This document shows, one piece after another, positions 1 through 64,000 of a DNA stretch of 64,000 nucleotides. The position numbers and the translations under genes were made by a program. The stretch is from positions 4,155 through 68,154 of the forward strand of contig CACZAC010000015.1 of assembly GCA_902779125.1 (NCBI GenBank). Direction: 5' to 3'. Under the pieces are notes generated by a model, which was given only the letters and a program-made list of their open reading frames with translations, made no database searches and was not told where the DNA came from. This DNA is from an uncultured Bacteroidales bacterium (GTDB lineage: Bacteria; Bacteroidota; Bacteroidia; Bacteroidales; Muribaculaceae). How positions within the stretch are numbered: the stretch's first letter is position 1; each line of letters starts with the position of its first letter.

Positions 1-401
1 GAATAAGGAGTGTTAGTGTCCTGGCACAACTTGAGTGCCTGGTCGACCTCACCACGGTGGATGTATTCCTTGATGCGGTCCATGAAGGAACGGTCCTGAC
101 GGCTCGCGTGGTTGATGGCGAACAGGCGTTCAAAGAAGATGTAGATGCTCACGATGGCCAGCAGTGCGAGGGGAATCATGATGAACCAGCCACCTGCCTT
201 GATGAGTTCCCACATCGAGAGTTCCTTGACAATGGGTTCGGCAGCCTCGGCAACGGGGGCTGTGGCGGCAGCAATGGCAGCTGCGCTGTCGGTGACTACC
301 TGAGCGGCAGTGTCCATAGCCTGCTGCAGGGTGTCGGTGGCCTGCTGAATCATCGTGTCGGCAGGCGTCACTTGGGCGAGAATCATGTTGAGAATTGACA
401 T
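1..401 (-). CDS. MotA/TolQ/ExbB proton channel family protein, 5' part (runs off the window edge)
   Basis: Manual minus-strand translation from ATG at 401: MSILNMILAQ...KELSMWELIKAGGWFIMIPLALLAIVSIYIFFERLFAINHASRQDRSFMDRIKEYIHRGEVDQALKLCQDTNTPYS. This is a typical Bacteroidetes ExbB/TolQ N-terminus. It is missing from the ORF track because it is truncated. Confidence 0.85.
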   Translation of the reverse strand, partial: MSILNMILAQVTPADTMIQQATDTLQQAMDTAAQVVTDSAAAIAAATAPVAEAAEPIVKELSMWELIKAGGWFIMIPLALLAIVSIYIFFERLFAINHASRQDRSFMDRIKEYIHRGEVDQALKLCQDTNTPY

Positions 402-475
402 ATTAATCTTATTTGGTTATTGCGTTGCTAATTGTTTCTATCTTTCTTTATTATTATAACGTGAAAATCACTGTT

Positions 476-1189
476 TTATTTCAAGCAGTCCTTATAAGCC
501 TGAATGGTGGCCTCAAGGCCCAAGTAGAGGGCATCGGCAATGAGTGCATGGCCTATCGAGACTTCCATGAGGTGCGGCACATGCTGCTGGAAGAACTTGA
601 GGTTGTGCAGGTTCAGGTCATGACCGGCGTTGAGGCCCATACCGACGCTGTGGGCAGCCATAGCGGCAGCAGCGAATGCAGCGACGGCGCGTTCGGGGTC
701 GTCGTCAAACTCCTCGGCAAACGGCCCAGTGTAAAGTTCAACCCTATCGGCTCCCGTGCGGGCAGCGGCACGGATATTGTCCAAATCAGTACCCACAAAG
801 ATGCTGGTGCGGATACCAGCCTCCTTCAAGCGGTCCACGATGCCAGTGAGGAATTCCATGTTGGGCAACACGTCCCAGCCAGCCGACGACGTAAGCGCCG
901 TGGGGGCATCGGGAACCAATGTCGCCTGGGTGGGACGCACCGACAACACCAGCTCCATGAACTGCTCGCTGGGGTAGCCCTCGATATTGAACTCGGTGCG
1001 CACCAAGGGTCGCAGTGCAAACACGTCACTGCGGCGAATGTGGCGCTCGTCGGGGCGGGGATGCACGGTGATGCCGTCGGCACCAAACCGTTCACAGTCC
1101 ATCGCCACCTGTTGGACATTAGGTATATTGCCACCTCGCGCATTACGCAAAGTAGCTATCTTATTGACATTTACACTCAGGTTAATCAT
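476..1189 (-). CDS. pdxJ: Pyridoxine 5'-phosphate synthase
   Basis: [51 protein letters not shown] motifs; TACTTTTG -7 box at 1265-1272 (minus). Confidence 0.97.
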
Positions 1190-1492
1190 TATCTTTTTCA
1201 GTTATTGTCGTCGATTGACTTTTGCCTTGCATACCCCGGTCGCGATGCCTGGGGCTACAATCTGCAAAAGTAACTATTATTTTTCACATAGTTGTGAAAA
1301 GGAATGTGAATTCTTCCAAAAAAACCATTAATAGCGGTAACAGAAAGAGATTGCCTGGCTTGATTGGTGGCACACGGTCATTCTCATTGGAATGATTGTC
1401 ATCACGCATGAAACACCTGATAAGGCATCTCGTGAGAAACCCCAAAACCGCCTCATGCAGCAAAAGAAAGCCAGTTATTCATATGGGGGTAT

Positions 1493-1526
1493 AAAAAACA
1501 ACTACCCGTCAGGATGGTGACGGGTA
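1493..1526 (-). terminator. Intrinsic terminator downstream of 1605-2048
   Basis: Stem tacccgtca/tgacgggta (1503-1526), followed on the minus strand by a U-tract (A-run at 1493-1498). Confidence 0.7.
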
Positions 1527-1604
1527 ATTATTTGGATGATGAAATGTGTGTTTTCCTCTCTTAAACCTAAGGATTACTAATTATTATAAAATCTAAACAT
1601 TCTT

Positions 1605-2048
1605 CTACATTAGTAAATCTAGGAACATCAAATATAACAATGAATCCGTATTACTTGATGGCATTTCACCACCTACTATGAGATTTGTATAACCTCTAAA
1701 TACGGACCATTTGTACGTATTCCCAGACGAGGTTGTAATAAATAGATAATATTTGATATCCTCAGGAACATCAACAGAAATCTGATAATGTTCTAACTCT
1801 CCTTCAAATGACTCAGGTGCCATATACATATTTGCAGACACATCTGTCATCCACATTGTCCAATAGCCTGAAATGCCAGTTACGGTAATATAATTGTTTG
1901 ATAACGTCACATTAGGCATTGACAAAGTAGCCTTAAACTGATCTCGGTCTCGACCCGGAGTCTGATGGGCCATATCCGGTCTATTTTGAGCCATCGCAGA
2001 CAAACTGCAGATGATGGCCAATATTGTGATGATGTAAAATCGTTTCAT
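1605..2048 (-). CDS. Small secreted hypothetical protein (possibly DUF3244-like Ig fold)
   Basis: Signal peptide MKRFYIITILAIICSLSAMAQ; beta-rich core; own -7 box (TAATTTTG, 2100-2107 minus); lies next to a TPR-HTH regulator. The DUF3244 call is inference. Confidence 0.6.
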   Translation of the reverse strand: MKRFYIITILAIICSLSAMAQNRPDMAHQTPGRDRDQFKATLSMPNVTLSNNYITVTGISGYWTMWMTDVSANMYMAPESFEGELEHYQISVDVPEDIKYYLFITTSSGNTYKWSVFRGYTNLIVGGEMPSSNTDSLLYLMFLDLLM

Positions 2049-2249
2049 AATTTCGAAATGTTTAGATTAATAAAAAATGCTGTTTAGATTTTTCTGATGC
2101 AAAATTACAGCCATTTACCGAAATGACCAAATTTTTTCGTAATACACGCTAATACATTGTTTTTTTAGATAATTGAATTTCAATGAGTTAAAAAAAAATT
2201 CATAATACAAAGCCTCACCATAAAAAAACGCTCGAAAAAAAGCATTTTT

Positions 2250-3968
2250 TCACTCCTTTTCGCTAGGGTATTCTCGTTTTTCGTTCCGCTCGATGTACTC
2301 ATTGAGCGAACAATCGAGTCCCATCTTCTTGGCCAGGCGCTGCTTGATGACACTCACGCTGGTCGCATTGGAGTAACCCATGATGATTGCCGTTTGGATA
2401 TAAGAGTAGCCCATGCAAGTGAGAGCCAATAGCAACAAGTCCTTTTCGTTGAGCTGAGGATATTGTTCACGGGTTCGTGTCATGATATTGTTGTGCTCCA
2501 TGTCGATGTAATCATAGAGCTTGACCCAATTCTCCCGGTTGCTGTCCTGGAACTTGACGATGCGCTTCATATTCTCGGCAATGCGGTTGTTGGGCTCATG
2601 ATAGCAGGCATCAATCATCTCACGCATCATGCCCATGTGTGAAGAGATAAAGCTCTTGAGGCGCTCATCGTTGATTTTCAGCTCATTGATGCTGCCTTGC
2701 AAGCCAGACAAATCCTGCATTTGGTTGCGAGACTGATCTTTAAGTTCAAGCACCAGTTTGTCATAACGGTGTGCCCGACGATAGAACAGCAATGCCAGCA
2801 ACAGCAGCAACAGCATCATACCAGCCATGAGATAATATCTAGCACGACGATCAGCATCCTGCTTCTCCTTGAATTGCTTTTCCCAATCTATTTCAGCGTT
2901 CATGACTTTGAGTACACCTAAATCCCTGGAAAGAGAAAAAGATACGCTATCACATTCATGACTCAACTTATAATACTCACGCATATTACCCCGAGCCTTA
3001 GCAATTTGACTCATTGGCTCTAAGTAGGTATTCGATTGATAGAAAGATGGATCGCTACCATATTGCCGCTCAGCCAAGTCTAAGAACAATGAAGCCGAAT
3101 CCACTTTACCTTTGTTAGCATATACACTAGCAAATGTTGCATATTCAGTATCCGCAAGCTTATCTAAATAATTTAATCTCAAAATCAGCTGCAACTCCTG
3201 GTAGGCTTTGTTTAAAACCATTGCGGATGAATCCTTACCAACTTTGGCACTTTGCATGAAATACAGATAAGCCAAATTAGCGACACAGTGGACATAATTC
3301 GCCGTATCCTTTTCATTCTTAGCCAATAAGATAGCTTCATTCAAAATATCCTCCGCTTTCTCAGCATTGCGATATCTATAGAGGCCTCCCAAATCCTTCA
3401 GACTGATAATCAGGTAGTGGTTGTTTTTTACCTTCCTGAAACTCTCTACAGCATCTTCATACTTCTCAATGTCACGACCATCAAAAGCATGGTGCCGCTT
3501 ATAGAGACTACCCATGCGCAACTGGGCATAGCCACGGTTAAAATCGTCCTTTTCATCGGCATAAACTTCCGCCCTCTTAAAATAAAACATGGCAGAATCT
3601 TCCCTACCAAGTTCCTGAGAAACAGCACCTTTATAGATATTGGAGCGGGTATATTTCTCCTTATCGGACTGATGGTCAGCGTAATAGTCCAACGTACGTT
3701 GAATGATGCTGTCGTTGGCGTTTGTCAAGGCATCATAGTTGATATAGCATGCCTGGGTAAGCAACAGGTTGTAATAAGCCTCATCGGCATCATTGAGGTC
3801 ATTCGGGTTGATATCCAACAGAATCGCCTTGGCTTGAGCCGGCTGCGTTGCCACGATACTATCCACCTCGACCAGACGCTTGTCATAGTCGGGGACACGA
3901 CCGCAACTGACAGAAAGAACCGCCAGCGTGCTGATAATAAGCCATATATACACATGAGTTCTTATCAT
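2250..3968 (-). CDS. Lipoprotein-signal TPR sensor with TM helix and C-terminal LuxR-like HTH (Bacteroidetes one-component regulator)
   Basis: LAVLSVSC lipobox-like signal; TPR helices; TM YYLMAGMMLLLLLLALLFY; C-terminal LNEKDLLLLALTCMGYSYIQTAIIMGYSNATSVSVIKQRLAKKMGL. Confidence 0.8.
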   Translation of the reverse strand: MIRTHVYIWLIISTLAVLSVSCGRVPDYDKRLVEVDSIVATQPAQAKAILLDINPNDLNDADEAYYNLLLTQACYINYDALTNANDSIIQRTLDYYADHQSDKEKYTRSNIYKGAVSQELGREDSAMFYFKRAEVYADEKDDFNRGYAQLRMGSLYKRHHAFDGRDIEKYEDAVESFRKVKNNHYLIISLKDLGGLYRYRNAEKAEDILNEAILLAKNEKDTANYVHCVANLAYLYFMQSAKVGKDSSAMVLNKAYQELQLILRLNYLDKLADTEYATFASVYANKGKVDSASLFLDLAERQYGSDPSFYQSNTYLEPMSQIAKARGNMREYYKLSHECDSVSFSLSRDLGVLKVMNAEIDWEKQFKEKQDADRRARYYLMAGMMLLLLLLALLFYRRAHRYDKLVLELKDQSRNQMQDLSGLQGSINELKINDERLKSFISSHMGMMREMIDACYHEPNNRIAENMKRIVKFQDSNRENWVKLYDYIDMEHNNIMTRTREQYPQLNEKDLLLLALTCMGYSYIQTAIIMGYSNATSVSVIKQRLAKKMGLDCSLNEYIERNEKREYPSEKE

Positions 3969-4076
3969 CCAACTGCAAAGATAATAATAATTTTTGATTG
4001 CAAACTATTTTTGCTTTATATTTAATAATGTGTAACTATTTTTTTGCAAAACCGGTATGTTATTACATTTTTACTT

Positions 4077-4113
4077 AAAAACACCCGATTTCATCGATGA
4101 AATCAGGTGTTTT
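4077..4113 (-). terminator. Intrinsic terminator closing the VTC operon
   Basis: aaaaacacc-c-gatttcat-cg-atgaaatc-a-ggtgtttt inverted repeat just after the 4137 stop. Confidence 0.75.
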
Positions 4114-4136
4114 CTTATTCAATAACTCGATTGTGA

Positions 4137-5489
4137 TTAGTAGTATATCTCCACGAGACGTTTATCCTCGTGGTTGTATGTCGTGTATCCGTCGGCGACC
4201 GTCAGTTCGCCGTCAACGTCAAGCGCCTTGCCGTTGGGTGCGCAGCTATAGAAGGAGCCGCCACTGATAATACAGTCGGTGTCACATTTCACACCCTTGG
4301 GCGCCACACTCATCTGCTTGCCGGTCAGCACCACATTCAGCTCACCGCCCGTGAAGCGGAAAGGCTGAGCCACATTGATACCCTTGGCGTCATCTCCAGT
4401 ACACTTCACATTAAGAATGCCGCCTGTCATGGTGATATTGTAGTCTGCCTTTACGCCAGCACATCCGGTAGACAGTTCATTACCAAGAGAATCGGTCTCG
4501 AGGCTGGAGGTACCGCTTGTAATGATGGTGGTGCGTCCGCCAGTGATGTAAACCAGGCTGTCACAGTTGATGCCCTTAGCTCCATCGGCAGCGATTTCCA
4601 TGTTGATGACACCGCCCTTGATGTGGACATAGTCCTTGGCCTTGATGCCGTGGCCACTGGTGCTGTTGAGGTAGAGCTTGCTGCCCGGTCGCACAAAGAT
4701 AAAGTCATCGCTCGCCATGCAGTGCTTGCCGACGCTGTAGATATTGAGGGGGCCCTTGCCGCTGACCAGAATCTGTCCCTCGCTGAAGAGCGCTGCCTTC
4801 TGGTCCTCGCCTTCCACCATATCGTAGTTCTCACCGTCGCGCAGGGTATTGACTGTACCCTCGTTAGACACGACATAGAGTGACTTGCCGCACTGGTTGT
4901 TGACGGCAGCGCCATGCGGGTTGGTGATGTCCACGCCATTAAGCTGCAACTGGAATTTCTTATCACTGTAGAACTTAAGCGAACCGTTGGTAGTGGTGCC
5001 TGACACAATATAGCGCACTCGCTTGGCAGCGCTGGTAATGGTCACATGGGCGCCATCGATAGAGGGTATAATCGATGCGGAGTTGCCCGTCACAGTTGCT
5101 GTCTCGCCGTCAAAGGTAATCATCACAGTTGTTGACCAGGTTGTATTCTCCACATAGTCCTCAAAATCAGGATCATCCTCATCATCGGTGAACGTCTCCT
5201 TCGGCTCGTTGAGTTCAGAGAAGTCCAGTTCTATCTCCTTGGGGACCACTTCGTCGATGACGGGGCCATTAAGGATGATATCGATGATTGCGTTCACATC
5301 GCCCACCGTGATTTCTCCATCCTTATTCACATCAACGTCCAGATTTCCAGTATTGTTCACGATGGCATTGATGACCACATTCACGTCACTGACGGTCACC
5401 TCGCCATCGTTATTCACGTCTCCTTTCAATGCCGAAGCGTGAAATGCTATCACCGCAAACGACAATGCCAACAATAAAAGCTTTTTCAT
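4137..5489 (-). CDS. Secreted protein: N-terminal dockerin-like repeat plus Cthe_2159 (DUF4353) beta-helix carbohydrate-binding domain
   Basis: Signal peptide; KGDVNNDGEVTVSDVN...DVNKDGEITVGDVN EF-hand pair; GSLKFYS, NNQCGK, AALFSEGQI, SDDFI, GHGIKAKD, GINCD beta-helix repeats. Confidence 0.85.
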   Translation of the reverse strand: MKKLLLLALSFAVIAFHASALKGDVNNDGEVTVSDVNVVINAIVNNTGNLDVDVNKDGEITVGDVNAIIDIILNGPVIDEVVPKEIELDFSELNEPKETFTDDEDDPDFEDYVENTTWSTTVMITFDGETATVTGNSASIIPSIDGAHVTITSAAKRVRYIVSGTTTNGSLKFYSDKKFQLQLNGVDITNPHGAAVNNQCGKSLYVVSNEGTVNTLRDGENYDMVEGEDQKAALFSEGQILVSGKGPLNIYSVGKHCMASDDFIFVRPGSKLYLNSTSGHGIKAKDYVHIKGGVINMEIAADGAKGINCDSLVYITGGRTTIITSGTSSLETDSLGNELSTGCAGVKADYNITMTGGILNVKCTGDDAKGINVAQPFRFTGGELNVVLTGKQMSVAPKGVKCDTDCIISGGSFYSCAPNGKALDVDGELTVADGYTTYNHEDKRLVEIYY

Positions 5490-5523
5490 ATTGTGATAGT
5501 AACCCGTTTAACTTGAGGTTCAG

Positions 5524-6738
5524 TTAATAAGCGATAATCAACAACTTTGGACCATGGTCCAAAGTCTTGTAGCCCGCGGCGACATCGGTCGTTCCTGAGA
5601 CGTCTATAGGGTCGCTGCGCTTGCTGTAAGCATAGAAATAACCGGCACTGATGCTGAAGTTGCCGTCGATTTTCACACCCTTTGGACTCTTCTCCTCGGC
5701 CGTTCCCGTTGCTACAGCTTCAAGCGAACCACCGGAGATGACTACGTTCTGCTTGGCATTGACACCCTTGCCGCCATCGCCAGTCGCCTTGAGTCTGATA
5801 ATCCCACTATTAACAGTCATCAACATGTCGCAATAGAGCGCTGCACAGGCCGTTGTATCGGTAACATCCTCGACCTCAATCCTGGTGTCGCCATGACTGA
5901 TGGCCGTGAGCCGCCCGCCGTTAACGGTCAAGGGACCGCCACTGCGCACACCCTTGGCACCCGCTCCAGAGGTTTCCACATTGATGACACCGCCGTCAAG
6001 GGTGATGCCATCGTTGGCACGCAGACCATCAAGAGCCGTGCTGTTCACATGGATTTTAACACCCGGCCTCACACGGATATAGTCATCGCTGCGGATACCG
6101 CCACGCCCCACAGCATTGACTGTGAGCGAGCCCTTGCCGCTGAAGATAATCTGTCCCTCGCTGAAGAGCGCTGCCTTCTGGTCCTCGTCATCAACCATGA
6201 TATAGTCAGCGCCATCGGCCAAATGGTTATTTGAGCCCTCGGCGAGCACAATATACATGGATTTGCCACCTTGGTTGTTGATGGCAGCACCCGTGGGATT
6301 GGCGATGTTAGCGCCATTGAGCAACAGCTGGAAGCGCTTGTCACCATAGAACTTGAGCGAACCGTTGGCTGTAGTGCCACTCACAACGAACTTGATTGGT
6401 CCTACTATGTTGGTTATCGTCAAATGGGCACCGTTGCGCTGAATGGCCAAGCCTGGCACGCTGCCGTCAACAGTGGCCGTTTCACCATTGAAGGTGATGT
6501 TGACGACCCTGTTCCAATCAGTATTCTCAACATAGTCGTTATAAGTTGTATCAGCCTCATCGGTAACGGGCACATCGGCAGCCTCGGCAAGAGCAGAGAA
6601 GTCCAACTCAATCTCAACGGGTTGAATCTGATACTGCTTGATGACTTCGTCGAGGTCGGTATCGTCTTTCACACACGATGACAATGCCAGCATAACCACC
6701 GTCATCAATAGGCCAAAGTAATGAAATCTCTTGTTCAT
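5524..6738 (-). CDS. Lipoprotein with Cthe_2159 (DUF4353) carbohydrate-binding domain
   Basis: LALSSC lipobox; paralog of 4137-5489 (GSLKFYG, NNQGGK, AALFSEGQI, GIRSDDYI, GLRAND). Confidence 0.85.
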   Translation of the reverse strand: MNKRFHYFGLLMTVVMLALSSCVKDDTDLDEVIKQYQIQPVEIELDFSALAEAADVPVTDEADTTYNDYVENTDWNRVVNITFNGETATVDGSVPGLAIQRNGAHLTITNIVGPIKFVVSGTTANGSLKFYGDKRFQLLLNGANIANPTGAAINNQGGKSMYIVLAEGSNNHLADGADYIMVDDEDQKAALFSEGQIIFSGKGSLTVNAVGRGGIRSDDYIRVRPGVKIHVNSTALDGLRANDGITLDGGVINVETSGAGAKGVRSGGPLTVNGGRLTAISHGDTRIEVEDVTDTTACAALYCDMLMTVNSGIIRLKATGDGGKGVNAKQNVVISGGSLEAVATGTAEEKSPKGVKIDGNFSISAGYFYAYSKRSDPIDVSGTTDVAAGYKTLDHGPKLLIIAY

Positions 6739-6744
6739 AGCGGT

Positions 6745-7491
6745 TTAAAACTTAAAGGAGTATCCCATGCCCAACATGTGGATATTAGGGTCTCCATTGG
6801 TCAATTGATAACGGTAGTAAAGCTTGAAATTGTGTTTCTTTTTCAATGCGTAGTTCACACCAGCAATTATGCGTGTCTTGTCCAGCTTTTTGCTCGTGTG
6901 GAATTCAACGCTGGCATAGGGGTCAAACTTGCATTTGGGAATGTCCCAGTCCAACTGCAGTCGGCTGCGCAGCACGTTCTTGCCCTTGCCCTTCACCTCG
7001 TGGTCCTCCCACTCACCCTCGTCAAAGTCGAAATTGTCAATCATCTTGGACGGGCGATAGGTGTATTGCCAGCGCTCACGCAGGCTCAATTCCACCCGCT
7101 GCACCTTGTAACTGCCAGTGAGCATCACGTTGAAACGATGACGCACACCCCAGTAACTGGGACGCCAGTTGTTGTAACTGTTGTCGTCATGATAGGAAAG
7201 TGTCTCCGGGTTATTCTCAATGAGCAGGGCATAACTGACGCCCGCCTTGAGCCACGGCAGCAGCTTGTAACTCATATTGGCTTCCAAACTAACACGCTCG
7301 GCGGTACGGAAGTTGTTGCGGGAACGGAATTCCGCATCAAAACCCGCAGTCAACTTTTTATTAAACTTGTGCGATGTTCCCGCCGAAACAATCAACCCGG
7401 CATCGTCGGCTAGCGACGGTGTCGGGAGAAGCGCTGAGCAGACCAGCAGCATCAAGCACGCTATCAGTTGTTTTCTTTTACTTCTTGCCAT
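6745..7491 (-). CDS. DUF2490 family outer-membrane beta-barrel
   Basis: Signal peptide, alternating beta-strands, RERWQYT, LRSRLQLDW, C-terminal GYSFKF. Confidence 0.8.
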   Translation of the reverse strand: MARSKRKQLIACLMLLVCSALLPTPSLADDAGLIVSAGTSHKFNKKLTAGFDAEFRSRNNFRTAERVSLEANMSYKLLPWLKAGVSYALLIENNPETLSYHDDNSYNNWRPSYWGVRHRFNVMLTGSYKVQRVELSLRERWQYTYRPSKMIDNFDFDEGEWEDHEVKGKGKNVLRSRLQLDWDIPKCKFDPYASVEFHTSKKLDKTRIIAGVNYALKKKHNFKLYYRYQLTNGDPNIHMLGMGYSFKF

Positions 7492-8204
7492 TCGTCCTTT
7501 TGAATTTTCAACGTGTTGTTCACGTGACTTCCACCTCCGCCATCGTTCTCGTATTCTATCTTGATGATGGCTGTATCCTTGAGGAAGTCGATGGAGCCAA
7601 TATTAATCTTGGTAATCTTCAAGCCGGTGCGCTTCTGAAGGTCCTCAAGAAGTTCCTCGCGGCGCTCAGGCGTGATGAGTTCGATGCGGTCATACAGCAA
7701 CAGTTTGGTGGCCAGATTGCGGCGCAACACATAGGTCTCAAAGAACCAAATGAGCAACGCTATCGCCACATTGGGCACCAGCAGTTCGACAAAACTCAAC
7801 GAGTCGGCCAGCGCATTGATGACCGAAAGGCTGATGACACCGAACATATAGGACATCTCGCGCACGGGAATCGTCTCGGTGCGATATCGCAACACGCCGA
7901 AAATGGCAAACAATCCCAGGGCGAAACCAATCTTCACCTTTACACTTCCTAATAGGTAAATCAGGAAGAAGATGCTCACGCTCAGCAGCACGAGTGTAAA
8001 GAAGTAGTCGCGACGATGTGTCTTGCGGTAATACAAGAAATAGACGATAAAGAACAACACCACCATAAAGAAACCGAAGCGCAACAACATCTCGGTCACT
8101 CCAGCGGCATCAAACCATCTGAAACTTGGGACTACACCACTCACGACATCCTGTATCGCTTCGGCGCCGTCCTCTATTGGTGAAAAATCCTGTAATACTC
8201 TCAT
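7464..8204 (-). CDS. DUF4956 membrane protein
   Basis: FTLVLLS, GFALGLFAIFGVLRYRT, REMSYMF, YDRIELI motifs; typical neighbour of VTC-domain genes. Confidence 0.9.
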   Translation of the reverse strand: MRVLQDFSPIEDGAEAIQDVVSGVVPSFRWFDAAGVTEMLLRFGFFMVVLFFIVYFLYYRKTHRRDYFFTLVLLSVSIFFLIYLLGSVKVKIGFALGLFAIFGVLRYRTETIPVREMSYMFGVISLSVINALADSLSFVELLVPNVAIALLIWFFETYVLRRNLATKLLLYDRIELITPERREELLEDLQKRTGLKITKINIGSIDFLKDTAIIKIEYENDGGGGSHVNNTLKIQKDEWQEVKENN

Positions 8205-8246
8205 AGTTGTGTTTTTTCTCTTTATCTTAAGTGGTTAATGTTGATC

Positions 8247-9044
8247 TCATTGAAGTTGAGCGCGCGACAAAAAGCGTTCCACCATTCGCAGCCGCTCCTT
8301 GAAGTTGTTGCGTTTCAAGTCTGGGTTGGTCAATGCCGACCCCATGCAATACTTGCTGAAACCGCACGGTTTGATGCGCAAATCGCGCAGCATTCCCAAG
8401 ATGGGTGACGGTTGCAGGCCATCGCGTTTCAGCTCGATAATGACAAGTCCTGTCAAATCTCGGTCACGACCCGTCTGGAGATTATGGAACTTTAATTCGC
8501 TGTCGATAGTCAAGCGCTCGGTTTTGGCCTTATTGACCAGGGTGATGCGCCTGAAATTATTTTCCAAATGCTCAGTCAGGATGGTCGGGTCGTAGCGCAA
8601 ATGCTTGCGCAGGAACCCATCATAACTCCTGTATTGGTCATCTTGGCGCAAGAAGCGGATGCCGTGGTCGGGGTTCATTGGGTCGAAACCAACCATATCA
8701 ACACGCTTCTTCTTGGTGCGTCCGTGGTTATTCTTGGTCTTCACCTCCAGGAAATTCAGCCCCGAGTCCACATAGGAGCGGATGCGGAGTTTCTGGCGTC
8801 CGGCATGACCGTTCTGATGCACGATATACATGGTATTGTCGGGCGTGTCAAAGTAGGCAGTGTAGTATAAGGCTCGGCGATTACCGTCAATGTCCTGAAC
8901 GCGATAGTCGTCATGGGCAATCATCAACAGTTCCTTGAGCCGGTCAACCGTCGTGACAAATTTGGTGTCGGTGCGGTTCATCAGCTTGATACCACTCATC
9001 TCATCGAGGGTAATAGGGTCGTATGTCCTGAGGATGCTGTCCAT
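8247..9044 (-). CDS. VTC (polyphosphate polymerase) domain protein, CYTH/TTM fold
   Basis: LMNRTDTKF, YYTAYFDT, KLRIRSY, FLEVKTK, RITLVN, ERLTID, IIELKRD, FSKYC. Start moved to ATG 9044 because a TATATTTG -7 box (9054-9061) overlaps the ORF-track TTG. Confidence 0.9.
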   Translation of the reverse strand: MDSILRTYDPITLDEMSGIKLMNRTDTKFVTTVDRLKELLMIAHDDYRVQDIDGNRRALYYTAYFDTPDNTMYIVHQNGHAGRQKLRIRSYVDSGLNFLEVKTKNNHGRTKKKRVDMVGFDPMNPDHGIRFLRQDDQYRSYDGFLRKHLRYDPTILTEHLENNFRRITLVNKAKTERLTIDSELKFHNLQTGRDRDLTGLVIIELKRDGLQPSPILGMLRDLRIKPCGFSKYCMGSALTNPDLKRNNFKERLRMVERFLSRAQLQ

Positions 9045-9267
9045 TTTGAGGTGCAAATATATATACTTTTTAACGCATCACACCACAATGCATTGTGCAT
9101 TTTGCTTTAAATTCAACAAATTATTGATATTCATCAACAAAACCACACCTCATGAATTCTTTATGATTCAATGCAGCAATACACATCCACACACCTAAAC
9201 TTTGCCCGATAAAACCAATCGGACAACGTTTTGAGGTCGTCTGTCATCAATGTGAGTCAACAGCAAA

Positions 9268-9954
9268 TTACCGTGCAGGAGCCATCTCGAAGCCCAAACG
9301 CACGCCATCGTACTGCTTACTGAGGTCTCCCACAGTCTGAATGGTGCTGTTGCCACTTAGGGCAGCTGCCACCTGGAGAATCTTCAACAGGTTCTTGCTC
9401 TCGAAGGTGAGTCCCAAACCGTTGGAGGTTCGGGTAATATAAGCAGTGGTAGAAAAGAGCATAGTCTGCAGCTTGATGGCACCGCTGGACGGGTCATAAC
9501 TGTAAGAGCCACTCAAAGGAATGCCCTTGATCTTGCCTGCGAACTGGTGATCCTGAGTAAACTGGAACTGCGTATTCTGTGCGCTGATACCCACACTGTT
9601 ATAAACAGGCAGCAGTTTCTCCTTGCAGTTGGCGGCAGCAATGGCGCCACCGGCCTTGGCAAGCAGATTCTCGCTAGTGAAAGCGCAAGCAGGTTCGGTA
9701 TAATACCAAGCGCCATACAGTTCCTGCTCATTAATCTTGACACTGCCAATCACCAGCCCCAACAGGCCGTCAACGGTGTTCTGGGAACCCAGGGTGCCCA
9801 ACACACCGCCCAGCACACTGCCCAACACGTCGCCTAGGGTTCCGTTGCCGTTCTCGCCACTGGTACCCGAGCCCATGCCCATATTACCGAGCATCGTACA
9901 GCCACTGCCCAACAGCAACAGGGCTGCCAACATTGTCGTGTAAATCTTCTTCAT
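9268..9954 (-). CDS. DUF4923 family lipoprotein (lipocalin-like)
   Basis: LLGSGC lipobox; GAWYYTEPACAFTSENLLAKAGG and YDGVRLGFEM motifs. Confidence 0.85.
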   Translation of the reverse strand: MKKIYTTMLAALLLLGSGCTMLGNMGMGSGTSGENGNGTLGDVLGSVLGGVLGTLGSQNTVDGLLGLVIGSVKINEQELYGAWYYTEPACAFTSENLLAKAGGAIAAANCKEKLLPVYNSVGISAQNTQFQFTQDHQFAGKIKGIPLSGSYSYDPSSGAIKLQTMLFSTTAYITRTSNGLGLTFESKNLLKILQVAAALSGNSTIQTVGDLSKQYDGVRLGFEMAPAR

Positions 9955-10138
9955 CTCTTATGATATTTAATGATTTTAATTGTTCTGTTGGTGCAAATAT
10001 AGCTAAATAATGCGAATAGCCAACCAGTTTTGCTGAAATTTAGGCCAATTCATGAAAAACTATGATTATTTTCCAAAAAACTGGAATTTTTACTACCTTT
10101 GCGACAGACATGAACCGATAAAACGTGACCACTGCAAA

Positions 10139-11104
10139 ATGATTACCAATACAGGCTTAAACGAGGTGAAGGAAATCATGGGCTATCTTGACAAGACGCC
10201 TTACTGTGTGACCCGCAAGACGTTGTACGACGCCAACGAGTTGTATGAGGGTTTCAAGATTGACGATGAGGATAGTTACGGCAAGTGCTTTGACGGCAAG
10301 GTGTACCAGTATTACCAGTTTACAGGGATGCAAGATCCTGGTGCGAATGAATCGTTGGCGCGCAGCCTGCACGACCACGGCATTCATGCGGCTTTAAGGA
10401 TTTTTATGGAGGAACACGACCCGCAGCGCTGGGTTGGCGTTATGGGTGGTCATGCTATGCTTCGAACCGATAGGATGTTCTGCGATATCGCTGTCTTGAG
10501 CAAAAGGCTCACCGAGGAGGGTTTCATCATGCTGAGCGGTGGAGGGCCGGGAGCGATGGAAGCTACCCACCTAGGCGCCTGGATGGCTGGACGTACTGGT
10601 GAAGAACTGGACGAAGCGATGGCCATGCTCACCCCCACCCCGTCATTCAGGGATAAAGGTTGGCTGAACTCATCGTTTCGCGTGTTGAAGAAATATCCAC
10701 AGGAGCGTTATATAAGCCTGGGCATCCCGACCTGGTTGTATGGTCACGAGCCATCAACACCATTTGCCACCCACATTGCCAAATTCTTTGATAACAGTGT
10801 GCGAGAGGACAACATCCTCACGCTGGCTTATGGCGGATTAATCTACACGCCAGGTAGCGCGGGAACCATGCAGGAAATCTTCCAGGAAGCGGTTCAGAAC
10901 CATTATCTCTCCTTCGGATTTGCAAGTCCAATGATATTCCTGGGCAAGGAATACTGGTGCACAGAGATGCCTGTTTTCCCCCTGCTGGAACAATTGATGG
11001 AAACCGGCAAATATCAGAACCTGTTGCTCACCCTCACCGATGACCTCGACGAGGTGGTCGATGTGCTCGTCAAGTTTTCGAAGGAAAAGAAGCCCCAGCG
11101 CTAG
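10139..11104 (+). CDS. LOG/SMF-like Rossmann-fold nucleotide-binding protein
   Basis: GVMGGHA, SGGGPGAMEA, LGIPTWLYGHEP, REDNIL, PGSAGTMQEIF. Start moved to 10139 because a TACCTTTG -7 box at 10094-10101 lies inside the ORF-track N-terminus. Confidence 0.8.
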   Translation: MITNTGLNEVKEIMGYLDKTPYCVTRKTLYDANELYEGFKIDDEDSYGKCFDGKVYQYYQFTGMQDPGANESLARSLHDHGIHAALRIFMEEHDPQRWVGVMGGHAMLRTDRMFCDIAVLSKRLTEEGFIMLSGGGPGAMEATHLGAWMAGRTGEELDEAMAMLTPTPSFRDKGWLNSSFRVLKKYPQERYISLGIPTWLYGHEPSTPFATHIAKFFDNSVREDNILTLAYGGLIYTPGSAGTMQEIFQEAVQNHYLSFGFASPMIFLGKEYWCTEMPVFPLLEQLMETGKYQNLLLTLTDDLDEVVDVLVKFSKEKKPQR

Positions 11105-11958
11105 TCAATGCACATGAGATTACCCTGAGCAAGGATGCAGCTCTTGCCTCCGACCCAGATGGTGCCGTCGTCTTCCAGCATGGTGGCGACTACCGATGGA
11201 CGTCCCATCGTCTCGCCTTGCAGGAAACGGCATGCGGAGGGCACTGCAATGAGCCCTCTGCGATGCAGATAATGGGTCAATGCGGCATTGGCAGTACCTG
11301 TTGCTGACTCCTCGGGAATGCCATACAATGGACCGAAATTGCGGACATGAGCCGTATAGCCATCCTCACTCAACGCAAAAGCATGTACTCCTGTCACTTC
11401 CAGTTCCTGGCTTAGTTCACTCAAGGCGTCCATGTCGGGCTGCATGGCATTCAGGTCATCCACAGTAGCCACGGGCATCATGATGTCGGGCAGACCGGTA
11501 GAGACGATTTCTATGGGCATATCTGGCCAACCAGGCATCGTGGTACCCACCATGATACCGTGCAAGCGCTCTGTATCTACACGCTTCTCAATCACGCGGG
11601 GCATTGCCATCTGCATCATCACCTGTTCACCAATCCTCACCTCAAGGTCACCTGCCAGCGTGTGGTTCATGCACACATCGCCATCGCGCAAAATGCCCGT
11701 CTGGCACAGCACCCCGAAGGTAGCGATAGTCGCATGACCGCACAGGTCCACCTCGCCCTTCGGCGTAAAGTAACGCACCGTGAACTCTGTAGCGCCATTC
11801 TGCTGTACAAAGGCCGTCTCGCTGTAGCGCAACTCTGCAGCCACTAGCCGCATCAGTTCGTCAGTAGGGAAATCCCGGTCCAACAACACGACACCCGCAG
11901 GATTCCCGCCAAACGGCTCACTCGTAAACGCATCAACAATATAGTACTTCATACCCAA
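11101..11958 (-). CDS. PhzF-family isomerase/epimerase
   Basis: IVDAFTSEPFGGNPAGVV, SETAF, EVDLCGHAT, RNFGPLYGIPEESATGTA, QGETMGRPS. Confidence 0.93.
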   Translation of the reverse strand: MGMKYYIVDAFTSEPFGGNPAGVVLLDRDFPTDELMRLVAAELRYSETAFVQQNGATEFTVRYFTPKGEVDLCGHATIATFGVLCQTGILRDGDVCMNHTLAGDLEVRIGEQVMMQMAMPRVIEKRVDTERLHGIMVGTTMPGWPDMPIEIVSTGLPDIMMPVATVDDLNAMQPDMDALSELSQELEVTGVHAFALSEDGYTAHVRNFGPLYGIPEESATGTANAALTHYLHRRGLIAVPSACRFLQGETMGRPSVVATMLEDDGTIWVGGKSCILAQGNLMCID

Positions 11959-11989
11959 GAATTTTGAAACCTCATTTCATCTCACACCC

Positions 11990-14386
11990 CTAGAAATCAG
12001 TCATCTGTTTTCGATCGAAGAATACCATCTGCAAGAAAATACCAATGAACATGGCAAAGAACGAGAACATAACCAAAAACTTAGGCAAGATGAATAAGTC
12101 ATGGTTGGTATTCGGAATATGGTATCTGATAGCAAGCCGTCCCATATAATAGGACGTGTCATTACTGAATCTCACATGAGTCATAGACTCTACTCTTCCA
12201 ATTATAGGAGACAGTTTCCCCTCCGTACCTTTTGTCATTACTGAGCCTGAAATGGTATCATCATGTTGTCTTGTTGTTTCCCTATTTTCAACACATTTAT
12301 CTATAAACTTGTGTAATTCTTTTACATCAAAAGATCCGATTGCATTAGTATGTGATACATCTGAATTATATAATTCCAAATCATAGAAAGTAGGTGTGTG
12401 TCCATGCCTAGCTATGTATCTATCCGCAACAAAATTGATGACAAAAAGCCCTATGACAAATGAAATACAGTAGCTTATTAACAAGAATTCCAAAGCCCTA
12501 AATGAGCGCAGTATGGAATCAGATGTTGGAATAGTTCGATTGATTCTTGACATAATAAACCCAAACACAACAACTGTCAAAGCAAATGCTATGGGCGCAG
12601 AGAATTGGCGATCATAAAAAGCAATGAATACATCAAATCCCATCAACAGTGTTAACCATGCGGTAGTAATAGAAGCTACCAATTTTGGTAAAAACAAGTG
12701 AGAACTTTTAATGGGGTGAATGCTTGGGAGTCTGAACCGACCTAAACACCAAAACCACTTGCAGAATAAATAAATTGTCCCAACAACTGTTACAATCCCA
12801 AAAATCCAATCATTAAAGGACCATTCATTAAAGGACCATTCATTAAAAAACAATTCATTAAATTTTTTAGAAATATAATCAACTATACCATTACTCTGTA
12901 ACACTTTTGCAGTAAATGTCACGAACCAATAGGACACGATAATTAGAACAATCAGACGTTTAGAATATAACCTATTATTTATCTTAGTCAAACATGTTCC
13001 ATCATGCCTTACATAAAAATATACGAACCCTAAAACCAATGTCATAACTATAACTGCCCCCATCAAATGATAACAATCCAAGCTATCTGTCATGACAAAC
13101 TCAAATGCGCCTTTTACGGTATCAATTCCACAACTATGGCCGATAAACAATAAAAAGAAAAACACAAGCGTTAAGGCAAATAAGATCACATTCAAATGCT
13201 TGAACACATGTAGATGAACTACATCATTAAAATCAAATCGATCAAGAAACCATTGTGATACCCGAACACGATTTTCTTGCTCTGATTCAAGCATGGAACA
13301 AATGATTGCGCTATCCCTATGGTTTTCTTGTTCCTTCTCAAGTGATAAGTACTCCACCAGTGTCCTCGCATTGCAATTATGCTGATTATTCCATTCCTTC
13401 ACCGAGAAATGCACTCGACGCATTTCTTCTTCAGGGGTGGCAAACCAAGATGGCCACCTGAGCCCGCTCATTATTTCAAATATAATCGACCGAAACATCG
13501 TACTACGTTTTGGGAAATCATGTTCAAAACAAGTTTCGGACATCGGGTTCATGATGTCATTAATCCATTTTGCCTGGGCATCAAAAAGTTCTTTACCGTA
13601 TAAATATATAAGTTCATCCTTTTTTTCCGAAAGATGCTGTTTATTCATTTCCTTTTCTTTTTCATACCACTCAACAGCATTCTCTACAAGTGTACGATAA
13701 TAATAGAATTCACACTTGTGCATTAGGGAAGAGAAAAAGAAATTGGACATCAGTCCTGTATACATTCTATCATAATTCTTGCTCACACAGAAAACATCTG
13801 AGTGTTTCATATCAAACATGAAGTCAAGAATTAACTTCCGTAAAAATTTTACAACTACTTTCTCTTCAGAATTATTGTATAAGTCAATAATACCATTCTT
13901 ATCACTCATGTCCATTAACCAAAGCGTGGAATAGGATGCCTCCTCCTTCCTGCCCTGAAGACCTTTTTCACTTTTAATTAATTGATCAAAGTATCGACTG
14001 CCGACCTCGTTTCCACCTAAAGTTGGAAATTTGGCTAGATAGGCACCTTTTATTACGTCTGTTAAATCCAGAGACGCCTTTTCGACATAGGGAAGTTCTA
14101 GAATAACTTCACCCATGTGAGCAAGGCCAAGCTTTGGTTCTGCTCGAGTGAATTCTCCTATCGACAATTGGTATTCTGGTGATTCACCAGCCCCGTCCCG
14201 ATAAGCGCAATAGTGCAAGCGGAATTTCACCGAATCCGCATCAATAATCATGCTAATGGGATACTTGGGAGACATCGGCTTTTCCAAGCCTTCATAAGCT
14301 GCGACTTCGATATAGTCAAAGATTGTCACTCCGTCGACAACCTTTGACAACGACTGGTTCAGTCTGAAGAAACGTCCGTTGCTCAT
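11990..14386 (-). CDS. Polytopic membrane protein with a large soluble N-terminal domain (about 798 aa), unknown function
   Basis: About 400 aa soluble N-terminus, then roughly 9-10 hydrophobic segments. The ATG at 14386 overlaps the upstream stop as ATGA (14383-14386), so the start was moved from 14434. Confidence 0.8.
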   Translation of the reverse strand: MSNGRFFRLNQSLSKVVDGVTIFDYIEVAAYEGLEKPMSPKYPISMIIDADSVKFRLHYCAYRDGAGESPEYQLSIGEFTRAEPKLGLAHMGEVILELPYVEKASLDLTDVIKGAYLAKFPTLGGNEVGSRYFDQLIKSEKGLQGRKEEASYSTLWLMDMSDKNGIIDLYNNSEEKVVVKFLRKLILDFMFDMKHSDVFCVSKNYDRMYTGLMSNFFFSSLMHKCEFYYYRTLVENAVEWYEKEKEMNKQHLSEKKDELIYLYGKELFDAQAKWINDIMNPMSETCFEHDFPKRSTMFRSIIFEIMSGLRWPSWFATPEEEMRRVHFSVKEWNNQHNCNARTLVEYLSLEKEQENHRDSAIICSMLESEQENRVRVSQWFLDRFDFNDVVHLHVFKHLNVILFALTLVFFFLLFIGHSCGIDTVKGAFEFVMTDSLDCYHLMGAVIVMTLVLGFVYFYVRHDGTCLTKINNRLYSKRLIVLIIVSYWFVTFTAKVLQSNGIVDYISKKFNELFFNEWSFNEWSFNDWIFGIVTVVGTIYLFCKWFWCLGRFRLPSIHPIKSSHLFLPKLVASITTAWLTLLMGFDVFIAFYDRQFSAPIAFALTVVVFGFIMSRINRTIPTSDSILRSFRALEFLLISYCISFVIGLFVINFVADRYIARHGHTPTFYDLELYNSDVSHTNAIGSFDVKELHKFIDKCVENRETTRQHDDTISGSVMTKGTEGKLSPIIGRVESMTHVRFSNDTSYYMGRLAIRYHIPNTNHDLFILPKFLVMFSFFAMFIGIFLQMVFFDRKQMTDF

Positions 14387-16086
14387 CTTTGCTCTTTTTT
14401 CAGATTCATCACATGCTGCCGAATAAACCCACAAGCCGACATAAACATATCTTTGGTCTCCTGACTAACATCATGGCTCGATATATACCCATCAAACATA
14501 TCTCTGAAATATAAATACTCCTCCCATATATCACTCCACTGACGAGTTGTGCCAAACGCCGTCAAATGGATCATCTGAGTCAGGTGCTCGAGCATACCGC
14601 CAAGATACTCATTCTTTTGCACAAAGTCGGTTATCAATACAGAGCCTTTAATACTAAAAATATCTTTCCCATTTGTTGGGTACTCAACATCCTTGAGCAT
14701 TCGTTGATAATGATATTGGAGGCTCAAAACCTCTCTATATTTGCTGCTGGCTCTCTCCCTCACGGTTTGATTGTCATATTTGGAATTATCGGGATCATAA
14801 ATATTGTTGACACCTTGAATGATTTCATCTGCAGATAATTTATTAATACCCGAACGGTCCAATCTTCTATCCATTAACTTTATAAGATTGTACATAAACA
14901 ATTGAGGGGTATTAGTCGGGCAAGCCCCAACACTGATATGCCAATACTCTTCATTCAGATTTAAGCCTTCAGCTAGCAAGCGCTCGTGAACTGCAGACGG
15001 ATAAGCGGACATAAACATGAAAAACAAACAATCTCTCGGACCGATTATATAGTCATTTTTGTGGTTTTCTATTTCTCTCAATAATTTGTAGCCATATTCA
15101 TTTTCACCCAATAGATAGTCAAGAAGAATAAAATCATACTTTCTATTTTTTAACGCTTTCTTTGCTCCACTTAAGTTTTCCACATATTCAATCAGAAGAT
15201 TACAATCGAGATGTGTATCATAGTTCTCCTGATAGGGCCTAGACTTAATCCCCTCAAACATTTTCTTTAGTCGGCTTTCTATAATCTTCACTTTAGAAAC
15301 CAAGGAGGCATCGGAGAGCGACTTATAAGGGGGCATTGGAGAGTTTGCTTTATCGTCCACCAACAAGATACGCCACTTGTAATTGAATATTCTATCAATT
15401 ATTGTTTTATTATCCGCATCATCAGTCAACTTGCTTAAAATTTTACTCTCAGAATGAAAGACAAAAGGACTAACATGCACACCATGACTATCAAACTTTA
15501 AATGTGATTCTCGTGTCTTCCTAGCATTAAATTCTGCGTATTCTTTAGCAACATCTAAGTCATACAATCCATTTTTAATATTATACGTGATATCCTCAAT
15601 GGCCTTTTTCAGTTGTTTCTTATTCTTGGCATCAAAAGAAACTTGTGACGTGATGACATCTTCATCTAATTTAATAAAAAAATTCCAGATAGAACTATCA
15701 ACAACAGCAGCATAACGTTTTGCTCTAGGTTCTTCAAAAGACATCCTACAGAAATGCAGTATTGGACTATAAATACCCGAAATAAACTGCTCTTGCCCGT
15801 ACATGTAATATCTTTTTGTCCCATCTTTTATAAATCGCTCCGTTCTCTCATGAGAAACATTACCGCGAAAATCATTAGCATGGTGAATTAAGACATCAAA
15901 TTCATAATTGCCAGCCAAACTAGGATCAATCTTTATTTCTGACAATACTCTCTTGATTTCAAAAATCAATTTCCAACAATAAATGTAGTAATCTGCACCG
16001 TCAACAGCTGCGTTATATAAATACGGACGGAATTTTGAAACAGTAATGGTTCCATCCTCTTTTATCGTATACTTCAAAGGTATCAT
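14383..16086 (-). CDS. Receiver (REC)-domain protein with uncharacterised N- and C-terminal domains
   Basis: WRILLVDD (beta1), YDFILLDYLLG (beta3 Asp), FFMFMSAY (beta4 Ser); no HTH recognised. Confidence 0.75.
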   Translation of the reverse strand: MIPLKYTIKEDGTITVSKFRPYLYNAAVDGADYYIYCWKLIFEIKRVLSEIKIDPSLAGNYEFDVLIHHANDFRGNVSHERTERFIKDGTKRYYMYGQEQFISGIYSPILHFCRMSFEEPRAKRYAAVVDSSIWNFFIKLDEDVITSQVSFDAKNKKQLKKAIEDITYNIKNGLYDLDVAKEYAEFNARKTRESHLKFDSHGVHVSPFVFHSESKILSKLTDDADNKTIIDRIFNYKWRILLVDDKANSPMPPYKSLSDASLVSKVKIIESRLKKMFEGIKSRPYQENYDTHLDCNLLIEYVENLSGAKKALKNRKYDFILLDYLLGENEYGYKLLREIENHKNDYIIGPRDCLFFMFMSAYPSAVHERLLAEGLNLNEEYWHISVGACPTNTPQLFMYNLIKLMDRRLDRSGINKLSADEIIQGVNNIYDPDNSKYDNQTVRERASSKYREVLSLQYHYQRMLKDVEYPTNGKDIFSIKGSVLITDFVQKNEYLGGMLEHLTQMIHLTAFGTTRQWSDIWEEYLYFRDMFDGYISSHDVSQETKDMFMSACGFIRQHVMNLKKEQR

Positions 16087-16098
16087 ATTGATATATCA

Positions 16099-16695
16099 TT
16101 AAGGTTTTTCATTAGTTTCAATTTTATTCCAAATTAATTGAATGATATCAGTATTTGGATTCAACTCATTTTTTTCTATGAGGTAAATGTAAATTATTGA
16201 GTACACCCGCTCATTATCCTCCATGTCATGTTGATAGCCATAAATCTTAAAAAGGGCATCAGATCGCTCTCTTTTGACAATATCAAGGATACTTCCTACC
16301 ACTAGATCATCTTGGGCAAAAGAGCGCTCAGAAGCAAAATCCAACTTAAATAAATCTTCATCATGAGCGACCAATAGAATCTCTAGCTTATTGCTTTGGT
16401 TCTGACTACCAAAATCATCAAGAACATCCCGAACCATTGCGCCAACGATATCTTGGCGCATTTTTAGCTCAAGATTCTTAACTTGACTCTTAGCGATACA
16501 CGGCATTACATACATGTAGCTATCGTCTGTAAGTTGCCGTTTAAAAGGGTTCAACTGTCCTGTTTCGAATATCGTTATTATATTCTTATTTAATAAATTA
16601 TTGATTGTATTACAAACATGCTTGCTCAGGAATCGTCTACAATCGTGCTTACGGAGCGCTTCGGGCTGTTTTGTAGTTAAAATTAATACTCTCAT
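16099..16695 (-). CDS. Hypothetical alpha/beta protein (possible degenerate receiver-like fold)
   Basis: 198 aa AT-rich ORF with 11-12 bp gaps to both neighbours; MRVLILTT, EILLVAHDEDL, KIYGYQHD strands. The fold assignment is inference. Confidence 0.65.
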   Translation of the reverse strand: MRVLILTTKQPEALRKHDCRRFLSKHVCNTINNLLNKNIITIFETGQLNPFKRQLTDDSYMYVMPCIAKSQVKNLELKMRQDIVGAMVRDVLDDFGSQNQSNKLEILLVAHDEDLFKLDFASERSFAQDDLVVGSILDIVKRERSDALFKIYGYQHDMEDNERVYSIIYIYLIEKNELNPNTDIIQLIWNKIETNEKP

Positions 16696-16706
16696 TTTAC
16701 TTGAAT

Positions 16707-19700
16707 TTAAGATTTCTTTCTCATATATATCGTATTATAAAGCAATTGGGACAGTTGGAACTTCGAATTATTAAATGCATTCTCTAAAGCTGAGAGGCTG
16801 ACAAAAGGATACAACCTTAAGGCTTCATTCATATCTTTGCTTAAACTGTTGCCCCTCCCAGAATGAACCGCAATAAACGCATCTTCTCCGAAATACTCTT
16901 TCAACATCCCCATAAACGCCTCAATTCTGTCTTTTGACAGTTTATTTTCAAGCATCTGATCTGCATCTAAATTCAACAGATTGTTTATATAAGCATTCAC
17001 TATTCTTGAATTCTTCAGAATCTTCTCTATAAGCCCTAAATGTATCGTCAAAAAATGAGTTTCGTTGCTATAATTATTGAAACTATTCCCCACAAAAACA
17101 CGCGATAATGCAGCTTCATTAGCTCCTAAAGTAGAATCTGAGTTTTCATCAAAATTTAGAAGTCTTATATTTTTCAACGATAACCATTCTAATGCATTTT
17201 TCTTCACTTTTGTCGTCTTAAAGAGCCTTTCATCGATAATCGTTATTCTGGTCAAAGCCGATTCTTTAATCTTTAACGCCAACAATTCATCGGCTTCTTC
17301 TTTGAAATGGTCATCTCGATTGAAACCATTCTTTACTGCATTTTTGAATAATTCCTCTAAAGTTATCGTAAAATTGCCTCCGGAAACCGTATCAACATAT
17401 GCCAAGCCTTTATTCTTCTTGCCTGGTTTTTCCTTTGAATCCAAATGATACTTAAAATAAATCCTGTACTGTATGTTCGAATTATCACCCATCACTCCTT
17501 CTTCAAGATACGACTTATATAGCGGTTCACATAAAGGCGGCTCGCCATCTCGCATAAAACAAATTGCATACTTGTCAATGTCAGGGAATCGTTCTTTAAT
17601 TGCGCGTCTGAACTTTTCTAAATCTGATTTCTTCTTTCCGCAATCATATTCAATGACTCTTGTAAATACTTTTCGCAAGTCTGGACACATGACATCGATG
17701 AACTGTTCTGTCTTCTTTACCTCAACGACATCAGCCATCACGTTAAACATCTCGTGTTCATTTGTTGATGAATCATTTGTCAATTTGATTTGTTGACAGG
17801 TTTGATAAATCGGCAATGTAAATAAAAGTCCAAGATTTGAATTGCTTTCAACATGTTTTATTCTATTATTTCTATCATAGATTCTAAATCCCGTGACTCC
17901 TTCGCCCTCAACAACCTTTACAAACTTAAAGCCATAATATTCAATCAAATCAAGCTTTTTCATTGAATCTTCCTCATTATTAATTCTTGTTAATATATCT
18001 GAAAAAGATTCATTTTCTCCAAACATATAAGCTCTCATCCATATCGTTGACAACAGCATCTCTTTAAGACCTTTATCTTCTTTTGCAAGGACATTTGATT
18101 TATCGATGACTTCTAATCTGCCTAACCTTTCACATAAATCCAAGAAAAGAGTTTTGCAGCCATTGTCATCAGAATATTTATTTGCATTTCGTTTATTATC
18201 ATAGAAAATGATATCCAAATGATTCTTTTTAGGCTCCGAATAAGGTCGAATCACTATAGTAAATACCAGTCCATCTTTTTCACTAACATCTTCTCTTAAA
18301 TTTTTAGCAGAGTTTCGAATGAAATTCTCCAGCACCGTAAAAAAAGCATGAGATGACATGATTCCACCTGGAAGAGCCAGATTCAACCTTGATAGATCAT
18401 TCTTAATCCCTTGTTCTTGTGATATTATATTCTCATGCCATGAACCAGTAAAATCACGATAAACCACTCCATCATTTGAGTATTTTACTTTTAGAAATAA
18501 TCGATTCTCGTGTCGCAAATTTTCGTCATCCGTTTTCACATCGTCTCGAGTAAAGTTTTCTGAACGAATTAGGTTGGTCAACAAGAAATTAGTAGTCCTT
18601 TTATTCGTTTCCTCAGGAAAATGCCTATGTGAAAAATCATCAACCGTCAATTCATCAAAAATCTGAGATTTAAAGTTTACTGGACCATACGAATATTTAT
18701 CATTCGATATTATTGTGGCAAGAAAATCCATTCTTGATTGAAGATAACCTAAAACCTTTGCCACGCCCCTAATATCAGGCGCAACATCTCCATCATCCGC
18801 TGCTTTTTGTTCAAGATAGGATTTCGTGTAATACAGGTAATGGCTACCTAGATTATGACTCATATTGCGAGACATAATTGCTGCTATTGCCGATTTAATT
18901 GCCTCACTCTTAGAATAATTCAATAGTTGTTTTGTTGTATGAATGGATGCCCAATTTTGGAGACAATCAAATACTGATAACGAAAGAGTCAAGCTATTGT
19001 TTGAAAATAATGCGATTCCACCCGCCGTTATTTGCTTTATTCCATGTTCGTTGCAAATCTCAAAAGCCGGTGGTATTAATGCTGCATAATACTTAATTTT
19101 ATTTTTTGTTGTTGGCCAAGTAAATAATATTGCCATTTTTATGGCATCTTTTGCATTCAGTAAATCGGGGTGATTCGCAAACTTCTCGTTGATTTCATCG
19201 TCGAAATTCTCAAAGTCATTTTTTTCAAAAGCCAAAATTCGAGGCATCTTCTTCAAATCATTTTTAACTTCTGCCATAAACTTCTGGTGTTGTCCACTGA
19301 GCTTCCCAACTCCAGTTTTAATAGAATAAGTTGCGGAAATAAGTTTAGAAACTTTCAAATGAATCTCATAATATTCATAGTTTGATGGCGTATGAAGTCT
19401 TTTAACATCAATAGTTATCGGTCTCGATGCAGTTATATCCAATGCCCCATTTATACACAAAGATATTCGATTGCTTCCACTAAAATACAACTCTTCAGTA
19501 AAATTCTTATAAAATAGATCCGTTCCCTGAAAGTTGTCGTACTCTTTCAGTGATGCTAAACCTTCCATCCATATTCTCTTTGCATCATCATATGTTTTAG
19601 GGGCGTATATATCATAATTAACCGATTTGATTCTCGGTGTTTCAAGTGACGTTTGGAAATCATATTCAACAAAATGACAATAAGCGACGCCAACTTCACT

Positions 19701-19754
19701 AGATATAACAGAAATTGCATTCTTTACGTTCTCTAACTTTTGCTTATCTAACAT
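16707..19754 (-). CDS. Soluble atypical histidine kinase-like protein (H-box, GHKL ATPase, C-terminal pseudo-receiver)
   Basis: H-box AIMSRNMSHNLGSH; N-box FFTVLENFIRNSAKN; IIFYDN; EDKGLKEM; LGLLFTLPI; C-terminal RITIIDER...FLTIHLG...AVHSGRG. No TM segment. Confidence 0.75.
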   Translation of the reverse strand: MLDKQKLENVKNAISVISSEVGVAYCHFVEYDFQTSLETPRIKSVNYDIYAPKTYDDAKRIWMEGLASLKEYDNFQGTDLFYKNFTEELYFSGSNRISLCINGALDITASRPITIDVKRLHTPSNYEYYEIHLKVSKLISATYSIKTGVGKLSGQHQKFMAEVKNDLKKMPRILAFEKNDFENFDDEINEKFANHPDLLNAKDAIKMAILFTWPTTKNKIKYYAALIPPAFEICNEHGIKQITAGGIALFSNNSLTLSLSVFDCLQNWASIHTTKQLLNYSKSEAIKSAIAAIMSRNMSHNLGSHYLYYTKSYLEQKAADDGDVAPDIRGVAKVLGYLQSRMDFLATIISNDKYSYGPVNFKSQIFDELTVDDFSHRHFPEETNKRTTNFLLTNLIRSENFTRDDVKTDDENLRHENRLFLKVKYSNDGVVYRDFTGSWHENIISQEQGIKNDLSRLNLALPGGIMSSHAFFTVLENFIRNSAKNLREDVSEKDGLVFTIVIRPYSEPKKNHLDIIFYDNKRNANKYSDDNGCKTLFLDLCERLGRLEVIDKSNVLAKEDKGLKEMLLSTIWMRAYMFGENESFSDILTRINNEEDSMKKLDLIEYYGFKFVKVVEGEGVTGFRIYDRNNRIKHVESNSNLGLLFTLPIYQTCQQIKLTNDSSTNEHEMFNVMADVVEVKKTEQFIDVMCPDLRKVFTRVIEYDCGKKKSDLEKFRRAIKERFPDIDKYAICFMRDGEPPLCEPLYKSYLEEGVMGDNSNIQYRIYFKYHLDSKEKPGKKNKGLAYVDTVSGGNFTITLEELFKNAVKNGFNRDDHFKEEADELLALKIKESALTRITIIDERLFKTTKVKKNALEWLSLKNIRLLNFDENSDSTLGANEAALSRVFVGNSFNNYSNETHFLTIHLGLIEKILKNSRIVNAYINNLLNLDADQMLENKLSKDRIEAFMGMLKEYFGEDAFIAVHSGRGNSLSKDMNEALRLYPFVSLSALENAFNNSKFQLSQLLYNTIYMRKKS

Positions 19755-20410
19755 CTTTTCCTTCCAATAATATAACTGATTATTCGATTCCTATTTGTCA
19801 TATTCTCTATAAATGGAAAAATCCCTTTTTCCTCTATATAGAACTTTTCAACAAACAATTCCAGGATAGAGACGGCATAAGATTCTATTTTTGTTGTTTC
19901 AGATATTCTTTTGCCATCACTTTTAAACAAGTCATCCTCTTGTGTAAAATCCCCAAATAGCAATATACCGCCAGGTTTAACAATATTAAATAACTGATTC
20001 CTATATTCTCTCCAATCTTCTGGATCTATATGATGAAATATGCCCCAACAAATAACGCCATCAAATTCGTTATCATTAAACATTTTTTCCGGTTCTTTCG
20101 TCGGGAAAATGACCTTGTTTACATTAATGTTTTCATATTCTATACAATAATTAAGAGCATTATAGGACACATCATAATAGTAAACATCACAATATGAATA
20201 AGTATCTGCTATGTACTTACCTAATCTACCTGTACCACATCCATAATCCAAAATGCGAATAGTTTTTTTGTCGCCTATCTTGTCTACCAATCCATCCAGC
20301 AGATATTTTGGTAACGCAGTATTAACCCATGGCAGAAATGGAATAGAATCAATTTTTTCATAGACTCTCTCCCATGCATCATTTATTCGCTTTCTTCTAT
20401 CTATTAACAT
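19748..20410 (-). CDS. Class I SAM-dependent methyltransferase
   Basis: RILDYGCGTGRLG (motif I), YYDVS, FDGVICWGIFHHI, VKPGGILLF. Confidence 0.92.
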   Translation of the reverse strand: MLIDRRKRINDAWERVYEKIDSIPFLPWVNTALPKYLLDGLVDKIGDKKTIRILDYGCGTGRLGKYIADTYSYCDVYYYDVSYNALNYCIEYENINVNKVIFPTKEPEKMFNDNEFDGVICWGIFHHIDPEDWREYRNQLFNIVKPGGILLFGDFTQEDDLFKSDGKRISETTKIESYAVSILELFVEKFYIEEKGIFPFIENMTNRNRIISYIIGRKRC

Positions 20411-20432
20411 CAGTATAATAATATTAAAGAAA

Positions 20433-21500
20433 CTACTGATATTTTTTTAGTGTCAAAGAAGGTTTAATATCTCCATTCTTCGATATGTAATAGATATATT
20501 CAGAAGAAATCACCAATGAATCATTGTTTCTAATCTCATTAGATATTTGCTTCACATATATGCTCCCTTCTTGTGCCTCATTCAAATAATATGGTATTGA
20601 ATAAGCCAAGAAACATATAGACGAAAAATCAATATTATACCTGCTGCGTATTATATCATTTCTTTTTTTTGTAGAATCTGAATCACCTATCTTGTAATCA
20701 ATATATTCAACACCCTTGCCAGATTCTCCAGCAGCTGTCAAAACATCAGAACTGGTAAATCCTGTATTTGACAGAATAGGACCGTTATAACCTAAATCTC
20801 TTATTGATTTAATCAAGACACCTAGGGCTGAAGAAAAACCGATGGCAATAATACCATTGGGGTCTCTTTTTAATCCCTGTACTACTATATTTTTATAATC
20901 TGTATTTGACTCATCATATTTTATACTCTTTAATGCATCGTCTTTTTTTATAAGAGTTTCATTAAAAGGGATACCGTACTCAGTATTAGGATAGAACAAA
21001 ACTATTCTCTGATAATTACTCTTGTTAATCCCCTCAATGATTGCGTTGCTTTCATCTACAGAACTGTTGCCAATCTTAAAAATATTATATTCCCCTCCAG
21101 AAGTAATATCTGGATGTGATGCCACACAAAATAACAATTTATCATCTTTAATAACTACAGGTTTTAAAGCTAAAGAATATGCACTGCCAGCCGTCACAAA
21201 AATTGATACCCCATTTATAGTCTTAAGTTTATTGTAAGCATTAAGAACATTTCGCTGTTCGCTAGCGACATCTTCTACCAACAATTCATACTTAATGGGA
21301 TTATCTGCTTGGTTCAATTCTTCGATGGCCAACTCAAGACCAGCCTTCATTGACGTTCCTAGGCCGGCTTGATTTCCTGTCATAGGCAGTATAGCTCCAA
21401 TTTTAATAGTCTGACAGTCCTTTTTATTACAAGACTTATATCCAATAATCAAAGCTATGAAAATAAAAAACAGCAGTGCAATTAATTTAAACGCTTTCAT
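20433..21500 (-). CDS. ABC transporter substrate-binding protein, type 1 fold (LivK/LivJ-like)
   Basis: TIKIGAILPMTGNQAGLG...AGLELAIEELN...YELLVED, NTEYG, DYKNIV...DPNGI motifs; N-terminal membrane anchor. Confidence 0.9.
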   Translation of the reverse strand: MKAFKLIALLFFIFIALIIGYKSCNKKDCQTIKIGAILPMTGNQAGLGTSMKAGLELAIEELNQADNPIKYELLVEDVASEQRNVLNAYNKLKTINGVSIFVTAGSAYSLALKPVVIKDDKLLFCVASHPDITSGGEYNIFKIGNSSVDESNAIIEGINKSNYQRIVLFYPNTEYGIPFNETLIKKDDALKSIKYDESNTDYKNIVVQGLKRDPNGIIAIGFSSALGVLIKSIRDLGYNGPILSNTGFTSSDVLTAAGESGKGVEYIDYKIGDSDSTKKRNDIIRSRYNIDFSSICFLAYSIPYYLNEAQEGSIYVKQISNEIRNNDSLVISSEYIYYISKNGDIKPSLTLKKYQ

Positions 21501-22218
21501 ATTCTCTATTTTTAAACATTAGACTTTCAATTTCCGACAAGCTTAATAGCTCATCAACAAATACGTACAAAATTTTTCTATCCCCCATCATCATACACCT
21601 CTCACAGAACTTCACGGCCTTGGCGATGTTCTGTTCGATGAGGATGATGGTGACATTGAACTTTGCCCTGATATCACAGAGTATCTGGTACATCTCTTCT
21701 ACGGCTTTGGGTGAGAGACCAGCGCTAGGCTCATCCAGGATGACGAGGCGAGGGTTGGTAGCCAGGGTCATTGCTAGAGAAAGCTGATGCTTCTGTCCAC
21801 CGCTCAGTTTGTCTGCCATTGTGTGTTGCAGTTCCTTTTTGGAGCGCTGCAACATAGGGATGATGTTCTTGAGAACGTCAAGGGTATTGGAAGGCTGTCT
21901 GGACAGGGATAACTGCAGGTTATCCCATACCGATAAGTTCTTGAATACTCTGCCTCCCTGCTGCATAATTGAGATGCCACGATGAGATAGCTGGCTGGTT
22001 GTCAGCGAAGTGATGTCTTCACCTTCAAAGAAGATATCTCCCTTGCGGAAAGGTAGCATGTTCATGATGGCCTTTCCTAAGGTAGATTTACCCGAGCCAT
22101 TAAGGCCAATGATACCTACAGCTTCACCTTGCTGCACATCAATAGAGATGCCGCGGAGGATGTCGAATCCCTCCAGGTAGCCCCCCCACAGGTCATTGAT
22201 CTTCAGTATCTCGCTCAT
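21487..22218 (-). CDS. livF: HAAT-family ABC ATPase (LivF-like)
   Basis: GLNGSGKST, LSGGQ, LDEPSAGLSP, IEQN; family-level call. Confidence 0.88.
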   Translation of the reverse strand: MSEILKINDLWGGYLEGFDILRGISIDVQQGEAVGIIGLNGSGKSTLGKAIMNMLPFRKGDIFFEGEDITSLTTSQLSHRGISIMQQGGRVFKNLSVWDNLQLSLSRQPSNTLDVLKNIIPMLQRSKKELQHTMADKLSGGQKHQLSLAMTLATNPRLVILDEPSAGLSPKAVEEMYQILCDIRAKFNVTIILIEQNIAKAVKFCERCMMMGDRKILYVFVDELLSLSEIESLMFKNREYESV

Positions 22219-23000
22219 AAGCCCAAATAACTATTTCTCACATTTTTATCATCAAGCACCTCGGCTGTTGGACCAACTTTAGCAATGATGCCCTCATCAA
22301 GATATGCGCAGACATCGGCCACTTTACGGACAAAATGCATGTTATGTTCTATCAGCAGGACGGTCAGGCCCTCCTGTTCCTTCATCTCGCGGATTATCTG
22401 CTCAATAATTTCTATGTACATCGGATTAACACCTGATGTTGGCTCGTCAAGCAATAGCAGACGGTCTCCACCCATCAGCAATCGTGCAAGGGAGAGAATG
22501 CGCTGCTCTCCATAAGAGAACTCAGAGGCATCCTTATCAAGCATATTCAGATACTTGTTGTCTTGTCCGAAAATGCGTGTAAGAACCTCTCGCACCTGTA
22601 ATTCCTTCTGCAGCTCGGCTTTTTTCCATTTCTTCGGGAACAACAGCGATGAGAAGGGCATCTCACCGGTTGTATCGTCAGATGCCAACTTCATGTTTTC
22701 CATCAGAGTCAAACCACCCATTAGCTGGCCATCCTGAAACAAGCGTCCAATGCCCATCAGCGAGATGCGGTGAGCGGGGATGCGGTTGAAGTCATTGCCC
22801 TCGAATACCACCTCTCCAGTGTAGTTTTTCTCAAACCCCGAGATAATGTTGAACAAAGTAGTTTTTCCCGTGCCGTTACCACCAACAAGTGCAGTGATTT
22901 TGCCCTTCTCAACATCAAGGTTAACACCACGCAATAAGTCGAATGACTCGTTTTGGGCATTCGTGAAACTGATGCGTATGTCTTTCAGTTGCAAAATCAT
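22215..23000 (-). CDS. livG: HAAT-family ABC ATPase (LivG-like)
   Basis: GGNGTGKTTLFNIISG, RLFQ, FSYGEQR, LLLDEPTSGVNP, LIEHNM; family-level call. Confidence 0.9.
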   Translation of the reverse strand: MILQLKDIRISFTNAQNESFDLLRGVNLDVEKGKITALVGGNGTGKTTLFNIISGFEKNYTGEVVFEGNDFNRIPAHRISLMGIGRLFQDGQLMGGLTLMENMKLASDDTTGEMPFSSLLFPKKWKKAELQKELQVREVLTRIFGQDNKYLNMLDKDASEFSYGEQRILSLARLLMGGDRLLLLDEPTSGVNPMYIEIIEQIIREMKEQEGLTVLLIEHNMHFVRKVADVCAYLDEGIIAKVGPTAEVLDDKNVRNSYLGL

Positions 23001-23004
23001 ATCG

Positions 23005-23877
23005 CTACTTCATTATCGTTTTTCCCAAAAGACCTTGGGGGCGGTAATACATCACAAGAATCAGGGCCAGTCCGTAGATAATCTGCCTAAGATTGGCAGC
23101 AACGGAATCTGGCAACCCCACAAAACGGAGCAGCTCAGGCAATAACACAACAAACACGGCACCAAGAACGGGTCCTTTGGTATTGCCTATGCCACCTATA
23201 AACAACGCACTAAGGATAAAAATACTTTCGTCAAGCGTGAAACTGGTTGGGTCTATATAGCTAACATAAGACGCATAAATGATGCCTGCCAATCCTGCTA
23301 CGGCTGCCGATAGGAAGAAAGCAAGTGACTTAAACTTAACGATATTGCGTCCCATCGACTTCACTGTAATCTCATCGGCACGTATAGCATTCAGTACCCT
23401 GCCAAACGGAGACTCCACCAAATGGTGAAACAGAAAGACGACGACTGCCATGAGTACTAATGACAAAACGAGATAGGCATACACACCAGTGAGTTCAAAC
23501 ATCCCAAATAGTCTGATGCCAGGGATGCCCGGAATGCCGTATGGACCACGCGTTACATCTGTCCAGTTGTAAAGTATCGTATAAACAATCAGTTGGAATC
23601 CCATCGTAGCAATCACGAAATAGTCATCTTTCAACCTAACAGAAGCAAAAGAAACAAGGAAACTAAAAGCACCAGTAAACAACATCACCAGTGCAGCGAC
23701 CAAAAGAAACGGCAGATTGAACTGCATCAGGAAAAATGTTCCAATGTACGCACCGATACCATAGAATGCAGCCTGACACATGGTCAGCAAATTGGCCATG
23801 CCAATAGTCAAGTTCGCACTCAGTGTCAACATGATGTATATGTTGAGCATGATGATGATATGAAATACATACTCCAT
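23005..23877 (-). CDS. livM: HAAT-family ABC permease (LivM-like)
   Basis: QAAFYGIGAY, RLKDDYFVIAT, TRGPYGI, SPFGRVLNAIRADE, YIDPTSF, GGIGN..GPVLGA, RPQGL. Confidence 0.92.
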   Translation of the reverse strand: MEYVFHIIIMLNIYIMLTLSANLTIGMANLLTMCQAAFYGIGAYIGTFFLMQFNLPFLLVAALVMLFTGAFSFLVSFASVRLKDDYFVIATMGFQLIVYTILYNWTDVTRGPYGIPGIPGIRLFGMFELTGVYAYLVLSLVLMAVVVFLFHHLVESPFGRVLNAIRADEITVKSMGRNIVKFKSLAFFLSAAVAGLAGIIYASYVSYIDPTSFTLDESIFILSALFIGGIGNTKGPVLGAVFVVLLPELLRFVGLPDSVAANLRQIIYGLALILVMYYRPQGLLGKTIMK

Positions 23878-23878
23878 A

Positions 23879-24748
23879 CTACACAGTGCGTTGTTTATAT
23901 CCCGCTATGCCTTGAGGCCGCAAGAAAAGGAGAATAATCAAAACCAAGAACGTTACAGCGTTTTGCCAATTGGAAGCAAAATGATAGACCGTCAACGATT
24001 GCAGGACACCCAATGTCAGTCCGCCAAGGATACAGGTGCTGAACCTACCGACACCGCCTATAATCATCGCCACAACTGCACTGATTAGCACATTCATACC
24101 CATATTGGGGTCAAGACCTACATCATAGACAGTCAGGCAGCTGGCAAGGGCAATAAATACACCACTCACCAGAAACACGAGGACTCTAGTTTTTTTAGTA
24201 TCGTAACCCAGTGTCTCAAACAAAGTCTCGTCGGCACTCAATGCTCTCAACCTCAAACCCCAATTGGTGCGTTGCAACAATACCATGAAGATAATCAGTA
24301 CCGTAATACCTATCAAGGCCTGATACTTTTGAGGGGAAGTGATGATAATATCCCCAAAAGTCAACGGTTGCAGAATAGAGTTATCTATCACCTTGGTTTC
24401 GTTGCCAAAAAACATGGCAATGGTGTTGATAATGACAGTCATCGCACCAATGGAGGCTATCATTGCCACATTGAGTGAGGCCTTTTTGTTTTTCAACGGC
24501 CGATATATAAGCACTTCAGTCAAAAGACTGAGCAGCATGGTCAACACTAATGCGACAAGAGAGGCAGGAATGACAGGCAGCCCTACACTAGCTACAAAAA
24601 ACCAGAACATATAGGCCGCAAACACATATATACCGGCTGCAGCTATATGGAATATCTTAGTCGTATTAAACACCAAGGCAAACCCTATCGCCAACAGCGA
24701 GTAGAGGATTCCAGTTATTAATCCATTTATGACAAATTGCCAAATCAT
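23879..24748 (-). CDS. livH: HAAT-family ABC permease (LivH-like)
   Basis: NGLITGILYSLLAIGFALVF, FHIA, IYRPL, TNWGLRLRA, IIGGVG, RPQGI; ATG at 24748. Confidence 0.92.
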   Translation of the reverse strand: MIWQFVINGLITGILYSLLAIGFALVFNTTKIFHIAAAGIYVFAAYMFWFFVASVGLPVIPASLVALVLTMLLSLLTEVLIYRPLKNKKASLNVAMIASIGAMTVIINTIAMFFGNETKVIDNSILQPLTFGDIIITSPQKYQALIGITVLIIFMVLLQRTNWGLRLRALSADETLFETLGYDTKKTRVLVFLVSGVFIALASCLTVYDVGLDPNMGMNVLISAVVAMIIGGVGRFSTCILGGLTLGVLQSLTVYHFASNWQNAVTFLVLIILLFLRPQGIAGYKQRTV

Positions 24749-24771
24749 CAAATTCTTTTTGATTGTAATTG

Positions 24772-24779
24772 CAAAAGTA
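24772..24779 (-). promoter_or_regulatory. Bacteroidetes primary-sigma -7 box heading the livH...membrane-protein operon
   Basis: Minus-strand TACTTTTG (TAnnTTTG consensus) 24 nt upstream of the livH ATG. Confidence 0.7.
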
Positions 24780-25213
24780 TATAAAAAATACCGTTTTTTT
24801 ACTCTATGAACGGAAAAAAGACAAAAAAAGCATATTTTATTGTTTATTTCTTTTTTATAAGACTATGGTTACTCCTCTTCACTATAACAGATACATTGAG
24901 CACATGGCCAGTATTATACTTTAATTATATGAAAGCGAGAGCCTTTCCTCATTATCGGACAACGTGAAAGTAGTCAAAAAGGTAGCAAATCATCCCCAAA
25001 AACCATGAAAAAAAGTGTAAAAGAAAGAGGGTACAGAAATCATGGGTATAAACCGAGTAATATGTGAGGCCGGGCAAGATACAAATTCATAAATTAAAGA
25101 TAGAGACTAATAAAAAGCAAAGAAATCTTCAGTATTATGCAATAATTCAATAAAATGTTGTACCTTTGTGATGATTACTTGAATTGATGACTATTTGATA
25201 AAACGAAATATTT

Positions 25214-26833
25214 ATGAGGCACTATCTGAAGAATCTAGAAGACACTGTGCGCCAGCATTGGACCCAAAAAGCCTTGTGTGACTACAACGGCGACTCTTTT
25301 ACCTATGCACAGCTGGCTATCAACGTTGAGCGGTTCCGCATCTTTTTCTCTGCTGTCGGCATCGGCAAAGGGGATAAAATCGCTATTTGCGCCCGCAACA
25401 GCGCCCGCTGGGCGATGACCTTTTGGGGAATCAATGTCAATGGCTGTGTGGCGGTTCCGCTGCTGTCCGACTTTCATCCTAGCACGGTTTCCACCCTCAC
25501 CAACCATTCTGACAGCGTTCTGCTCTTTGTCGACGATGACATCTGGACAAAAATGAACCCTGACGAGATGCCTAACCTCAAGGCGGCCATCAATGTCAAG
25601 GACGGCAACCTGCTGTGGCACCAGGATGAGGATGTGGCTAGTGCCTGGAACAACCGCAAGGCAGCATTCACACAACAATATCCCAACGGAATGTATCCCG
25701 AGCAGGTGTCCTATCCCGGCGACAATGGTGATGACCTGGCCATCATCAACTACACGTCAGGAACCACGGGCAACCCCAAGGGCGTGATGCTCACCTATAA
25801 CGCCATGTCCGATACCGACGATTTCGCGAACAGGCATTTCCCGAACACTCCCGGTCAAACGATTGTTTCAATGTTGCCCCTGGCTCACATGTACGGATTG
25901 GCTATCGAGTTCATCCATCCTAACGTCGATGGAGTGACCGTTTATTTCCTGGGCAAGACTCCATCGCCCACCACCCTGCTCAAGGCAATGAAGGACATCA
26001 AGCCCTATATGGTGGTCACGGTGCCCCTGGTAATGGAGAAAATCTATGCCAATGCCATCAAACCGGCGCTTGAGAAGGCGAAATCCTTACTGGCCATTCC
26101 CGGACTGAACAAACTGATTTACCGCAAAGCCCGCAACAAGGTGATTGAGGCTTTTGGCGGGAGCGTGGAATGCTTCATCATGGGTGGCGCTGCGCTCAAC
26201 CCTGAAGCCGAACAGTGCTTCAAGAAGATTCGCCTGCCCTACACGGTGGGCTATGGCATGACCGAAGCCTGCCCGCTGCTGGGTTATGAGTGGTGGACCA
26301 AATTTGTGCCTGGATCTTGCGGGAAAGCCGTCCATGAGCTGCGTATCGACTCCGATGACCCGCAACATATACCAGGAGAAATCCAAGCCAAGGGTCCCAA
26401 CCTCACCATCGGCTATTATAAGAATCCCGAAGCCACTGCTGCGGCTTTCACCGAGGACGGATGGTTCCGCACCGGTGACCTGGGCATTATAGACGCTAAG
26501 GGCAACATTTTCATCCGTGGACGCATCAAGTCGATGATTCTGAACTCCTCGGGCCAAAACATCTACCCCGAAGAGGTTGAAGCCGTCTTGGCCAACTGCC
26601 AGTATGTGGATGAGTGCCTGGTAGTGGACCGCGACGGGAAAATCACAGCACTCATCTACACCGAATTCCCCGAGGACATGGACGAGGCGACCAAGGCTGC
26701 TATCCCTGGACAAATCCGCGACGAGGCCAACAAGTCCCTACCCGCTTACAGTAAAATCACAAAAGTGGAGATGAAGGCAGAACCCTTCGAAAAAACACCG
26801 AAGAGAACCATCAAACGCTTCCTCTATCAATAA
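25214..26833 (+). CDS. Long-chain fatty acid-CoA ligase (AMP-binding family)
   Basis: YTSGTTGNPKGV, YGMTEACP, GWFRTGDLG, GRIK, GQNIYPEEVE, KTPKRTIKR. Confidence 0.93.
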   Translation: MRHYLKNLEDTVRQHWTQKALCDYNGDSFTYAQLAINVERFRIFFSAVGIGKGDKIAICARNSARWAMTFWGINVNGCVAVPLLSDFHPSTVSTLTNHSDSVLLFVDDDIWTKMNPDEMPNLKAAINVKDGNLLWHQDEDVASAWNNRKAAFTQQYPNGMYPEQVSYPGDNGDDLAIINYTSGTTGNPKGVMLTYNAMSDTDDFANRHFPNTPGQTIVSMLPLAHMYGLAIEFIHPNVDGVTVYFLGKTPSPTTLLKAMKDIKPYMVVTVPLVMEKIYANAIKPALEKAKSLLAIPGLNKLIYRKARNKVIEAFGGSVECFIMGGAALNPEAEQCFKKIRLPYTVGYGMTEACPLLGYEWWTKFVPGSCGKAVHELRIDSDDPQHIPGEIQAKGPNLTIGYYKNPEATAAAFTEDGWFRTGDLGIIDAKGNIFIRGRIKSMILNSSGQNIYPEEVEAVLANCQYVDECLVVDRDGKITALIYTEFPEDMDEATKAAIPGQIRDEANKSLPAYSKITKVEMKAEPFEKTPKRTIKRFLYQ

Positions 26834-26866
26834 AAAACAGACCTTTAGGTCAAATAGCAGGAGAAG

Positions 26867-26908
26867 AAATGCCTGCAGAACCGACAAACATTGGTTTTAC
26901 AGGCATTT
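26867..26908 (+). terminator. Terminator-like hairpin after the acyl-CoA ligase
   Basis: aaatgcctg...caggcattt inverted repeat with an inner aacc/ggtt stem. Confidence 0.6.
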
Positions 26909-26971
26909 GATTCAGAACGATTAGTATCCTCATCAGCTAGTCTTTTAAGCCTTTAGGGCTGTCAGGTTATA

Positions 26972-27155
26972 GGCAGGAGTTCCGCTTCGCTGCACTCCTG
27001 TAATTAATCGCCACACACGAGCAATAGCCCCATTAGGGGCGGCACGTTACTGCCGCCCCGATGGGGCTAAGACTTCAATGTTCACGATTGCAGGGGTTGC
27101 ACTCGGCTTCGCCTCGTTACACCCCTGCCTATACCCTGCTCGCTCCTGACGGAGC
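26972..27155. repeat. Cluster of GC-rich palindromes (REP/BIME-like)
   Basis: caggagt/actcctg (26974-27000); tagccccat-ggggcggca/tgccgcccc-atggggcta (27025-27069); gcagggg/cccctgc (27090-27128); gctcc/ggagc (27142-27155); inner gcttcgc and ggcttcgcc loops. Confidence 0.65.
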
Positions 27156-27239
27156 TTTCACCGGACACCCTAATGATTCAAAACATACTACCGCCTATAC
27201 TCATTCTTAGTCCTTACGCTTTAATGCGGCCAATAAGTA

Positions 27240-27767
27240 TCATTGGTCTGGAAGAGTTTTCTTGTACTTCTGATACACTTTTTTCAACTGTTTGTCAATC
27301 TCATTGATGGGACGGTCGAGTTCTTTTAACTTCACTTCGTAACGAAGGGTGTTCTCGGGGTCCGTCTTTTCATGATATTTCACGATGAACTTAAGCGTGG
27401 GAATGCGAAATTCTAAGACAGTCTTGAACCTCACTTGTTCACAGTCAGCAAAGGGTATCGTTGTGGCCAAGCCGTCATTGTCGTAGAAGACGAAGAAGTC
27501 AGCGCCGACGGCAAATGCGGGTATACCGTGGCGGGCTTTATCGGTCCTTCGGAAATTTTCGACAGTAGACAGTATCGTGCCAAGTGTAATCAGGCCATAG
27601 ACAATGATTATCACGTAGCCATGCCAGTCATCAAACAGGAACGACAGGTCCCAATGGGCAAAGCAGAACACACCGAGAGCGACCAAAGCCACTGACAGTA
27701 TCACGTAGGCGACCGCCTTCGATGTCGCCAACCCCTTCCGGTAATAGTATTGATGTAATATCTCCAT
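27240..27767 (-). CDS. Hypothetical membrane protein (2 TM plus PH-like soluble domain)
   Basis: 175 aa, two hydrophobic helices followed by a beta-rich domain. Confidence 0.7.
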   Translation of the reverse strand: MEILHQYYYRKGLATSKAVAYVILSVALVALGVFCFAHWDLSFLFDDWHGYVIIIVYGLITLGTILSTVENFRRTDKARHGIPAFAVGADFFVFYDNDGLATTIPFADCEQVRFKTVLEFRIPTLKFIVKYHEKTDPENTLRYEVKLKELDRPINEIDKQLKKVYQKYKKTLPDQ

Positions 27768-27867
27768 AACTATAAGTTTTTTATAACCGTGCCACGAGGG
27801 ACTTATAAGGTCCCATCCATTCTATCACATATAATTTTATTATCTCTGACATATTAAGAAAATATTG

Positions 27868-27950
27868 TTGCCTGGTTAGCTTGGCTCTCCAGGGTTGGAT
27901 AAGGCAATGTACGCCCCTGTTGTGGTGGTCGAGTACGTCGGCAGTGCCTT
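27868..27950 (-). pseudogene. Decayed, frameshifted copy of the comM 3' tail (relic C)
   Basis: Reads GTADVLDHH then, after a frameshift, IALSNPGEPS, versus [23 protein letters not shown] in intact comM. Confidence 0.7.
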
Positions 27951-27958
27951 GTTCGCGG

Positions 27959-27991
27959 ATGCTATCAGAAATCTCAGATGAATCAGTTGTT
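27959..27991 (+). repeat. 33-bp direct repeat, copy 1
   Basis: atgctatcagaaatctcagatgaatcagttgtt, identical to 28276-28308. Confidence 0.95.
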
Positions 27992-28227
27992 GAAATTCCT
28001 TAGAGGTCGGCGATGGTGCAGGCGACTTTGAAGTAAACGCGGCAGTAATTTCAAGATTGCCACAGTTGGAGATATATCTACATCTATTTGCAGCTTTATC
28101 AAGATAAAACAACAATAGTTTATCATAATAAACATTCTAAAAAACTGATAACAAATATCTTGTCTCTTTTATGCAAGATAGCTTAAAAATCCCACTGCTT
28201 ATCCATATTCTTGACATATAAAGTCCA

Positions 28228-28257
28228 TTGGTAGAGCATCAGCTTCCCAAGTTGGGG
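28228..28257 (+). pseudogene. tRNA-Gly(CCC) fragment (D-loop plus anticodon arm)
   Basis: ttggtagagca-tcagc-tt-CCC-aa-gttgg-gg; no acceptor stem or T-arm nearby. Confidence 0.65.
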
Positions 28258-28275
28258 ACTGAAGGTTAGACCTGA

Positions 28276-28308
28276 ATGCTATCAGAAATCTCAGATGAAT
28301 CAGTTGTT
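28276..28308 (+). repeat. 33-bp direct repeat, copy 2
   Basis: Identical to 27959-27991. Confidence 0.95.
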
Positions 28309-28370
28309 TGCTAGAAAGTTGTTCCCGTTGATGTTCTGTTGTCACTGTTATTTGACAGGGTGCACAGGCT

Positions 28371-28508
28371 CGGATTCATCGAGGCAACGAGCATAAACGA
28401 CACAGGATACTCGGTCGAATATTTCGCCCTACTGATGCTTATAATCCTGTCCTCCAGCGGCTGTCGCATCACCTCCAACACATTTCTAGAAAATTCAGGC
28501 AATTCATC
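28371..28508 (-). pseudogene. Internal comM fragment starting at the Walker-B Asp (DELP...MNP)
   Basis: 46 codons, 43/46 aa identical to intact comM 34099-34236, with many synonymous changes. Confidence 0.92.
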
Positions 28509-28609
28509 CACGTGGAAAGACTTGCCCCATTGCAACAGCCTCATTGCCAACCATAAAGTCCCCAAAAACAACCAAAACATGTACCATAAAACCATTCACA
28601 ACCACAAAG
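28498..28609 (-). repeat. About 112-bp repeat copy 1: non-comM end sequence fused to comM DELP codons (att-like junction)
   Basis: About 84% identical (18 differences counted by hand) to 29616-29726. Confidence 0.85.
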
Positions 28610-28706
28610 ATAAATGTTTCTAAAACACAAAGACACAAATCATTACATCAAAAGAATCGTTCCTTTTATCTTATTGATGTATCATTGTTAAGTTTGGGCT
28701 TTTTAC

Positions 28707-29426
28707 TTATTTTGTTTTGTTCTTGTTTACCCAATTCACCGACTTATATACATACCGCCCTGTAAGGAACACACATAGAATTATTAATATGGAATACCAT
28801 GAATTTTTCTTTAATTCATTTTCATAACCATCCAACCTATATGAATTTATCATTGAATTCCACTCTGCTTGGCCTTTTTCAATTTCTTGCTTTTTCCATT
28901 GTTCTTTTTCTTGCTCAGTCATGATTGTATAATGTCGAAAATAGGGTTCTGCACTCACCTTGTTGCCATTTTCATCCAATATGATCTCCCCTTTATGACG
29001 TTCAAGATTCTTTTTTTCAATTGCAATCAACTCTTTGAATTTACTTTCTGCATCATCCTCATTAAGAACGTAGTTACCAGTTATCAATTCTGGATCATAA
29101 CAACTTGCCCCAAATGGTAATTCAGGTGAACGCTTTGTATCATTTGAACGATAAACAACATAACCAGCCATATACAGGCCCCATAAAAGAAGTGCAACAA
29201 ACAATAGTTTACTTATGGCAACCATTTCATCAGCAAATGCGCTTTTGTTCTTTTGTACCTCTTTTTCCATTTCAGGTTTGTGCATATCAAGGACATCCTC
29301 TTTGACCTTAATATCGTTCTTTTTTTGCAGCTTCTCTTCAACTATATCAAGATCCTGTTTCGCACCACAATACTTGCAAAACATAGAATCTGCCGCTATC
29401 ACTTTTCCGCACTTTTTACAAAACAT
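28707..29426 (-). CDS. Zinc-ribbon membrane protein
   Basis: MFCKKCGKVIAADSMFCKYCG (double CxxC), two TM helices, AT-rich. Confidence 0.8.
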   Translation of the reverse strand: MFCKKCGKVIAADSMFCKYCGAKQDLDIVEEKLQKKNDIKVKEDVLDMHKPEMEKEVQKNKSAFADEMVAISKLLFVALLLWGLYMAGYVVYRSNDTKRSPELPFGASCYDPELITGNYVLNEDDAESKFKELIAIEKKNLERHKGEIILDENGNKVSAEPYFRHYTIMTEQEKEQWKKQEIEKGQAEWNSMINSYRLDGYENELKKNSWYSILIILCVFLTGRYVYKSVNWVNKNKTK

Positions 29427-29593
29427 AATGAACCTAATGATTATTGCTTTGCAAATATAGGAAAACTATTATATTCAAGTGTCATGATTATTGAAAATTG
29501 CTAAGATTTGGCATTTTTTATATGGATTCAAGTGCCAAATTTATCGAAAAATACATTGATTTGCCACTCAAATAATCTAAAGAAATTACACTT

Positions 29594-29726
29594 TTCCAAG
29601 ATTTGATTAAATATAGGCAGCTCATCCAAGTGGAACGACTTGCCCCATTGCAATAGCCTTAGAGTTAACCACAAAGTCCCCAAAACGACCCAAATATGTA
29701 CCATAAAGCCATTCACAATTACAAAG
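29594..29726 (-). repeat. Repeat copy 2: the same end sequence fused to a short comM DELP fragment (DELPIFNQILE)
   Basis: Junction gcaatggggcaagtcgttccact-tggatgagctgcc; matches 28498-28609. Confidence 0.8.
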
Positions 29727-29864
29727 TTATTTACAATTCTCAAAAATATCAAAAAAAATAACTAAATTTGCAATTAGGAAACACTACAGTTATTTCTAAC
29801 TGTATCTCATTATTAAATATTAAAATAATCTAAATTTGATAATAATAACGTAAGAAATACACAT

Positions 29865-31322
29865 ATGAATAGCCCCAAAGTATTTATATCTTATAGTTGG
29901 AGTAGTCCTGAGCATGAGCAACGGGTCCTTGATATCGCAACAGAGCTTGCTGAAAATGGCGTTGATGTAATTCTTGACAAATGGGACCTAAAAGAAGGTG
30001 ATGATGCTGACGCATTTATGGAACAGATGGTTGCAAATCCTGAGATACAAAAAGTCCTCATCATTTGTGACAAGAAGTATTCTGAAAAATCAGACAAAAG
30101 AACTGGGGGTGCTGGTACTGAAGCACAAATAATTTCGCGAAAAATATATGAACAGACAGATGAGGGAAAATTTGTAGTTGCTGCTTTCGAGATGAATGAA
30201 GAAACAGGTAAACCATACCTGCCGACTTACTATGGGTCTCGAAAATATATAGACTTTACAGATTCAAACAAATATGCGACAAAATTTGAGGAGCTGATCC
30301 GCTGGATTTTCAATAAGCCATTATACGTAAAACCTCAATTGGGCAGGGTACCAGATTACATATTATCTGAAGAAAAAAAGTCGTTAGGAACAACAGCTAC
30401 ATACAGACGTGCTAAATCGTTTATTTTAGAAGGTCGCTCTAACGCTTCTGGTGCAGTACGCGAATACTTATCCCGATTTTCTTCCAATTTATCTGCGTTT
30501 CAACTCCCATCCTATAAGAATGGTGAAAATTTCTATAATCAAGTAATTGATAATATCAATGAATTTGCACCTTATAGGGAGGAGTGGCTTGATATTTTAC
30601 ACTCAGTTTGTAACAATGGTTTATTAGTTGATGTAATGAATGACTATATTAGATTCTTTGAAGATATACACCAATATACTTTCCATCGAACTGCTATTAG
30701 TCATCCCTATCAACAAGAGGAAGATAATATGAAGTTCATCGAATATGAACTGATGCTATGCTTTGTTGCGCTTTTACTCAGGAAAGAGTGCTTCAAAGAA
30801 GTATCAATTATTCTAGAAGGGACATTTTATAACAAATATTCATCCTCGGAAAATGAGGCTACTTATAATTATTGTGTCTTTAATCACTACTTGTATTCAC
30901 TACACAATCAAAATAAAAGAAGATCTAATCCATATTATTCATTGCAAGCGAAAATTTTCTATGATCGAATGGCATCGTGCACATACTTAGATATTACTGA
31001 TATCTGCCAAGCGGACTTCGTTTGTTGGTTGTATTATCTAGGGCATCCTGAAAATAATATCTTATCTGTGCATAGATGGTATCCCCATAACTTGTTGTAT
31101 GCATGCAATATGAGACGACCATTTGAAATATTCGCAAGAGCCGAATCTTTACGTTATTTGGATTCAATGAAAGTCGTTTTTGACTACAACACTAAAGACG
31201 ATTTCATAAAATTGTACAATTCTATAATGGAAAACAGAGATTCTATTATTCCAAGATGGGAATTTGAAACTCCGAATATCAAATTACTTATGAATATAGA
31301 TAGATTGGGAACTAGAAAATAG
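29865..31322 (+). CDS. SEFIR/TIR-domain protein with a large helical C-terminus
   Basis: PKVFISYSW, LAENGVDVILDKWDLKEGDD..AFMEQMV, KVLIICD..Y, GGAGTEAQII, KYIDF; AT-rich. Confidence 0.88.
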   Translation: MNSPKVFISYSWSSPEHEQRVLDIATELAENGVDVILDKWDLKEGDDADAFMEQMVANPEIQKVLIICDKKYSEKSDKRTGGAGTEAQIISRKIYEQTDEGKFVVAAFEMNEETGKPYLPTYYGSRKYIDFTDSNKYATKFEELIRWIFNKPLYVKPQLGRVPDYILSEEKKSLGTTATYRRAKSFILEGRSNASGAVREYLSRFSSNLSAFQLPSYKNGENFYNQVIDNINEFAPYREEWLDILHSVCNNGLLVDVMNDYIRFFEDIHQYTFHRTAISHPYQQEEDNMKFIEYELMLCFVALLLRKECFKEVSIILEGTFYNKYSSSENEATYNYCVFNHYLYSLHNQNKRRSNPYYSLQAKIFYDRMASCTYLDITDICQADFVCWLYYLGHPENNILSVHRWYPHNLLYACNMRRPFEIFARAESLRYLDSMKVVFDYNTKDDFIKLYNSIMENRDSIIPRWEFETPNIKLLMNIDRLGTRK

Positions 31323-31466
31323 TGCAAAGACAATTTATAACATTAAAAATCTTCAGAAAGCTTACGACGTGAGGAATAAACAGAGTCGATACTCTTGTAA
31401 TCTTATTAATAATTACGATGCAGAAATTGGATAAACTTATTTAATTTTGCAAAAAATTATATCGCT

Positions 31467-32102
31467 ATGAAGAGATACTTATTGATTTCACTGATTGTGT
31501 TATTTTCTTTGGGTGATCAAGCTCAAGGATTTGATGGTATAGGGAAGTTACACCTTGATATGACCTTGAATGAAGTTCGTGGCCTATTTCCTCAAAAACT
31601 TGTTAAACAGTATGATGTTTCCACGTTTAAGAAAGTATATAAATTAAACTCATACACCCCTATCAAAGGGCATACTTTCAGAGATATTCATTTATATTTT
31701 TATAATGACACGTTGTACGCAATTTATGTGAATAATTCAAATTACCAAATAGAGCAATCTTTATTTACAAAATATGGGAAGCCTAAAGATAAGATTCATC
31801 GATTCAGATCATATATCGAAGAATTGATCTCTATATATGGATACGATTCAGCAGATTTTGTTGATGATTCAAAAGCTGGCAAATGGGATATAATTGATAC
31901 TTTTTATGAATGGAATCTAGATAATCCACTCCATAAATGCTTATTAGTTGATTGTTTATATTACGATAGACAAGGTAAATCACAATTGGATTATTTACTA
32001 ATTATAAAAAATACTGCATTTGCAGAGTGCGTGTCTTTAGAAGAAAAATTACTTGAAAGAGAGAAACAATCTGAGCCAGTAGAAGGTTTGGAGGGATTAT
32101 GA
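31467..32102 (+). CDS. Secreted hypothetical protein
   Basis: Signal peptide MKRYLLISLIVLFSLG; AT-rich; FDGIGKLHLDMT N-terminal motif. Confidence 0.7.
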   Translation: MKRYLLISLIVLFSLGDQAQGFDGIGKLHLDMTLNEVRGLFPQKLVKQYDVSTFKKVYKLNSYTPIKGHTFRDIHLYFYNDTLYAIYVNNSNYQIEQSLFTKYGKPKDKIHRFRSYIEELISIYGYDSADFVDDSKAGKWDIIDTFYEWNLDNPLHKCLLVDCLYYDRQGKSQLDYLLIIKNTAFAECVSLEEKLLEREKQSEPVEGLEGL

Positions 32103-32248
32103 TGTTTTATTAATATCGGAAATATAATTATTAAAGAAACATGTATAGGTTCTTTTGATGTTTAATTCCAATCACGATCTTCATCTTTAAGAGTACATCC
32201 AAAACACATGTAGCAGCGATTTAAATGCATTTTTTGCATTCTTAATTT

Positions 32249-32359
32249 TAGCGTACTGCCCATATAGCTTGGGCGGTCGATGTTGAGGTAGGCGATGGCC
32301 TCCATGATGTGGTGGTCGAGGACGTCGGCGGTGCCTTCGAAGTCGGAGATGATGCGGGC
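32249..32359 (-). pseudogene. comM 3' tail copy (relic B)
   Basis: In-frame [36 protein letters not shown] versus [36 protein letters not shown]; GC-rich island in AT-rich DNA. Confidence 0.9.
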
Positions 32360-32408
32360 ATAATCGTTCTAATCCCCAAATTTATCAAAATTCAGGGAAT
32401 ATAGAGGT

Positions 32409-32589
32409 CTATAAACTACTGCCGAGGTAGGTGGGGCGGTCGAGGTTGCGGTAGGCGATAGCTTCCATGATGTGGTGGTCGAGGACGTCGGCGCAGGCCT
32501 CGAGGTCGGCGATGGTGCGGGCGACTTTGAGGATGCGGTCGTAGGCGCGGGCGGACATGTTCATGCGTTCCATGGCGTCTTTCAGTTTC
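32409..32589 (-). pseudogene. comM 3' tail copy with its own stop codon (relic A)
   Basis: In-frame [59 protein letters not shown], a near-identical allele of the last ~60 codons of comM. Confidence 0.95.
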
Positions 32590-32667
32590 CTAACCTGGAT
32601 TAGACTGATGGGAGTATACTAAAAGTTGTTATTACTTGAGGTTCCTCTTTCTGTAACGGATGATTTA

Positions 32668-33480
32668 TTAATGTTCATGATTATTAAGAGTTTGATTATC
32701 TAAGTCCATTGATATAAGTGTTTCCACTATAGTTTTGGCTTTTTCCTTGGGAGAGACTATATTACACACATTTAGAATATTCTTATTGTGTATACTGATA
32801 GGGATTCTTTCATCAGCTATTTTATCTATTATGACTGGTAATACACGAGAAGAATCAATTTCCCAAGCAAACTCTAGCTCTTTAACCGTATATGTGAGTA
32901 ATTTGCTACTTAAAAGGCATATAAAATACCCGTTACTCAGCGTTGACTCTATTGACATCCTCGCAAGAAAACTCCAATTAACATTTGCTGAAACATCTAA
33001 ATAATAGTCCATGTCCCATGCATGAAATCCATACTTTAAACATTCTGATTCAAGTTCTTTGGCTAAAGAACGGTCCATATTGTTATAGCTAATAAACACA
33101 CTTGTTCTACGTCTGAAAGGTTTTATAAGGTTCAGCACATCCTTATCTATTTCAGGGCTATTGATTTCAATTTGAGAAATATCCACAATCTCGTACATGC
33201 GTTTTTTGGATTGAATGTAGTTGACTTCGGACTGTACATACTTTGACGCTTGTGCATTAGGGCTATCGCATAGAATAAAGCGACTACGGGCATCAATTTC
33301 CTTTTTTATAAGCTCATTGATTTCTTCTTCGTCTTCCATGCATTTCAAATAAAAAAGTATTGGACGGAAACCATTATTTTCAAGAGCGTTTCTTACTAGC
33401 CGTACCCGATCAAAGTCCTTTGTTGAGTGTGAAATAAATACCCAAAATCCTTCTTCAAAAATATTTTCTTCTTTTTGCAT
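32668..33480 (-). CDS. Tandem TIR-TIR domain protein
   Basis: TIR1 WVFISHSTKD...FILCDSPNAQASKYVQSEV; TIR2 SVFISYNNMD...FICLLS...VKELEFA; both keep a Glu at the catalytic position. Confidence 0.85.
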   Translation of the reverse strand: MQKEENIFEEGFWVFISHSTKDFDRVRLVRNALENNGFRPILFYLKCMEDEEEINELIKKEIDARSRFILCDSPNAQASKYVQSEVNYIQSKKRMYEIVDISQIEINSPEIDKDVLNLIKPFRRRTSVFISYNNMDRSLAKELESECLKYGFHAWDMDYYLDVSANVNWSFLARMSIESTLSNGYFICLLSSKLLTYTVKELEFAWEIDSSRVLPVIIDKIADERIPISIHNKNILNVCNIVSPKEKAKTIVETLISMDLDNQTLNNHEH

Positions 33481-33603
33481 ATATCGAAACTCTTAATCTA
33501 AAAAACACCATTTTCTAATTACAATGATAAATGGAAATTCTAACGAGAATAGGGATGGTTCTGACGATGATATTATGATATAAGTGAATGTTTTGGAATT
33601 ATC

Positions 33604-35151
33604 TCATATAGAGTTGCCGAGGTAGGTGGGGCGGTCGAGGTTGCGGTAGGCGATGGCTTCCATGATGTGGTGGTCGAAGACGTCGGTGGTGCCTTCGAGG
33701 TCGGCGATTGTGCGGGCGACTTTCAGGATGCGGTCGTAGGCGCGGGCGCTCATGTTCATGCGCTCCATGGCGTCGCGAAGTTTCTCCAGGCCGGCGGCGT
33801 TGGGCTCGGCGTATTTGTGCAGGAGGGATGGGGTCATCTGGGCGTTGCAGTGGATGCCGGGTTCGTCCTTGAAGCGGCGCTCTTGGAGCATCCTTGCGGC
33901 GATGACGCGCTGACGGATGGCGGCGCTGGGTTCGCCTGGGGCCTTGCTGGACATCTGGTCGAAATCGACGGGCTGGACTTCGATCTGCAGGTCAATGCGG
34001 TCCAGCAACGGGCCCGAAATCTTGCTCATGTAGTGGGTGCGCTGGTACTCGTTGCAGACGCATTTCTTCTTGGGGTGCCCATAGTACCCGCACGGGCAAG
34101 GATTCATGCTCGCCACAAGCATGAATGAGGCTGGGTATTCGGTTGAGTATTTCGCCCTCGAAATCGAAATTATCCTGTCCTCCAACGGCTGGCGCATCAC
34201 TTCCAAAACGGAGCGATTGAATTCTGGCAGTTCATCAAGAAAGAGGACGCCGTTGTGCGCCAGGCTGATTTCCCCGGGCATGGGGAAACTGCCACCACCG
34301 ACGAGGGCGACGGGCGAGATGGTGTGGTGCGGGCTGCGGAAAGGACGCACGGTCATCAACGTGGTGCCTTGGGGCAGTTTGCCCGCTACGCTGTGGATTT
34401 TGGTGGTTTCGAGCGCCTCGCTCAGCGTGAGCGGCGGCATGATGGACGGCAGTCGCTTCGCCATCATCGACTTACCAGAGCCCGGGCTGCCCACCAGCAG
34501 GATGTTATGCCCTCCGGCACAGGCGACCTCGAACGCGCGTTTCACGTTCTCCTGTCCCTTGACATCGGCGAAATCGTAGGGGAAAACGCCCTGTGCTTTG
34601 GCAAATTCGGCACGGGTATCCACGACAGTGGGCGTGAGTGAGATGTCGCCGTTGAGGAACTGCACCACCTCGACGAGGTTATCCACGCCATAGATGTTGA
34701 GGTTGTTGACTACAGCGGCCTCCATAGCGTTGGCACGCGGAACGATAAAGCCGTCAAGATGCAGTTCACGCGCCAGGATTGCCATGGGCAGAGCGCCCTT
34801 GATGGGCCGCAGACTGCCGTCGAGCGAGAGTTCGCCCATGAGCATATAACGGTCCAACTTGTCAGTGCTGATTTTCTCGTCACCCGCCAGGATGCCCACC
34901 GCCAGCGGCAGGTCATAGGCCGAGCCTTCCTTCTTGATGTCGGCAGGCGACATATTGATCATCACCTTCTTGCCCGGGAAATTGAAGCCCGTCTGCTGCA
35001 TGGCGCAACGCACGCGCTCGGCGCTCTCCTTGACTGCCGTGTCGGGCAGTCCGATAACCATAAACCCTGAGCCCCAGTCCACTGTCACCTCAATCTCGAC
35101 GCGGATGGCGTCGATGCCTTGCACGGCTGCTGCTATCGTTCTCGCTAACAT
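33604..35151 (-). CDS. comM: ComM/YifB Mg-chelatase-like AAA+ ATPase (competence helicase family)
   Basis: [93 protein letters not shown]. Confidence 0.97.
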   Translation of the reverse strand: MLARTIAAAVQGIDAIRVEIEVTVDWGSGFMVIGLPDTAVKESAERVRCAMQQTGFNFPGKKVMINMSPADIKKEGSAYDLPLAVGILAGDEKISTDKLDRYMLMGELSLDGSLRPIKGALPMAILARELHLDGFIVPRANAMEAAVVNNLNIYGVDNLVEVVQFLNGDISLTPTVVDTRAEFAKAQGVFPYDFADVKGQENVKRAFEVACAGGHNILLVGSPGSGKSMMAKRLPSIMPPLTLSEALETTKIHSVAGKLPQGTTLMTVRPFRSPHHTISPVALVGGGSFPMPGEISLAHNGVLFLDELPEFNRSVLEVMRQPLEDRIISISRAKYSTEYPASFMLVASMNPCPCGYYGHPKKKCVCNEYQRTHYMSKISGPLLDRIDLQIEVQPVDFDQMSSKAPGEPSAAIRQRVIAARMLQERRFKDEPGIHCNAQMTPSLLHKYAEPNAAGLEKLRDAMERMNMSARAYDRILKVARTIADLEGTTDVFDHHIMEAIAYRNLDRPTYLGNSI

Positions 35152-35182
35152 AACTATTATGTTTTTAGACCTTAGACTTTAG

Positions 35183-35977
35183 TTATTCATACAGAAATGA
35201 CATGTACCAGTCTTCCATATCGTCGGTCAAGCCTACTAGCCAGGCTGTCAACTTGTCAATCTTCTGGGTACTGATGTCGTACGAGACCCTGAGCATGATA
35301 TCGTCGGGGAACAGTTCCCGGGCGCGCGCCTCGTTCTCGGCGGTCTGTATGAACGTGGCATACAAGTCCTCGGCTCCAAACAGGTGGCACAACTCATGGG
35401 CGATGCCTGCTGCACAGCCTGGCACCCCTTCCTCGTAGGAAGTATAAAGTATCGTACCCTCCAGGAAGTACTTCTTCCTGTCATACTCATCTTTATAAGC
35501 CATCGAGTAGCCCCTGCCGGGCTTATTGGCGGCAATCAACACCAGGCAACCGGTGCAGTCGGTATTCTTGTGAACCCAATCAACGAACTCCAGCCCATTC
35601 TTATAGCCAATTTTGGGCATCAGTTTAGATACCAAATCCACGGGTTCATCCCCCACCCCATTGCCGCTCACGATGTTGTCATACAGCAGCGGCGTTTCAA
35701 TGCCGTACACACCATTCTGGAACGACACTTCCTTGCCGTAGGTGGCAGCTTGTGCCACGAGCCAAACCTCAGCCTCCTGAATCATGGCGCTGTACTGCTC
35801 ATACTCAGTGTCGGTCCATCCCGTCTCGGATATGTAGCAGGTCAACACATATATGTTCCCGTCAAGCGCGGGAGCGCTGCCTTGATGGCGGTTTCCAATC
35901 TGCCGCGCAGCCATTGTGGCCACGCCAAACATCAGAAAAAGCAACAGTACGGACAGTCTCCAAGAATCTGATTTCAT
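35183..35977 (-). CDS. Secreted putative zinc metallopeptidase
   Basis: Signal peptide; HELCHLFGAED = HExxHxxGxxD metzincin-type motif; downstream Met (DIML). Confidence 0.7.
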   Translation of the reverse strand: MKSDSWRLSVLLLFLMFGVATMAARQIGNRHQGSAPALDGNIYVLTCYISETGWTDTEYEQYSAMIQEAEVWLVAQAATYGKEVSFQNGVYGIETPLLYDNIVSGNGVGDEPVDLVSKLMPKIGYKNGLEFVDWVHKNTDCTGCLVLIAANKPGRGYSMAYKDEYDRKKYFLEGTILYTSYEEGVPGCAAGIAHELCHLFGAEDLYATFIQTAENEARARELFPDDIMLRVSYDISTQKIDKLTAWLVGLTDDMEDWYMSFLYE

Positions 35978-35998
35978 ATACCTTTCCCTTTCTTGATT

Positions 35999-37006
35999 TT
36001 ATTGTTCAGACTTGACTGTTACTTTCCCTAGGGCGGCATCCAGGTTAGGCCCCGAATAAGTGACATGGCCCGTGCTGTCGGTTACAGCATACCACGGCAA
36101 TGTTTTGATACCCAGCAACAGGACGCCCTGCTCCAGGGGACCGCCAGGAGCCCAATAGTGTTTCCATTCCTTGGGGTCAGCGGCAATAGTCTGATGCCAA
36201 CGCAGGGTGTCGCTCTCGGTGAGGACATCAATGACACGGATATCCTCTCCCGCACCACTCAGTTTGTTAATCAATGCCGAACGGTTGTCCTGCGGATTAG
36301 CCCAAAAACTGATGAGCGTCATGTGGTCAACCAAGCTGATTTCCTCAAAATCACCGCCATGCTTGAGCAATGTAAGGGTTACTATGTGCGGCAGACCCTT
36401 GCCACGGGCACGCACCGAGTTTCCGTCAAACGACTGAACCAACGACCCAGGCCGAACCTTGACATCTATCCCCTTGAGCATTGCATTGACCTTTTCACCG
36501 TCACCGTAGTCTCTGTAATCCGCCATGAGCAGTACCGTGGAGAGCATATCGGCAGGATGCTCACGCACATATTTCTCGATAGCGGCATTCAGGCGGCTAG
36601 GATTGGGATTGGAGTAAAAAGTGGCATGCTCGTCACGGAAGAGTTGCCAATCCTCGTTCACCTTGCTACCCTTGATTTTTATCGTTTTAAGCTGGGCGGC
36701 ATCTCCCTTGACCTTGATGTGGTCACCACTAGTCGCCACGAGCATCACCAGCAAGTGACTGCGACTATCCAGGAGACTGACGATGACGGGGTCGGCCACC
36801 GCTCCCTGATAGGAGAATTTGCCTTTATTGTCCACATTGACCCACTCATCGACCATACCCGAGTCGGTGGGGAAAATCACCCTCACCATACCACTGTCGA
36901 AATTAGCGAGTTTGCCATCAATCTTGAAACTGTCACCACTGCACGAAGCCATCGCCATGGTGAGCGACAACAAGAGTGCAAGATATTGTAAAGTCTTCAT
37001 TGTCAT
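35999..37006 (-). CDS. DUF4369 plus thioredoxin-like (AhpC/TSA-type) lipoprotein lacking CxxC
   Basis: MAMASC lipobox; FKIDGKL, GKFSY; LISFWA, LPWYAVTD..G; start moved to 37006. Confidence 0.75.
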   Translation of the reverse strand: MTMKTLQYLALLLSLTMAMASCSGDSFKIDGKLANFDSGMVRVIFPTDSGMVDEWVNVDNKGKFSYQGAVADPVIVSLLDSRSHLLVMLVATSGDHIKVKGDAAQLKTIKIKGSKVNEDWQLFRDEHATFYSNPNPSRLNAAIEKYVREHPADMLSTVLLMADYRDYGDGEKVNAMLKGIDVKVRPGSLVQSFDGNSVRARGKGLPHIVTLTLLKHGGDFEEISLVDHMTLISFWANPQDNRSALINKLSGAGEDIRVIDVLTESDTLRWHQTIAADPKEWKHYWAPGGPLEQGVLLLGIKTLPWYAVTDSTGHVTYSGPNLDAALGKVTVKSEQ

Positions 37007-37040
37007 GCTTTTGTTATCAGGATAATGGCGCTGTTCCACG

Positions 37041-38867
37041 CTAGGGCTCACGCCAGTCGTTGTTCTGTTTAATCAGTTCGACAAGGCGGTCGATGGCATC
37101 CTCTTCAGGAATGTTCATCTCGACGCACTCCTTGCCCTTGTACAGGCTGATATGGCCCGCAGCAGCACCCACATAACCATAATCGGCATCCGCCATCTCG
37201 CCGGGTCCGTTAACGATACAGCCCATCACGCCGATTTTGAGATGCGTGAGGTGGGCGGTCGCCTGCTGCACGCGTTGCACGGTCGATTGCAAGTCAAACA
37301 TCGTTCTGCCGCAGCCCGGGCAGGAGATAAACTCCGTCTTGCTGATGCGCTGACGCGCTGCCTGCAGGATAGCAAAGGCATAGCGCACCACCTCGCCGCC
37401 GCTGTGGCAGTTGGGGGCTTCAAGCCAGATGCCGTCGGCGCGACGGTTGAGCAGCACAGCGCCCAAGTCGGCACCCGCCTTGACCTGCAGCCACTCGTTG
37501 GAACTGTCGGTATAGGTGTTGCGCAAAATGACGGGGCAGTTGATACCTGCCTTGTCAAGCGCATGGGTCAACGCCTGCTGTTCACCGGGGATATTGATAC
37601 CCACGGGAGTGATGACCAGAACCGTGTCGCTGCGGCCGCGCAGGAATTCCAGCTTACTGGCGGGCGTGGTGGCGGGCAGCTGCAGGAAACGCAATGGTGT
37701 TGACGGGCAACGGTCCCACTCGCCCAGTGTGAGCAAGGGATAGACGTTGCGCTCTCCCTTCCAACTGTTAAAAGGTACTAAAAACTGATGCATGCCGTCA
37801 ATCAGTCCATCGGCGCTATAGTAAAAATCGGGCTGCAAAGCAGCATCGTCGAGCTGGTCGGGCCGATAACCCGCAATGACCACAGGCTGGCAGGTGCCGC
37901 CGATGCGATTGTTCACCTCGACAGTCAATCGCCGCTCGGGACACAGATAGTCATAGCCCTCACTGTAATCGCCTTCGATAGGCTCATGTCCCTGGCGCTG
38001 AGCCATGTAGTCCACCAGTTTGCGAGCTACAGGCACTTCCTCCTCGGGCTCCTCACTGAGCGAGACACGGATGGTGTCGCCCAAGCCCTCGGCCATGAGG
38101 GCGCCAATGCCCACGGCGCTCTTGACACGGCCATCCTCGCCAAATCCGGCCTCGGTCACGCCCAGATGCAGCGGGAAGTGCATGTCCTCCTTGTCCATGG
38201 CGTCAACCAGACGCCTCACAGCCTCGACCATGACCACGACATTGGAAGCCTTCATCGAGATGACGACATCCATGAACTGCTCCTGAACAAAAACCCGCAG
38301 GAACTCCATCACGCTCTCGACCATACCCGCAGCCGTGTTGCCGTAGCGACTCATGATGCGGTCGCTGAGTGAGCCGTGATTCACACCCAGACGCACAGCG
38401 GTGCCATGTTCACGGCACACGGCGATAAAGGGCAACAATTCGTCATGAATGCGGTCCAGTTCGGCTTGGTATTCCTCGTCGGTATAATCCAGCTGCTTGA
38501 ACGTGCGGGCTGGATCGACAAAGTTGCCGGGATTGATGCGGACGCCTTCACACACGCTGGCTGCCGCCAACGCTGCCTTGGGGTTGAAATGGATGTCGGC
38601 AATGAGGGGAATGTTGCAGTCATGTGAGCGCAACAGGCGCGAAATCAATCCGATGCTCTCGGCCTGTTTTACGCCCTGAGCGGTGAGACGGACATATTCA
38701 GCGCCACTGTAGGCGACACGCTGGCACTGAGCCGCACTCGCCTCAATATCGTCGGTCGGTGTGTTAGTCATCGTCTGTACCCTGACCGGGTAGTCGCTTC
38801 CCATCGCGATACCACCCACGGGGACGCTCACGGTCTTACGCCTGGTATAATTGAATGTTTTGTTCAT
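37041..38867 (-). CDS. ispG: 4-hydroxy-3-methylbut-2-en-1-yl diphosphate synthase
   Basis: VQTMTNT, PLIADIHF, RINPGN, GVNHGSLSDR, LHLGVTEAG, GDTIRVSL, ISCPGCGRT, VMGCIVNGPGE. Confidence 0.97.
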   Translation of the reverse strand: MNKTFNYTRRKTVSVPVGGIAMGSDYPVRVQTMTNTPTDDIEASAAQCQRVAYSGAEYVRLTAQGVKQAESIGLISRLLRSHDCNIPLIADIHFNPKAALAAASVCEGVRINPGNFVDPARTFKQLDYTDEEYQAELDRIHDELLPFIAVCREHGTAVRLGVNHGSLSDRIMSRYGNTAAGMVESVMEFLRVFVQEQFMDVVISMKASNVVVMVEAVRRLVDAMDKEDMHFPLHLGVTEAGFGEDGRVKSAVGIGALMAEGLGDTIRVSLSEEPEEEVPVARKLVDYMAQRQGHEPIEGDYSEGYDYLCPERRLTVEVNNRIGGTCQPVVIAGYRPDQLDDAALQPDFYYSADGLIDGMHQFLVPFNSWKGERNVYPLLTLGEWDRCPSTPLRFLQLPATTPASKLEFLRGRSDTVLVITPVGINIPGEQQALTHALDKAGINCPVILRNTYTDSSNEWLQVKAGADLGAVLLNRRADGIWLEAPNCHSGGEVVRYAFAILQAARQRISKTEFISCPGCGRTMFDLQSTVQRVQQATAHLTHLKIGVMGCIVNGPGEMADADYGYVGAAAGHISLYKGKECVEMNIPEEDAIDRLVELIKQNNDWREP

Positions 38868-38951
38868 AATCGGTCGTTAACTTTTAGTCTGCCGTTAGCA
38901 GGTTTAGCGGCCCCTCTTCAGAGCCGAGAACCAACGGCTGTTTATATTATT

Positions 38952-39596
38952 TTATCCTAGAAATCTCATCGTCAGCATCACGCACAGGAAACCCAGCACA
39001 ACGCCAGCCAACACCTGCAATATGTCATGACGCCTGAGCGCCAGCCTTGCCGAACCCAGCGCACCCGCCACCACTATTGAGAGACACAGCAGCCACAGCA
39101 GGTCAAAGGCACTCAATCCCATCACATGAATCTGATAAATGAGCGCTATCACGCCACCGATGCCCGCCATGTGGGCACTGATTTTCCACTTGAGGTTAAT
39201 CAGCGCCATGAGCAGCGCAGTAATCGCCGAGCCCACCATGAACATCATGAACCATTGCGGCGAATGGCAGTAATACAGGTAATAGGCCGCCACAGCGTAG
39301 CACAGGGCCGTGAACAGGTAAGGGAACAGGCGTTGCTCACGAATGTTGACGTGCAGGTCCTTGACGAGCTTGAGATGCCGCAGCACACTCAAGAAGATGA
39401 GCGGCAGGATGCAAGTGATGCCCATGCACACCAGCAGCACCGACACACGGGTGCCATAGGGCAGCAGGCACAACACCGACACCCACAGCGCCAAAAAGAC
39501 GCCATAGGTGGGCATCATCAACGGGGTCAACGCCGTGGACAGGAAATGGGCCAGTCCAGCGATGCATTTATTGACTGTGAATCTTGTAATTGGCAT
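38952..39596 (-). CDS. PAP2-superfamily-like membrane protein
   Basis: Six to seven TM helices; REQRLFPY, KISAHMAG, RLALRRH motifs typical of a conserved Bacteroidetes family. Confidence 0.7.
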   Translation of the reverse strand: MPITRFTVNKCIAGLAHFLSTALTPLMMPTYGVFLALWVSVLCLLPYGTRVSVLLVCMGITCILPLIFLSVLRHLKLVKDLHVNIREQRLFPYLFTALCYAVAAYYLYYCHSPQWFMMFMVGSAITALLMALINLKWKISAHMAGIGGVIALIYQIHVMGLSAFDLLWLLCLSIVVAGALGSARLALRRHDILQVLAGVVLGFLCVMLTMRFLG

Positions 39597-39624
39597 TATC
39601 GGTTTTTTGTCTATAGTCTATAAC

Positions 39625-41085
39625 TCATTTGGCCATCTTGCGGCGGACGGTGCTGCTGGGGATATTGAGCGTGGTGCGGTACTTCGCCACCGTGCGACGC
39701 TCCAGTTGGTAACCCAGTTCCTTGAGGCGGTCACACAGGGCGTCATCGCTCAACGGATGGCGCTTGTCCTCGGCATCGACAATCTTCTTCAGGTCGTCAT
39801 ACACCTCGTGCCTTGACGCTCCGTTGATGTCCTCGCCAAAGAACGATTTCAGACTCCTCACGCCCCACGGCAGCTGCACATACTTGTTGCTCACCGCCCT
39901 CGACACGACCGAGACGTCCTTCCCAATCATGTCGGCTATCTGTTTCTGTCCCAGCGGTTTGAGGTCACGCTCGTCACCGCTGTAGAAATACTCCTGCTGG
40001 CACTTGACGATGGCGCTCATGGTGTTGAACAGCGTTTCCTGGCGCTGCTTGAGCACCTCGATGAACATGCTGGCGCGCTGATAGGCGTCCTGGATGCGTT
40101 TCTTGTCCTTGTTCTCGCTCACGCTCAGGGTGCTCGAGCTCTTCTTGTATCTATCGTTCATCAAGGCGTAGCTCTCGCTGATTTGCAGGGCAGGGATATT
40201 GTTGCGCAGGGTGACCGTCAAGCGGCCCGTTTCCCCGTCAAGTTCGACGTCAAAGTCGGGCGTCACCTGCTGGTTGCCGTCGTTGCGGGAACCGAAGGCG
40301 CTGCCAGGATAGGGATTCAACCCGCGCCTGATTTCATGCTTAAACACCTCCTCCAGACGACCCGATTCCACGCCCATCTTGCGCCCCAGCGCATCAAACC
40401 GCATGGCGGCAAAGTCATCAAAGTACTTGTCAACCATGGTGATGGCGAGGTCCACATTCTCGCTGTGCGGCTTGCGGCGCAGTTGCAGCAGAATACACTC
40501 GCGCAGGTCACGGGCGGCGATACCTGCCGGATCCAGCGACTGCACGACCTTTATCATCTCCTCGACCTGCTGGGCATCGACCATATAGCCATCGTTGAAG
40601 GTCACATCATCGGCAATCTCCGAAGCGCTGCGGCGCAGATAGCCGCTATCCTCCAGGTTGCCCACGATGGCGTTGGCAATGATTTGCTGGGTCTCGTCGA
40701 GTTCCAGCTCGCCCAGCTGGTCGGCGAGGTATTCCTGCAAGGTCTTCTCGCTCACCGCAGTGGGGGCATAATACTCGTCGTCACGGCTATGGTTGTTGGC
40801 AATGAAGCGATACCAAGCCACGGCATCATCGTCACCGCTGTTCTCGTTGACGCTGTCGTCGTTAGCGCGCCTTTCGTCGGCGGCACGGCTGTTGTTCTCG
40901 GGGTTCTGCTCATTGTCTTCATCGTCCGACACTTTTTCAAGCGCCTGATTCTCACTGACCTTGTTGTCGATAAACTCGGCCATCTCGGCATCGCTTTTTT
41001 CCAGCACCAGGCCCAACAGGCGTTGCTGTTCCAGTGCCAAGCGTTGCGTTTGCTTCTGTTCTTGTGTGAGTCGCTGTACTGCCAT
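39625..41085 (-). CDS. rpoN: RNA polymerase sigma-54 factor
   Basis: Q-rich N-terminus, GNLEDSGYL, DPAGIAARDLRECILLQL, RpoN box ERRTVAKYR. Start moved to 41085 because a TATCTTTG box at 41114-41121 lies inside the ORF-track leader. Confidence 0.93.
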   Translation of the reverse strand: MAVQRLTQEQKQTQRLALEQQRLLGLVLEKSDAEMAEFIDNKVSENQALEKVSDDEDNEQNPENNSRAADERRANDDSVNENSGDDDAVAWYRFIANNHSRDDEYYAPTAVSEKTLQEYLADQLGELELDETQQIIANAIVGNLEDSGYLRRSASEIADDVTFNDGYMVDAQQVEEMIKVVQSLDPAGIAARDLRECILLQLRRKPHSENVDLAITMVDKYFDDFAAMRFDALGRKMGVESGRLEEVFKHEIRRGLNPYPGSAFGSRNDGNQQVTPDFDVELDGETGRLTVTLRNNIPALQISESYALMNDRYKKSSSTLSVSENKDKKRIQDAYQRASMFIEVLKQRQETLFNTMSAIVKCQQEYFYSGDERDLKPLGQKQIADMIGKDVSVVSRAVSNKYVQLPWGVRSLKSFFGEDINGASRHEVYDDLKKIVDAEDKRHPLSDDALCDRLKELGYQLERRTVAKYRTTLNIPSSTVRRKMAK

Positions 41086-41250
41086 GATTGTAAGAGGTTT
41101 TGTGTTTAACTTACAAAGATACACAATAAATGGAAACAATCAGGCACAATACCGACCTTTTTATGATTTTTTGAAAAAAAACAATAGCGAGCGTGATGCT
41201 CGCTACACTCCCATTCTGTAGGGCCTCGCCTTGGCGTGGCCGCCACTGTA

Positions 41251-41761
41251 CGCCCTCACGCTAAGCCGCAAAGACGCAAAGTATATAATATGGAAAACAA
41301 CAAGCACAACAAATACAAAGCGGATGCCATATATAAATCTTAGCGGCTTTGCGTCTTGGCGTGAAGCAAATCGGGTGCGGAGCCCCTCTAAACCCTAAAC
41401 TCTAAACCCTAAACTGCGAGCGCAGCGAGCATCACGCGCCTTAGCGTGAGGCAAATCGGGTGCGGAGCCCCTCTAAACTCTTAACCCTAAACTGCGAGCG
41501 CAGCGAGCATCACGCGTCTTGGCGTGAGGCAAATCGGGTGCGGAGCCCCTCTAAACCCTAAACTCTAAACCATAAACTGCGAGCGCAGCGAGCATCACGC
41601 GTCTTAGCGTGAGGCAAATCGGGTGCGGAGCCTCTCTAAACTCTAAACTCTAAACCCTAAACTGCGAGCGCAGCGAGCATCACGCGTCTTAGCGTGAGGC
41701 AAATCGGGTGCGGAGCCTCTCTAAACACTAAACCCTAAACTGCGAGCAACGCGAGCATCAC
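41251..41761. repeat. Inverted-repeat element followed by five tandem 78/85-bp units
   Basis: Units start at 41351, 41436, 41514, 41599 and 41684 (85, 78, 85, 85, 78 bp); they differ by one (c/t)ctaaac-type heptamer. The IR pair cacgctaagccgcaaagacgcaaag / ttagcggctttgcgtcttggcgtg spans 41257-41363. Confidence 0.92.
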
Positions 41762-43332
41762 TATCTGACGATGATTTTCTTGCCGTTGTGGATGTAGATG
41801 CCGGGGGCGGTGGGGACGTCCTTGCCCACGGATTGACCCATTAGGTTGTAGTAGTTGTCGTCCTGCGGACGCGGAGACCTGTCGGCCACCACCTCGTCGA
41901 TGCCCACGTGGATGTCAGGATTATAATACATACCCTTGTAGATGATCTCGTCACCCTCGACTACATGACTTAAACGGTAATCCACCTGAAATCCCGCAAT
42001 TAGTTTTTCAAAATAGAACAAGGGGAAGCCCGCGTAACCATCGTAACCGATACCTTCTATTATTCTATCATCATTATAGTGAATCGTGCGATAGTGATGA
42101 CATTTTCTTGATCTATCACCTATCGAGAGCATATCGGTATTATTATAGATGATTTGATCAATATACATTTCATACTCATCCCACCATATTGGGGGGAACA
42201 AACCATCATACAGCTCAATCGGGTCATTAAAATCATACAGAATGAACTCTTCATCTGGAATGACGTTACCAGAAATGCCTTCATACCCTACATACTTGCC
42301 CAAGCCAACAGGACACTGAGGATACCAGTTGCCTTCAGGCAGCAAGGCATAGACCACCTTATCCTGCTCACGAAGATAAGCTGGAACAAAATCCAGATCT
42401 ACTGACTCGCCATTAGCATTATAGCTTTTCAACAATACGGGCTTGTATTCCTTTCCGTTGATGACTTTGCTTCCTTTAAACTCAAATGAGTAGTACTGCA
42501 CACCCTCAGGCATATTTAAAACTCCATCTGCAAAGGGGTTGTTATAGTAGTACACCCACTTCACGCCCTCGCGAACAAACGGCACATACCTGTAACCGAT
42601 CCGATCTTTTACTTCTTCATTCCAATCATAATCATCAGGATCATAGATAATCTCTCCATCCTCTATGACACGAATCAATTTAACTGCCATGTATCCAGAG
42701 CTACCCGCATACATCGGCAGAAAAAAGGATAGGGGATAAGTGTTTCGGGCTTCCATGCCAATACCCTCAATCACTCTTATGCCACCTAAATATTGAATAT
42801 CTCCACCATATCTTTTTACATGATGATTGCCAATTGTAATAATATTTGTAAAAATAAGCTCAAAAGTAGTCATATAACTATTTGCAAAATCCATCCAGTA
42901 GGCTATTGGATTTTTGAAATCATATAGTATGAACTCCTTTCCTTCTCGGATGGATTCCAAGTCACTGGGCTTCCAATAGTTTCCATATATTGGACAGTCG
43001 TAATAAGTCTTCCCATCGGGAACCAGAGCATATACCACTTTATTCTCCTCACGCATACAGACAGGTACCGTGTCACTTTCGCTATTGATGGATTCACCAT
43101 GATACTTGTGCATGAGTTTATAGGTCTTGCCATTAATGACCGTATCACCCTTGAACTCAAGGTTCAGATACGAAACTTCAGAAGGTGTATCTGACATTGG
43201 CTGATAATCACCGCAGAAAGCATACACCCACTTTACGCCCTCGCGAACAAACGGGACGTACTCGTATTCCTGGGCCACCATCTGGGTCATCCCCAGCAGG
43301 GCTAACATTGCAAATAGTATTGTCTTTTTCAT
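41761..43332 (-). CDS. Secreted surface protein with two copies of a 'YVPFVREGVKW' domain and a T9SS-like C-terminus
   Basis: Signal peptide; internal duplication; C-terminal YYNLMGQSVGKDVPTAPGIYIHNGKKIIVR. Confidence 0.85.
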   Translation of the reverse strand: MKKTILFAMLALLGMTQMVAQEYEYVPFVREGVKWVYAFCGDYQPMSDTPSEVSYLNLEFKGDTVINGKTYKLMHKYHGESINSESDTVPVCMREENKVVYALVPDGKTYYDCPIYGNYWKPSDLESIREGKEFILYDFKNPIAYWMDFANSYMTTFELIFTNIITIGNHHVKRYGGDIQYLGGIRVIEGIGMEARNTYPLSFFLPMYAGSSGYMAVKLIRVIEDGEIIYDPDDYDWNEEVKDRIGYRYVPFVREGVKWVYYYNNPFADGVLNMPEGVQYYSFEFKGSKVINGKEYKPVLLKSYNANGESVDLDFVPAYLREQDKVVYALLPEGNWYPQCPVGLGKYVGYEGISGNVIPDEEFILYDFNDPIELYDGLFPPIWWDEYEMYIDQIIYNNTDMLSIGDRSRKCHHYRTIHYNDDRIIEGIGYDGYAGFPLFYFEKLIAGFQVDYRLSHVVEGDEIIYKGMYYNPDIHVGIDEVVADRSPRPQDDNYYNLMGQSVGKDVPTAPGIYIHNGKKIIVR

Positions 43333-43435
43333 ACCTTGAATGATTTAGTTGTTATTGTTTATTGATATATACTTTACAAAGGTATAACAATTCACAGTTA
43401 TTCACATCTACCCCATATTTACGGATGCTGATGTC

Positions 43436-43735
43436 ACTCTAAACCCTAAACTGCGAGCAACGTGAGCATCAGTGCGGATGCCAAATTCGCATAATCCACT
43501 TAATTCGCCGACAAAAAACAAGTACGGAAGCAAAAATAACATAGCGCTTTTGTGCCTCACGCTAAGACGCTAAGACACGATGTTTTTTCTAATAAAAGAC
43601 AATAAGTACAACAAATACAAAGCGGATGCCATATATAAATCTTCGCGGCTTTGCGCCTTGGCGTGAGAGCCAAAGAACGCGTAAGCCTCTCTAAACTCTA
43701 AACCCTAAACTCTAAACCGCGAGCAACGCGAGCAT
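43436..43735. repeat. Partial copies of the 41.3-kb repeat family on the other side of the gene
   Basis: ctctaaaccctaaactgcgagcaac (43436), ctcacgctaagacgctaagac (43556), acaacaaatacaaagcggatgccatatataaatctt (43607-43642; also at about 41305-41341), heptamer run plus gcgagcaacgcgagcat (43686-43735). Confidence 0.85.
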
Positions 43736-43792
43736 AATTTTAATGTGCCAATGGGTCTATTGAGCAAAAAATGTTACCTTTGTGGCTGATTT

Positions 43793-45190
43793 ATGCAATT
43801 TGACACTTATACATACGCCCTGTTTCTTCCCCTGGTGTTCTTTATTTACTGGGGGCTGCGCAAGCATCTGCGCTGGCAGAACCTGTTCCTGCTGGTTGCG
43901 AGTTATGTGTTCTATGGCTGGTGGGACTGGCGCATGTTGAGCCTTATTCTGCTCACGTCGTTGTCCACCTGGGGCACGGCGCTGCTGATGAAGGGCAACC
44001 GCTCGCGTGGCGACAAATTGCTGGCGGCAGGCAATGTGGTGCTGAACATGGGCATCCTGTGTGTTTTCAAGTACCTGAACTTCCTGCGCGACAGTTTTGT
44101 TGACCTGTTGGGCCTGTTCGGTGTGGCTCCCGACTGGCCGACAATCAACATCCTGCTGCCGGTGGGTATCTCATTCTACACTTTCCAGGCCATCAGCTAC
44201 ACCATCGACGTGTATCGCGGTGACATCAAGCCGACGCGCAATGTGGTGGCGTTCTGTGTGTTTATTGCGTTTTTCCCGCAGCTGGTTGCCGGCCCCATTG
44301 AGCGTGCCACCAACCTGTTGCCGCAGTTCCTGCGGAAGAAGGAGTTTGACTACGATACGGCAGTGGTGGGCATGCGCCAGATACTGTGGGGACTTGCCAA
44401 GAAGATTATCATCGCCAACAGTGTGGGCTACTATGTGGACCAGTTGCTCTACAACCCCTACTATTACAGCTCGTGGAGCATGATATGGGCGGGTATCCTG
44501 TTCGCCGTGCAGATTTATGCCGACTTCTCGGGTTATAGCGACATCGCTATCGGCTCGGCGCGCTTGCTCAACATCAGGTTGAAGGCCAACTTCAACTATC
44601 CTTTCTTCTCGCGCAACATGAAGGAACTGTGGCAGCGCTGGCACATCTCGCTGATGACGTGGTTCCGTCATTATGTCTATTTCCCGCTGGGAGGCTCGCG
44701 TCGCGGCAAGTGGCGCACCGCGTTGAACATGATGATAGTGTTCTCGCTGTCGGGTCTGTGGCACGGTGCCGACTGGACGTTCGTCATCTGGGGTACCGTC
44801 AACGGCCTGCTGTTGCTGCCCTATGTGTTCCTGCCTCGCAAGAAGCTGAGCGACCATGCTACGCTGCGTGACATCCCACGCTGTCTGTTGACGTTCTTCC
44901 TGTTCGCCATGGTGTTTATCGCCTTCCGTGCCAACGGAATCGCACACCTGGGCGAAATATGTGACGTGATTGTTAACGGCTCGTGGCGCATGCGCCCCGT
45001 CTTTGGGCAGCCTATCTTCTACATCGTGCCCTTCTTCATCATTGAGTGGCTGGGACGCAAGCAGGAATTCCCCATCATGCGACTGCCGTTCCCCACGGTG
45101 GTGCGTTGGATTATCTATTGGGCTCTGCTCGTGGGCATCTCGATTGCCAGCCTGGACCGCAACATGCAGTTTATCTATTTCCAGTTCTAG
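43793..45190 (+). CDS. MBOAT family O-acyltransferase (AlgI/DltB/PatA-like)
   Basis: FKYLNF, LPVGISFYTFQ, FFPQLVAGPIER, DFSGYSDIAIG, NFNYPF, WQRWHISL, LSGLWHGA. Confidence 0.95.
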   Translation: MQFDTYTYALFLPLVFFIYWGLRKHLRWQNLFLLVASYVFYGWWDWRMLSLILLTSLSTWGTALLMKGNRSRGDKLLAAGNVVLNMGILCVFKYLNFLRDSFVDLLGLFGVAPDWPTINILLPVGISFYTFQAISYTIDVYRGDIKPTRNVVAFCVFIAFFPQLVAGPIERATNLLPQFLRKKEFDYDTAVVGMRQILWGLAKKIIIANSVGYYVDQLLYNPYYYSSWSMIWAGILFAVQIYADFSGYSDIAIGSARLLNIRLKANFNYPFFSRNMKELWQRWHISLMTWFRHYVYFPLGGSRRGKWRTALNMMIVFSLSGLWHGADWTFVIWGTVNGLLLLPYVFLPRKKLSDHATLRDIPRCLLTFFLFAMVFIAFRANGIAHLGEICDVIVNGSWRMRPVFGQPIFYIVPFFIIEWLGRKQEFPIMRLPFPTVVRWIIYWALLVGISIASLDRNMQFIYFQF

Positions 45191-45220
45191 TTTTCATCTA
45201 GCGCCTAAAGCCTATATACG

Positions 45221-46267
45221 ATGATGCGTCAGGGATTCAAAAAGTTTGTGTGTCGTTCACTGCTGGCATTGCTGCCAGTAGCGGCTTTTGTCGCACTTTA
45301 TCTGGTGGTGGATCCTTTCAAGGTGGTTCACCGCTATGACGGCATCTCGATTGCTCCCGGCGACACCTTGGAGCGCATGCCCAACAAGCGGTATGTCGCC
45401 ATCGAGGGCCTGAAGTTCTATAATGCAGAGCATCACTATGACTCATTCATCTTCGGGTCGTCGATTTCATCCAATTTTACTGCTGCAGCGTGGAAAAAGC
45501 ATCTGCCTGCTGATGCCAGTGTCTATCACTTCACTGCTGGTGCCGAGACCCTGACCGGTATCCGCGACGAGTTGAATTATCTCATCACCCATGGCTATCC
45601 TGTCCGCCATGCGCTATTGATTGTCGAGGAAGAAATGTTCACGCGCCCCAATCGCTACGAGGAGATGCCCTTTGTGCCGCACTATGACGTCTCGCCTGAG
45701 ATATCGTGGCTGCATTTCCAGCGTGTGCATTTCAATGCCTTTCGTGACCCGGATATGCTGCTCTATCAGTTATGGCCCACCAAGCGCATGGCCGACCAGC
45801 TGCTGATGGACGGCAAGATGACCACCATTCCCAGCGGTCGTGACGAGGTGACCAATGAGGACTCCAGCGCGGGGCTGGATTCGGTTCTGTTGCAGGACCC
45901 CGACAAGTTTTACAAGGAGCAGCGTCCCTGGCTGATTGACATGCAGCCTCTGCCCAACGCTTTGCCCTTGCGCATTGATGCCCGTAATGAGTCGCTGCTG
46001 CGCGACATTGCAGCCCTGTTGCATGACAACCATGTTGACTATGTGGTGATTGTGCCCCCACGTTTCCGCAGTCAGCCATTGTCGCCAGTGGACCATGCCC
46101 TGATGTGCGAAATCATGGGTGATGACAGGGTGAACGATTTCAGCAACGACAGCACTCTGATTCATGACCTGCACAGTTACTATGACGGGGTACATATCCT
46201 CACTTACCGCTGCTCCGAGTTGATTGACCGCAGTTACGCTCCCAAGAGTCCATTGAAATTGCGTTGA
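45221..46267 (+). CDS. Membrane-anchored partner of the MBOAT (AlgJ/DltD/SGNH-like)
   Basis: N-terminal TM, VDPF, FIFGSS, YYDGVH (DxxH-like); co-transcribed with the MBOAT. Confidence 0.7.
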   Translation: MMRQGFKKFVCRSLLALLPVAAFVALYLVVDPFKVVHRYDGISIAPGDTLERMPNKRYVAIEGLKFYNAEHHYDSFIFGSSISSNFTAAAWKKHLPADASVYHFTAGAETLTGIRDELNYLITHGYPVRHALLIVEEEMFTRPNRYEEMPFVPHYDVSPEISWLHFQRVHFNAFRDPDMLLYQLWPTKRMADQLLMDGKMTTIPSGRDEVTNEDSSAGLDSVLLQDPDKFYKEQRPWLIDMQPLPNALPLRIDARNESLLRDIAALLHDNHVDYVVIVPPRFRSQPLSPVDHALMCEIMGDDRVNDFSNDSTLIHDLHSYYDGVHILTYRCSELIDRSYAPKSPLKLR

Positions 46268-46290
46268 TTCCATCACCTTGAAGATACCAA

Positions 46291-46321
46291 GAGGGCGCAC
46301 CGCAATCGACGGTGCGCCCTC
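46291..46321. terminator. Hairpin between convergent genes
   Basis: gagggcgcaccg-caatcga-cggtgcgccctc perfect 12-bp stem. Confidence 0.75.
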
Positions 46322-46356
46322 TCATGTTGTATCAGGTGTCTTGGGTTTGTCGCTGA

Positions 46357-49300
46357 TTACTCCATGCCAAGCACGAGGTCAATGAGGTCTGCCACATCAG
46401 CAATGCTCACCTTGTTGTCGCCATTGACGTCGGCAGCGTCCAAGTTGATGGTAACGAATTCTTCGCCCATGGCCAGATAGTCGATGAGATCGGCCACGTC
46501 AGTAATGCTGATTTTGCCATCATTGTTCACATCACCGAGCAGGAAGTCAGGACCATCTTCGGCGTTCTCGTCGAGAACAATTTGGAACTGGGTGGCTTCG
46601 CTCGTTTTGATATTTGCGGCATAGGCCTCAAAGGCGTTGACTTTACCCGTCGCTGCTTTCACAAAGAAGCTACCTTCATTGTTAAGGAAGTAAGCATCCT
46701 CCACGGTCTTCTGGGCATATTCGCCGTTCACCATGTGGTAGGTGCCGCTGGTGATGGCGCTGGGATTGGGTTTCACGGTCACGTTGCTGGCGCTGAAGAC
46801 ATAGGTCTTGCCGCGCATGTCGGTGCCGTTGGCGCCATCGTAGGGTGCCACGAAGTAGGGTACGTTGGCCTCGAGTTGGTTGCCCATGTATTCGGCGAGC
46901 AGTCGTGCCTCGTCGGCGCTGTCTTCCTCCTTGTCGAAGTTGCAGATCCACAGCCCCTTGGCGTCTGCCTTGCTATGCATCCAGTCGATGGCGTTGCCGT
47001 CGGCAGTGACACTGGTGGCAGCAAAGGGCAATACCATCGTGCTCCAACCGCCCGTTTGTCCGGCGTGGCGGCCGCGGGTGAAGGTGCGCTCATAGCTGAT
47101 ATTGGCTGCCGAGAAACGGTAGGGAGCATAGAAGTCATAGCCGTGCTTGAGGATGATGTCGCGTTGTGCCACATGGTTCTGGATGACATTCCTGGCCTCA
47201 AGACCTGCGGGAATGTATTTCTCAGAGTTGCCAATGTAGTACAGCGTGTTGGGATTCTCGTTGGGAATCAACGAGGTCAGGTCAAGGCCTTCGATGCTGA
47301 CAGCCGCAGCATTCTCGGGCACGCGGATGCCGTTGTAGGGCTTGTAGCCCACGCGGTTGCCGTTACCGTCCCATACGACCATACCACGGTCAATGGTATA
47401 ATACTTGGACTCACCGGGATTAACAAGGTTGGTAGTCACCTCGTTCTCATTGCGGCCAAAGATGTTGAGCGCATATCGAGAGCCGAAGGCCAGGTTGTCA
47501 AACTCGAAGTAGAACGTCTGTGTCTCTCCAGCGGGGATGAGCACGTTGCGGCTCAGGTAAGTAATCATGGTGCCGTGGTTGTTCTCGTCAACGATGAACA
47601 ACGGAGCCAGGATGTAACGGTTGTACTCGCCCTCGGTATTGTTGTTGGTGACTTCGACCTTGAACTTGATGTGGCTGTCATAGATGACCATGTTCTCATC
47701 GGCGTTCAGGGCATTGATTTCAACGCTCAGGTTCATGGGATATACCGTGGAGCCTGCAATGTTCACCGAACCAGTGCCAGGGATGCCGGAATTCCATGAG
47801 CTGTCGAAGGTGGACAGGTGGGCGCTCTTGTTGCCGGCATTCTTCGGGGTGAAGTTGAAGGTCACCACCTTGGTGCCGCCGGCAGGTATCTCGGCTTCGA
47901 CGACGGTGGTGTACTCGCCGTACTCGTCCATCGGCTCATTGTCAACATAGAGGAACAGTCGTCCGCTGTAGCGGTCGCCGCTGTTGTTCTTGACTGTCAC
48001 ATGGCATTGCTCGGCAAGACCGACTTTCTCGCCACCGGTAAATTCAAAGTTGGTGGCCTCCAGGTTGACAATCGGGTGGTCGGTCATCGTAATCATGTTG
48101 CCGTTGATGGTGGCCTGGATGTAGTAGCGGTCACTTTCAATCATCGGTTTCCAGTCGTTGCTGCCCTGCACACTGCTCACGGGAACAATCTTATAGTCAC
48201 CGTTGGGGAGGTCTTTACCGAAGGGGTAGGTAATCGAGCTCTGGTTTTCGGGCCAACTGTCGGTGATGGAAATGAAGCTCGTGCCGTAGTAGGTCTGGGC
48301 AATGATTTCGATGAAGTTGTCGTTGGCGTCATACAAGGCAATACCGCGCAGGTATTTGGTGCCGTCGTCGATGTGGTCCTCGGCGGTCACCTTGATGTAG
48401 CGGCGCTTGTTGAGCTTGAAATAGCCGTCATCGCTGCGCTCAAACGAGCGTGTGCCGGTATAATACATGTTCCAGACCGTCAGGCGGTGGTCTACTTCTT
48501 CGGGTTGGCCGCTGTAACCGGGCTGAATGCCGATGATGGCGGTCTGGTCAATGTTGTAGCCTTCCAGACTGGTTGTGGCACCGATGCCGCCAGCATAGGG
48601 GTTGAGCACCGAAAGCACGAAGTAGCCGTCACCCAGGCCACCCCAGCCCCAGTTGATGTGGAAATAGTCGCCATAAGCATAGCCGTCGCACACAAACGAG
48701 TGTCCGCCACCCGTACCTGCACGGCCATTGTAAATCATGGGACGGCCCTCGACCAACTCGTTGTAAATCATATCTTCCCATTGGGCCTGGTCATAGTCGC
48801 TGCGGTAAACCAGCTTTGCGTCATAGTTGAAGTAGTCGTTGAGCGCTGTGGGAATATAGGGGTCGCTGGTGCTCGAGGCATTCAATCCGTACTGCATGTG
48901 AGCAGCACAACCGGCATAGAGCATGAGCCATGCCACGGCATCTTTTTCGGCTTGCGTCTCGGCACCGGTGTAGCGGTCCTTCATGTTGTCCCAATCAAAG
49001 TACATGGGTTCCAGCATGTCGGTTTCAAAAACGCCATATTCCTCGTTCATGTAGAAGGTCACAAGATAAGAAGGAATGGGTTGTGAGATGCTCAACGGGA
49101 ACTTGTAATAGTTCATAATCTGCGCCATCGAGGTCGCTACACAGCCAGTATAAGCCAGTTCGCCCACGGTGTCACCCTCCTCGGTGATGTCCATGAACTC
49201 AGGGCAATGGTCCCAGTAGGGAGCGCCCTGGTCCCAGTGGCTGGTCACCAGCGGGGAGATGCTGTTGCGGGTGGGACGCGGGGTCGAGAAACCGGTGCCG

Positions 49301-49686
49301 AGCACTCCAAGTTCATCAAGAGCCTGAATCTGCTTGTCATAGTTCTCCAGCCAACCTCTCATGTTGGCAGGTATGTTGTTCGGGTCAAATGAGCCACTGT
49401 CAGTGAAGCCCAGGATGCTCGTCGTGCGGTCGTCGCCCGAAACGATGACATAACCCTTGTCGTTTGTGGTGTTGAAAATGTAGTAATTTGGTTGGGTCAC
49501 TGTTGCGTGCCCGTTCATCTTGCGGGGTGTGCGTGAAACGGGTGTGGACTGTACAATGACGCCAGGACGGCGTTCCTGCATGAACTGCTTGGCTGCCTGT
49601 TGGGCCTGGCTCGGTGTCACAGGCGCTGCTGTCGCTGTCGCTAGCGTCGCTAGCAAAACAGACGCAAAAATTAAAAATTTCTTCAT
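46357..49686 (-). CDS. C10 family cysteine protease (streptopain/interpain-like) with propeptide, Ig-like domains and C-terminal dockerin-like repeat
   Basis: YYIFN..GYVIVSGDDR propeptide; WDQGAPY, TGCVATSMAQIM (Cys), GHSFVCDGY (His), HINWGWGG (Asn); GDVNNDGKISITDV...DVNGDNKVSIADV. Confidence 0.92.
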   Translation of the reverse strand: MKKFLIFASVLLATLATATAAPVTPSQAQQAAKQFMQERRPGVIVQSTPVSRTPRKMNGHATVTQPNYYIFNTTNDKGYVIVSGDDRTTSILGFTDSGSFDPNNIPANMRGWLENYDKQIQALDELGVLGTGFSTPRPTRNSISPLVTSHWDQGAPYWDHCPEFMDITEEGDTVGELAYTGCVATSMAQIMNYYKFPLSISQPIPSYLVTFYMNEEYGVFETDMLEPMYFDWDNMKDRYTGAETQAEKDAVAWLMLYAGCAAHMQYGLNASSTSDPYIPTALNDYFNYDAKLVYRSDYDQAQWEDMIYNELVEGRPMIYNGRAGTGGGHSFVCDGYAYGDYFHINWGWGGLGDGYFVLSVLNPYAGGIGATTSLEGYNIDQTAIIGIQPGYSGQPEEVDHRLTVWNMYYTGTRSFERSDDGYFKLNKRRYIKVTAEDHIDDGTKYLRGIALYDANDNFIEIIAQTYYGTSFISITDSWPENQSSITYPFGKDLPNGDYKIVPVSSVQGSNDWKPMIESDRYYIQATINGNMITMTDHPIVNLEATNFEFTGGEKVGLAEQCHVTVKNNSGDRYSGRLFLYVDNEPMDEYGEYTTVVEAEIPAGGTKVVTFNFTPKNAGNKSAHLSTFDSSWNSGIPGTGSVNIAGSTVYPMNLSVEINALNADENMVIYDSHIKFKVEVTNNNTEGEYNRYILAPLFIVDENNHGTMITYLSRNVLIPAGETQTFYFEFDNLAFGSRYALNIFGRNENEVTTNLVNPGESKYYTIDRGMVVWDGNGNRVGYKPYNGIRVPENAAAVSIEGLDLTSLIPNENPNTLYYIGNSEKYIPAGLEARNVIQNHVAQRDIILKHGYDFYAPYRFSAANISYERTFTRGRHAGQTGGWSTMVLPFAATSVTADGNAIDWMHSKADAKGLWICNFDKEEDSADEARLLAEYMGNQLEANVPYFVAPYDGANGTDMRGKTYVFSASNVTVKPNPSAITSGTYHMVNGEYAQKTVEDAYFLNNEGSFFVKAATGKVNAFEAYAANIKTSEATQFQIVLDENAEDGPDFLLGDVNNDGKISITDVADLIDYLAMGEEFVTINLDAADVNGDNKVSIADVADLIDLVLGME

Positions 49687-49883
49687 TGGTTTATGTTAAT
49701 GTTGATAAATATTATTATGGTTTTTATGATATATCTTAATCATCCTTGGGGACGAAAAGTGTGCAAAAATATAATATTTTTTAAAAATATGCAATTTTAG
49801 GCACAAAAATGATATCTTGTGCCTAAAATTTTTTAGATTGTTAGCTAAAAAGCCCTCTAAAATGACGCTTTGTATTTTTGCTA

Positions 49884-50822
49884 TTAGTTTTCTGTGTTTT
49901 TCTTGTCTTCTGTGGTCTGATGAGTAGAATTGACATTTTTCTTGTTGTGGACGCGCACCTTCAACTCGTCGAAGCCGAAGCCGTAGACACCGTTGACGTT
50001 GCTCTGGGTGATGATGGCCTCGCGGTCGGTCTCCTTGATGATGCGGAAGATATTGACGCTCTCATGCTTGCGGCACATCACCATGAGGATTTTGACGGGA
50101 TCCTTGGTGTACCAGCCGGTGCCGTCGAGGATGGTGCAGCCACGATGTGCTTCTTTAATGACGTTGTCGGCAATCTCTTGCCATTTCTTGCTGATAATCT
50201 GGAACTGCACGCTCTGGCGTGTGTTGTTGATGACGCGGTCGGCCGATACCGAATAGATGACCATGAAGATGAGACCGTACACGATTTTGTCAATCGAGTG
50301 GAAAAGCAGCCACGACGAGCAGATGATGAGCACGTCACAATACATCATTGTGCGGCCAAACGACACCGTGCTGTACTTGGCCACCATGGCTGCGATGATG
50401 TCGGTGCCGCCGGTGCTGCCGTTGTGGGTAAAGACCACGCCCAAGCCCAGACCGCACAGCACGGCGCCCAGGATGACGTTCATGAACGTCTGCTGCTCAA
50501 TGATGGGCGTGGGGAACATGGGTTGCAGCACGCCAATCATGATGGTGGCGATTGTAGCCCCCATGACCGTGCGCAGCACGAATTGCTTGCCCACACTGCG
50601 AAAGGCAATGGCCAGCAGGATGATATTGATGGCATAGTAGGTGACGGCTACATTCCATCCGAGCCAGAAGTGGATGAGCGATGACAAACCCGTCACACTG
50701 CCAATCACGATTTCCTCAGGGAGGATAAACGCCGTGAAACCAAAGGCGTAGCAGAACAGGCCCAAGGTAATCATCACATAATCTTGGGCGCTGTTCAATA
50801 TTTTTCTTGTGTTTTCTGTCAT
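49884..50822 (-). CDS. YitT family membrane protein (DUF161 plus DUF2179)
   Basis: GSVTGLS, NGSTGGTDIIA, RGCTILDGTGWYT, DREAII. Confidence 0.92.
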   Translation of the reverse strand: MTENTRKILNSAQDYVMITLGLFCYAFGFTAFILPEEIVIGSVTGLSSLIHFWLGWNVAVTYYAINIILLAIAFRSVGKQFVLRTVMGATIATIMIGVLQPMFPTPIIEQQTFMNVILGAVLCGLGLGVVFTHNGSTGGTDIIAAMVAKYSTVSFGRTMMYCDVLIICSSWLLFHSIDKIVYGLIFMVIYSVSADRVINNTRQSVQFQIISKKWQEIADNVIKEAHRGCTILDGTGWYTKDPVKILMVMCRKHESVNIFRIIKETDREAIITQSNVNGVYGFGFDELKVRVHNKKNVNSTHQTTEDKKNTEN

Positions 50823-50985
50823 AGTTTTTGGAATGATTTAGAAATTTCGGCGCAAAATTACTGATTTTTTTCCGTATTTCACTGATTTGCACTGAGAATT
50901 CCCGATGTAGTTAAAATAAATGTGTTCTCATGGCGTTATTCTAACAAACAGTGACTCATTATATATTATATAGAGAAATACTATT

Positions 50986-51327
50986 ATGCTTACTAGATTA
51001 ATTGTTTCGGCGCTGGCGGTTCTCATTGCTGCCTATACCCTTGACGGTGTAACCGTGACCCCATGGTGGTGGGCCTTTGTCATTGCTATCGTGCTCGGTT
51101 TCATCAACGCGTTTATCAAGCCTGTTGTCAAGTTGCTGGCGTTGCCCATCAACATGCTCACCTTGGGCCTCTTCACCTTTATCATCAACGGATTGATGGT
51201 ACTGCTGTGCGCATGGCTGCTGGCACCGCACTTCGACGTCGCCAACCTGGGTTGGGCAATTGGATTCAGCATCGCTCTCACGATAGTTAACTGGATTCTT
51301 GACCTTCTTATCCCCTCTAAGAAGTAA
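50986..51327 (+). CDS. YvlD/DUF360 4-TM 'phage holin family IV' membrane protein
   Basis: VLGFINAFIKPVVKLLALPINMLTLGLFTFIING. Confidence 0.9.
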   Translation: MLTRLIVSALAVLIAAYTLDGVTVTPWWWAFVIAIVLGFINAFIKPVVKLLALPINMLTLGLFTFIINGLMVLLCAWLLAPHFDVANLGWAIGFSIALTIVNWILDLLIPSKK

Positions 51328-51373
51328 TACACCCAAAAACAAGCTTATATATAGAATATAAGAAAACAAAAAT

Positions 51374-51418
51374 ACAAGAAGTGCAATTTGTTGAAAATCA
51401 AACATTTGCACTTCTTGT
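51374..51418. terminator. Hairpin between convergent genes
   Basis: acaagaagtgcaa...ttgcacttcttgt 13-bp stem. Confidence 0.7.
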
Positions 51419-51528
51419 GTTGCTTACTCGGCAGTGCGCGAACCCCAAAAATCTTCGCGGCTTAGCGACTTAGCGTGAGGTCCAAGGAACGCCGATACCC
51501 ATCAGAGAACTCAGATAATTCAGTTGTT

Positions 51529-52437
51529 TTACCTGACGACGATTTTCTTGCCCTGGTGGATGTAGATGCCGGGGGTTGTCGGCACATCCTTGCCCACGGG
51601 CTTTCCCATCAGGTTGTAATAATATGAATCAGTATCTTGAGGGCTACGAGACGGCTCAGCCACCACCTCATCGACGCCGTCGAAGGCACCCTCACGATAG
51701 CGCATGCCTTTGTAGATGATTTTGCCGTCTTTTACCACATGGCTCAGACCGCACCATTCCTGGTAATCGGCATTTGGGTCGGGCTTGCGTGTGAACGGAG
51801 TCAACAAATCACCCATGTCATAACTGTCAAAACCGATACTCTCGACGACATAGGCCAGCGTGTCGCCCTGCTCGCCGATGTAGGCTAATCGTCTTTGACA
51901 TAGTTTGCCATCAATCACTATGGGATCTGCAATGATAAGGTTATCCGTGGTCAGTATCTGAGGCTCAGTTTGATTATAAACATAATTTGAAACCATATCC
52001 CCTGGTATCGCATATGAAAACATATAGAGTATATCAAAATCATAGATTGTTATACAACTGCGTTTAATCATATTCCGATTTTCAGCGCATATTCTCTGAT
52101 AGGGCCAATTGTTAAAGCTATCGATTCCTCCTCCACCTTCATGTAATATGCTGATAATGCTATCATTATCTGGATCTATTTGAGAACCAGTGTAATAATG
52201 ACACATTTCAAAGCAACCATCATCAGGGTTCTCTTCGATTTCGGGACAAATTTGCTTTTTTCCCAAAATCTCGTATGTATAGTAGTAACTTGTGGTGTCA
52301 CCGTGATTGACAATCACCTTCTCATTGACCCATTTCACACCTTCTCGAACCGTGGGAACATATTCGAGTGCCCATTGTGCCACCGCCTGGGTCACACCCA
52401 GCAGGGCCAACAAAATAATTAGTAATGTCTTTTTCAT
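51529..52437 (-). CDS. Paralog of 41761-43332 with a single 'YVPTVREGVKW' domain and a T9SS-like C-terminus
   Basis: Same leader and C-terminal YYNLMGKPVGKDVPTTPGIYIHQGKKIVVR. Flanked by the same repeat family (aatcttcgcggcttagcgacttagcgtgagg at about 51450-51480; cttagcgcccttagcgtgagag and gtgcggatgccaaatt at about 52678-52724). Confidence 0.85.
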   Translation of the reverse strand: MKKTLLIILLALLGVTQAVAQWALEYVPTVREGVKWVNEKVIVNHGDTTSYYYTYEILGKKQICPEIEENPDDGCFEMCHYYTGSQIDPDNDSIISILHEGGGGIDSFNNWPYQRICAENRNMIKRSCITIYDFDILYMFSYAIPGDMVSNYVYNQTEPQILTTDNLIIADPIVIDGKLCQRRLAYIGEQGDTLAYVVESIGFDSYDMGDLLTPFTRKPDPNADYQEWCGLSHVVKDGKIIYKGMRYREGAFDGVDEVVAEPSRSPQDTDSYYYNLMGKPVGKDVPTTPGIYIHQGKKIVVR

Positions 52438-52791
52438 AATAGTAAATGCTTTATTTGGTTTTAATAGTTATTAGAGCTTTGCAAAGATATAGTATTTCAA
52501 ATAAATTCACAGTTACCCCCCCGTTTTAACATTACTTTAACATATAAGGACAAATTTGTCATGCGAACGTATTAATCATACTGATATAGGTAATGCGTTG
52601 GACATCGCCTTGGCATGGCCAAATCCTTTAATAGTGATCCATTAATCGTTGAGTGCGAAAGCTAATAAAACTTCGTGACTTAGCGCCCTTAGCGTGAGAG
52701 CTAAGGAGTGCGGATGCCAAATTAGTTTAATTGGCTACGCCGGGCAAAAGGTTCACGTAATTAGTAGTTTAGAAAAGAGAGCAGCTGATGC

Positions 52792-53421
52792 CTATTCGTC
52801 TTCAAACTTGATGGTATTGCGGCTTGTGCTCTCGATGCGGCGGTTGCGCCAGCAACGGCGGCACAATGCCACATACTTGTCGTCACCGCCGATTTCGACC
52901 TGGTCACCGTCGGTGACGATGTTGCCCTGGGAGTCGATGCGGGCATTGATGATGGTCTTGCGGCCACAGGAGCAGGTCGATTTGATTTCCTCGATGGTGT
53001 CGGCGAGCTCCATCAGCCGCCTGGAACCCTCGAACAGATGGGACTGGAAGTCGGTCCTCAGGCCATAGCACACCACGTTGACGCCATAGTCGTCAACGAT
53101 GCGAGCGAGCTGGTCGATTTGTGCCGCCGAGAGGAACTGCGACTCGTCGATAAGAATCCAGTCCTTGACGGTGAGCGTTTTTTCAAACATCTCCTTGAGC
53201 ATCTCATACAGGTCACTCTCGGGGTAAATCCATGAGCACTTGCGCTCGATGCCGATGCGTGAGCGGATGACGTTGTCGTTCTCGCGGTCGTCAATGATGG
53301 GCTTCATGCACAGGTATTGCATGCCGCGCTCCTCAAAGTTATAGGCCTGAGTGAGCAGCAATGCGGTCTTGGCCGACCCCATGGTGCCGTATTTGAAATA
53401 TAATTTACCTACTCCGTTCAT
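52792..53421 (-). CDS. tdk: Thymidine kinase
   Basis: YGTMGSAKT, ILIDESQF, CYGLRTDF, CSCGRK, YVALCRRCW; start moved to 53421. Confidence 0.96.
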   Translation of the reverse strand: MNGVGKLYFKYGTMGSAKTALLLTQAYNFEERGMQYLCMKPIIDDRENDNVIRSRIGIERKCSWIYPESDLYEMLKEMFEKTLTVKDWILIDESQFLSAAQIDQLARIVDDYGVNVVCYGLRTDFQSHLFEGSRRLMELADTIEEIKSTCSCGRKTIINARIDSQGNIVTDGDQVEIGGDDKYVALCRRCWRNRRIESTSRNTIKFEDE

Positions 53422-53583
53422 GTTAATGCTGGTGTAAAGTGCTAATTTGCAGGTTGAAGTCTTATGAGCCACATTTGCGCAAAGACCGACAACAAAGTTA
53501 CTGATTTACTTTCACTCCGCCGCAAGTTTCATCCCAAAAAAGTTATTAACACAATGATTTCACTCCTATAGCCGGGGTGGAGT

Positions 53584-53628
53584 AAACGCAAACGGCAATT
53601 GCCACATGGGCAGTTGCCGTTTGCGTTT
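53584..53628. terminator. Long hairpin, probable terminator of the aspS-nif3-zinc ribbon operon
   Basis: aaacgcaaacggcaa...ttgccgtttgcgttt 15-bp stem. Confidence 0.7.
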
Positions 53629-53722
53629 CTTGTAGTGATGGTTCCCGATGGCTAAGGCTGACTGCGATGTCGGCCTCTGGGCCCGTTCCACTACACCTCC
53701 AGGGCTATGGATGCCGTTGGAG

Positions 53723-54493
53723 TTATTTGTTCTTCGCCTCTTCGGGGGCGATACCTACCAGTTCGGGATCGATAAGGATGCGTCCGCAGTACTCACAGAC
53801 GATGACCTTCTTGTGCATCTTGATTTCCATCTGGCGCTGGGCGGGGATGCGGTTGAAGCAGCCGCCACACGCGTTGCGCTGTACCACAACGATGCCGAGG
53901 CCGTTGCGGGTGTTCTTGCGGATGCGCTTGAACGCGGTCAAGAGTCGCTCCTCAATCTTGTTCTCCTGCTTCTTGGCCTTCTCGCGCAGGGTCTCCTCCT
54001 TCTGCTTGTTCTCCGAAACGATCTCGTTGAGCTCGCTCTTCTTCTCCTCGAGGGCGTGCTCACGGTCGGTACACATTTCCCTGGCTTTCTCGATTTCGCC
54101 CTGAAGCGCTTCGGCACGGCGTGCGGCCTCATTCATTTTCTTCTCGGCGAGCTCGATGTTGAGGTGCTGGTACTCAATCTCCTTGGTCAGGTAGTCATAC
54201 TCACGGTTGTTGCGCACGTTGTCCTGGTCGGCGGTGTATTTGTCGATCATGGCTTCGGACTGTTGCTTGATGTCCTTGTTGCGGGCAATTTCTTCTTTCT
54301 GGGCTGCTACCTCGTCCTGGAACTTGGCCACGCGGGTGTGCAGACCGGCGATTTCATCTTCGAGGTCCTGCACTTCCTGGGGCAATTCGCCTCTCAGGGT
54401 CTTGATAGCGTCAATCTCAGAAAGCTTCTGCTGCAAGTCATAGAGCGCTTTCAGTTTCTCTTCAACGGTGAGTTCTTTCTTCTGTGTTGCCAT
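53723..54493 (-). CDS. Coiled-coil C4 zinc-ribbon protein (DUF164/CT398-like)
   Basis: Long coiled coil, NNREY, CGGCF..IP, CEYCGRIL. Confidence 0.93.
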   Translation of the reverse strand: MATQKKELTVEEKLKALYDLQQKLSEIDAIKTLRGELPQEVQDLEDEIAGLHTRVAKFQDEVAAQKEEIARNKDIKQQSEAMIDKYTADQDNVRNNREYDYLTKEIEYQHLNIELAEKKMNEAARRAEALQGEIEKAREMCTDREHALEEKKSELNEIVSENKQKEETLREKAKKQENKIEERLLTAFKRIRKNTRNGLGIVVVQRNACGGCFNRIPAQRQMEIKMHKKVIVCEYCGRILIDPELVGIAPEEAKNK

Positions 54494-54503
54494 AAATTAT
54501 TTT

Positions 54504-54538
54504 AGTTTTCAGTTTTCAGTTTTCAGTTTTCAGTTTTC
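54504..54538. repeat. Heptamer tandem repeat (AGTTTTC)x5
   Basis: Five perfect copies ending 10 nt before the zinc-ribbon start codon. Confidence 0.95.
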
Positions 54539-54573
54539 AGTTGCTGCTGAAACCTGTTGACTGACAACTTATT

Positions 54574-55374
54574 TTATAGATAATTGACTTGATTCAATTC
54601 ATTTTTTGCAAAAGTGACTGCAAAGGTAGGATTTTTTTTCTGAATTATCTCCAAAAAAATCTCTTTTGTGTAATGTTCACTCTCATAGTGCCCGATATCG
54701 GCCACCACAATACGCTGGCTGTTGTCCAGGAAATCATGGTAGCGCATGTCGGCGGTTACATAGAGCTGGGCGCCCATCTCGACCGATTTGTCGAGCAGGA
54801 AACCGCCTGCGCCGCCACACAGCGCCACGCGTGAGACGATGGTGTTTCCGTCGCCGCTATAGCGCACGGCGCTCACCTCGAAGGCCTCCTTGACGCGCTT
54901 CAGCACCTCGCGGGCGGGCATCGGCTCGATGTCGCCGATGACGCCGTAACCTGCTGTGGTGCTGCCTTGTTCGCCATAGGGCTGCACCGCATTGCTGTCA
55001 AGGAACTGCACGTTGGTCATCCCGATTTTGTCGGCCATGCGGAAGGAAACACCTTGCCAGGCACTGTCCATATTGGTGTGGGCACTGTAGATGGTGATGT
55101 CGTGCTTGATGGCCATCGCCACGGTGCGCTCGACGGGCGTGCGTCCCATGATTTTCTTCAGGCCGCGGAAGATGAGCGGGTGGTGGGAGATGACCAGGTT
55201 GTAGCCGCGGTCTATGGCCTCGGCAACGACAACCTCGGTGGCGTCGGTACACAGGAGCACGCCTGTGATTTCGGCGTCGGGGTCGCCCACCTGGATGCCC
55301 GCATTGTCCCACTCCTCTTGAAGCCTCAAGGGAGCATATTGCTCGATGGCGTCGGTGATTTCTCTTATCTTCAT
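54574..55374 (-). CDS. Nif3-like dinuclear metal centre protein (YbgI family)
   Basis: QEEWDNAG, ISHHPLIF, YSAHTNMD, ALCGGAG, GHYESE. Confidence 0.95.
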   Translation of the reverse strand: MKIREITDAIEQYAPLRLQEEWDNAGIQVGDPDAEITGVLLCTDATEVVVAEAIDRGYNLVISHHPLIFRGLKKIMGRTPVERTVAMAIKHDITIYSAHTNMDSAWQGVSFRMADKIGMTNVQFLDSNAVQPYGEQGSTTAGYGVIGDIEPMPAREVLKRVKEAFEVSAVRYSGDGNTIVSRVALCGGAGGFLLDKSVEMGAQLYVTADMRYHDFLDNSQRIVVADIGHYESEHYTKEIFLEIIQKKNPTFAVTFAKNELNQVNYL

Positions 55375-55384
55375 CTGTCGTTTT

Positions 55385-55460
55385 TAGTTTCTAGTCCCTA
55401 GTTTCTAGTTCTTCGATAGCTGATGCCGGCTAGGGACTAGAAACTAAGGACTAGGGACTA
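55385..55460. repeat. Inverted repeat built from heptamers (tagtttc/tagtccc x4 ... gggacta/gaaacta x4)
   Basis: Occupies the aspS-nif3 intergenic gap. Confidence 0.85.
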
Positions 55461-55463
55461 TAT

Positions 55464-57245
55464 TCAAATCTTGTCCTCGGCTTTCAGGCGCTCGCGGTCA
55501 ATGTCGATGTAGAGCTCGTCGAGCTGGCTTTGGTCCACGGGGCTGGGAGCATCGAGCATGACGTCGCGGCCGCTATTGTTCTTGGGGAAGGCGATGCAGT
55601 CGCGGATGCTGTCCAGACCTGCCATGATGGAAACAAAGCGGTCGAAACCGAAGGCCAAACCGGCGTGGGGAGGTGCACCGTACTTGAACGCATTGATCAG
55701 GAAGCCGAACTGTGCCATGGCGCGCTCGGGGGTGAAGCCCAGGATGTCAAACATCTTGGCCTGCAGCTTACCGTCGTGGATACGCAGGCTGCCGCCGCCC
55801 ACCTCGATGCCGTTGCACACAAAGTCGTAGGCCTTGGCGCGCACCTTCTCGGGATGCTCGTCGAGCAGGGGAATGTCGTCGGGGTTGGGCATGGTGAACG
55901 GGTGGTGCGTCGCCATCAGGCGCTGCTCCTCGTCGCTCCACTCAAACAGCGGGAAGTCGATAATCCAGAGACACTCGAATTTGTTCTTGTCCCTCAGACC
56001 CAGACGCTCGCCCATCTCCAGACGCAGGGTACACAGTTGCACGCGGGTCTTGTTGGCGTTGTCGCCGCTCATGATGAGAACGAGGTCACCGTCCTTGGCA
56101 CCCATCTTCTCCTTGAGCTGCTGCCATACGGCGGGCTCATAGAATTTGTCGATGCTGCTCTTGACGGTGCCGTCGCTGTTGAACTTGACATATACCAAGC
56201 CCTTGGCGCCCACCTGGGGACGTTTCACGAAGTCTACCAGGCCGTCAAGCTGCTTGCGGGTGTAGTCGGCGCAGCCGGGAGCGCAGATGGCGCCGATGTA
56301 GTTGGCCTCGTTGAATACGGGGAAGGTGCCGGTGCCCTTGAGCACATCATCCACCTCGACAAAGGTCATGCCGAAGCGGCGGTCGGGCTTGTCACTGCCG
56401 TACAGGCGCATCGCGTCGTGCCAGGTCATCTGGTCGAGTTTCTCGGGCAGGTCCACACCGCGCACTTTCTTGAACAGGTGACGTGCCAGGCCCTCAAATA
56501 CCTCGATGACGTCCTCCTGGTCCACGAAGCTCATCTCGCAGTCAATCTGGGTGAACTCGGGCTGACGGTCGGCACGCAGGTCCTCGTCGCGGAAGCACTT
56601 GGCAATCTGGAAGTAGCGGTCAAAGCCGGCTACCATCAGCAGCTGCTTGAGCGTTTGGGGGCTCTGGGGCAGTGCGTAGAACTGACCGGGATTCATGCGC
56701 GAGGGCACGATGAAGTCGCGTGCACCCTCGGGTGTGGAACCGATAAGGATAGGTGTTTCTACCTCAAGGAAGCCCTTGTCATCCAAGTAGTTGCGGATAA
56801 GGATGGCCATGTCGTGGCGCAGTTCCAGATTCTTGCGAACGGCGTTGCGACGCAAGTCCAGATAGCGGTATTTCATTCTCAGGTCGTCGCCACCGTCGGT
56901 GTTGTCCTCGATGGTGAACGGCGGGGTGATGCTCTCGCTCAGGATATTAAGTTTGCTGGCAATAATCTCGATGTCGCCAGTGGGGATGTTAGCGTTCTTG
57001 CTGGAACGCTCGGCAACGGTGCCTTCGACCTGGATGACATATTCACGTCCCAGGTGGTTGGCACGCTCACACAGGTCAGCGTCCACCTCGTTGTTAAACA
57101 CGATTTGAGTGATGCCATAGCGGTCACGCAGGTCCACAAAGGTCATGCCGCCCATCTTGCGGGTGCGCTGTACCCAGCCTGCCAGAGTTACGACTTCGCC
57201 CACATTGGCAAGACGAAGTTCGCCATTAGTCTTGGTTCTATACAT
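55464..57245 (-). CDS. aspS: Aspartate--tRNA ligase
   Basis: [66 protein letters not shown]. Confidence 0.98.
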
Positions 57246-57391
57246 TGTTGAAATTTGTATTGATATGGTTGTTAAGTTATTGTCTACTCTTTAAACATAC
57301 AAAATTACTACATTATTGCCACAAATGTATCGAATTGAGCCAAAAAAATCGAAAAACCACGGATTTGACATACCGCGTTAAAAGATGATGG

Positions 57392-57753
57392 ACCGTTGAC
57401 TGCGTGTCGAAGGTAGGCTGTGTTTCGGGATTGCCAATAAAAAAAATGTCTTTTTGGGAAACAAATCAAGATGCGTCATGAAGTTCCTCTTCGAGGCACT
57501 TGCTTTGCTTAGTTCCATGACCAAGCTGCGAACCTCTTTGAGGTTCTTGCATGGTCTTTAAGATTGAAATCGGTTCTTCGAACCGCTAACATCTTCGATG
57601 TTTTTATCTGAGGCTAATTAAAAAAGTGTCTTTTTTTTGGCACTCCGCTCAACTTGCACTACCGTTGACTGTGTGTCGAAGGTAGGCTGCGTTTCGGGAT
57701 TGCCAATAAAAAAAATGTCTTTTTTTTTGGCACTCCGCTCAACTTGCACTACC
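57392..57753. repeat. Duplicated 64-bp and 44-bp segments enclosing a multi-hairpin block upstream of tRNA-Pro
   Basis: 57392-57455 is nearly identical to 57661-57724; 57620-57663 is nearly identical to 57709-57753. Confidence 0.85.
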
Positions 57754-57777
57754 TTTGCACCGCTTTTAACGAGAGTT

Positions 57778-57852
57778 CGGGGTGTAGCGCAGTCCGGTTA
57801 GCGCGCCTGCTTTGGGAGCAGGAGGTCCCTGGTTCGAATCCAGGTACCCCGA
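57778..57852 (+). tRNA. tRNA-Pro(TGG)
   Basis: CGGGGTG acceptor, cctgc-tt-TGG-ga-gcagg anticodon arm, GGTTCGAATCC T-loop; TACCTTTG -7 box at 57750-57757. Confidence 0.97.
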
Positions 57853-57868
57853 CAGAATACTGAAAGAC

Positions 57869-57904
57869 AAAAACGGCAGGACCATTTGGCCCTGCCATTT
57901 TTTT
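57869..57904. terminator. Bidirectional terminator (tRNA-Pro and 57924 gene)
   Basis: A-run, ggcagg/cctgcc stem, T-run. Confidence 0.75.
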
Positions 57905-57923
57905 ATTGTGATGATTGGTTGGA

Positions 57924-59777
57924 TTATTTGTTGCCACTCAGGAGCAAGTCAACCAATGCAGTCACGTCATCAATGGTGATGAAGCCATCGCTGTCAACAT
58001 CGGCGCCTTCGTTGAAATTCTCCTCCGAAACACCATTAAACAGGAGGTCAACGATTGCGGTCACATCATCGATGCCGACGATTTCGTCGCCATTCACGTC
58101 ACCGGGAATGATGGTAGTCTCGTCAAACTCACCCAGTTTGCGCTTGTTGCAGTTGGTAACATAGAGGTCGGTAATTGCATTGCCCAAGGGACGGCTGATG
58201 AAGGCAACGATGTTCAGGTTCTCAGCATTCCAGTTGTTGGGGATGGTATAGGTGAACTCGTTCTTATAAGTATCTCCATCCTTGTTGAGGGCGACGCCCT
58301 TGACCGAAACGAGCGCCTTGCGCAGGACGCCGTTGTGGACATAGTCGTTCTTGATAACACCTTGGTCAACCTGAGCTGCCACCAAGTTGTCCTCTGTAAT
58401 ATATACGGTGAGCCTGCTGTCACTGCCCATGAAATCCTCATAGTTGGGAACCAACTCACCATCAATGGTGATGACAGCTTTACGCGTCTTAGCATCAAAT
58501 TGGCTGTTCACATTCACGGTGGCCCAAGAGGGTTCCTCATCAAGGAGGTCAAAGAAGTTGCTCATCGTTGTCGCCGTCGTCCCTGACAGGACAGCGAACA
58601 GCTCGCTGGGAGCGCCGATACCCATGCTCCTGTCGAAGGTGCCTTCGGGATAACCGTCAACCCCCTGATAAGCTTGAAGCGTGTCGCTCTGTGCAATGGC
58701 GAATGGGTCTACGGGGCTGCCAAACAACACATGCACACCCACCCATGCAACGTCGTTACGCATCTGACACAGGTTCTGTAGATTGGCCGAGCCTGTAGGA
58801 CACCAGGTGCAGCCTGTCGAGGTAAACTGCTCTACCAGATGCATCTGGCGCGAGAATCCAAACTCAAAGAGTTGGAACTGTGAAGACAACTCTTGGGGCT
58901 CCTCCAGTGGTTCTCCATTGAGCGTGGCAGTTGATACGGTCAACGTGTGTGCGCCAGAAGTGAGGTCACCGGTACTGATAGCACCGGAGATGGTGGTATA
59001 TTCACTTCCTAAAGCGATGGGATTGCTCATTGTCTTGACAACTTGGCCATCAACACTGATGTTAAAGGTCATGTCGCCAGGATTGATATGGCCAGTTCCC
59101 AACGAGCTAATCTTAAATGAGAAATTGATGTCATCGCCAATTTTGGCTCTGAGCCTATTGGTCAAGTCTTTCATTCTGATGATATACTCGGGGAAATTGT
59201 CATTCTCGCAGATGCACTGGAGGCTCAGATTACCGTAAACATTCACGCCATAGTCACTCCACTTGTTGCTGAAATAGCATAAGGTGCTATAGACAGTACC
59301 GACTTTCACGGCCGAGATGGGTTTGCTGGACCCTACCTGCTCATAGTCAAAACCGATTCTCAAGCTGTAATTGTCCGGAAGGTTAATCTCGTAGGGCGTA
59401 TCAAGTTCGACAAGGTTCCATCCCTCATCGGACACTTGGCAGGGCCACTCGACCTCTTCACCGAGGTCTCCGTTAGGAGCAACAGGAATGACAAAGACGC
59501 GGGTGACATCTGTTGAAAGTGACAGACCCACACGGAAGGCGACAATCTTGCTGCCCTGGAACAGGGCGAGCTCATCGGGTGTTAAGTCGGTAGCAATGGG
59601 CCTGGTGCCTCTCAGGAAGCTCTTGCCCCAGCATCCGCCCAAGGTGAGGTCATCGGTCGTGTAATGGCCCATAAGCAATTGGTTGGGCTGTAAATCCAAT
59701 TGGTGCGGTTGGGCACTCACTGTCAACGGCAGCAGTATGGCTGCCAATAAAAGTAAGAATAATTTTTTCATAAACAT
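57924..59777 (-). CDS. Omp28-related secreted protein with CxxC thioredoxin-like domain and C-terminal dockerin-like repeat
   Basis: LVEQFTSTGCTWCP, GYPEGTFDR, VYITEDN, YVHNGVLR, IPNNWNAENLNIVAFI, GDVNGDEIVGIDDV. Confidence 0.85.
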   Translation of the reverse strand: MFMKKLFLLLLAAILLPLTVSAQPHQLDLQPNQLLMGHYTTDDLTLGGCWGKSFLRGTRPIATDLTPDELALFQGSKIVAFRVGLSLSTDVTRVFVIPVAPNGDLGEEVEWPCQVSDEGWNLVELDTPYEINLPDNYSLRIGFDYEQVGSSKPISAVKVGTVYSTLCYFSNKWSDYGVNVYGNLSLQCICENDNFPEYIIRMKDLTNRLRAKIGDDINFSFKISSLGTGHINPGDMTFNISVDGQVVKTMSNPIALGSEYTTISGAISTGDLTSGAHTLTVSTATLNGEPLEEPQELSSQFQLFEFGFSRQMHLVEQFTSTGCTWCPTGSANLQNLCQMRNDVAWVGVHVLFGSPVDPFAIAQSDTLQAYQGVDGYPEGTFDRSMGIGAPSELFAVLSGTTATTMSNFFDLLDEEPSWATVNVNSQFDAKTRKAVITIDGELVPNYEDFMGSDSRLTVYITEDNLVAAQVDQGVIKNDYVHNGVLRKALVSVKGVALNKDGDTYKNEFTYTIPNNWNAENLNIVAFISRPLGNAITDLYVTNCNKRKLGEFDETTIIPGDVNGDEIVGIDDVTAIVDLLFNGVSEENFNEGADVDSDGFITIDDVTALVDLLLSGNK

Positions 59778-59951
59778 CTGGATAATTAAATGTGAATAAT
59801 AACTGTTATACTTGAGGTTAAAACAATCGTTTTTGATGACGAAAGTCTCGGTTTAAAGAATGCACAAAATTACGCAATAATTTGTAACTATTGTAAGACT
59901 TTGGCACTTTTTTTTGAAAAATAATAAGTTGAAAAGCCCCCTCTTAAATAT

Positions 59952-59988
59952 AAAACGGGCCAGGTCATGATTTGGCCTGGCCCATTTT
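59952..59988 (-). terminator. Intrinsic terminator after 60014-61948
   Basis: aaaa-c-gggccagg...cctggccc-a-tttt. Confidence 0.75.
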
Positions 59989-60013
59989 ATATGAAGAATA
60001 GAGTTTAATCAGT

Positions 60014-61948
60014 TCATTCGCCCTTAATCAGATAGTCGATGAGGGCGGTTTCATCATCGATGCTGACGATGCCGTCGCCATTGACGTCAGCGCTGGGAGT
60101 GGTGGTGCCGCTCAGGAGCATGTCGATGAGGGCGGTTGCATCGTCGATGCCTACCAAGCCGTCGCCATTGACGTCACCGGGCTGTGTCTCGGGCTCGTCG
60201 AACTCACCCAGTTTGCGCTTGTTGACCTGGTCAACAAACAAGTCGGTGTAAACACCTGAAGCGCCATTCATGAGCGGACGGCTGATGAATGCCACGATGT
60301 TGAGGTTGTCGGCATTCCATCCGCTCGGAATAGTGTAAGTGAACACGTTCTTGTAGGTGTCGCCATCGCGATTCAGGTCGCTACCCTTTATCGAGTTGAC
60401 GGCACGGCGCATTACACCGTTGTGTACAAAGTTGCTGACCCAGGTGCCCAAATTGAGCTGACGGGCAACAACGCCATCTTCGGTGATGTAAACGGTGAGT
60501 TTACTGTCGGCACCCATCATCTGGTCAAAGTCGGGTGTGAGTTCACCGTCGATGGTGATGACAACTTCGCGGGTCTCAGCGTCATAGGTGCTGTTGATGT
60601 TGACCGTGGAGAATGAAGGAGCTTCGGCTAGCATATCATAGAAGGCGCTAATATCAGCGGCAATCTCCTGATGGTATTCCTCATAGTATCCGAGGCCGGT
60701 AATGATGGCATTATCTGACTCCCAACCAGTGGCACGGTTGAACGATCCCGAGGGATAGGAATCGCTGCCCTCGTAAAGCATAATAGAGTCGCACTGAAGC
60801 GTGCGCATGGGGTCGGTGCCGTTCATGTTGCCGTGAATAGCCACCCAAGCGATATCGCTGCGCATGTCCATCAGAGTCTGCAGCATGTTGATGCCCAAGG
60901 GACAGTAGGTGCAGTAGGTTGAAGTGAACTGCTCGAGCAAGAACATCTGGTGTGCAAAGCCGTTTTCATAGAGCGTGAATGTTCTGCTGGTCGAGATGGG
61001 AGTCTCAACAGGCTCACCATTTAATGACTTAACGGTGATTGTCAGCGTGTGCATGCCAGGAGTCAACCCCTCAGACGGGATGGTGCCTTCGATGTCAGTA
61101 TCGCTTCTGGAGAGATCAGTCGGGTTGGTGACAGTAGCTACTACCTCGTCATCAATGAGTACGTCATAGGCGCAAGCTCCTGCAGGAACACTGCTGGCAA
61201 TACCTAGATTGCGGCTTGCGAAGATGAAGAAAATGTCTTCGCCCAACTTGGTATATCTGGGCGTGTAAAGCTGGCTCACGCCAATCATGTAATCAGCAAA
61301 GTTATCGCTCTCGACAACACACTGAAGGCTCAAGTTACCGTAATCGCTCAGACCTACGTCCTGCCATGAGCCCTGATAAAGGATATAGGAAGGATAGATA
61401 TCACCGACTGTTACAGCCGAGATGGGATAATTGCTGCTGGTCTGCCTGTAATCAAAGCCAATCATCAGGCTCTCGTTGTCAGCCAGATTGATGTCGAATG
61501 GCGTTTCTAACTCAATCTCGTTCCATCCAACTTTATTGACGCTGCAAGTCCATGAGGTGGAGAGTCCGATATTGCCCGATGAGCTGACAGGGGCGACAAA
61601 CACTCGCGATACCGTTGTAGATGCTGCAAGCGCCACGCGGAATTTCACAATCTGTCCGCCCTGGAACAATGCGAGTTCCGAGGGGGTGAGGATAGTAGAG
61701 ATGGAAACTGTTCCCGGAAGACCTGTGACGCCGAGACCGTTGGTGGTGTAATCATCGGTGTCGTAGTGGCCCATAATCATCTGGTTTTCTTCCAGACTAG
61801 CCCTTGTTGATGAAATCAATCGGCTGTTGGGGGTCAAGAGGGCAAACGGGTCATGTTGCATCTTAAAGTTGCCATTGCCCAGCAACTGGGCAGACACTGC
61901 CACGGGTAATAGCATGGCAGCAACTAATAGTAACAAGGTTTTTCTCAT
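60014..61948 (-). CDS. Tandem paralog: Omp28-related CxxC protein with C-terminal dockerin-like repeat
   Basis: LLEQFTSTYCTYCP, YPSGSFNR, VYITEDG, FVHNGVMR, GDVNGDGLVGIDDA...DVNGDGIVSIDDE. Confidence 0.85.
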   Translation of the reverse strand: MRKTLLLLVAAMLLPVAVSAQLLGNGNFKMQHDPFALLTPNSRLISSTRASLEENQMIMGHYDTDDYTTNGLGVTGLPGTVSISTILTPSELALFQGGQIVKFRVALAASTTVSRVFVAPVSSSGNIGLSTSWTCSVNKVGWNEIELETPFDINLADNESLMIGFDYRQTSSNYPISAVTVGDIYPSYILYQGSWQDVGLSDYGNLSLQCVVESDNFADYMIGVSQLYTPRYTKLGEDIFFIFASRNLGIASSVPAGACAYDVLIDDEVVATVTNPTDLSRSDTDIEGTIPSEGLTPGMHTLTITVKSLNGEPVETPISTSRTFTLYENGFAHQMFLLEQFTSTYCTYCPLGINMLQTLMDMRSDIAWVAIHGNMNGTDPMRTLQCDSIMLYEGSDSYPSGSFNRATGWESDNAIITGLGYYEEYHQEIAADISAFYDMLAEAPSFSTVNINSTYDAETREVVITIDGELTPDFDQMMGADSKLTVYITEDGVVARQLNLGTWVSNFVHNGVMRRAVNSIKGSDLNRDGDTYKNVFTYTIPSGWNADNLNIVAFISRPLMNGASGVYTDLFVDQVNKRKLGEFDEPETQPGDVNGDGLVGIDDATALIDMLLSGTTTPSADVNGDGIVSIDDETALIDYLIKGE

Positions 61949-62115
61949 AATAAAAATGATTTAAATAAATGAAAATTGGTTATTAAAAGCTATTGTTTGG
62001 TTATGCTGTTGGTTATGCTGTAGGTCGCAAAGATAATATAATTAGGTGGACTTGAGATAAACCGTGCGTGATTCTTTTAAAAAAATTACACGATTACAGT
62101 AGTGGGCTGGAGTGT

Positions 62116-62153
62116 AAAAAACAACGGGAGGCGTCCTGATGAACGTCTCCCGT
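62116..62153 (-). terminator. Terminator after tRNA-Asp
   Basis: acgggaggcgt/acgtctcccgt stem with an A-run on the plus strand. Confidence 0.65.
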
Positions 62154-62229
62154 GGCGGTGTGTACGTGACTCGAACACGCGACCCCCTGCGTGACAGGCA
62201 GGTATTCTAACCAACTGAACTAACACACC
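62153..62229 (-). tRNA. tRNA-Asp(GTC), CCA encoded
   Basis: GGTGTGTTAGTTCAGTTGGTTAGAATA-cctgc-ct-GTC-ac-gcagg-GGGTCGCGTGTTCGAGTCACGTACACACCGCCA. Confidence 0.97.
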
Positions 62230-62349
62230 ATGTTGCATCTCGCGAGAAATGCGGTGCAAAGTTACTACAAATGTTTTCAATCTTGCAAATAATTGGGCGA
62301 TTTTTTAACAAAAAAAGGTCATTTTTTCTCAAAATGCCATATTGTCGCC

Positions 62350-63639
62350 TTATTTTTTCTCGTCAGGATCGATGACATCGACACGTATCAGCTCGATGCG
62401 CGCGGCCGTCTTGTGCTCGATGGTGAAACGGTAAGGAGGCAGGTCAAAGACCTCACCCACATTGGGGATGGCTTCGTTCTCGTCGAGCAGATAGCCGGCA
62501 ATGGTCTGGTAATCATCGCTCTCGGGGATGTCGAGATGGAAGCGCTCGTTGATTTCCTCAATCTCCATGCGTCCCGAGAACTCGTAGCTGTTGTCGCCGA
62601 TTTGCCTTGCCGTGAGGCGGTTGCGGTCATGCTCGTCCTCGATTTCACCGAAGATTTCCTCTACCAGGTCCTCGAGGGTGACCATGCCGCTGGTGCCGCC
62701 GAACTCGTCAAGCACGATGGCCATTGACCGTTTCTCGCCCATCAGCTGCTGCATCATCTTGCGTGCCAGCAGCGTCTCGGGGGCAAACAGTACGGGTTTG
62801 ATGCGGGTTTTCCAGTCGATGTCGGTGACAAAAAGCTCACTCACCTGGATAAAGCCGATGACGTCGTCGATATTCTCGCGATAGACTACAATCTTGGACA
62901 ATCCTGAGCGTGTGAACAGCTTGACCAGGTCGTCGCGGGTGGTGTCCTCGACATCGACGGCTACAATCTCGTTGCGGGGCACCATGCAGTCGCGCAATCG
63001 TGTGTCGCTGAAGTCGAGCGCGTTCTCAAAGATTTTCACCTCTCGCTCCACGGTCTTGTTTTCGTCCTCTCGCTTGTCGATGTTCTCCTGGAGATAGGCA
63101 TCCAGTTCATCAACGGTAATCAGCCTGACGCGGGTGTGGTCAATCTTGATGCCGAACAACTTCATCAACACTGCCGACAGCCACTCGGTGAACCGCGAGA
63201 TGGGATACAGCACGAGATAAATCATGTATAGCGGGATTGATGCCGTGCGAAGCGAGGCATTGGGGTTGATGCGGAAGATGGTCTTGGGGACAAACTCACC
63301 GAAGATGAGGATGATTAATGTGGCAATCAGTGTCTGGGTCAGCAGCAACAGGGCCTCGTTGGTGATGTGTCCTTGCAAGGGGATAGTGAGCAATTTGGCC
63401 ATAGCCATCGAATAGACGATATTGGCGATGTTGTTGCCGATGAGCAGCGTCGAGATGAACATCTCACGGTTGCGGTAGTAGATGTTGAGGATGCGATTAA
63501 TGATGCCGCCGCGCGCCATCTCGATTTCGGCACGCACTTTGTTGGAACTGACAAAGGCGATTTCCATGCCCGAGAAGAAAGCCGAGCACAGTAGTGCGAT
63601 GAGCGCAACAATCAGCGGTGATGTGTAACTGGAATCCAA
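62350..63639 (-). CDS. Hemolysin/CNNM (CorC/HlyC) family: DUF21 plus CBS pair plus CorC domain
   Basis: SAFFSGMEIAF, LIGNNIAN, FGEFVPK, CMVPRNEI, LDEFGGTSGMVTLEDLVEEIFGEIEDEHD; TTG start. Confidence 0.93.
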   Translation of the reverse strand: MDSSYTSPLIVALIALLCSAFFSGMEIAFVSSNKVRAEIEMARGGIINRILNIYYRNREMFISTLLIGNNIANIVYSMAMAKLLTIPLQGHITNEALLLLTQTLIATLIILIFGEFVPKTIFRINPNASLRTASIPLYMIYLVLYPISRFTEWLSAVLMKLFGIKIDHTRVRLITVDELDAYLQENIDKREDENKTVEREVKIFENALDFSDTRLRDCMVPRNEIVAVDVEDTTRDDLVKLFTRSGLSKIVVYRENIDDVIGFIQVSELFVTDIDWKTRIKPVLFAPETLLARKMMQQLMGEKRSMAIVLDEFGGTSGMVTLEDLVEEIFGEIEDEHDRNRLTARQIGDNSYEFSGRMEIEEINERFHLDIPESDDYQTIAGYLLDENEAIPNVGEVFDLPPYRFTIEHKTAARIELIRVDVIDPDEKK

Positions 63640-63667
63640 AATATCTTACTCTGTGACTATAATGTTG

Positions 63668-64000
63668 TTATCTGTTTTCTTGGGTGGGTTGACCAGGTCG
63701 ACCAGGTTGACCAGGTTGGACGGGCTTGGGTGGCGCTGCCGGTGGCGGGCTGGGTGCGGCATTGCCGCTGCCGGGATGGGGCATACGTCGCTCGTCGATG
63801 GGGAAGATGGCTTCCACCTGGCGCAGTGTATAGGTGGTGAGTTTCTCGTTGGACTCGTAACCGTAGCCCTCGATGATGCGCCCTTGTTTCTCAATGTGGA
63901 TAAAAGCTTCGCTATAAAGTTTGTGCTGATGCTGGTCCCACATCAGTTCATCGGTGAGCACAACATCACCATTGGGATTGGTGATGCGCACATTGCCGGT
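63668..64000 (-). CDS. lptC: LPS export periplasmic protein LptC, 3' part (starts beyond the window)
   Basis: TDELMWDQ..HKLYSEAFIHI, IEGYGYESNE; Pro-rich tail; usual upstream neighbour of hemolysin-family genes in Bacteroidetes. Confidence 0.75.
   Translation of the reverse strand, partial: TGNVRITNPNGDVVLTDELMWDQHQHKLYSEAFIHIEKQGRIIEGYGYESNEKLTTYTLRQVEAIFPIDERRMPHPGSGNAAPSPPPAAPPKPVQPGQPGRPGQPTQENR

Follow-up and report, generated by a model that had tools for sequence, protein, structure and literature searches.

A divergent histidine-kinase-like protein in a putative importer-linked signalling cassette of an uncultured Bacteroidales bacterium

The window analysed here, a stretch of 64,000 nucleotides from an uncultured member of the Muribaculaceae (order Bacteroidales), carries a conserved gene cassette which is read entirely from the complementary (-) strand. 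In cassette order it comprises five ABC genes of the LIV type, an optional methyltransferase, a kinase, a small protein, a receiver protein and a membrane effector. The ABC genes specify two ABC ATPases and two BPD_transp_2 permeases of a LIV/HAAT-type importer, recognized through Pfam (21487..24751, -), and a 355-aa substrate-binding protein (20433..21500, -) with a Peripla_BP_6 domain and an N-terminal signal or anchor segment (TM residues 1-25). These are followed by a 220-aa SAM-dependent methyltransferase (19748..20410, -; Pfam Methyltransf_25/23/12/11), the 1015-aa histidine-kinase-like protein (16707..19754, -; a single ORF with more than 340 homologues), the 198-aa small protein (16099..16695, -), itself a conserved part of the cassette, the 567-aa partner with its receiver domain (14383..16086, -) and the 798-aa membrane protein (11990..14386, -). 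The listed ORF of the latter is 814 aa; its true start is Met17, the residue from which the homologues align, and from there the gene overlaps the stop of the 567-aa gene. The gene is likewise called as 798 aa in a syntenic relative (locus L097).

In nearly all loci, across phyla, the importer genes adjoin the kinase-like gene on its upstream side, and five upstream ABC genes are present in loci of the Bacteroidota, Clostridia, Akkermansia, Desulfobulbaceae, Nitrospira, Acidobacteriota and Chlorobiaceae. The nearest solved structures to the binding protein are Leu/Ile/Val-type binding proteins. About 10 related loci have the methyltransferase gene, which may precede or follow that of the binding protein; it is missing from some others. 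The effectors vary between loci, being membrane, ion-channel-like or PARP-like proteins. No DNA-binding domain was detected within the cassette, which is located in a low-G+C island and, among 151 host-family genomes, is carried by one. Scans with Pfam, NCBIfam and PADLOC returned no match for the 1015-, 198- and (as listed) 814-aa proteins. PADLOC was equally without a match for the 567-aa protein, and the only cassette member that it matched was the methyltransferase, to a generic MTase model. The literature, searched for an earlier description of such an architecture, yielded nothing relevant.

The kinase-like protein lacks a TM segment, as the earlier note had stated; its highest 19-residue Kyte-Doolittle mean is 1.24. 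Each of the eight motif strings quoted in that note occurs once in the protein. The H-box IMSRNMSHNLGSH (residues 293-305; 18840-18878, -) includes His300 and His305, and is followed by the N-box LENFIRNSAK (residues 475-484; 18303-18332, -), FYDNKR at the G1 position (residues 517-522; 18189-18206, -), the lid EDKGL (residues 559-563; 18066-18080, -) and a last strand LGLLFTLP (residues 641-648; 17811-17834, -). The remaining three strings, RITIIDER (836-843), FLTIHLG (901-907) and AVHSGRG (962-968), lie towards the C-terminus. Invariant in 116 homologues are R296-Y306, E476, N477, R480-K484, D519, K521, N523, G562, K564 and E565, together with D841-R843, H905-G907 and S965-G968 of the C-terminus, while two boxes, RNMSHNLGSH (H) and ENFIRNSAK (N), are invariant both in these close homologues and in 38 sequences drawn from many phyla. 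Such conservation puts the motifs far beyond chance. The N-box fits the canonical NxxxNAxK[YH], and Asp519 corresponds to the adenine-contacting residue. Throughout the family, DNKxN takes the place of DxGxG at G1 and KG[LI]KE that of GxGxG at G2, with only G562 retained. Because the lid glycines are lost, ATP binding is not assured; an altered nucleotide specificity is an idea that would fit the rebuilt lid.

The protein is predicted to contain a DHp-like helical hairpin (residues 261-350; 18705..18974, -), made up of helices at 261-298, 302-320 and 325-350, and a catalytic domain with the GHKL alpha/beta sandwich fold (residues 351-660; 17775..18704, -), the latter supported by Foldseek and hhalign. 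In the AlphaFold2 model the pLDDT exceeds 85 from residue 305 on and falls below 50 exactly at residues 292-302. When the full model was compared with the PDB using Foldseek the top matches were all histidine kinases: WalK (E 4.5e-6), LvrB, the P4 domain of CheA, CpxA and RetS. The modelling proposed in the earlier note returned a predicted fold of the DHp/GHKL type. When residues 270-660 were aligned by hhalign to the profile of six canonical kinases encoded in this genome, the probability was 76% (E 2e-5), pairing ENFIRNSAK with NLLDNAVKY, YDNKRN with QDNGIG, and D519 with the G1 Asp; receiver and Smr profiles, used as negative controls, scored below 1%. The DHp region alone aligned to the canonical kinases with a probability of 1.3%, which is not significant, though the best local path placed His300 on the phospho-His column.

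Curated models do not reach this family. HisKA and HATPase_c gave no match in 31 members (Pfam at E<=1), and a search of the host genome with PF02518 retrieved 11 other genes and not that of the 1015-aa protein. Sequence searches of the PDB, with the single protein and with profiles, produced marginal matches only, to the N-box of CpxA and the Smr domain of N4BP2. A profile of the core, in contrast, finds a sharply bounded family of 3132 clusters at 50% identity. Building an HMM on the motif region had been suggested beforehand, as had the existence of a distinct kinase clade; since no curated model detects the protein and its own profile finds so large and bounded a family, the latter proposal holds, in keeping with the fold matches and the hhalign probability above and with a receiver-bearing partner two genes further down. 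With canonical HisKA/HATPase_c kinases (the WalK, CpxA and EnvZ class) the clade shares the predicted hairpin and succeeding GHKL domain, the S-H-x-L-x-S/T core of the H-box, the N-box, the G1 Asp, the closing T-L-P strand, and a cognate receiver protein in the operon. It differs from them in lacking any Pfam or NCBIfam match, in a further invariant His five residues on, in the DNKxN G1 box and the KGxKE lid without glycine loop, in about 100 residues inserted into the CA domain, in a 360-residue orphan C-terminal module, and in being wholly cytoplasmic with a hypervariable sensor. In HisKA kinases an acidic residue after the phospho-His usually assists autophosphorylation; here the neighbour of His300 is an invariant Asn instead of Glu/Asp.

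The N-terminal domain (residues 1-281; 18912..19754, -) is the presumed ligand sensor. Its mean pairwise identity is about 15%, as against 53-79% for the core; the N-terminal 280 or so residues have no Pfam match, and, with next to no aligned sequences for this region, their pLDDT stays under 50. Neither result lends support to the GAF-like sensor that the earlier note had considered here. Comparison with the syntenic relative L097 at the DNA level reveals 90-94% identity on both flanks, and only positions 18912-21614 (-) are without similarity. This unit takes in kinase codons 1-281, the methyltransferase, the binding protein and the last 42 or so codons of the second ABC ATPase. The same unit shows 72.7% DNA identity to that of an otherwise distant locus, L099. 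The proteins follow suit: relative to L097 the binding protein is 31% identical, the methyltransferase 24% and the core 78%, with no similarity in the kinase N-terminus, whereas relative to L099 the binding protein is 77% identical, the methyltransferase 67%, the N-terminus 58% and the core 27%. In 406 pairs of loci a related N-terminus was always accompanied by a related binding protein, whatever the core. The first 281 residues of the kinase, the methyltransferase and the binding protein are therefore shown to be exchanged as one recombining specificity unit, and the N-terminus can be shown to be a swappable specificity domain. A shared ligand need not be the whole reason for the co-variation of binding protein and N-terminus, which could in part reflect physical linkage, with recombination favoured at the conserved H-box codons. 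An importer-linked kinase whose front end changes between strains along with the binding protein suggests a swappable import-and-sense signalling module.

Downstream of the kinase-like gene by two genes lies that of the 567-aa protein, whose receiver domain (residues ~237-400) aligns to receivers of the same genome with an hhalign probability of 93% (E 3e-7). In 27 homologues the acidic pair D244-D245, D323 and S360 are invariant, and Asp323 is likely to be the phospho-acceptor. The partner is fused to the kinase-like protein in an Akkermansia locus (L014). In at least 20 loci an iterative HMM locates the gene of the 198-aa protein immediately 3' of that of the kinase, and in three (L008, L016 and L048) the small protein is fused to the receiver protein. 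The membrane protein consists of a soluble part of about 400 aa followed by 8-9 TM segments.

We consider it somewhat better than an even chance (a probability of roughly 0.55) that the 1015-aa protein acts as sensor kinase in an uncharacterized, horizontally mobile two-component-like cassette, which possesses its own LIV-type ABC importer. The binding protein would capture a small ligand outside the cell and the importer would take it in, possibly to be methylated; the variable N-terminal domain of the kinase would recognize the imported ligand and so control ATP-dependent autophosphorylation at His300. From His300 the phosphoryl group would pass to Asp323 of the 567-aa protein, which would act not on transcription but on its translationally coupled neighbour, the 798-aa membrane protein. 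The proposal draws on the kinase fold, the conservation of the H- and N-boxes, the receiver partner and its fusions, the importer linkage and the specificity unit and, as to output, on the lack of a DNA-binding domain and on the TM segments and overlapping start of the membrane protein. Against it count the missing HisKA and HATPase_c matches, the non-significant DHp alignment, the Asn after His300, the lost lid glycines and the low model confidence at residues 292-302; in addition, the patchy distribution, low G+C content and interchangeable effectors fit a conflict system as well as they do signalling.

Two other accounts of the system deserve consideration. The protein might be a GHKL pseudokinase or ATPase switch that has kept the kinase fold and is not phosphorylated at His300. 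The rebuilt lid would then serve a nucleotide-dependent conformational switch or scaffold, and the invariant HxxxxH motif would have another role, such as the binding of a metal or a partner. The family-wide loss of the G1 and G2 glycines, the Asn next to His300, a DHp similarity that is statistically undetectable and the lack of a match to any histidine-kinase model are all as this account would have them. We nevertheless judge it unlikely, as both His residues, the Mg-binding Asn pair, Lys484 and Asp519 have stayed invariant despite strong divergence, and the partner, whose phospho-acceptor site is complete, is itself conserved and in places fused, a pattern not easily accounted for if no phosphotransfer took place.

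The second account is of an anti-phage or conflict system of the Detocs type, in which the hypervariable N-terminus would recognize a protein of the invader and not an imported metabolite. Detocs consists of the kinase DtcA, the buffer receiver DtcB and the receiver-effector DtcC. Its type of design, a kinase-like sensor with a receiver-coupled effector and a membrane-damaging output, has several counterparts here: a cytoplasmic kinase-like sensor, a receiver-coupled and non-transcriptional effector, and a small extra protein between them. The patchy distribution of the cassette, found in a single host-family genome and on an island of low G+C, is also of this kind, as are the hypervariable sensor, the absence of a transcriptional output, and effectors that are interchangeable and include ion-channel-like and PARP-like proteins. 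On the other hand, PADLOC has no match for any core protein and, in a departure from Detocs, the membrane effector is separate and a five-gene ABC importer is linked in nearly all loci, with an extracytoplasmic binding protein that co-varies with the sensor. This linkage and co-variation are not accounted for by the sensing of a cytoplasmic phage component, and a defence role therefore seems to us rather improbable.

An autonomous alpha/beta module makes up the C-terminal 360 residues; it is an orphan with an invariant polar site and no demonstrable receiver. The module includes an alpha/beta region (residues 661-830; 17265..17774, -), with invariant columns at R722, H770, D788, S791-G792 and T796, and a beta-alpha repeat module (residues 831-1015; 16710..17264, -) whose motifs D841-E842-R843, H905, K911, S965-G966-R967 and K998 are conserved across phyla. 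Residues 655-1015 were modelled with a pLDDT of 85 and a pTM of 0.88, and in a Clostridia locus (L050) the module is a separate ORF. Neither Foldseek nor a BFVD fold search found significant structural neighbours for this model. Many weak matches to transaldolase, TIM and EAL structures were of too low a quality (TM 0.16-0.26, rmsd 14-19 Å), and a TIM barrel was rejected.

The earlier note had found the C-terminus to resemble a receiver, in which His905 would replace the phospho-Asp and might take part in a His-based relay inside the same protein. Part of this stands: residues 837-1006 are predicted to form a five-fold beta-alpha repeat, and the invariant D841-E842, His905 and S965, which follow strands 1, 3 and 4 respectively, occupy the positions of the acidic pair, the Asp and the Thr/Ser of a receiver. 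The best Foldseek match of the C-terminus has an E of 0.05, and no match has a TM above 0.26; receivers, among them those of PleD and RssB, appear at E 0.07-0.7 with TM <=0.24, a poor return from a PDB rich in receivers. PF00072 (Response_reg) found no match in 31 members, hhalign with eight receivers from the host genome gave a probability of 0.3%, and the conserved Lys998 is off the strand-5 position. We know of no precedent in two-component systems for the His-to-His transfer that such a relay needs. The pseudo-receiver and the relay are accordingly not borne out by profiles or fold searches, and we regard them as very unlikely. A Smr-type nuclease, for which LSIHLG would have to stand for LDLHG and HSGRGN for TGRGNHS, had a marginal profile match over HSGRGN to the N4BP2 Smr domain (E about 1), and is effectively refuted by an hhalign probability of 0.5% against eight Smr domains, Foldseek matches that include no Smr structure, and a spacing (H-x-G for H-G; 60 rather than ~35 residues between motifs) that is off. 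The invariant H770, D788, DER841-843, H905, K911, SGR965-967 and K998 resemble a site that handles phosphate or nucleotides; that the module might regulate or reverse phosphotransfer is a weak guess.

Returning to the sensor kinase with its own importer, two known systems offer likenesses. The staphylococcal agr specificity groups are alleles defined by a hypervariable unit which includes the sensor domain of the kinase and the signal-handling genes (PMC5981134), much as the sensor and its adjacent genes define the alleles here. In Ralstonia phc quorum sensing the SAM methyltransferase PhcB is encoded beside the sensor kinase PhcS (PMC8578825), again as in the window. AgrC and PhcS have no sequence relationship to the 1015-aa protein. 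In contrast to both systems a signal-precursor gene was not found, the output is a membrane protein, and the putative signal would be ABC-imported and sensed in the cytoplasm, which is closer to Opp-dependent RRNPP peptide sensing.

The importer coupling and the unit-wise exchange suggest an undescribed signalling design, in which ligand specificity is interchangeable and the output is non-transcriptional and at the membrane. It is possible, if on balance doubtful, that the cassette is a widespread and mobile import-and-sense system for communication or recognition, whose allelic units of binding protein, methyltransferase and kinase sensor domain set which extracellular small molecule a strain imports and answers. 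The response would then be a private phosphotransfer to a membrane effector, involving no gene regulation, and the Bacteroidota and at least six other phyla would possess a pherotype-like system based on a previously unrecognized histidine-kinase clade. For an experiment, two alleles are already at hand, that of the window and that of its syntenic relative. Few bacterial proteins are as well catalogued as histidine kinases, and a clade of some 3100 clusters has still been missed by every curated model; it is one without the glycine lid that is considered essential for ATP handling. If active, the clade would widen the definition of a histidine kinase and provide a natural test of the role of the G boxes.

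The kinase-like gene (window 16707..19754, minus strand) is an ORF of 1015 residues, located in a run of ten tightly packed minus-strand genes between positions 11990 and 24751. An earlier note had described its product as a cytoplasmic histidine kinase of a distinct clade, with degenerate G boxes and a His-substituted pseudo-receiver at the C-terminus. The strings quoted there are all present, each occurring once: IMSRNMSHNLGSH (residues 293-305), LENFIRNSAK (475-484), FYDNKR (517-522), EDKGL (559-563), LGLLFTLP (641-648), RITIIDER (836-843), FLTIHLG (901-907) and AVHSGRG (962-968). As claimed, the protein has no transmembrane segment, the maximum 19-residue Kyte-Doolittle mean being 1.24.

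No match to this protein was found in Pfam, NCBIfam or PADLOC; the HisKA, HATPase_c and Response_reg models match none of 31 family members even at E ≤ 1; and a whole-genome search with PF02518 recovered 11 other genes of the host genome, the kinase-like gene not among them. Searching 5.8 billion proteins brought up >340 homologues, all unnamed or “hypothetical” and none with a Pfam domain. In an alignment of 116 homologues residues 284-1015 are strongly conserved and residues 1-280 essentially unalignable; R296-Y306, E476, N477, R480-K484, D519, K521, N523, G562, K564, E565, D841-R843, H905-G907 and S965-G968 are invariant. The quoted motifs are not chance occurrences. The H-box (IM[SA]RNMSHN[LI]GSH), the N-box ([LI]EN[FI][IM]RN[SA]AK[HY]), G562 and E565 are kept across phyla in 38 sequences from genome loci of Bacteroidota, Clostridia, Akkermansia, Desulfobulbaceae, Nitrospira, Brocadia, Acidobacteriota and Calditrichia. 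From 1.84 billion cluster representatives a profile of the DHp and catalytic core drew 3132 proteins at E ≤ 1e-3, of which 2195 reached E ≤ 1e-30. Ordinary kinases stayed outside; the clade is large and sharply bounded, in line with the distinct clade proposed in the earlier note.

An AlphaFold2 model was built on the 116-sequence alignment using P0001, a database representative identical to the window protein except for V261L and A946V. Its pLDDT exceeds 85 from residue 305 on, and histidine kinases account for all of its top PDB matches: WalK (E 4.5e-6, probability 0.98), LvrB, CheA P4, CpxA, RetS and AgrC. The predicted fold, which the earlier note had named as a check, thus points to a kinase. 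In a profile-profile comparison residues 270-660 matched six canonical kinases of the same genome (probability 76%, E 2e-5), pairing ENFIRNSAK with NLLDNAVKY and IIFYDNKRNAN with ITVQDNGIGMK, while receiver and Smr profiles used as controls gave <1% each; Asp519 therefore lies at the G1 aspartate. The G boxes are indeed degenerate: both G1 glycines are swapped for Lys and Asn, and the G2 position reads KG[LI]KE[MI] in the family. The ATP lid is rebuilt, the N-box is intact, and the closing strand of the catalytic domain retains the usual T-L-P. Taken by itself, the DHp region does not align significantly with canonical DHp domains (probability 1.3%); since the best local path of this non-significant alignment sets S-H300-N-L-G-S on the T-H-E-[LF]-K-T of HisKA kinases, His300 would be the likelier acceptor in the invariant double-His H-box. 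A GHKL switch that does not phosphorylate would suit the lost glycines and the non-significant DHp alignment; with the double-His H-box invariant and a receiver partner encoded nearby, we regard it as unlikely. The protein would work like HisKA-class kinases but is matched by none of their sequence models and departs from their G boxes, for which reason we place it in a divergent clade of its own, new to the kinase superfamily, and in none of the existing families.

In the window the cassette comprises, in order, two BPD_transp_2 permeases, two ABC ATPases, a binding protein (SBP), a SAM methyltransferase (MTase), the kinase-like protein, a 198-aa protein (16099..16695, minus strand), the receiver protein and a membrane protein, linking the kinase to an importer. 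The SBP belongs to Peripla_BP_6, its nearest solved relatives being Leu/Ile/Val-type binding proteins, and is presumably extracytoplasmic because it carries an N-terminal signal/anchor segment. The G+C content drops from ca. 50% in the flanks to 34-38% over 12000-22000, with intermediate values (44-46%) in the permease and first ATPase genes. Contigs of many phyla repeat this gene order, some with the MTase and some lacking it; among loci the ATPases and permeases are highly conserved (tblastn E to 1e-150) and the SBP weakly so (E ca. 1e-15). Since only one of 151 host-family genomes, the window's own, contains the cassette, it is accessory.

The receiver partner, a 567-aa protein (14383..16086, minus strand), is encoded two genes downstream of the kinase-like gene. 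It has a true receiver domain: it matched eight receivers of the same genome (hhalign probability 93%, E 3e-7), and 27 homologues show WRILLVDD (D244, D245), YDIILLD323YLL and FISA (S360) as invariant. Ahead of the receiver, residues 100-215 have their own invariant P108, D130, W134, Y175, E182, R189, H201, P207 and F210-H211-S212-E213, suggesting a further catalytic or binding domain without family match. Kinase-like protein and receiver partner are fused (1797 aa) in an Akkermansia locus (L014, from 9272); in Lachnospiraceae and other loci a 198-aa-like protein is fused to the receiver-partner N-terminus, giving 770-902 aa (L008 4532-7240; L016 from 12041; L048 from 12226). The membrane protein was listed as an 814-aa ORF (11990-14434) beginning at an upstream TTG; its true start is Met17 of that ORF (window 14386), as in homologues and in the called gene of the syntenic relative L097. 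The resulting 798-aa protein combines a soluble part of ca. 400 residues with 8-9 membrane segments, and its start overlaps the stop of the 567-aa gene (ATGA). In some Bacteroidales and Prevotella loci this pair is exchanged for another receiver-like protein, a small ion-channel-like membrane protein and, in a single case, a PARP-like protein. Alternative output modules of this kind, following members of the same kinase family, lie at L009 13044-16670, L010 12734-15320 and L018 13915-16930; they comprise a different receiver-like protein (VIDEE ... RDYDLQF), an ion-channel-like membrane protein of ca. 260 aa ending in ISWIFLGVFISLLYSKF and, at L009/L003, a PARP-like 356-aa protein.

No DNA-binding domain was found anywhere in the cassette. 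A kinase and a receiver-coupled effector without a transcription factor is also the plan of Detocs; PADLOC reported no match. That the whole cassette serves in defence, in the manner of Detocs, is conceivable but improbable; such a reading is about biological role and would not conflict with kinase chemistry.

A separate model, covering residues 655-1015, was built with 29 diverse sequences (pLDDT 85, pTM 0.88). The last 180 residues form a predicted five-fold beta-alpha repeat, placing D841-E842-R843 after strand 1, His905 after strand 3 and S965-G966-R967 after strand 4. This geometry agrees with the proposed pseudo-receiver; the tie to receivers itself finds no support, hhalign giving 0.3% and Foldseek nothing in the PDB below E 0.05; the folds that do appear, at TM ≤ 0.26, are of a generic alpha/beta kind (phosphoribosyltransferase, transaldolase/TIM, EAL, SEFIR and a few receivers). 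A His-based relay through this module is accordingly very doubtful. A viral structure library gave no match to the model. HSGRGN is marginally like the TGRGNHS of Smr nucleases, a candidate rejected at hhalign 0.5% and scarcely credible. The module is autonomous: in a Clostridia MAG (L050, 11094-12850) the kinase-like protein lacks the DER / H.G..DK / SGRG part, which an ORF of its own (585 aa) encodes directly downstream. We treat it as an alpha/beta orphan, whose constellation of invariant polar residues (H770, D788, S791-G792, DER, H905, K911, SGR, K998) suggests phosphate or nucleotide chemistry.

The sensor, SBP and MTase form a swappable unit. L097, a close relative with the same flanking genes, has 90-94% DNA identity to the window over 9261-18911 and 21615-26981 and no detectable similarity over the intervening 2.7 kb (18912-21614), which holds exactly kinase codons 1-281, the MTase, the SBP and the second ATPase's final ca. 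42 codons. One of the breakpoints falls immediately 5' of the codons for the H-box. L099, an otherwise distant system, shows 72.7% DNA identity over 18840-23535. The order is SBP-MTase in the window and L099, and MTase-SBP in L097. Protein identities to the window in L097 and L099, respectively, are 31 and 77% for the SBP, 24 and 67% for the MTase, none and 58% for the kinase N-terminus, 78 and 27% for its core, 86 and 27% for its C-terminus, 98 and 85% for the first ATPase (261 aa), 85 and 69% for the second (243 aa), 97 and 44% for the receiver protein, 95 and 34% for the membrane protein, and 85 and 22% (over 59 residues, E 0.013) for the 198-aa protein; the permeases are 97-98% identical in L097, and the gene is not in the L099 locus. 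Among 29 loci (406 pairs), related kinase N-termini went with related SBPs in 9/9 pairs (normalised score 0.31-0.94) whatever the core similarity, and similar cores with unrelated N-termini went with unrelated SBPs in 12/12 (0.03-0.15). Because the two co-vary and the SBP presumably lies outside the cytoplasm, the most economical functional interpretation is that both recognise the same imported small molecule; the alternative is plain linkage and a recombination hot spot at conserved H-box DNA.

A dedicated ABC importer is part of the cassette here and is not known from Detocs or from the agr type and phc systems. The likeness to the agr type system is a hypervariable unit covering the sensor domain (PMC5981134), and that to phc a methyltransferase paired with a kinase (PMC8578825). 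In the mechanism proposed, a ligand would be imported and recognised by kinase residues 1-281, His300 would be autophosphorylated, Asp323 in the 567-aa protein would receive the phosphoryl group, and the membrane protein would be controlled as the output, a chain to which, taken whole, we assign a probability of 0.55.

Follow-up and report, generated by a model that had tools for sequence, protein, structure and literature searches.

Genes and comM pieces at the locus

The window, a 64,000-nucleotide stretch of DNA from an uncultured bacterium of the Muribaculaceae, carries an intact comM gene, which encodes a YifB/ComM-type Mg-chelatase-like AAA+ ATPase and forms the anchor of an array of cassettes. 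Downstream of this gene, we found an island of low GC content (31-42%, versus 52-59% in the flanks) that contained four pieces of the comM 3' part, all in comM orientation. The features, in order of distance from comM, are as follows.

33604-35151 (-): intact comM, 515 aa; Pfam ChlI (PF13541), Mg_chelatase (PF01078) and Mg_chelatase_C (PF13335)
32668-33480 (-): TIR-TIR protein, 270 aa, cargo of cassette 1; Pfam TIR_2 over two stretches, E 5e-23
32412-32594 (-): relic A, aa 455-515 of a displaced comM tail, ending in a stop codon of its own; tblastn 85% aa identity, E 2e-28
32249-32359 (-): relic B, aa 479-515 of a displaced comM tail; 67.6% aa identity
31467-32102 (+): secreted protein, 211 aa, antisense to comM
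29865-31322 (+): bSEFIR-type defence protein, 485 aa; Pfam SEFIR/TIR_2; PADLOC bSEFIR, E 3.3e-102
29609-29729 (-): leader copy L2, a "solo" L after which comM continues for the codons DELPIF only
28707-29426 (-): zinc-ribbon protein, 239 aa, putative membrane protein as read from hydrophobic stretches; Pfam Zn_Ribbon_1
28512-28612 (-): leader copy L1, beginning with TATCTTTG and ending against the DELP codons
28362-28511 (-): comM piece from Walker B to MNP (aa 305-354); 88% aa identity, E 1e-22
27959-28308 (-): segment bounded by perfect 33-nt direct repeats (27959-27991 = 28276-28308)
27915-28047 (-): relic C, oldest comM tail piece, aa 472-495, split by an insert of about 46 nt
27240-27767 (-): membrane protein, 175 aa, distal end of the locus, conserved in relatives
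25214-26833 (+): AMP-binding (acyl-CoA ligase-type) gene, core flank beyond the array; Pfam

The earlier note had read this region as an array of comM fragments, and all of the features that it listed were present, with slightly corrected extents. As described there, relic A was a nearly identical tail of about 60 codons with its own stop (blastn against comM, 32420-32579, 92.5% nucleotide identity, E 1e-63), and relic B was a more diverged tail of 37 codons (32257-32359, 86.4%, E 5e-30). The fragment running from DELP to MNP was also found, but it comprised 50 codons rather than 46; it stopped at the MNPCPC site and was closer at the nucleotide level to comM of the congener G022 (91%) than to that of the window (72%). 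The feature named a DELP fragment proved to be the second leader copy, L2. The insert in relic C, a piece common to the window and other species, held one copy of the perfect 33-nt repeat. The repeat sequence recurred, likewise after aa 486 of comM, in the old relics of several species, and distal relics found in several species carried the same 46-nt insert as relic C. The identity of the comM pieces dropped with growing distance from comM, so that the decay described in the earlier note held as a trend, as did the common orientation, although the pieces of relic C were too short to be ranked.

The 5' limits of the comM pieces grouped at codons ~305, ~270-281, ~455-460 and ~476-480. The main junction was codon 305 and not the tail; this junction and the conserved leader beside it had been missed in the earlier note. 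The clustering of the 5' limits at a few positions is reminiscent of site-specific events and counts against a reading by homologous recombination. A tRNA fragment at the locus received no support from ARAGORN or Rfam, and the insertion of Tn6022/AbaR-type elements into comM, to which the earlier note had referred, was not relevant at this locus.

The TIR-TIR gene begins 123 nt past the comM stop and is co-oriented with comM. Running PADLOC on the cargo, as the earlier note had proposed, gave the bSEFIR match listed above and a weak match of the TIR-TIR protein to a ThsB-like model. A copy of the TIR-TIR gene with 99% identity lies at the equivalent position in a sister strain, and homologues elsewhere are members of larger TIR/TPR/WD40 loci. 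The secreted gene and the bSEFIR gene form one cassette (29865-32102, +) that is antisense to comM, and a 1.6 kb copy of it, 85% identical, was present in another comM array (L054). The protein encoded at 29865-31322 matched the full model length of the single-gene anti-phage system bSEFIR (PADLOC PDLC03957) and has an N-terminal SEFIR/TIR domain; on sequence grounds it is probably alike, with no difference noted. Not all cargo of the arrays was of the defence type, as BspA-type LRR surface proteins, a LytTR regulator and a hydrolase also occurred. At the far end, the distal membrane gene was 97% identical at the nucleotide level to its sister-strain counterpart and 76-81% identical to those of L034, L053 and L061, and the AMP-binding gene was found in the equivalent flank of L034, L038 and L088.

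Distribution in relatives and recent exchanges

Surveying relatives, a step that the earlier note had suggested, revealed both variable cargo and comM fragments. Extra comM pieces were present in 15 of 24 genomes of the same genus (uncultured rumen Muribaculaceae), in about 6 of ~185 Muribaculaceae genomes outside this genus and in none of 16 genomes from other families; the array pattern is specific to this lineage, one genus. The relatives' arrays had the same architecture, with cargo that differed almost everywhere. This supports the proposal that small cassettes are gained repeatedly at the comM 3' end, with comM kept intact and the oldest scars farthest away. Distal relics and the terminal membrane gene were common to several species, whereas proximal cassettes were strain- or species-specific, and the sharing of the old distal relics fits a polar order of age.

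The comparison with a contig of the sister strain (L088), whose comM was 98.6% identical to that of the window, revealed a replacement in the array interior. The two sequences were 97.3% identical over a 9-kb block that runs from the flank through comM and TIR-TIR to relic A and 97.1% identical over a second block of 2.9 kb (relic C, membrane gene and ligase), and between these blocks L088 contained 3.9 kb of other content. The left breakpoint was located in the last ~10 nt of relic A at its 3' end, and the right breakpoint was inside relic C. We also found a 2.74-kb unit, consisting of a tail, the LytTR and hydrolase genes and a tail relic, that was 99.0-99.2% identical between G015 and G020 and between G015 and G012, and about 92% identical between G020 and G012; comM itself was only ~74% identical at the nucleotide level between G015 and G020. 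This unit adjoined the comM copy in G020 and G012 and lay behind other cassettes in G015, and the edges of high identity fell within the proximal and distal tail copies at positions that differed between genomes. Additionally, L038 and L063 had 1.46 kb at 99.1% identity in common, a block that began inside a tail relic. All five locatable breakpoints were inside comM-derived repeats, at variable positions, although comM-derived sequence is a minor share of the array.

In intact comM genes, identity at synonymous sites increased toward the 3' end. Among 11 of them from close species, third-codon identity was ~0.45-0.75 up to aa 345 and 0.90-0.94 over the last 35 codons, and the 3' half contained scattered patches at 97-98% identity. 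The displaced pieces had retained the ComM amino-acid sequence nearly unchanged with only 59% identity at third positions, which indicates that they diverged within working genes before displacement.

No recombinase was detected in the array, as the earlier note had stated. The five cargo proteins of the window matched no recombinase family in Pfam, and no recombinase or transposase family was hit by any of 36 proteins of cargo and flanks, a set that comprised 5 window proteins, 20 proteins of relatives and the called genes of L088. Tyrosine and serine recombinases (PF00589 and PF00239) were absent from every comM contig of 16 genomes, including the window's contig, and some array-bearing genomes had no serine recombinase at all.

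We think it rather likely that the locus is an accretion site behind comM for small cassettes, many of them with defence genes, where comM 3' repeats recombine homologously, with the result that cassettes are gained, exchanged or lost while comM is rebuilt. The mobile unit would consist of a comM 3' segment, the cargo, in some cases the leader, and a further comM 3' segment. Because the cargo is then flanked on both sides by homology to one target gene, recombination with a genome that has only intact comM would insert it, with one crossover if the donor DNA is an excised circle and two if it is linear. The rebuilt full-length comM would join the 5' part of the recipient to the 3' part of the donor, and the recipient's old 3' part would be left stranded behind the cargo. 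Repeated rounds would place the newest cassette beside comM, with older comM pieces decaying distally, and recombination between any two pieces could replace or delete interior cassettes. The agent would presumably be RecA-type recombination, and the DNA may arrive by transformation, conjugation or transduction; ComEC and DprA were present, proteins that also occur in non-competent bacteria. The first junctions (codons ~305, ~270-281, ~455 and ~480 and the MNPCPC cut) may stem from site-specific elements that are now gone. The leftover copies of the comM back end appear to be recombination handles with which cassettes are added or swapped without a dedicated recombinase.

The leader and alternative explanations

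L is a conserved non-coding module of about 115 nt that adjoins the Walker-B codons (DELP) and is present in two copies in the island. It starts with the Bacteroidetes -7 box (TAnnTTTG), and L2 is followed after ~180 nt by the zinc-ribbon gene, which has the same orientation. In relatives, we found 26 distinct copies with a sharp 5' edge that adjoined the same comM codons. The mean identity of the copies was 75-80% without codon periodicity, whereas the comM piece next to L reached 59% at third codon positions. Since L exceeds neutral sites in conservation, which is unexpected for a purely passive junction, it could be a protein recognition site. The conservation of L and its sharp 5' edge in 26 copies count against the homologous-recombination reading. 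L may act in transcription, as a promoter module, or in recombination, as its site; in the favoured reading, it would serve mainly as a promoter or leader for downstream sequence.

The alternative that a site-specific recombinase encoded elsewhere (Xer-type or another tyrosine recombinase) captures and moves the cassettes, as in an integron or a Xer-exploiting element, with L as the cassette site and the comM Walker-B region as the chromosomal site, is in our view unlikely. A non-coding, nucleotide-conserved module with a sharp 5' edge would suit such a site, as would its two direct copies of GGCTTTATGG and, close to the junction, its imperfect palindrome (TTGC-N6-GCAA), but we found no conserved hairpin or covariation in L. 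The use of the same comM codons by all 26 copies also points in this direction, whereas comM homology at the "solo" L copies ended at differing nucleotides, and more distant congeners had another junction with another short leader. Arrays limited to one genus are what a lineage-specific enzyme predicts, and two Xer-like recombinases were present in every genome scanned; however, a search of the window's own genome located L only at the comM locus, so that none of the recombinase genes has an attI-like copy nearby. Furthermore, the mapped recent exchanges broke in comM tails at variable positions and not at L, and many cassettes were bounded by tail pieces without any L. The breakpoints and the lack of a linked recombinase support homology-anchored recombination on comM better than a recombinase in trans, two routes between which the earlier note had left the choice.

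We regard it as quite unlikely that the array is a graveyard of self-mobile, comM-targeting integrative elements or prophages that carried a replacement comM part and a large serine or tyrosine integrase, with the integrase and the bulk of each element later deleted and cargo and att scars left behind. Wolbachia WO phages with a large serine recombinase reportedly target Mg-chelatase/comM-type genes. The phage ANDSL2_ph1 carries comM aa ~170-356, ending at MNPCPC against the 3' end of an integrase gene whose 546-aa product has the size of a large serine recombinase, and the window's aa 305-354 piece and several others end at the same site (aa 354-356). In contrast, PF07508 was absent from all 11 genus genomes sampled and present in 15 of 201 Muribaculaceae genomes, with no comM piece or L within reach at any of the 14 loci, and the comM contigs of the 16 genomes were without an integrase of either class. 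The L pattern was not found among 2.9 million viral contigs. Very recent transfers between species, at 99% identity, involved units of only 1-2.7 kb that carry no recombinase, and strains that are 97% alike differ in the array interior.

Hardly credible is the explanation that faulty assembly produced the fragments or that a single large decayed insertion left them as scars: several MAG contigs stop just past comM, so repeats do disturb assembly, but the explanation is contradicted by the independent sister-strain metagenome contig, which repeats the proximal structure (comM, TIR-TIR and relic A), by ~30 other assemblies from different studies with arrays of the same kind, and by pieces that differ in age (92% down to 72% identity) and in closest relatives, the distal ones being common across species and the proximal cassettes not.

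Comparison with known systems

Wolbachia WO sr1 phages and the Acetoanaerobium phage ANDSL2_ph1 (PP197248) resemble the array in their target, comM, and in a comM-like segment beside the phage integrase gene, whose MNPCPC cut is the 3' end of several array pieces. These are, however, complete phages that split comM, whereas the array leaves comM intact and consists of 1-4 kb units without an integrase; the large serine recombinase class of these phages is absent from the array genus (11 genomes sampled). Integrons share the serial, polar build-up of small, mostly promoter-less cassettes with the newest nearest the anchor. The term integron-like, used in the earlier note, holds as an analogy only, as the array has no IntI, attI or attC hairpins, its cassette orientation is mixed and what is repeated is a piece of the very gene that serves as anchor.

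The tandem tRNA/tmRNA islands, namely the Dehalococcoides ssrA-specific islands (PMC3146451) and the Prochlorococcus tycheposons, are also similar: one conserved gene repeatedly receives insertions in its 3' part and is restored by the incoming DNA, old 3' pieces form direct repeats between islands, and degenerate cargo-only units are present. Those islands bring their own recombinase, of the serine or tyrosine class, and use a fixed site, whereas in ~35 comM arrays we found no recombinase and the breakpoints vary within the repeat. In addition, the target here is protein-coding, and up to 630 nt of it are carried along.

The core defence hotspots of Pseudomonas aeruginosa hold variable cassettes between conserved genes (PMC10250203). 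In these hotspots and in the Neisseria minimal mobile elements, as in the comM array, whole-gene cassettes, often for defence, lie between conserved genes in a region without mobility genes, and the exchange is ascribed to homologous recombination in conserved flanks. Unlike in those systems, one flank homology of the comM array, the comM 3' part, is duplicated. To our knowledge, such arrays have not been described for either system. Since the comM 3' homology travels with each cassette, the array allows serial addition rather than swapping only, and displaced fragments and the leader mark the junctions.

The array behind comM and its cargo

The comM gene was intact, encoding a protein of 515 aa with ChlI, Mg_chelatase and Mg_chelatase_C domains. 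Downstream of comM, towards lower coordinates, the GC content dropped from 52-59% to 31-42% and stayed low until about position 28000. When the window was searched with comM itself, four further comM pieces were found, all in comM orientation and with cargo genes between them. In order from comM outwards, the features are as follows:

33604-35151, minus strand: comM, intact
32668-33480, minus strand: gene of the TIR-TIR protein
32412-32594, comM orientation: relic A, a displaced copy of the comM 3' end (aa 455-515; 92.5% nucleotide identity, E 1e-63)
32249-32359, comM orientation: relic B (aa 479-515; 86.4% nucleotide identity)
31467-32102, plus strand: gene of a secreted protein
29865-31322, plus strand: bSEFIR gene
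28707-29426, minus strand: gene of a zinc-ribbon predicted membrane protein
28362-28511, comM orientation: mid-gene comM piece (aa 305-354; 88% amino acid identity)
27915-28047, comM orientation: relic C (aa 472-495, in two bits split by an insert of about 46 nt)
27240-27767, minus strand: gene of a 175-aa membrane protein

A repeat search additionally revealed a sequence of about 120 nt at 28491-28612 and 29609-29729, each copy ending in the DELP codons, and a perfect 33-nt direct repeat at 27959-27991 and 28276-28308. We defined the non-comM part of the 120-nt sequence as the leader L. The comM fragments and cargo order described in the earlier note were thus correct, with small differences in extent only, and Pfam agreed with it in placing no recombinase among the window's cargo proteins. 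A tRNA fragment in the repeat-bounded segment was unsupported by ARAGORN or Rfam.

The comM gene was present in all 41 relatives searched. Extra comM 3' pieces were found in 15 of 24 same-genus genomes and in none of 16 genomes of other families in the order, and second comM copies were rare outside the genus (about 6 genomes in a family sample of 200). About 35 mapped loci shared one layout: comM, cargo, L with a comM piece from codon ~305, further cargo and further pieces. In a more distant species group of the genus, the junction was instead at codons ~270-281 and was accompanied by another short conserved leader, and the shorter comM pieces started near codons 455-460 or 476-480. The far flank, consisting of the 175-aa membrane gene and an AMP-binding gene, was conserved; in the relatives, comM and these membrane/AMP-ligase genes bracketed unrelated cargo and no mobility genes. 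The oldest relics, together with the 46-nt insert that carries the 33-nt repeat sequence, lay near the far flank and were common to several species, which supports the polar age order that had been proposed from the window. We also observed that contigs C18 of G007, C21 of G013, C18 of G016 and C41 of G024, all from metagenome-assembled genomes (MAGs), ended a few hundred to a few thousand bases past comM. Text searches of the literature, in which word-start matches to "comM" were mostly "community", returned no account of cassette arrays anchored at comM in Bacteroidales.

The predicted turnover of cargo at the comM 3' end was evident in the relatives, where 171 candidate cargo ORFs, a set that includes some unrelated flanking genes, fell into 122 clusters. 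The annotated cargo comprised ATPases (Schlafen/AlbA, DUF4143 and archaeal-type), SIR2-like and GmrSD proteins, a Panacea-domain antitoxin, a DUF4062-TPR protein, a radical-SAM enzyme, BspA-type LRR proteins, a LytTR regulator and a hydrolase. A 358-aa gene beside comM in one relative (G005), considered as an IS200-type transposase, had no Pfam match and was set aside.

In the window, the bSEFIR protein matched its PADLOC family model over the full length (PDLC03957, E 3.3e-102, residues 1-484) and carried an N-terminal SEFIR/TIR domain (Pfam SEFIR, E 1.7e-17), in line with the defence character suggested for the cargo. The TIR-TIR protein gave weak ThsB-type matches only, and no SIR2 or SLOG protein that could serve as the ThsA partner of a Thoeris system was found in the window's array. 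Its copy in a sister strain was 99% identical and held the same comM position. The other homologues examined (55-67% identity; L081-L085 and L090-L093, from other metagenomes) lay in unrelated multi-gene defence loci, next to a TIR-WD40 protein beside RT-Cas1/Cas2 or to large DUF4062/NACHT-like TPR proteins. We therefore rejected the TIR-TIR gene as a travelling comM-array cassette; given the multi-gene setting of its homologues, the lone copy at 32668-33480 may be an orphaned part of some larger system.

Recent exchanges and their footprint on comM

The comM arrays are real and dynamic. The sister-strain contig L088, from an independent assembly, was 97.3% identical to the window over 9 kb through comM, the TIR-TIR gene and relic A, and again 97.1% identical over a second block that starts in relic C and takes in the membrane and ligase genes. 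The array interior differed; in L088 it contained a 565-aa gene, L with comM aa 297-515, and a DUF4143 ATPase. Alignment to the window broke off within the final ~10 nt of relic A and was restored inside relic C.

A second case was a 2.74-kb unit composed of a comM tail, a LytTR gene, an alpha/beta-hydrolase gene and a tail relic, which was located in three loci:

L035, 101-2842: LytTR and alpha/beta-hydrolase unit
L050, 356-3097: LytTR and alpha/beta-hydrolase unit
L051, 4104-6847: LytTR and alpha/beta-hydrolase unit

The unit of genome G015 was 99.0-99.2% identical to those of G020 and G012, while G020 and G012 were about 92% identical to each other. It adjoined the comM copy in G020 and G012 and stood behind other cassettes in G015. 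Between G015 and G020, comM was about 74% identical at the nucleotide level, and the comM of both other species carrying the pair was about 25% different from that of G015. Because the gene pair is 99% identical between species whose comM differs by about 25%, the comparison indicates that the 2.7-kb unit passed between species very recently and without a mobility gene. The proximal and distal tail copies around the unit were mosaic, and the ends of the high-identity block varied between genomes. Additionally, L038 and L063 shared 1.46 kb at 99.1% identity, with the block starting inside a tail relic.

All five locatable breakpoints fell in comM-derived sequence and not at one fixed nucleotide, so the pattern reads as the signature of homologous recombination between comM repeats. 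This is the homology-anchored process, with comM itself as the anchor, that had been offered as one of two drivers of the array.

The comM gene itself bore a corresponding footprint. In 11 intact comM genes from close species, identity at third codon positions was ~0.45-0.75 over the first two thirds and 0.90-0.94 in the last 35 codons, and patches of 97-98% identity were scattered across the 3' half. The displaced pieces had kept the ComM amino acids nearly perfectly, with third positions only 59% identical, from which it follows that they diverged inside functional genes of different species before they were displaced. The gradient and this divergence fit repeated replacement of the comM 3' part, with crossovers spread along the gene. 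At codons 306-315, where synonymous identity was the lowest of the gene (0.45), two forms after DELPEF (NRSV or SRNV, with very different codons) coexisted in intact and displaced copies; they may represent an old dimorphism maintained by recombination.

We consider it reasonably probable that array content is exchanged by homologous recombination between comM 3' copies, a mechanism drawn wholly from comparative evidence. The unit would consist of a comM 3' segment, cargo, in some cases L, and another comM 3' segment, so that one target gene is matched on both sides of the cargo. Upon recombination with a comM-only genome, the cargo would be inserted, comM rebuilt and the old 3' part stranded. 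Entry could occur either as a circle, itself produced by recombination between two repeats, through one crossover, or as linear DNA through two. Recombination with a displaced piece of an existing array would replace or delete cassettes. Homologues of ComEC and DprA were present; their presence is not a sign of competence.

L088 also differed from the window, or matched it, outside the array. In L088, the AMP-ligase flank (window 25111) is followed after only about 230 nt by window 11965, so that the ABC-transporter/kinase operon stretch of about 13.1 kb (window 11966-25110) is absent from the sister strain; on this comparison the stretch appears to be a second strain-variable island in the window. 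The first 117 nt of L088 match window 41435-41761 four to five times in tandem at 86-99% identity, and these matches confirm a tandem array of ~85-nt units there.

The leader L and the search for a recombinase

The main rival explanation starts from L, which could be a protein recognition site. In a further, more novel proposal, an undescribed platform for gene capture would operate through L and the comM 3' half, in which a portable homology arm and a module of about 115 nt, read by a host factor that excises and circularises or targets the cassette, let cassettes home into the comM of naive genomes without an element-encoded recombinase. We regard this further proposal as unlikely; if L were a recognition site, the system would amount to a gene-capture device of a new kind.

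The conservation of L was clear. Its 26 distinct copies had a common sharp 5' edge, upstream of which the sequences were unrelated (33% identity), and the mean identity within L was 75-80%, compared with 59% at the adjoining third codon positions. An exact-pattern scan of 185,579 species genomes returned 14 contigs, each carrying comM or comM pieces and each from a MAG of rumen or gut Bacteroidales under the label Muribaculaceae, Sodaliphilus or "uncultured Prevotellaceae"; within the genome of the window, L occurred at the comM locus only. Several identities for L were rejected. As a structured RNA, it had no Rfam match and no covariation (RNAalifold on 22 copies: -12.4 kcal/mol, covariation term -0.68, no convincing hairpin). 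The reading frame was often open, but a coding role as an N-terminal extension of truncated ComM was rejected: L showed no codon periodicity (identities by codon position 0.81, 0.87 and 0.80), no conserved start codon, and frame-breaking indels in several copies. The apparent tblastn extensions that would make it diverged comM upstream of DELP were spurious. A place in a phage or viral attP was rejected because the viral contig collection contained no match to L, and none of the comM pieces in the phage collection was of the L type.

L starts with TATCTTTG, which presumably corresponds to the Bacteroidetes -7 promoter box TAnnTTTG, a consensus established from Bacteroides promoter studies, and a co-oriented gene often follows it. 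Given its conservation without a coding or RNA signal, this start and the co-oriented genes, we read L as a probable promoter or leader module kept by selection.

Phage-type integrase elements may have made some of the old junctions, and they are not the current driver in the genus. Several array comM pieces ended at aa 354-356, and the 5' junctions lay at codons 305, 270-281, 455 and 480. The former position is that of the MNPCPC site in the complete genome of Acetoanaerobium phage ANDSL2_ph1 (PP197248.1, 15550-17710; L086), where an ORF consists of a comM-like segment (aa ~170-356, Walker A to MNPCPC) whose MNPCPC terminus abuts the 3' end of a convergent 546-aa integrase gene. This arrangement reads as a phage attP region clearly made of comM sequence. 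In genome-wide profile searches of 16 genomes (G000 and 15 relatives), neither a tyrosine recombinase (PF00589) nor a serine recombinase (PF00239) was found on the comM contig. The PF00239 matches were resolvases of about 220 aa only, on other contigs of 8 of the 16 genomes; the other half had no serine recombinase.

Large serine recombinases were dismissed as the agent: PF07508 was found in 0 of 11 genus genomes sampled and in 15 of 201 family genomes, and 14 fetched family loci had no comM piece or L nearby.

Comparison with known systems

Defence islands are usually attributed either to mobile elements that encode an integrase or to simple exchange between conserved flanks. The comM locus would represent a third route, in which every cassette brings along a duplicated part of the anchor gene; ordinary homologous recombination could then add cassettes serially, leave the anchor whole and reshuffle the stack among strains and species. 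This is a concrete, testable account of how a defence island could grow without a recombinase. The comM repeats probably break short-read assemblies, which would account for rumen metagenome assemblies breaking behind comM, and the prevalence of the arrays is therefore likely underestimated. L and the comM pieces also provide a sequence handle for mining the variable, defence-rich cargo of uncultured Muribaculaceae.

The earlier likening of the locus to an integron holds only as an analogy: no IntI was adjacent to the array, as judged from PF00589 on the comM contigs of the 16 genomes and Pfam on the window's cargo, and the repeated unit was L with a comM fragment, not an attC hairpin. Likewise, a gene with Resolvase and Recombinase domains, which defines a large-serine-recombinase element, was absent from the inserted DNA of the comM arrays and from its surroundings. 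The ssrA islands and tycheposons were more similar, as direct repeats of the 3' part of the target lie between islands and the target gene is restored; an element-encoded integrase was not found in the comM arrays. Compared with tandem islands at tRNA and tmRNA genes, the comM arrays thus differ in having no recombinase and in their variable breakpoints. The minimal mobile elements of Neisseria and core-genome defence hotspots share with the comM arrays differing cassettes between conserved genes without mobility genes, breakpoints at variable positions inside conserved homology (here the mosaic comM 3' half), and, probably, cassette exchange by homologous recombination. In contrast to these systems, the comM homology arm is duplicated and carried along with the cargo, which makes serial accretion possible.

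Follow-up and report, generated by a model that had tools for sequence, protein, structure and literature searches.

Conserved sequence ends at the Walker-B codons of comM probably mark stacked gene cassettes lacking a recombinase in rumen Muribaculaceae

Two copies of a foreign sequence of ~105 bp, here termed END, lie on the minus strand of the window – the whole stretch of 64,000 nucleotides that we analyzed from an uncultured Bacteroidales bacterium of the Muribaculaceae – and both adjoin GATGAR-YTGCC (D-E-L-P), the Walker-B codons of comM. These repeats are probably the right-hand ends of small, recombinase-less gene cassettes that are stacked behind comM in rumen Muribaculaceae. END copy A (28509..28615, minus strand), the conserved right end of a cassette, reads ...TATCTTTGtggttgtgaatggttttatggtacatg...gctgttgcaatggggcaagtctttccacgtg and passes directly into GATGAATTGCCTGAATTT, with its last base at 28509 and the G of GAT at 28508. 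END copy B (29627..29733, minus strand) reads ...TAACTTTGtaattgtgaatggctttatggtacat...gctattgcaatggggcaagtcgttccacttg and passes into GATGAGCTGCCT, with the G of GAT at 29626. Copy A contains a Bacteroidetes-type -7 box (TATCTTTG, 28612-28605) and two GGYTTTATGG direct repeats, and copy B a -7-like box (TAACTTTG, 29729-29722). A sequence-only reading had placed two copies, about 84% identical and bracketing a zinc-ribbon gene, exactly at the Walker-B codons; the junctions at 28508/28509 and 29626/29627, identities of 81-85% in repeat-finder blocks (82% over 105 nt), and the gene at 28707-29426 between them agree with that description. The 22-mer GCAATGGGGCAAGTCNTTCCAC occurs twice in the window and was never found in 100 shuffles.

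The comM sequence that follows each END is of very different length. Copy A is followed by 147 nt of comM, a displaced fragment termed R3 (28362..28508, minus strand; aa 305-354) that begins at the Walker-B codons GATGAATTGCC, ends after the CPC codons, and has 88% amino acid (tblastn) and 72% nucleotide (blastn) identity to the resident comM. The same kind of truncation at +147, followed by ..caaacaactgtgacaaca, recurs in at least 8 other loci. Copy B is followed by a core remnant of 12 nt of comM, GATGAGCTGCCT (29615..29626, minus strand), past which the sequence is unrelated to comM and homologous to the region upstream of a 175-aa gene in loci L052 and L066. The two END junctions of the window are old and decayed relics, A retaining 50 comM codons and B 4. 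END has no significant similarity to the comM sequence that it replaces (p about 0.07-0.16), so that END is foreign DNA and the junction is sharp; this also rules out END as decayed comM from upstream of DELP.

Copies A and B are 1.1 kb apart in direct orientation, an arrangement that a local tandem duplication copying a chance junction would also produce, and they are the only END copies in the 3.35-Mb assembly. Each, however, has a closer relative elsewhere: copy A shares 92% identity with the most distal END of genome G348, and copy B 92% with the distal END of G386; identity between A and B is only 82%, which argues against local duplication. The DNA 3' of copy A and that 3' of copy B are wholly different beyond the first 12 nt, and more than 100 other END copies accompany other cargo. 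Local duplication, which the earlier reading had itself put forward as a counter-explanation, is therefore already refuted and retains next to no probability.

The intact comM of the window (33604..35151, minus strand; 515 aa; Pfam ChlI, Mg_chelatase, and Mg_chelatase_C) has a GC content of about 58%, and its docking codons GATGAACTGCC start at 34236. Between it and a host gene of 175 aa (27240-27767), which bounds the array opposite comM, lies the whole cassette array (27900..33603, no strand assigned), with a GC content of 31-42% by composition profile. The cassette closest to comM carries a TIR-TIR protein gene of 270 aa (32668..33480, minus strand; Pfam TIR_2, E 5e-23; PADLOC ThsB-like, E 5e-10). 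Two comM relics belong to other kinds of junction: R1 (aa 455-515; 32412..32594, minus strand; 85% amino acid and 92.5% nucleotide identity) marks the junction of a different cassette class, and R2 (aa 479-515; 32249..32359, minus strand) a further junction class. An anti-phage defense gene of the bSEFIR/TIR type, 485 aa (29865..31322, plus strand; PADLOC bSEFIR, E 3e-102; Pfam SEFIR and TIR_2), has homologous cargo in L006 and L080; together with the TIR-TIR gene it makes up the defense cargo that the array now carries. Flanked by END copies A and B is the zinc-ribbon cargo gene, which encodes a 239-aa membrane protein (28707..29426, minus strand; Pfam Zn_Ribbon_1, E 3e-6) and had no PADLOC match. 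R3 and the relic R4 (aa 472-495; 27922..28047, minus strand), the latter interrupted by a 33-nt motif, are the decayed remains of the most distal comM 3' half, beside the 175-aa host gene.

END and its junction recur well beyond this window. END with the same junction was found in 32 of the 133 species of the genus, at 1-5 copies each, and 20 genomes have it on the same contig as comM, at a distance of 1.3-8 kb downstream. A scan of 185,579 species genomes with the END pattern alone returned 29 sites in 22 rumen Bacteroidales/Muribaculaceae MAGs, of which 27 continue as DELPEF... and 2 as DE followed by other DNA; the three other matches were due to chance only. Among rumen metagenome contigs, 71 of 73 pattern matches were real and nearly all were followed by comM. 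The converse search gave the same answer: all 22 comM fragments that start at aa 303-305, picked by comM homology alone in 10 genomes of the same genus, have END immediately 5', joined at the identical base. The junction position is thus constant, nearly all of the >100 END copies being joined at GATGAR of the comM Walker-B codons. The earlier expectation that matches would abut the DELP codons, and its argument for site-specific rather than random joining, are borne out by this recurrence across species, MAGs, and metagenome contigs with unrelated cargo upstream; together with the decayed state of the window copies, it also upholds the view of END as the terminal sequence of an element family, left here as scars.

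That family had been described as one of Bacteroidetes. A family does exist, but it is limited to a single subclade within one genus of rumen Muribaculaceae and does not extend across Bacteroidota. With 126 nt of END as query, a family-wide BLAST gave a single chance match inside an ATP-grasp gene, and no END was found in a scan of IMG/VR. Within the genus it occurs only beside comM of the subclade-A type, though the GATGA core is conserved in subclade B as well, a pattern that suits homology-limited or vertical spread. END was likewise expected to be absent from unrelated sites, and this holds for nearly all copies, with one exception, a locus upstream of a tRNA-Lys gene (G373:C8 and L058/L112) at which END retains only GATG(AA) of the comM core. 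The window genome could not serve as the empty form of the tRNA-Lys site, since the upstream region is not conserved.

In each cassette the cargo comes first, then a conserved END of roughly 35-105 bp, and then GATGAR. The cargo 5' of END differs and is unrelated from case to case (113 ORFs falling into 73 ORF clusters). Cargo families include TIR, bSEFIR, AbiE/AbiEii, McrBC, AAA_14/DUF4143, radical SAM, and LRR proteins, as well as ATPases, and most cassettes carry phage-defense genes. Many start with a spare comM 3' half, by which comM stays intact. At least one fragment spanning aa 303/305-515 lies behind an intact comM in the window and in 20 or more genomes; the gene is intact (515 aa) rather than split in the window and in most arrays, and each copy of the 3' half has its own last 3-4 codons and stop. 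The cassettes form tandem arrays in which each ends in the same END site.

We also considered whether END could be something other than a recombination site. One alternative makes END and the adjoining comM fragment a functional gene: END would provide the promoter, with its -7 box TAnnTTTG, and the start codon, and a hydrophobic leader of 26 residues would run in frame into the C-terminal half of ComM to give an ORF of 236 aa, the repeats being paralogs under selection. Intact ORFs of 236-246 aa do occur in several genomes, the -7 box is conserved, and, of 94 unique ENDs, 56 retain an in-frame ORF that starts with ATG and is 20 codons or longer. Against this, entropy at codon positions 1, 2, and 3 of END is 0.45, 0.29, and 0.42, which is not the third-position periodicity of coding sequence; 25 of the 94 have no in-frame start; and most fragments, both window copies included, are truncated at many different points. 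We therefore rejected END as a coding leader and hold the functional-gene explanation to be very improbable, although the conserved box may point to some promoter activity. A structured RNA or attC-like hairpin was rejected as well, with no Rfam match and no conserved fold (RNAalifold on 18 ENDs gave -6.7 kcal/mol and next to no covariation). As for the imperfect dyad around a 2-bp crossover that large serine recombinases use, one END variant has a weak dyad, GGCAAGTTC..N12..GAACTGCC, which the GGTACCAT variant lacks.

The most serious competitor to site-specific insertion is homologous recombination acting by itself. Under this explanation a single ancient event made the junction between END and DELP, after which DNA carrying a comM 3' half, as circles or linear fragments, would integrate in a RecA-dependent, Campbell-type manner, arrays would grow by unequal crossing-over, and END would hitch-hike at the edge of homology. 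No recombinase is present in cis, the family is limited to hosts whose comM genes are about 90% or more identical in DNA, and many copies of END show progressive erosion of their 5' part, all of which this explanation accommodates. Moreover, in the 630-bp comM 3' halves, patch alleles common to intact genes and fragments have been shuffled into mosaics; homologous recombination clearly acts at these arrays, and the 3' halves are heavily reshuffled by it. Such mosaicism blurred the signal when we compared the 5' and 3' halves of comM for chimera breakpoints, and it accounts for fragments reading 'DEFAEYPKS', which are not the sign of a divergent host but a local patch allele also seen in an intact comM. 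The L018/L016 pair switches near nt 950, away from any junction.

Four comparisons of contigs bear directly on where recombination took place. Identity between L083 and L103 is 100% over the 400 nt of cargo and END upstream of the junction and 79% downstream, with the first mismatch at +3; the corresponding values are 99.5% and 78% (+7) for L075 and L100, 99.5% and 81% (+6) for L072 and L005, and 97% and 60% (+7) for L062 and L027. In these independent pairs identity thus breaks 3-7 nt from the edge of homology, within the first few bases, where a RecA crossover cannot have resolved. Judged from sequence alignments, the breakpoints point to recombination at an att core rather than inside the long comM homology. 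The L075/L100 pair could not be read as a clean presence/absence polymorphism because its flanks are not comparable, and comM matches that stop near aa 307-344 are contig ends, except for a 22-nt deletion in G374.

Three further observations run counter to homologous recombination alone. First, some cassettes lack a comM half and are nonetheless bounded on both sides by END and GATGAG: a cassette for a 481-aa ATPase has END joined to GATGAG on its left and its own END joined to GATGAR on its right in L023, L045, L089, L043, and L032, although all five loci share one variant of the left END, and the double-END structure may therefore go back to a single event. Second, the END upstream of tRNA-Lys was joined there with 4-6 nt of comM only. 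Third, END is better conserved in its proximal part than are synonymous sites nearby: at positions -50 to -28, beyond the reach of the search pattern, diversity is 0.20-0.26, against 0.40 at the synonymous sites of the adjoining fragment. On balance we regard homologous recombination as unlikely to be the whole explanation.

A recombinase gene was sought in and around the cassettes. None of the >100 cassettes has a tyrosine recombinase, TnsF-like, TniQ, or serine recombinase gene attached; the sequence-only reading had asked whether full-length elements with a tyrosine recombinase, TnsF-like, or TniQ gene accompany END. Pfam tallies of the cassette ORFs and phmmer searches with 45 regional ORFs as queries returned no recombinase; PF00589 matches in 18 genomes all lie away from cassettes, and none of the PF00239 matches in 133 genomes is at comM. 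The genes around comM in the window include neither a recombinase nor an IntI. One long element of roughly 11 kb or more (L059/L141/L142) does carry mobile-element genes – a DUF3987 primase, a DUF5131 gene, and a 225-aa resolvase – and all of its contigs end before its left end, short of the junction there; its primase module is also present at non-comM sites in three genomes. Scanning IMG/VR with the comM 3' half returned only unrelated serine-recombinase prophages at other comM positions. These large-serine-recombinase prophages and islands also target comM/yifB, but their insertion points are near aa 215 and aa 367, the gene is disrupted, and the recombinase sits beside the junction, in all of which the END cassettes differ.

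Insertion into the comM Walker-B motif has itself been described: experiments on Tn6022-TnsF and Tsy established that a 10-bp block in this motif is targeted site-specifically (PMC10293859). These elements encode YRec/HTH/TnsF or TnsABC with TnsF, split comM, and are single insertions in Proteobacteria (Faure et al. 2023, PMC10293859). The END junctions could accordingly be scars of a Tsy- or Tn6022-like transposon with a tyrosine-recombinase-related TnsF selector for this motif, at which the sequence-only reading had hinted: gene and motif are the same (PMC10293859), and the short conserved element end next to the 3' part of comM is similar in scale to end2 of Tsy (39 bp). But YRec, HTH, TnsF, TnsABC, and TniQ genes are absent from every cassette and from the surroundings of every array, comM is rebuilt with a duplicated 3' half rather than split, and tandem stacks of many small cassettes, as seen in Muribaculaceae, have not been described for Tsy or Tn6022. 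This explanation is accordingly improbable; the earlier notion of the comM Walker-B motif as the element target stands.

We consider site-specific insertion of cassettes the likelier account of the arrays as a whole. Cassettes would insert at the first Walker-B codons of comM (GATGAR, Asp-Glu), and the window repeats would be right-end junctions, either of attR type or between cassettes. Those entering an intact comM, possibly as circular intermediates, would bring a replacement 3' half that covers aa 305-515 and includes a tail and stop codon of its own, so that comM reads through unbroken after insertion and the previous 3' half is displaced downstream behind END. Repeated insertion in this presumed order would build a tandem array – comM, cargo, END with 3' half, cargo, END with 3' half, and so on – reaching up to the 175-aa host gene, and cassettes without a comM half could enter an existing site of END and GATGAR. 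As the cassettes do not encode the recombinase, whichever class it may belong to, the enzyme must either work in trans or have been lost. Later homologous recombination and gene conversion between 3' halves, along with deletions, would then reshuffle and erode the array.

Integration into the comM Walker-B motif (Tn6022 and Tsy, in Proteobacteria) and tandem islands behind conserved genes are both already known. Like the ssrA islands of Dehalococcoides, the cassettes form low-GC arrays behind a single conserved gene; a direct repeat of the target's 3' part bounds each unit, and just 5' of the repeat is a short conserved element-side motif that does not align with the target (PMC3146451). The repeat in that system is a 20-bp piece of an RNA gene, and a serine integrase (DsiB) module is present in cis in 16 islands; some islands lack an integration module, as do the END cassettes (PMC3146451). 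The END-cassette repeat, in contrast, is a 630-bp protein-coding half-gene that starts at Walker-B codons, and none of the >100 cassettes has a recombinase. Of the features of gene-restoring integrative elements, tyrosine- or serine-integrase islands by which the 3' part of the target is duplicated, a constant junction, an element-borne 3' part, and apparent recombination at the core were found here, and an integrase gene was not. ICE/CIME arrays such as that of ICESt3 at fda of Streptococcus thermophilus grow as elements are added site-specifically to the 3' end of a host gene, and their decayed elements keep att sites without recombination genes and could be mobilized in trans by a known integrase-bearing ICE partner. 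The END cassettes share the 3'-end accretion and the decayed elements, and no integrase-bearing partner was found for them.

Integron cassette arrays, including those without an integrase (CALINs), offer a further parallel, in that both consist of many small, mostly promoter-poor, recombinase-less cassettes in one orientation, ending in a conserved sequence that resembles a recombination site, probably with one entry end and with adaptive or defensive cargo. Unlike integrons, the END arrays have no IntI gene and no attC-like hairpin, their docking site lies inside a coding motif, and many of their cassettes include a replacement half-gene. More speculatively, and as a possibility that we rate rather low, the arrays could form an integron-like gene-capture platform without an integron integrase, with the comM Walker-B codons as primary dock, END and GATGAR as the cassette-borne site, and a recombinase acting in trans. 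A recombinase of the host or of a helper element would then capture, stack, and exchange cassettes of mostly anti-phage genes, and the built-in replacement half-gene would render insertion harmless. A literature search found no report of such an abundant family, in gut and rumen Bacteroidales, of recombinase-less cassettes that rebuild comM and pile up as arrays of defense genes. If a recombinase does act in trans, this would be a compact, sequence-defined gene-capture system at a harmless site in a dominant rumen lineage and a handle for tracking the flow of defense genes between species. The END of roughly 35-105 bp with GATGAR and a 60-bp comM target constitute a candidate att pair that is directly testable.

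Both copies of END, the foreign sequence of about 105 nt that forms the conserved right end of the cassettes described here, lie on the minus strand of the window (copy A, 28615->28509; copy B, 29733->29627). Each runs into GATGA(A/G)(T/C)TGCCT, the Asp-Glu-Leu-Pro (DELP) codons of the comM Walker-B motif. The consensus of the two copies is ..TA(t/a)CTTTGt(g/a)(g/a)ttgtgaatgg(t/c)tttatggtacat..ggggacttt(a/g)tggtt..aggct(g/a)ttgcaatggggcaagtc(t/g)ttccac(g/t)tg. Copy A is followed by comM codons 305-354, with 88% amino acid and 72% nucleotide identity to the resident gene, and copy B by 12 nt of comM only, beyond which the DNA is unrelated. A 22-mer from END occurs twice in the window vs 0 times in 100 shuffles, the 3.35-Mb assembly holds only these two copies, and END has no significant similarity to the comM stretch upstream of DELP. 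The sequence-only reading had described this arrangement accurately, as rechecking of coordinates, junction and identity confirmed. Descent of both copies from one local duplication, which it had named as a possible refutation, fails: they are 82% identical to each other over 105 nt (81-85% in repeat-finder blocks), whereas each is 92% identical to an END of another species (copy A to that of genome G348, copy B to that of G386).

The intact comM gene (33604-35151, minus strand; 515 aa with ChlI, Mg_chelatase and Mg_chelatase_C domains), whose GATGAACTGCC begins at 34236, has a GC content of about 58% and is separated from a host gene of 175 aa (27240-27767) by a 5.7-kb block of 31-42% GC. In the direction of comM, this block contains a cargo gene of TIR-TIR type (32668-33480), the displaced comM relics R1 (32412-32594, aa 455-515) and R2 (32249-32359, aa 479-515), an unknown ORF, a bSEFIR defence gene (29865-31322; 485 aa, a full-length PADLOC bSEFIR match with E 3e-102), the two ENDs (copy B, then copy A) on either side of a gene for a zinc-ribbon membrane protein, relic R3 (codons 305-354) directly after copy A, and relic R4 (aa 472-495) between R3 and the 175-aa gene. 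No recombinase was found within the block, and homologues of the 485-aa bSEFIR protein are cargo in the comM arrays of two other loci (L006 and L080). Given this content of genes and relics, the two ENDs belong to a cassette array with recurring comM 3' pieces.

To place these copies in a wider context, ComM was searched in the 133 species genomes of the genus, many of which carry an intact comM plus extra fragments; these begin at aa 303-305 in the genomes of one subclade and near aa 280 in those of another, the latter with a different conserved end of about 28 nt. In 18 fetched loci with extra fragments, END precedes 22 of 22 DELP-starting fragments at the same joining base, and the ORFs 5' of it are unrelated between loci. 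The pattern TGCAATGGNNCNANTNNTTCCNCNTGG, almost wholly inside END, was then scanned over 185,579 species (one genome each) and matched 25 loci: 22 are MAGs of rumen Bacteroidales, Muribaculaceae or Sodaliphilus and together contain 29 sites (27 followed by DELPEF.. and 2 by DE plus other DNA), and the other three are chance matches in other phyla. The same pattern matched 69 metagenome contigs, where 71 of 73 sites are real and comM is next in nearly all, and it was not found in IMG/VR. BLAST with a 125-nt END detected 1-5 copies in each of 32 of the 133 species; combining these matches with the comM coordinates shows that in 20 genomes END shares a contig with comM, 1.3-8 kb downstream of the gene, and seemingly off-contig copies reflect contig breaks inside the array (e.g. 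G376). In the window, both copies are relics of the right end of a cassette family that is restricted to rumen Muribaculaceae. The alternative that END is scattered over unrelated sites fails as well, nearly all matches preceding comM DELP with one exception at a tRNA-Lys gene.

The cargo is extremely diverse, including TIR, bSEFIR, AbiEii, McrBC, AAA_14/DUF4143 ATPases, radical SAM, LRR, TPR and zinc-ribbon proteins. Every copy of the comM 3' part ends in 3-4 codons and a stop of its own, and many fragments are truncated at varied points. One class-I "cassette" between comM and a fragment (L015, G375:C33, 4874-19296) is a complete SusC/SusD-type polysaccharide-utilisation locus of about 15 kb with no recombinase. 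Repeated palindromes, AGTCCCTAACG..N..GAGTTAAGGACT, precede AAA-ATPase cargo (481 aa, or AAA_14/DUF4143) in L023 (150-340), L054 and L013 (10230-10400). This module adjoins comM fragments at several points, suggesting that it is independently mobile.

Homologous recombination certainly acts on comM 3' halves. They are assembled mosaic-like from short patch alleles (SRN, NRS, FAEYPKS types and others) that intact genes and fragments have in common, and such reassortment reads as a sign of frequent gene conversion. The alleles (EFNRS, EFSRN, FAEYPKS, with RIISIS encoded three ways) occupy the ~130 nt that directly follow the Walker-B codons in the window gene (33604-34236) and all fetched 3' halves. 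Shared patch alleles would also be expected if homologous exchange alone had produced the junctions, as would the restriction of END to hosts with subclade-A-type comM, but we consider a purely homologous mechanism unlikely. Three contig pairs (L083/L103, L072/L005 and L075/L100) are 99.5-100% identical over 400 nt of cargo plus END and 78-81% identical beyond; identity drops from the first synonymous sites of the DELP codons, with first mismatches at +3, +6 and +7, respectively, and a fourth pair (L062/L027) drops at the same junction. A RecA crossover requires tens of matched bases on each side and therefore cannot resolve at such an edge of homology. Also at odds with homologous exchange alone is the 481-aa ATPase cassette, which lacks a comM half and, in five loci, lies between END|GATGAG (left) and an END|GATGAR of its own (right), the product expected from a circle inserting at an existing END|core site. 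Finally, END lies ~110 nt upstream of tRNA-Lys(UUU), at a locus unrelated to comM, in G373 contig 8 (L155, 8554-8660), L058 (3395-3500) and L112; there it is joined after GATG(AA) only, all that is retained of the core, and its opposite flank contains cassette genes and scraps of comM. Together, the identity breaks, the double-END cassette and the tRNA-Lys copies place a recombination point at the junction itself. Diversity at END positions -50 to -28, outside the search pattern, is 0.20-0.26 vs 0.40 at neighbouring synonymous sites, and the conserved part holds two GGYTTTATGG direct repeats that resemble accessory binding sites; both features fit a functional site. We therefore favor, as the probable history, site-specific insertion at the comM Walker-B codons with later homologous reshuffling. 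Cassettes would dock there by site-specific recombination, usually rebuild comM, and accumulate in arrays with many defence genes. The recurrence and junction evidence thus bears out the earlier proposal that the window copies are scars of an element end joined site-specifically to these codons.

As a check, the note had suggested asking whether END matches always abut the DELP codons and whether full-length elements with a tyrosine recombinase, TnsF-like or TniQ gene are attached; the matches do abut these codons nearly always, but without such a gene. In 18 genomes, no tyrosine recombinase was found within or close to the arrays; a Pfam tally of 58 cargo clusters yielded no recombinase family, and phmmer screening of the 1,424 ORFs of all loci no recombinase; the serine recombinases of the genus are located elsewhere. 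A long END-terminated cassette of at least 11 kb (L059/L141/L142; also L144) encodes a DUF3987 primase, DUF5131, DUF6140 and a 225-aa resolvase. It is 99.8-100% identical in three rumen samples, and every contig breaks near the resolvase end, before the left end. Its primase module is also present at non-comM sites in G348 (beside a tyrosine integrase), G380 and G386.

A 10-bp block of the comM Walker-B motif is the target of both Tn6022 (TnsF) and Tsy (YRec+HTH+TnsF), as Faure et al. 2023 showed (PMC10293859). The cassettes share this target but lack the defining genes, and they are stacked, with comM rebuilt rather than split. Closest in architecture are the Dehalococcoides ssrA islands, tandem arrays with a target 3' repeat and a conserved element-side motif beside each repeat, some without an integration module, although those islands have a repeat of 20 bp and usually a serine integrase module (PMC3146451). 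In function, the comM arrays resemble integron/CALIN cassette arrays or CIME accretion; their recombinase would act in trans.

END was rejected as a structured RNA or attC-like hairpin. Besides a TAnnTTTG box, many copies have an in-frame ATG opening a 236-aa ORF with the comM fragment; a coding role is unlikely given the absence of codon periodicity, the lack of a start in a quarter of copies and the truncation of most fragments. An outward promoter is possible.

In this genus comM is a multi-site hotspot. At least four further junction classes (aa ~281, with the end tcccaccacataatcgtatacttgtgcc; aa 455; aa 468; aa 476-480) each have their own conserved element-side end, and no recombinases were found in them (L015-L021 of subclade B genomes; window 32412-32594 and 32249-32359). 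IMG/VR viral contigs from other lineages (L117, L118, L119) carry large serine recombinases directly beside truncated comM, with junctions near aa 215 (Walker A) and near aa 367 and one recombinase adjoining the comM 5' end; comM is thus a general prophage target. In G374, comM (L151, G374:C5, ~1505-1515) has a frameshifting 22-nt deletion beginning right after GATGA, which could be the footprint of an excision or an artefact of assembly. Downstream of END copy A, the comM fragment ends at the CPC codons (+147, window 28362), followed by ..accctgtcaaataacagtgacaaca, a junction that recurs in at least eight other loci. An exact 33-nt repeat (aacaactgattcatctgagatttctgat..) lies at window 27959-27991 and 28276-28308 and also adjoins comM aa ~486 in L013, L050, L011 and L076; together with the +147 junction, it looks like another small element or footprint family targeting comM fragments.
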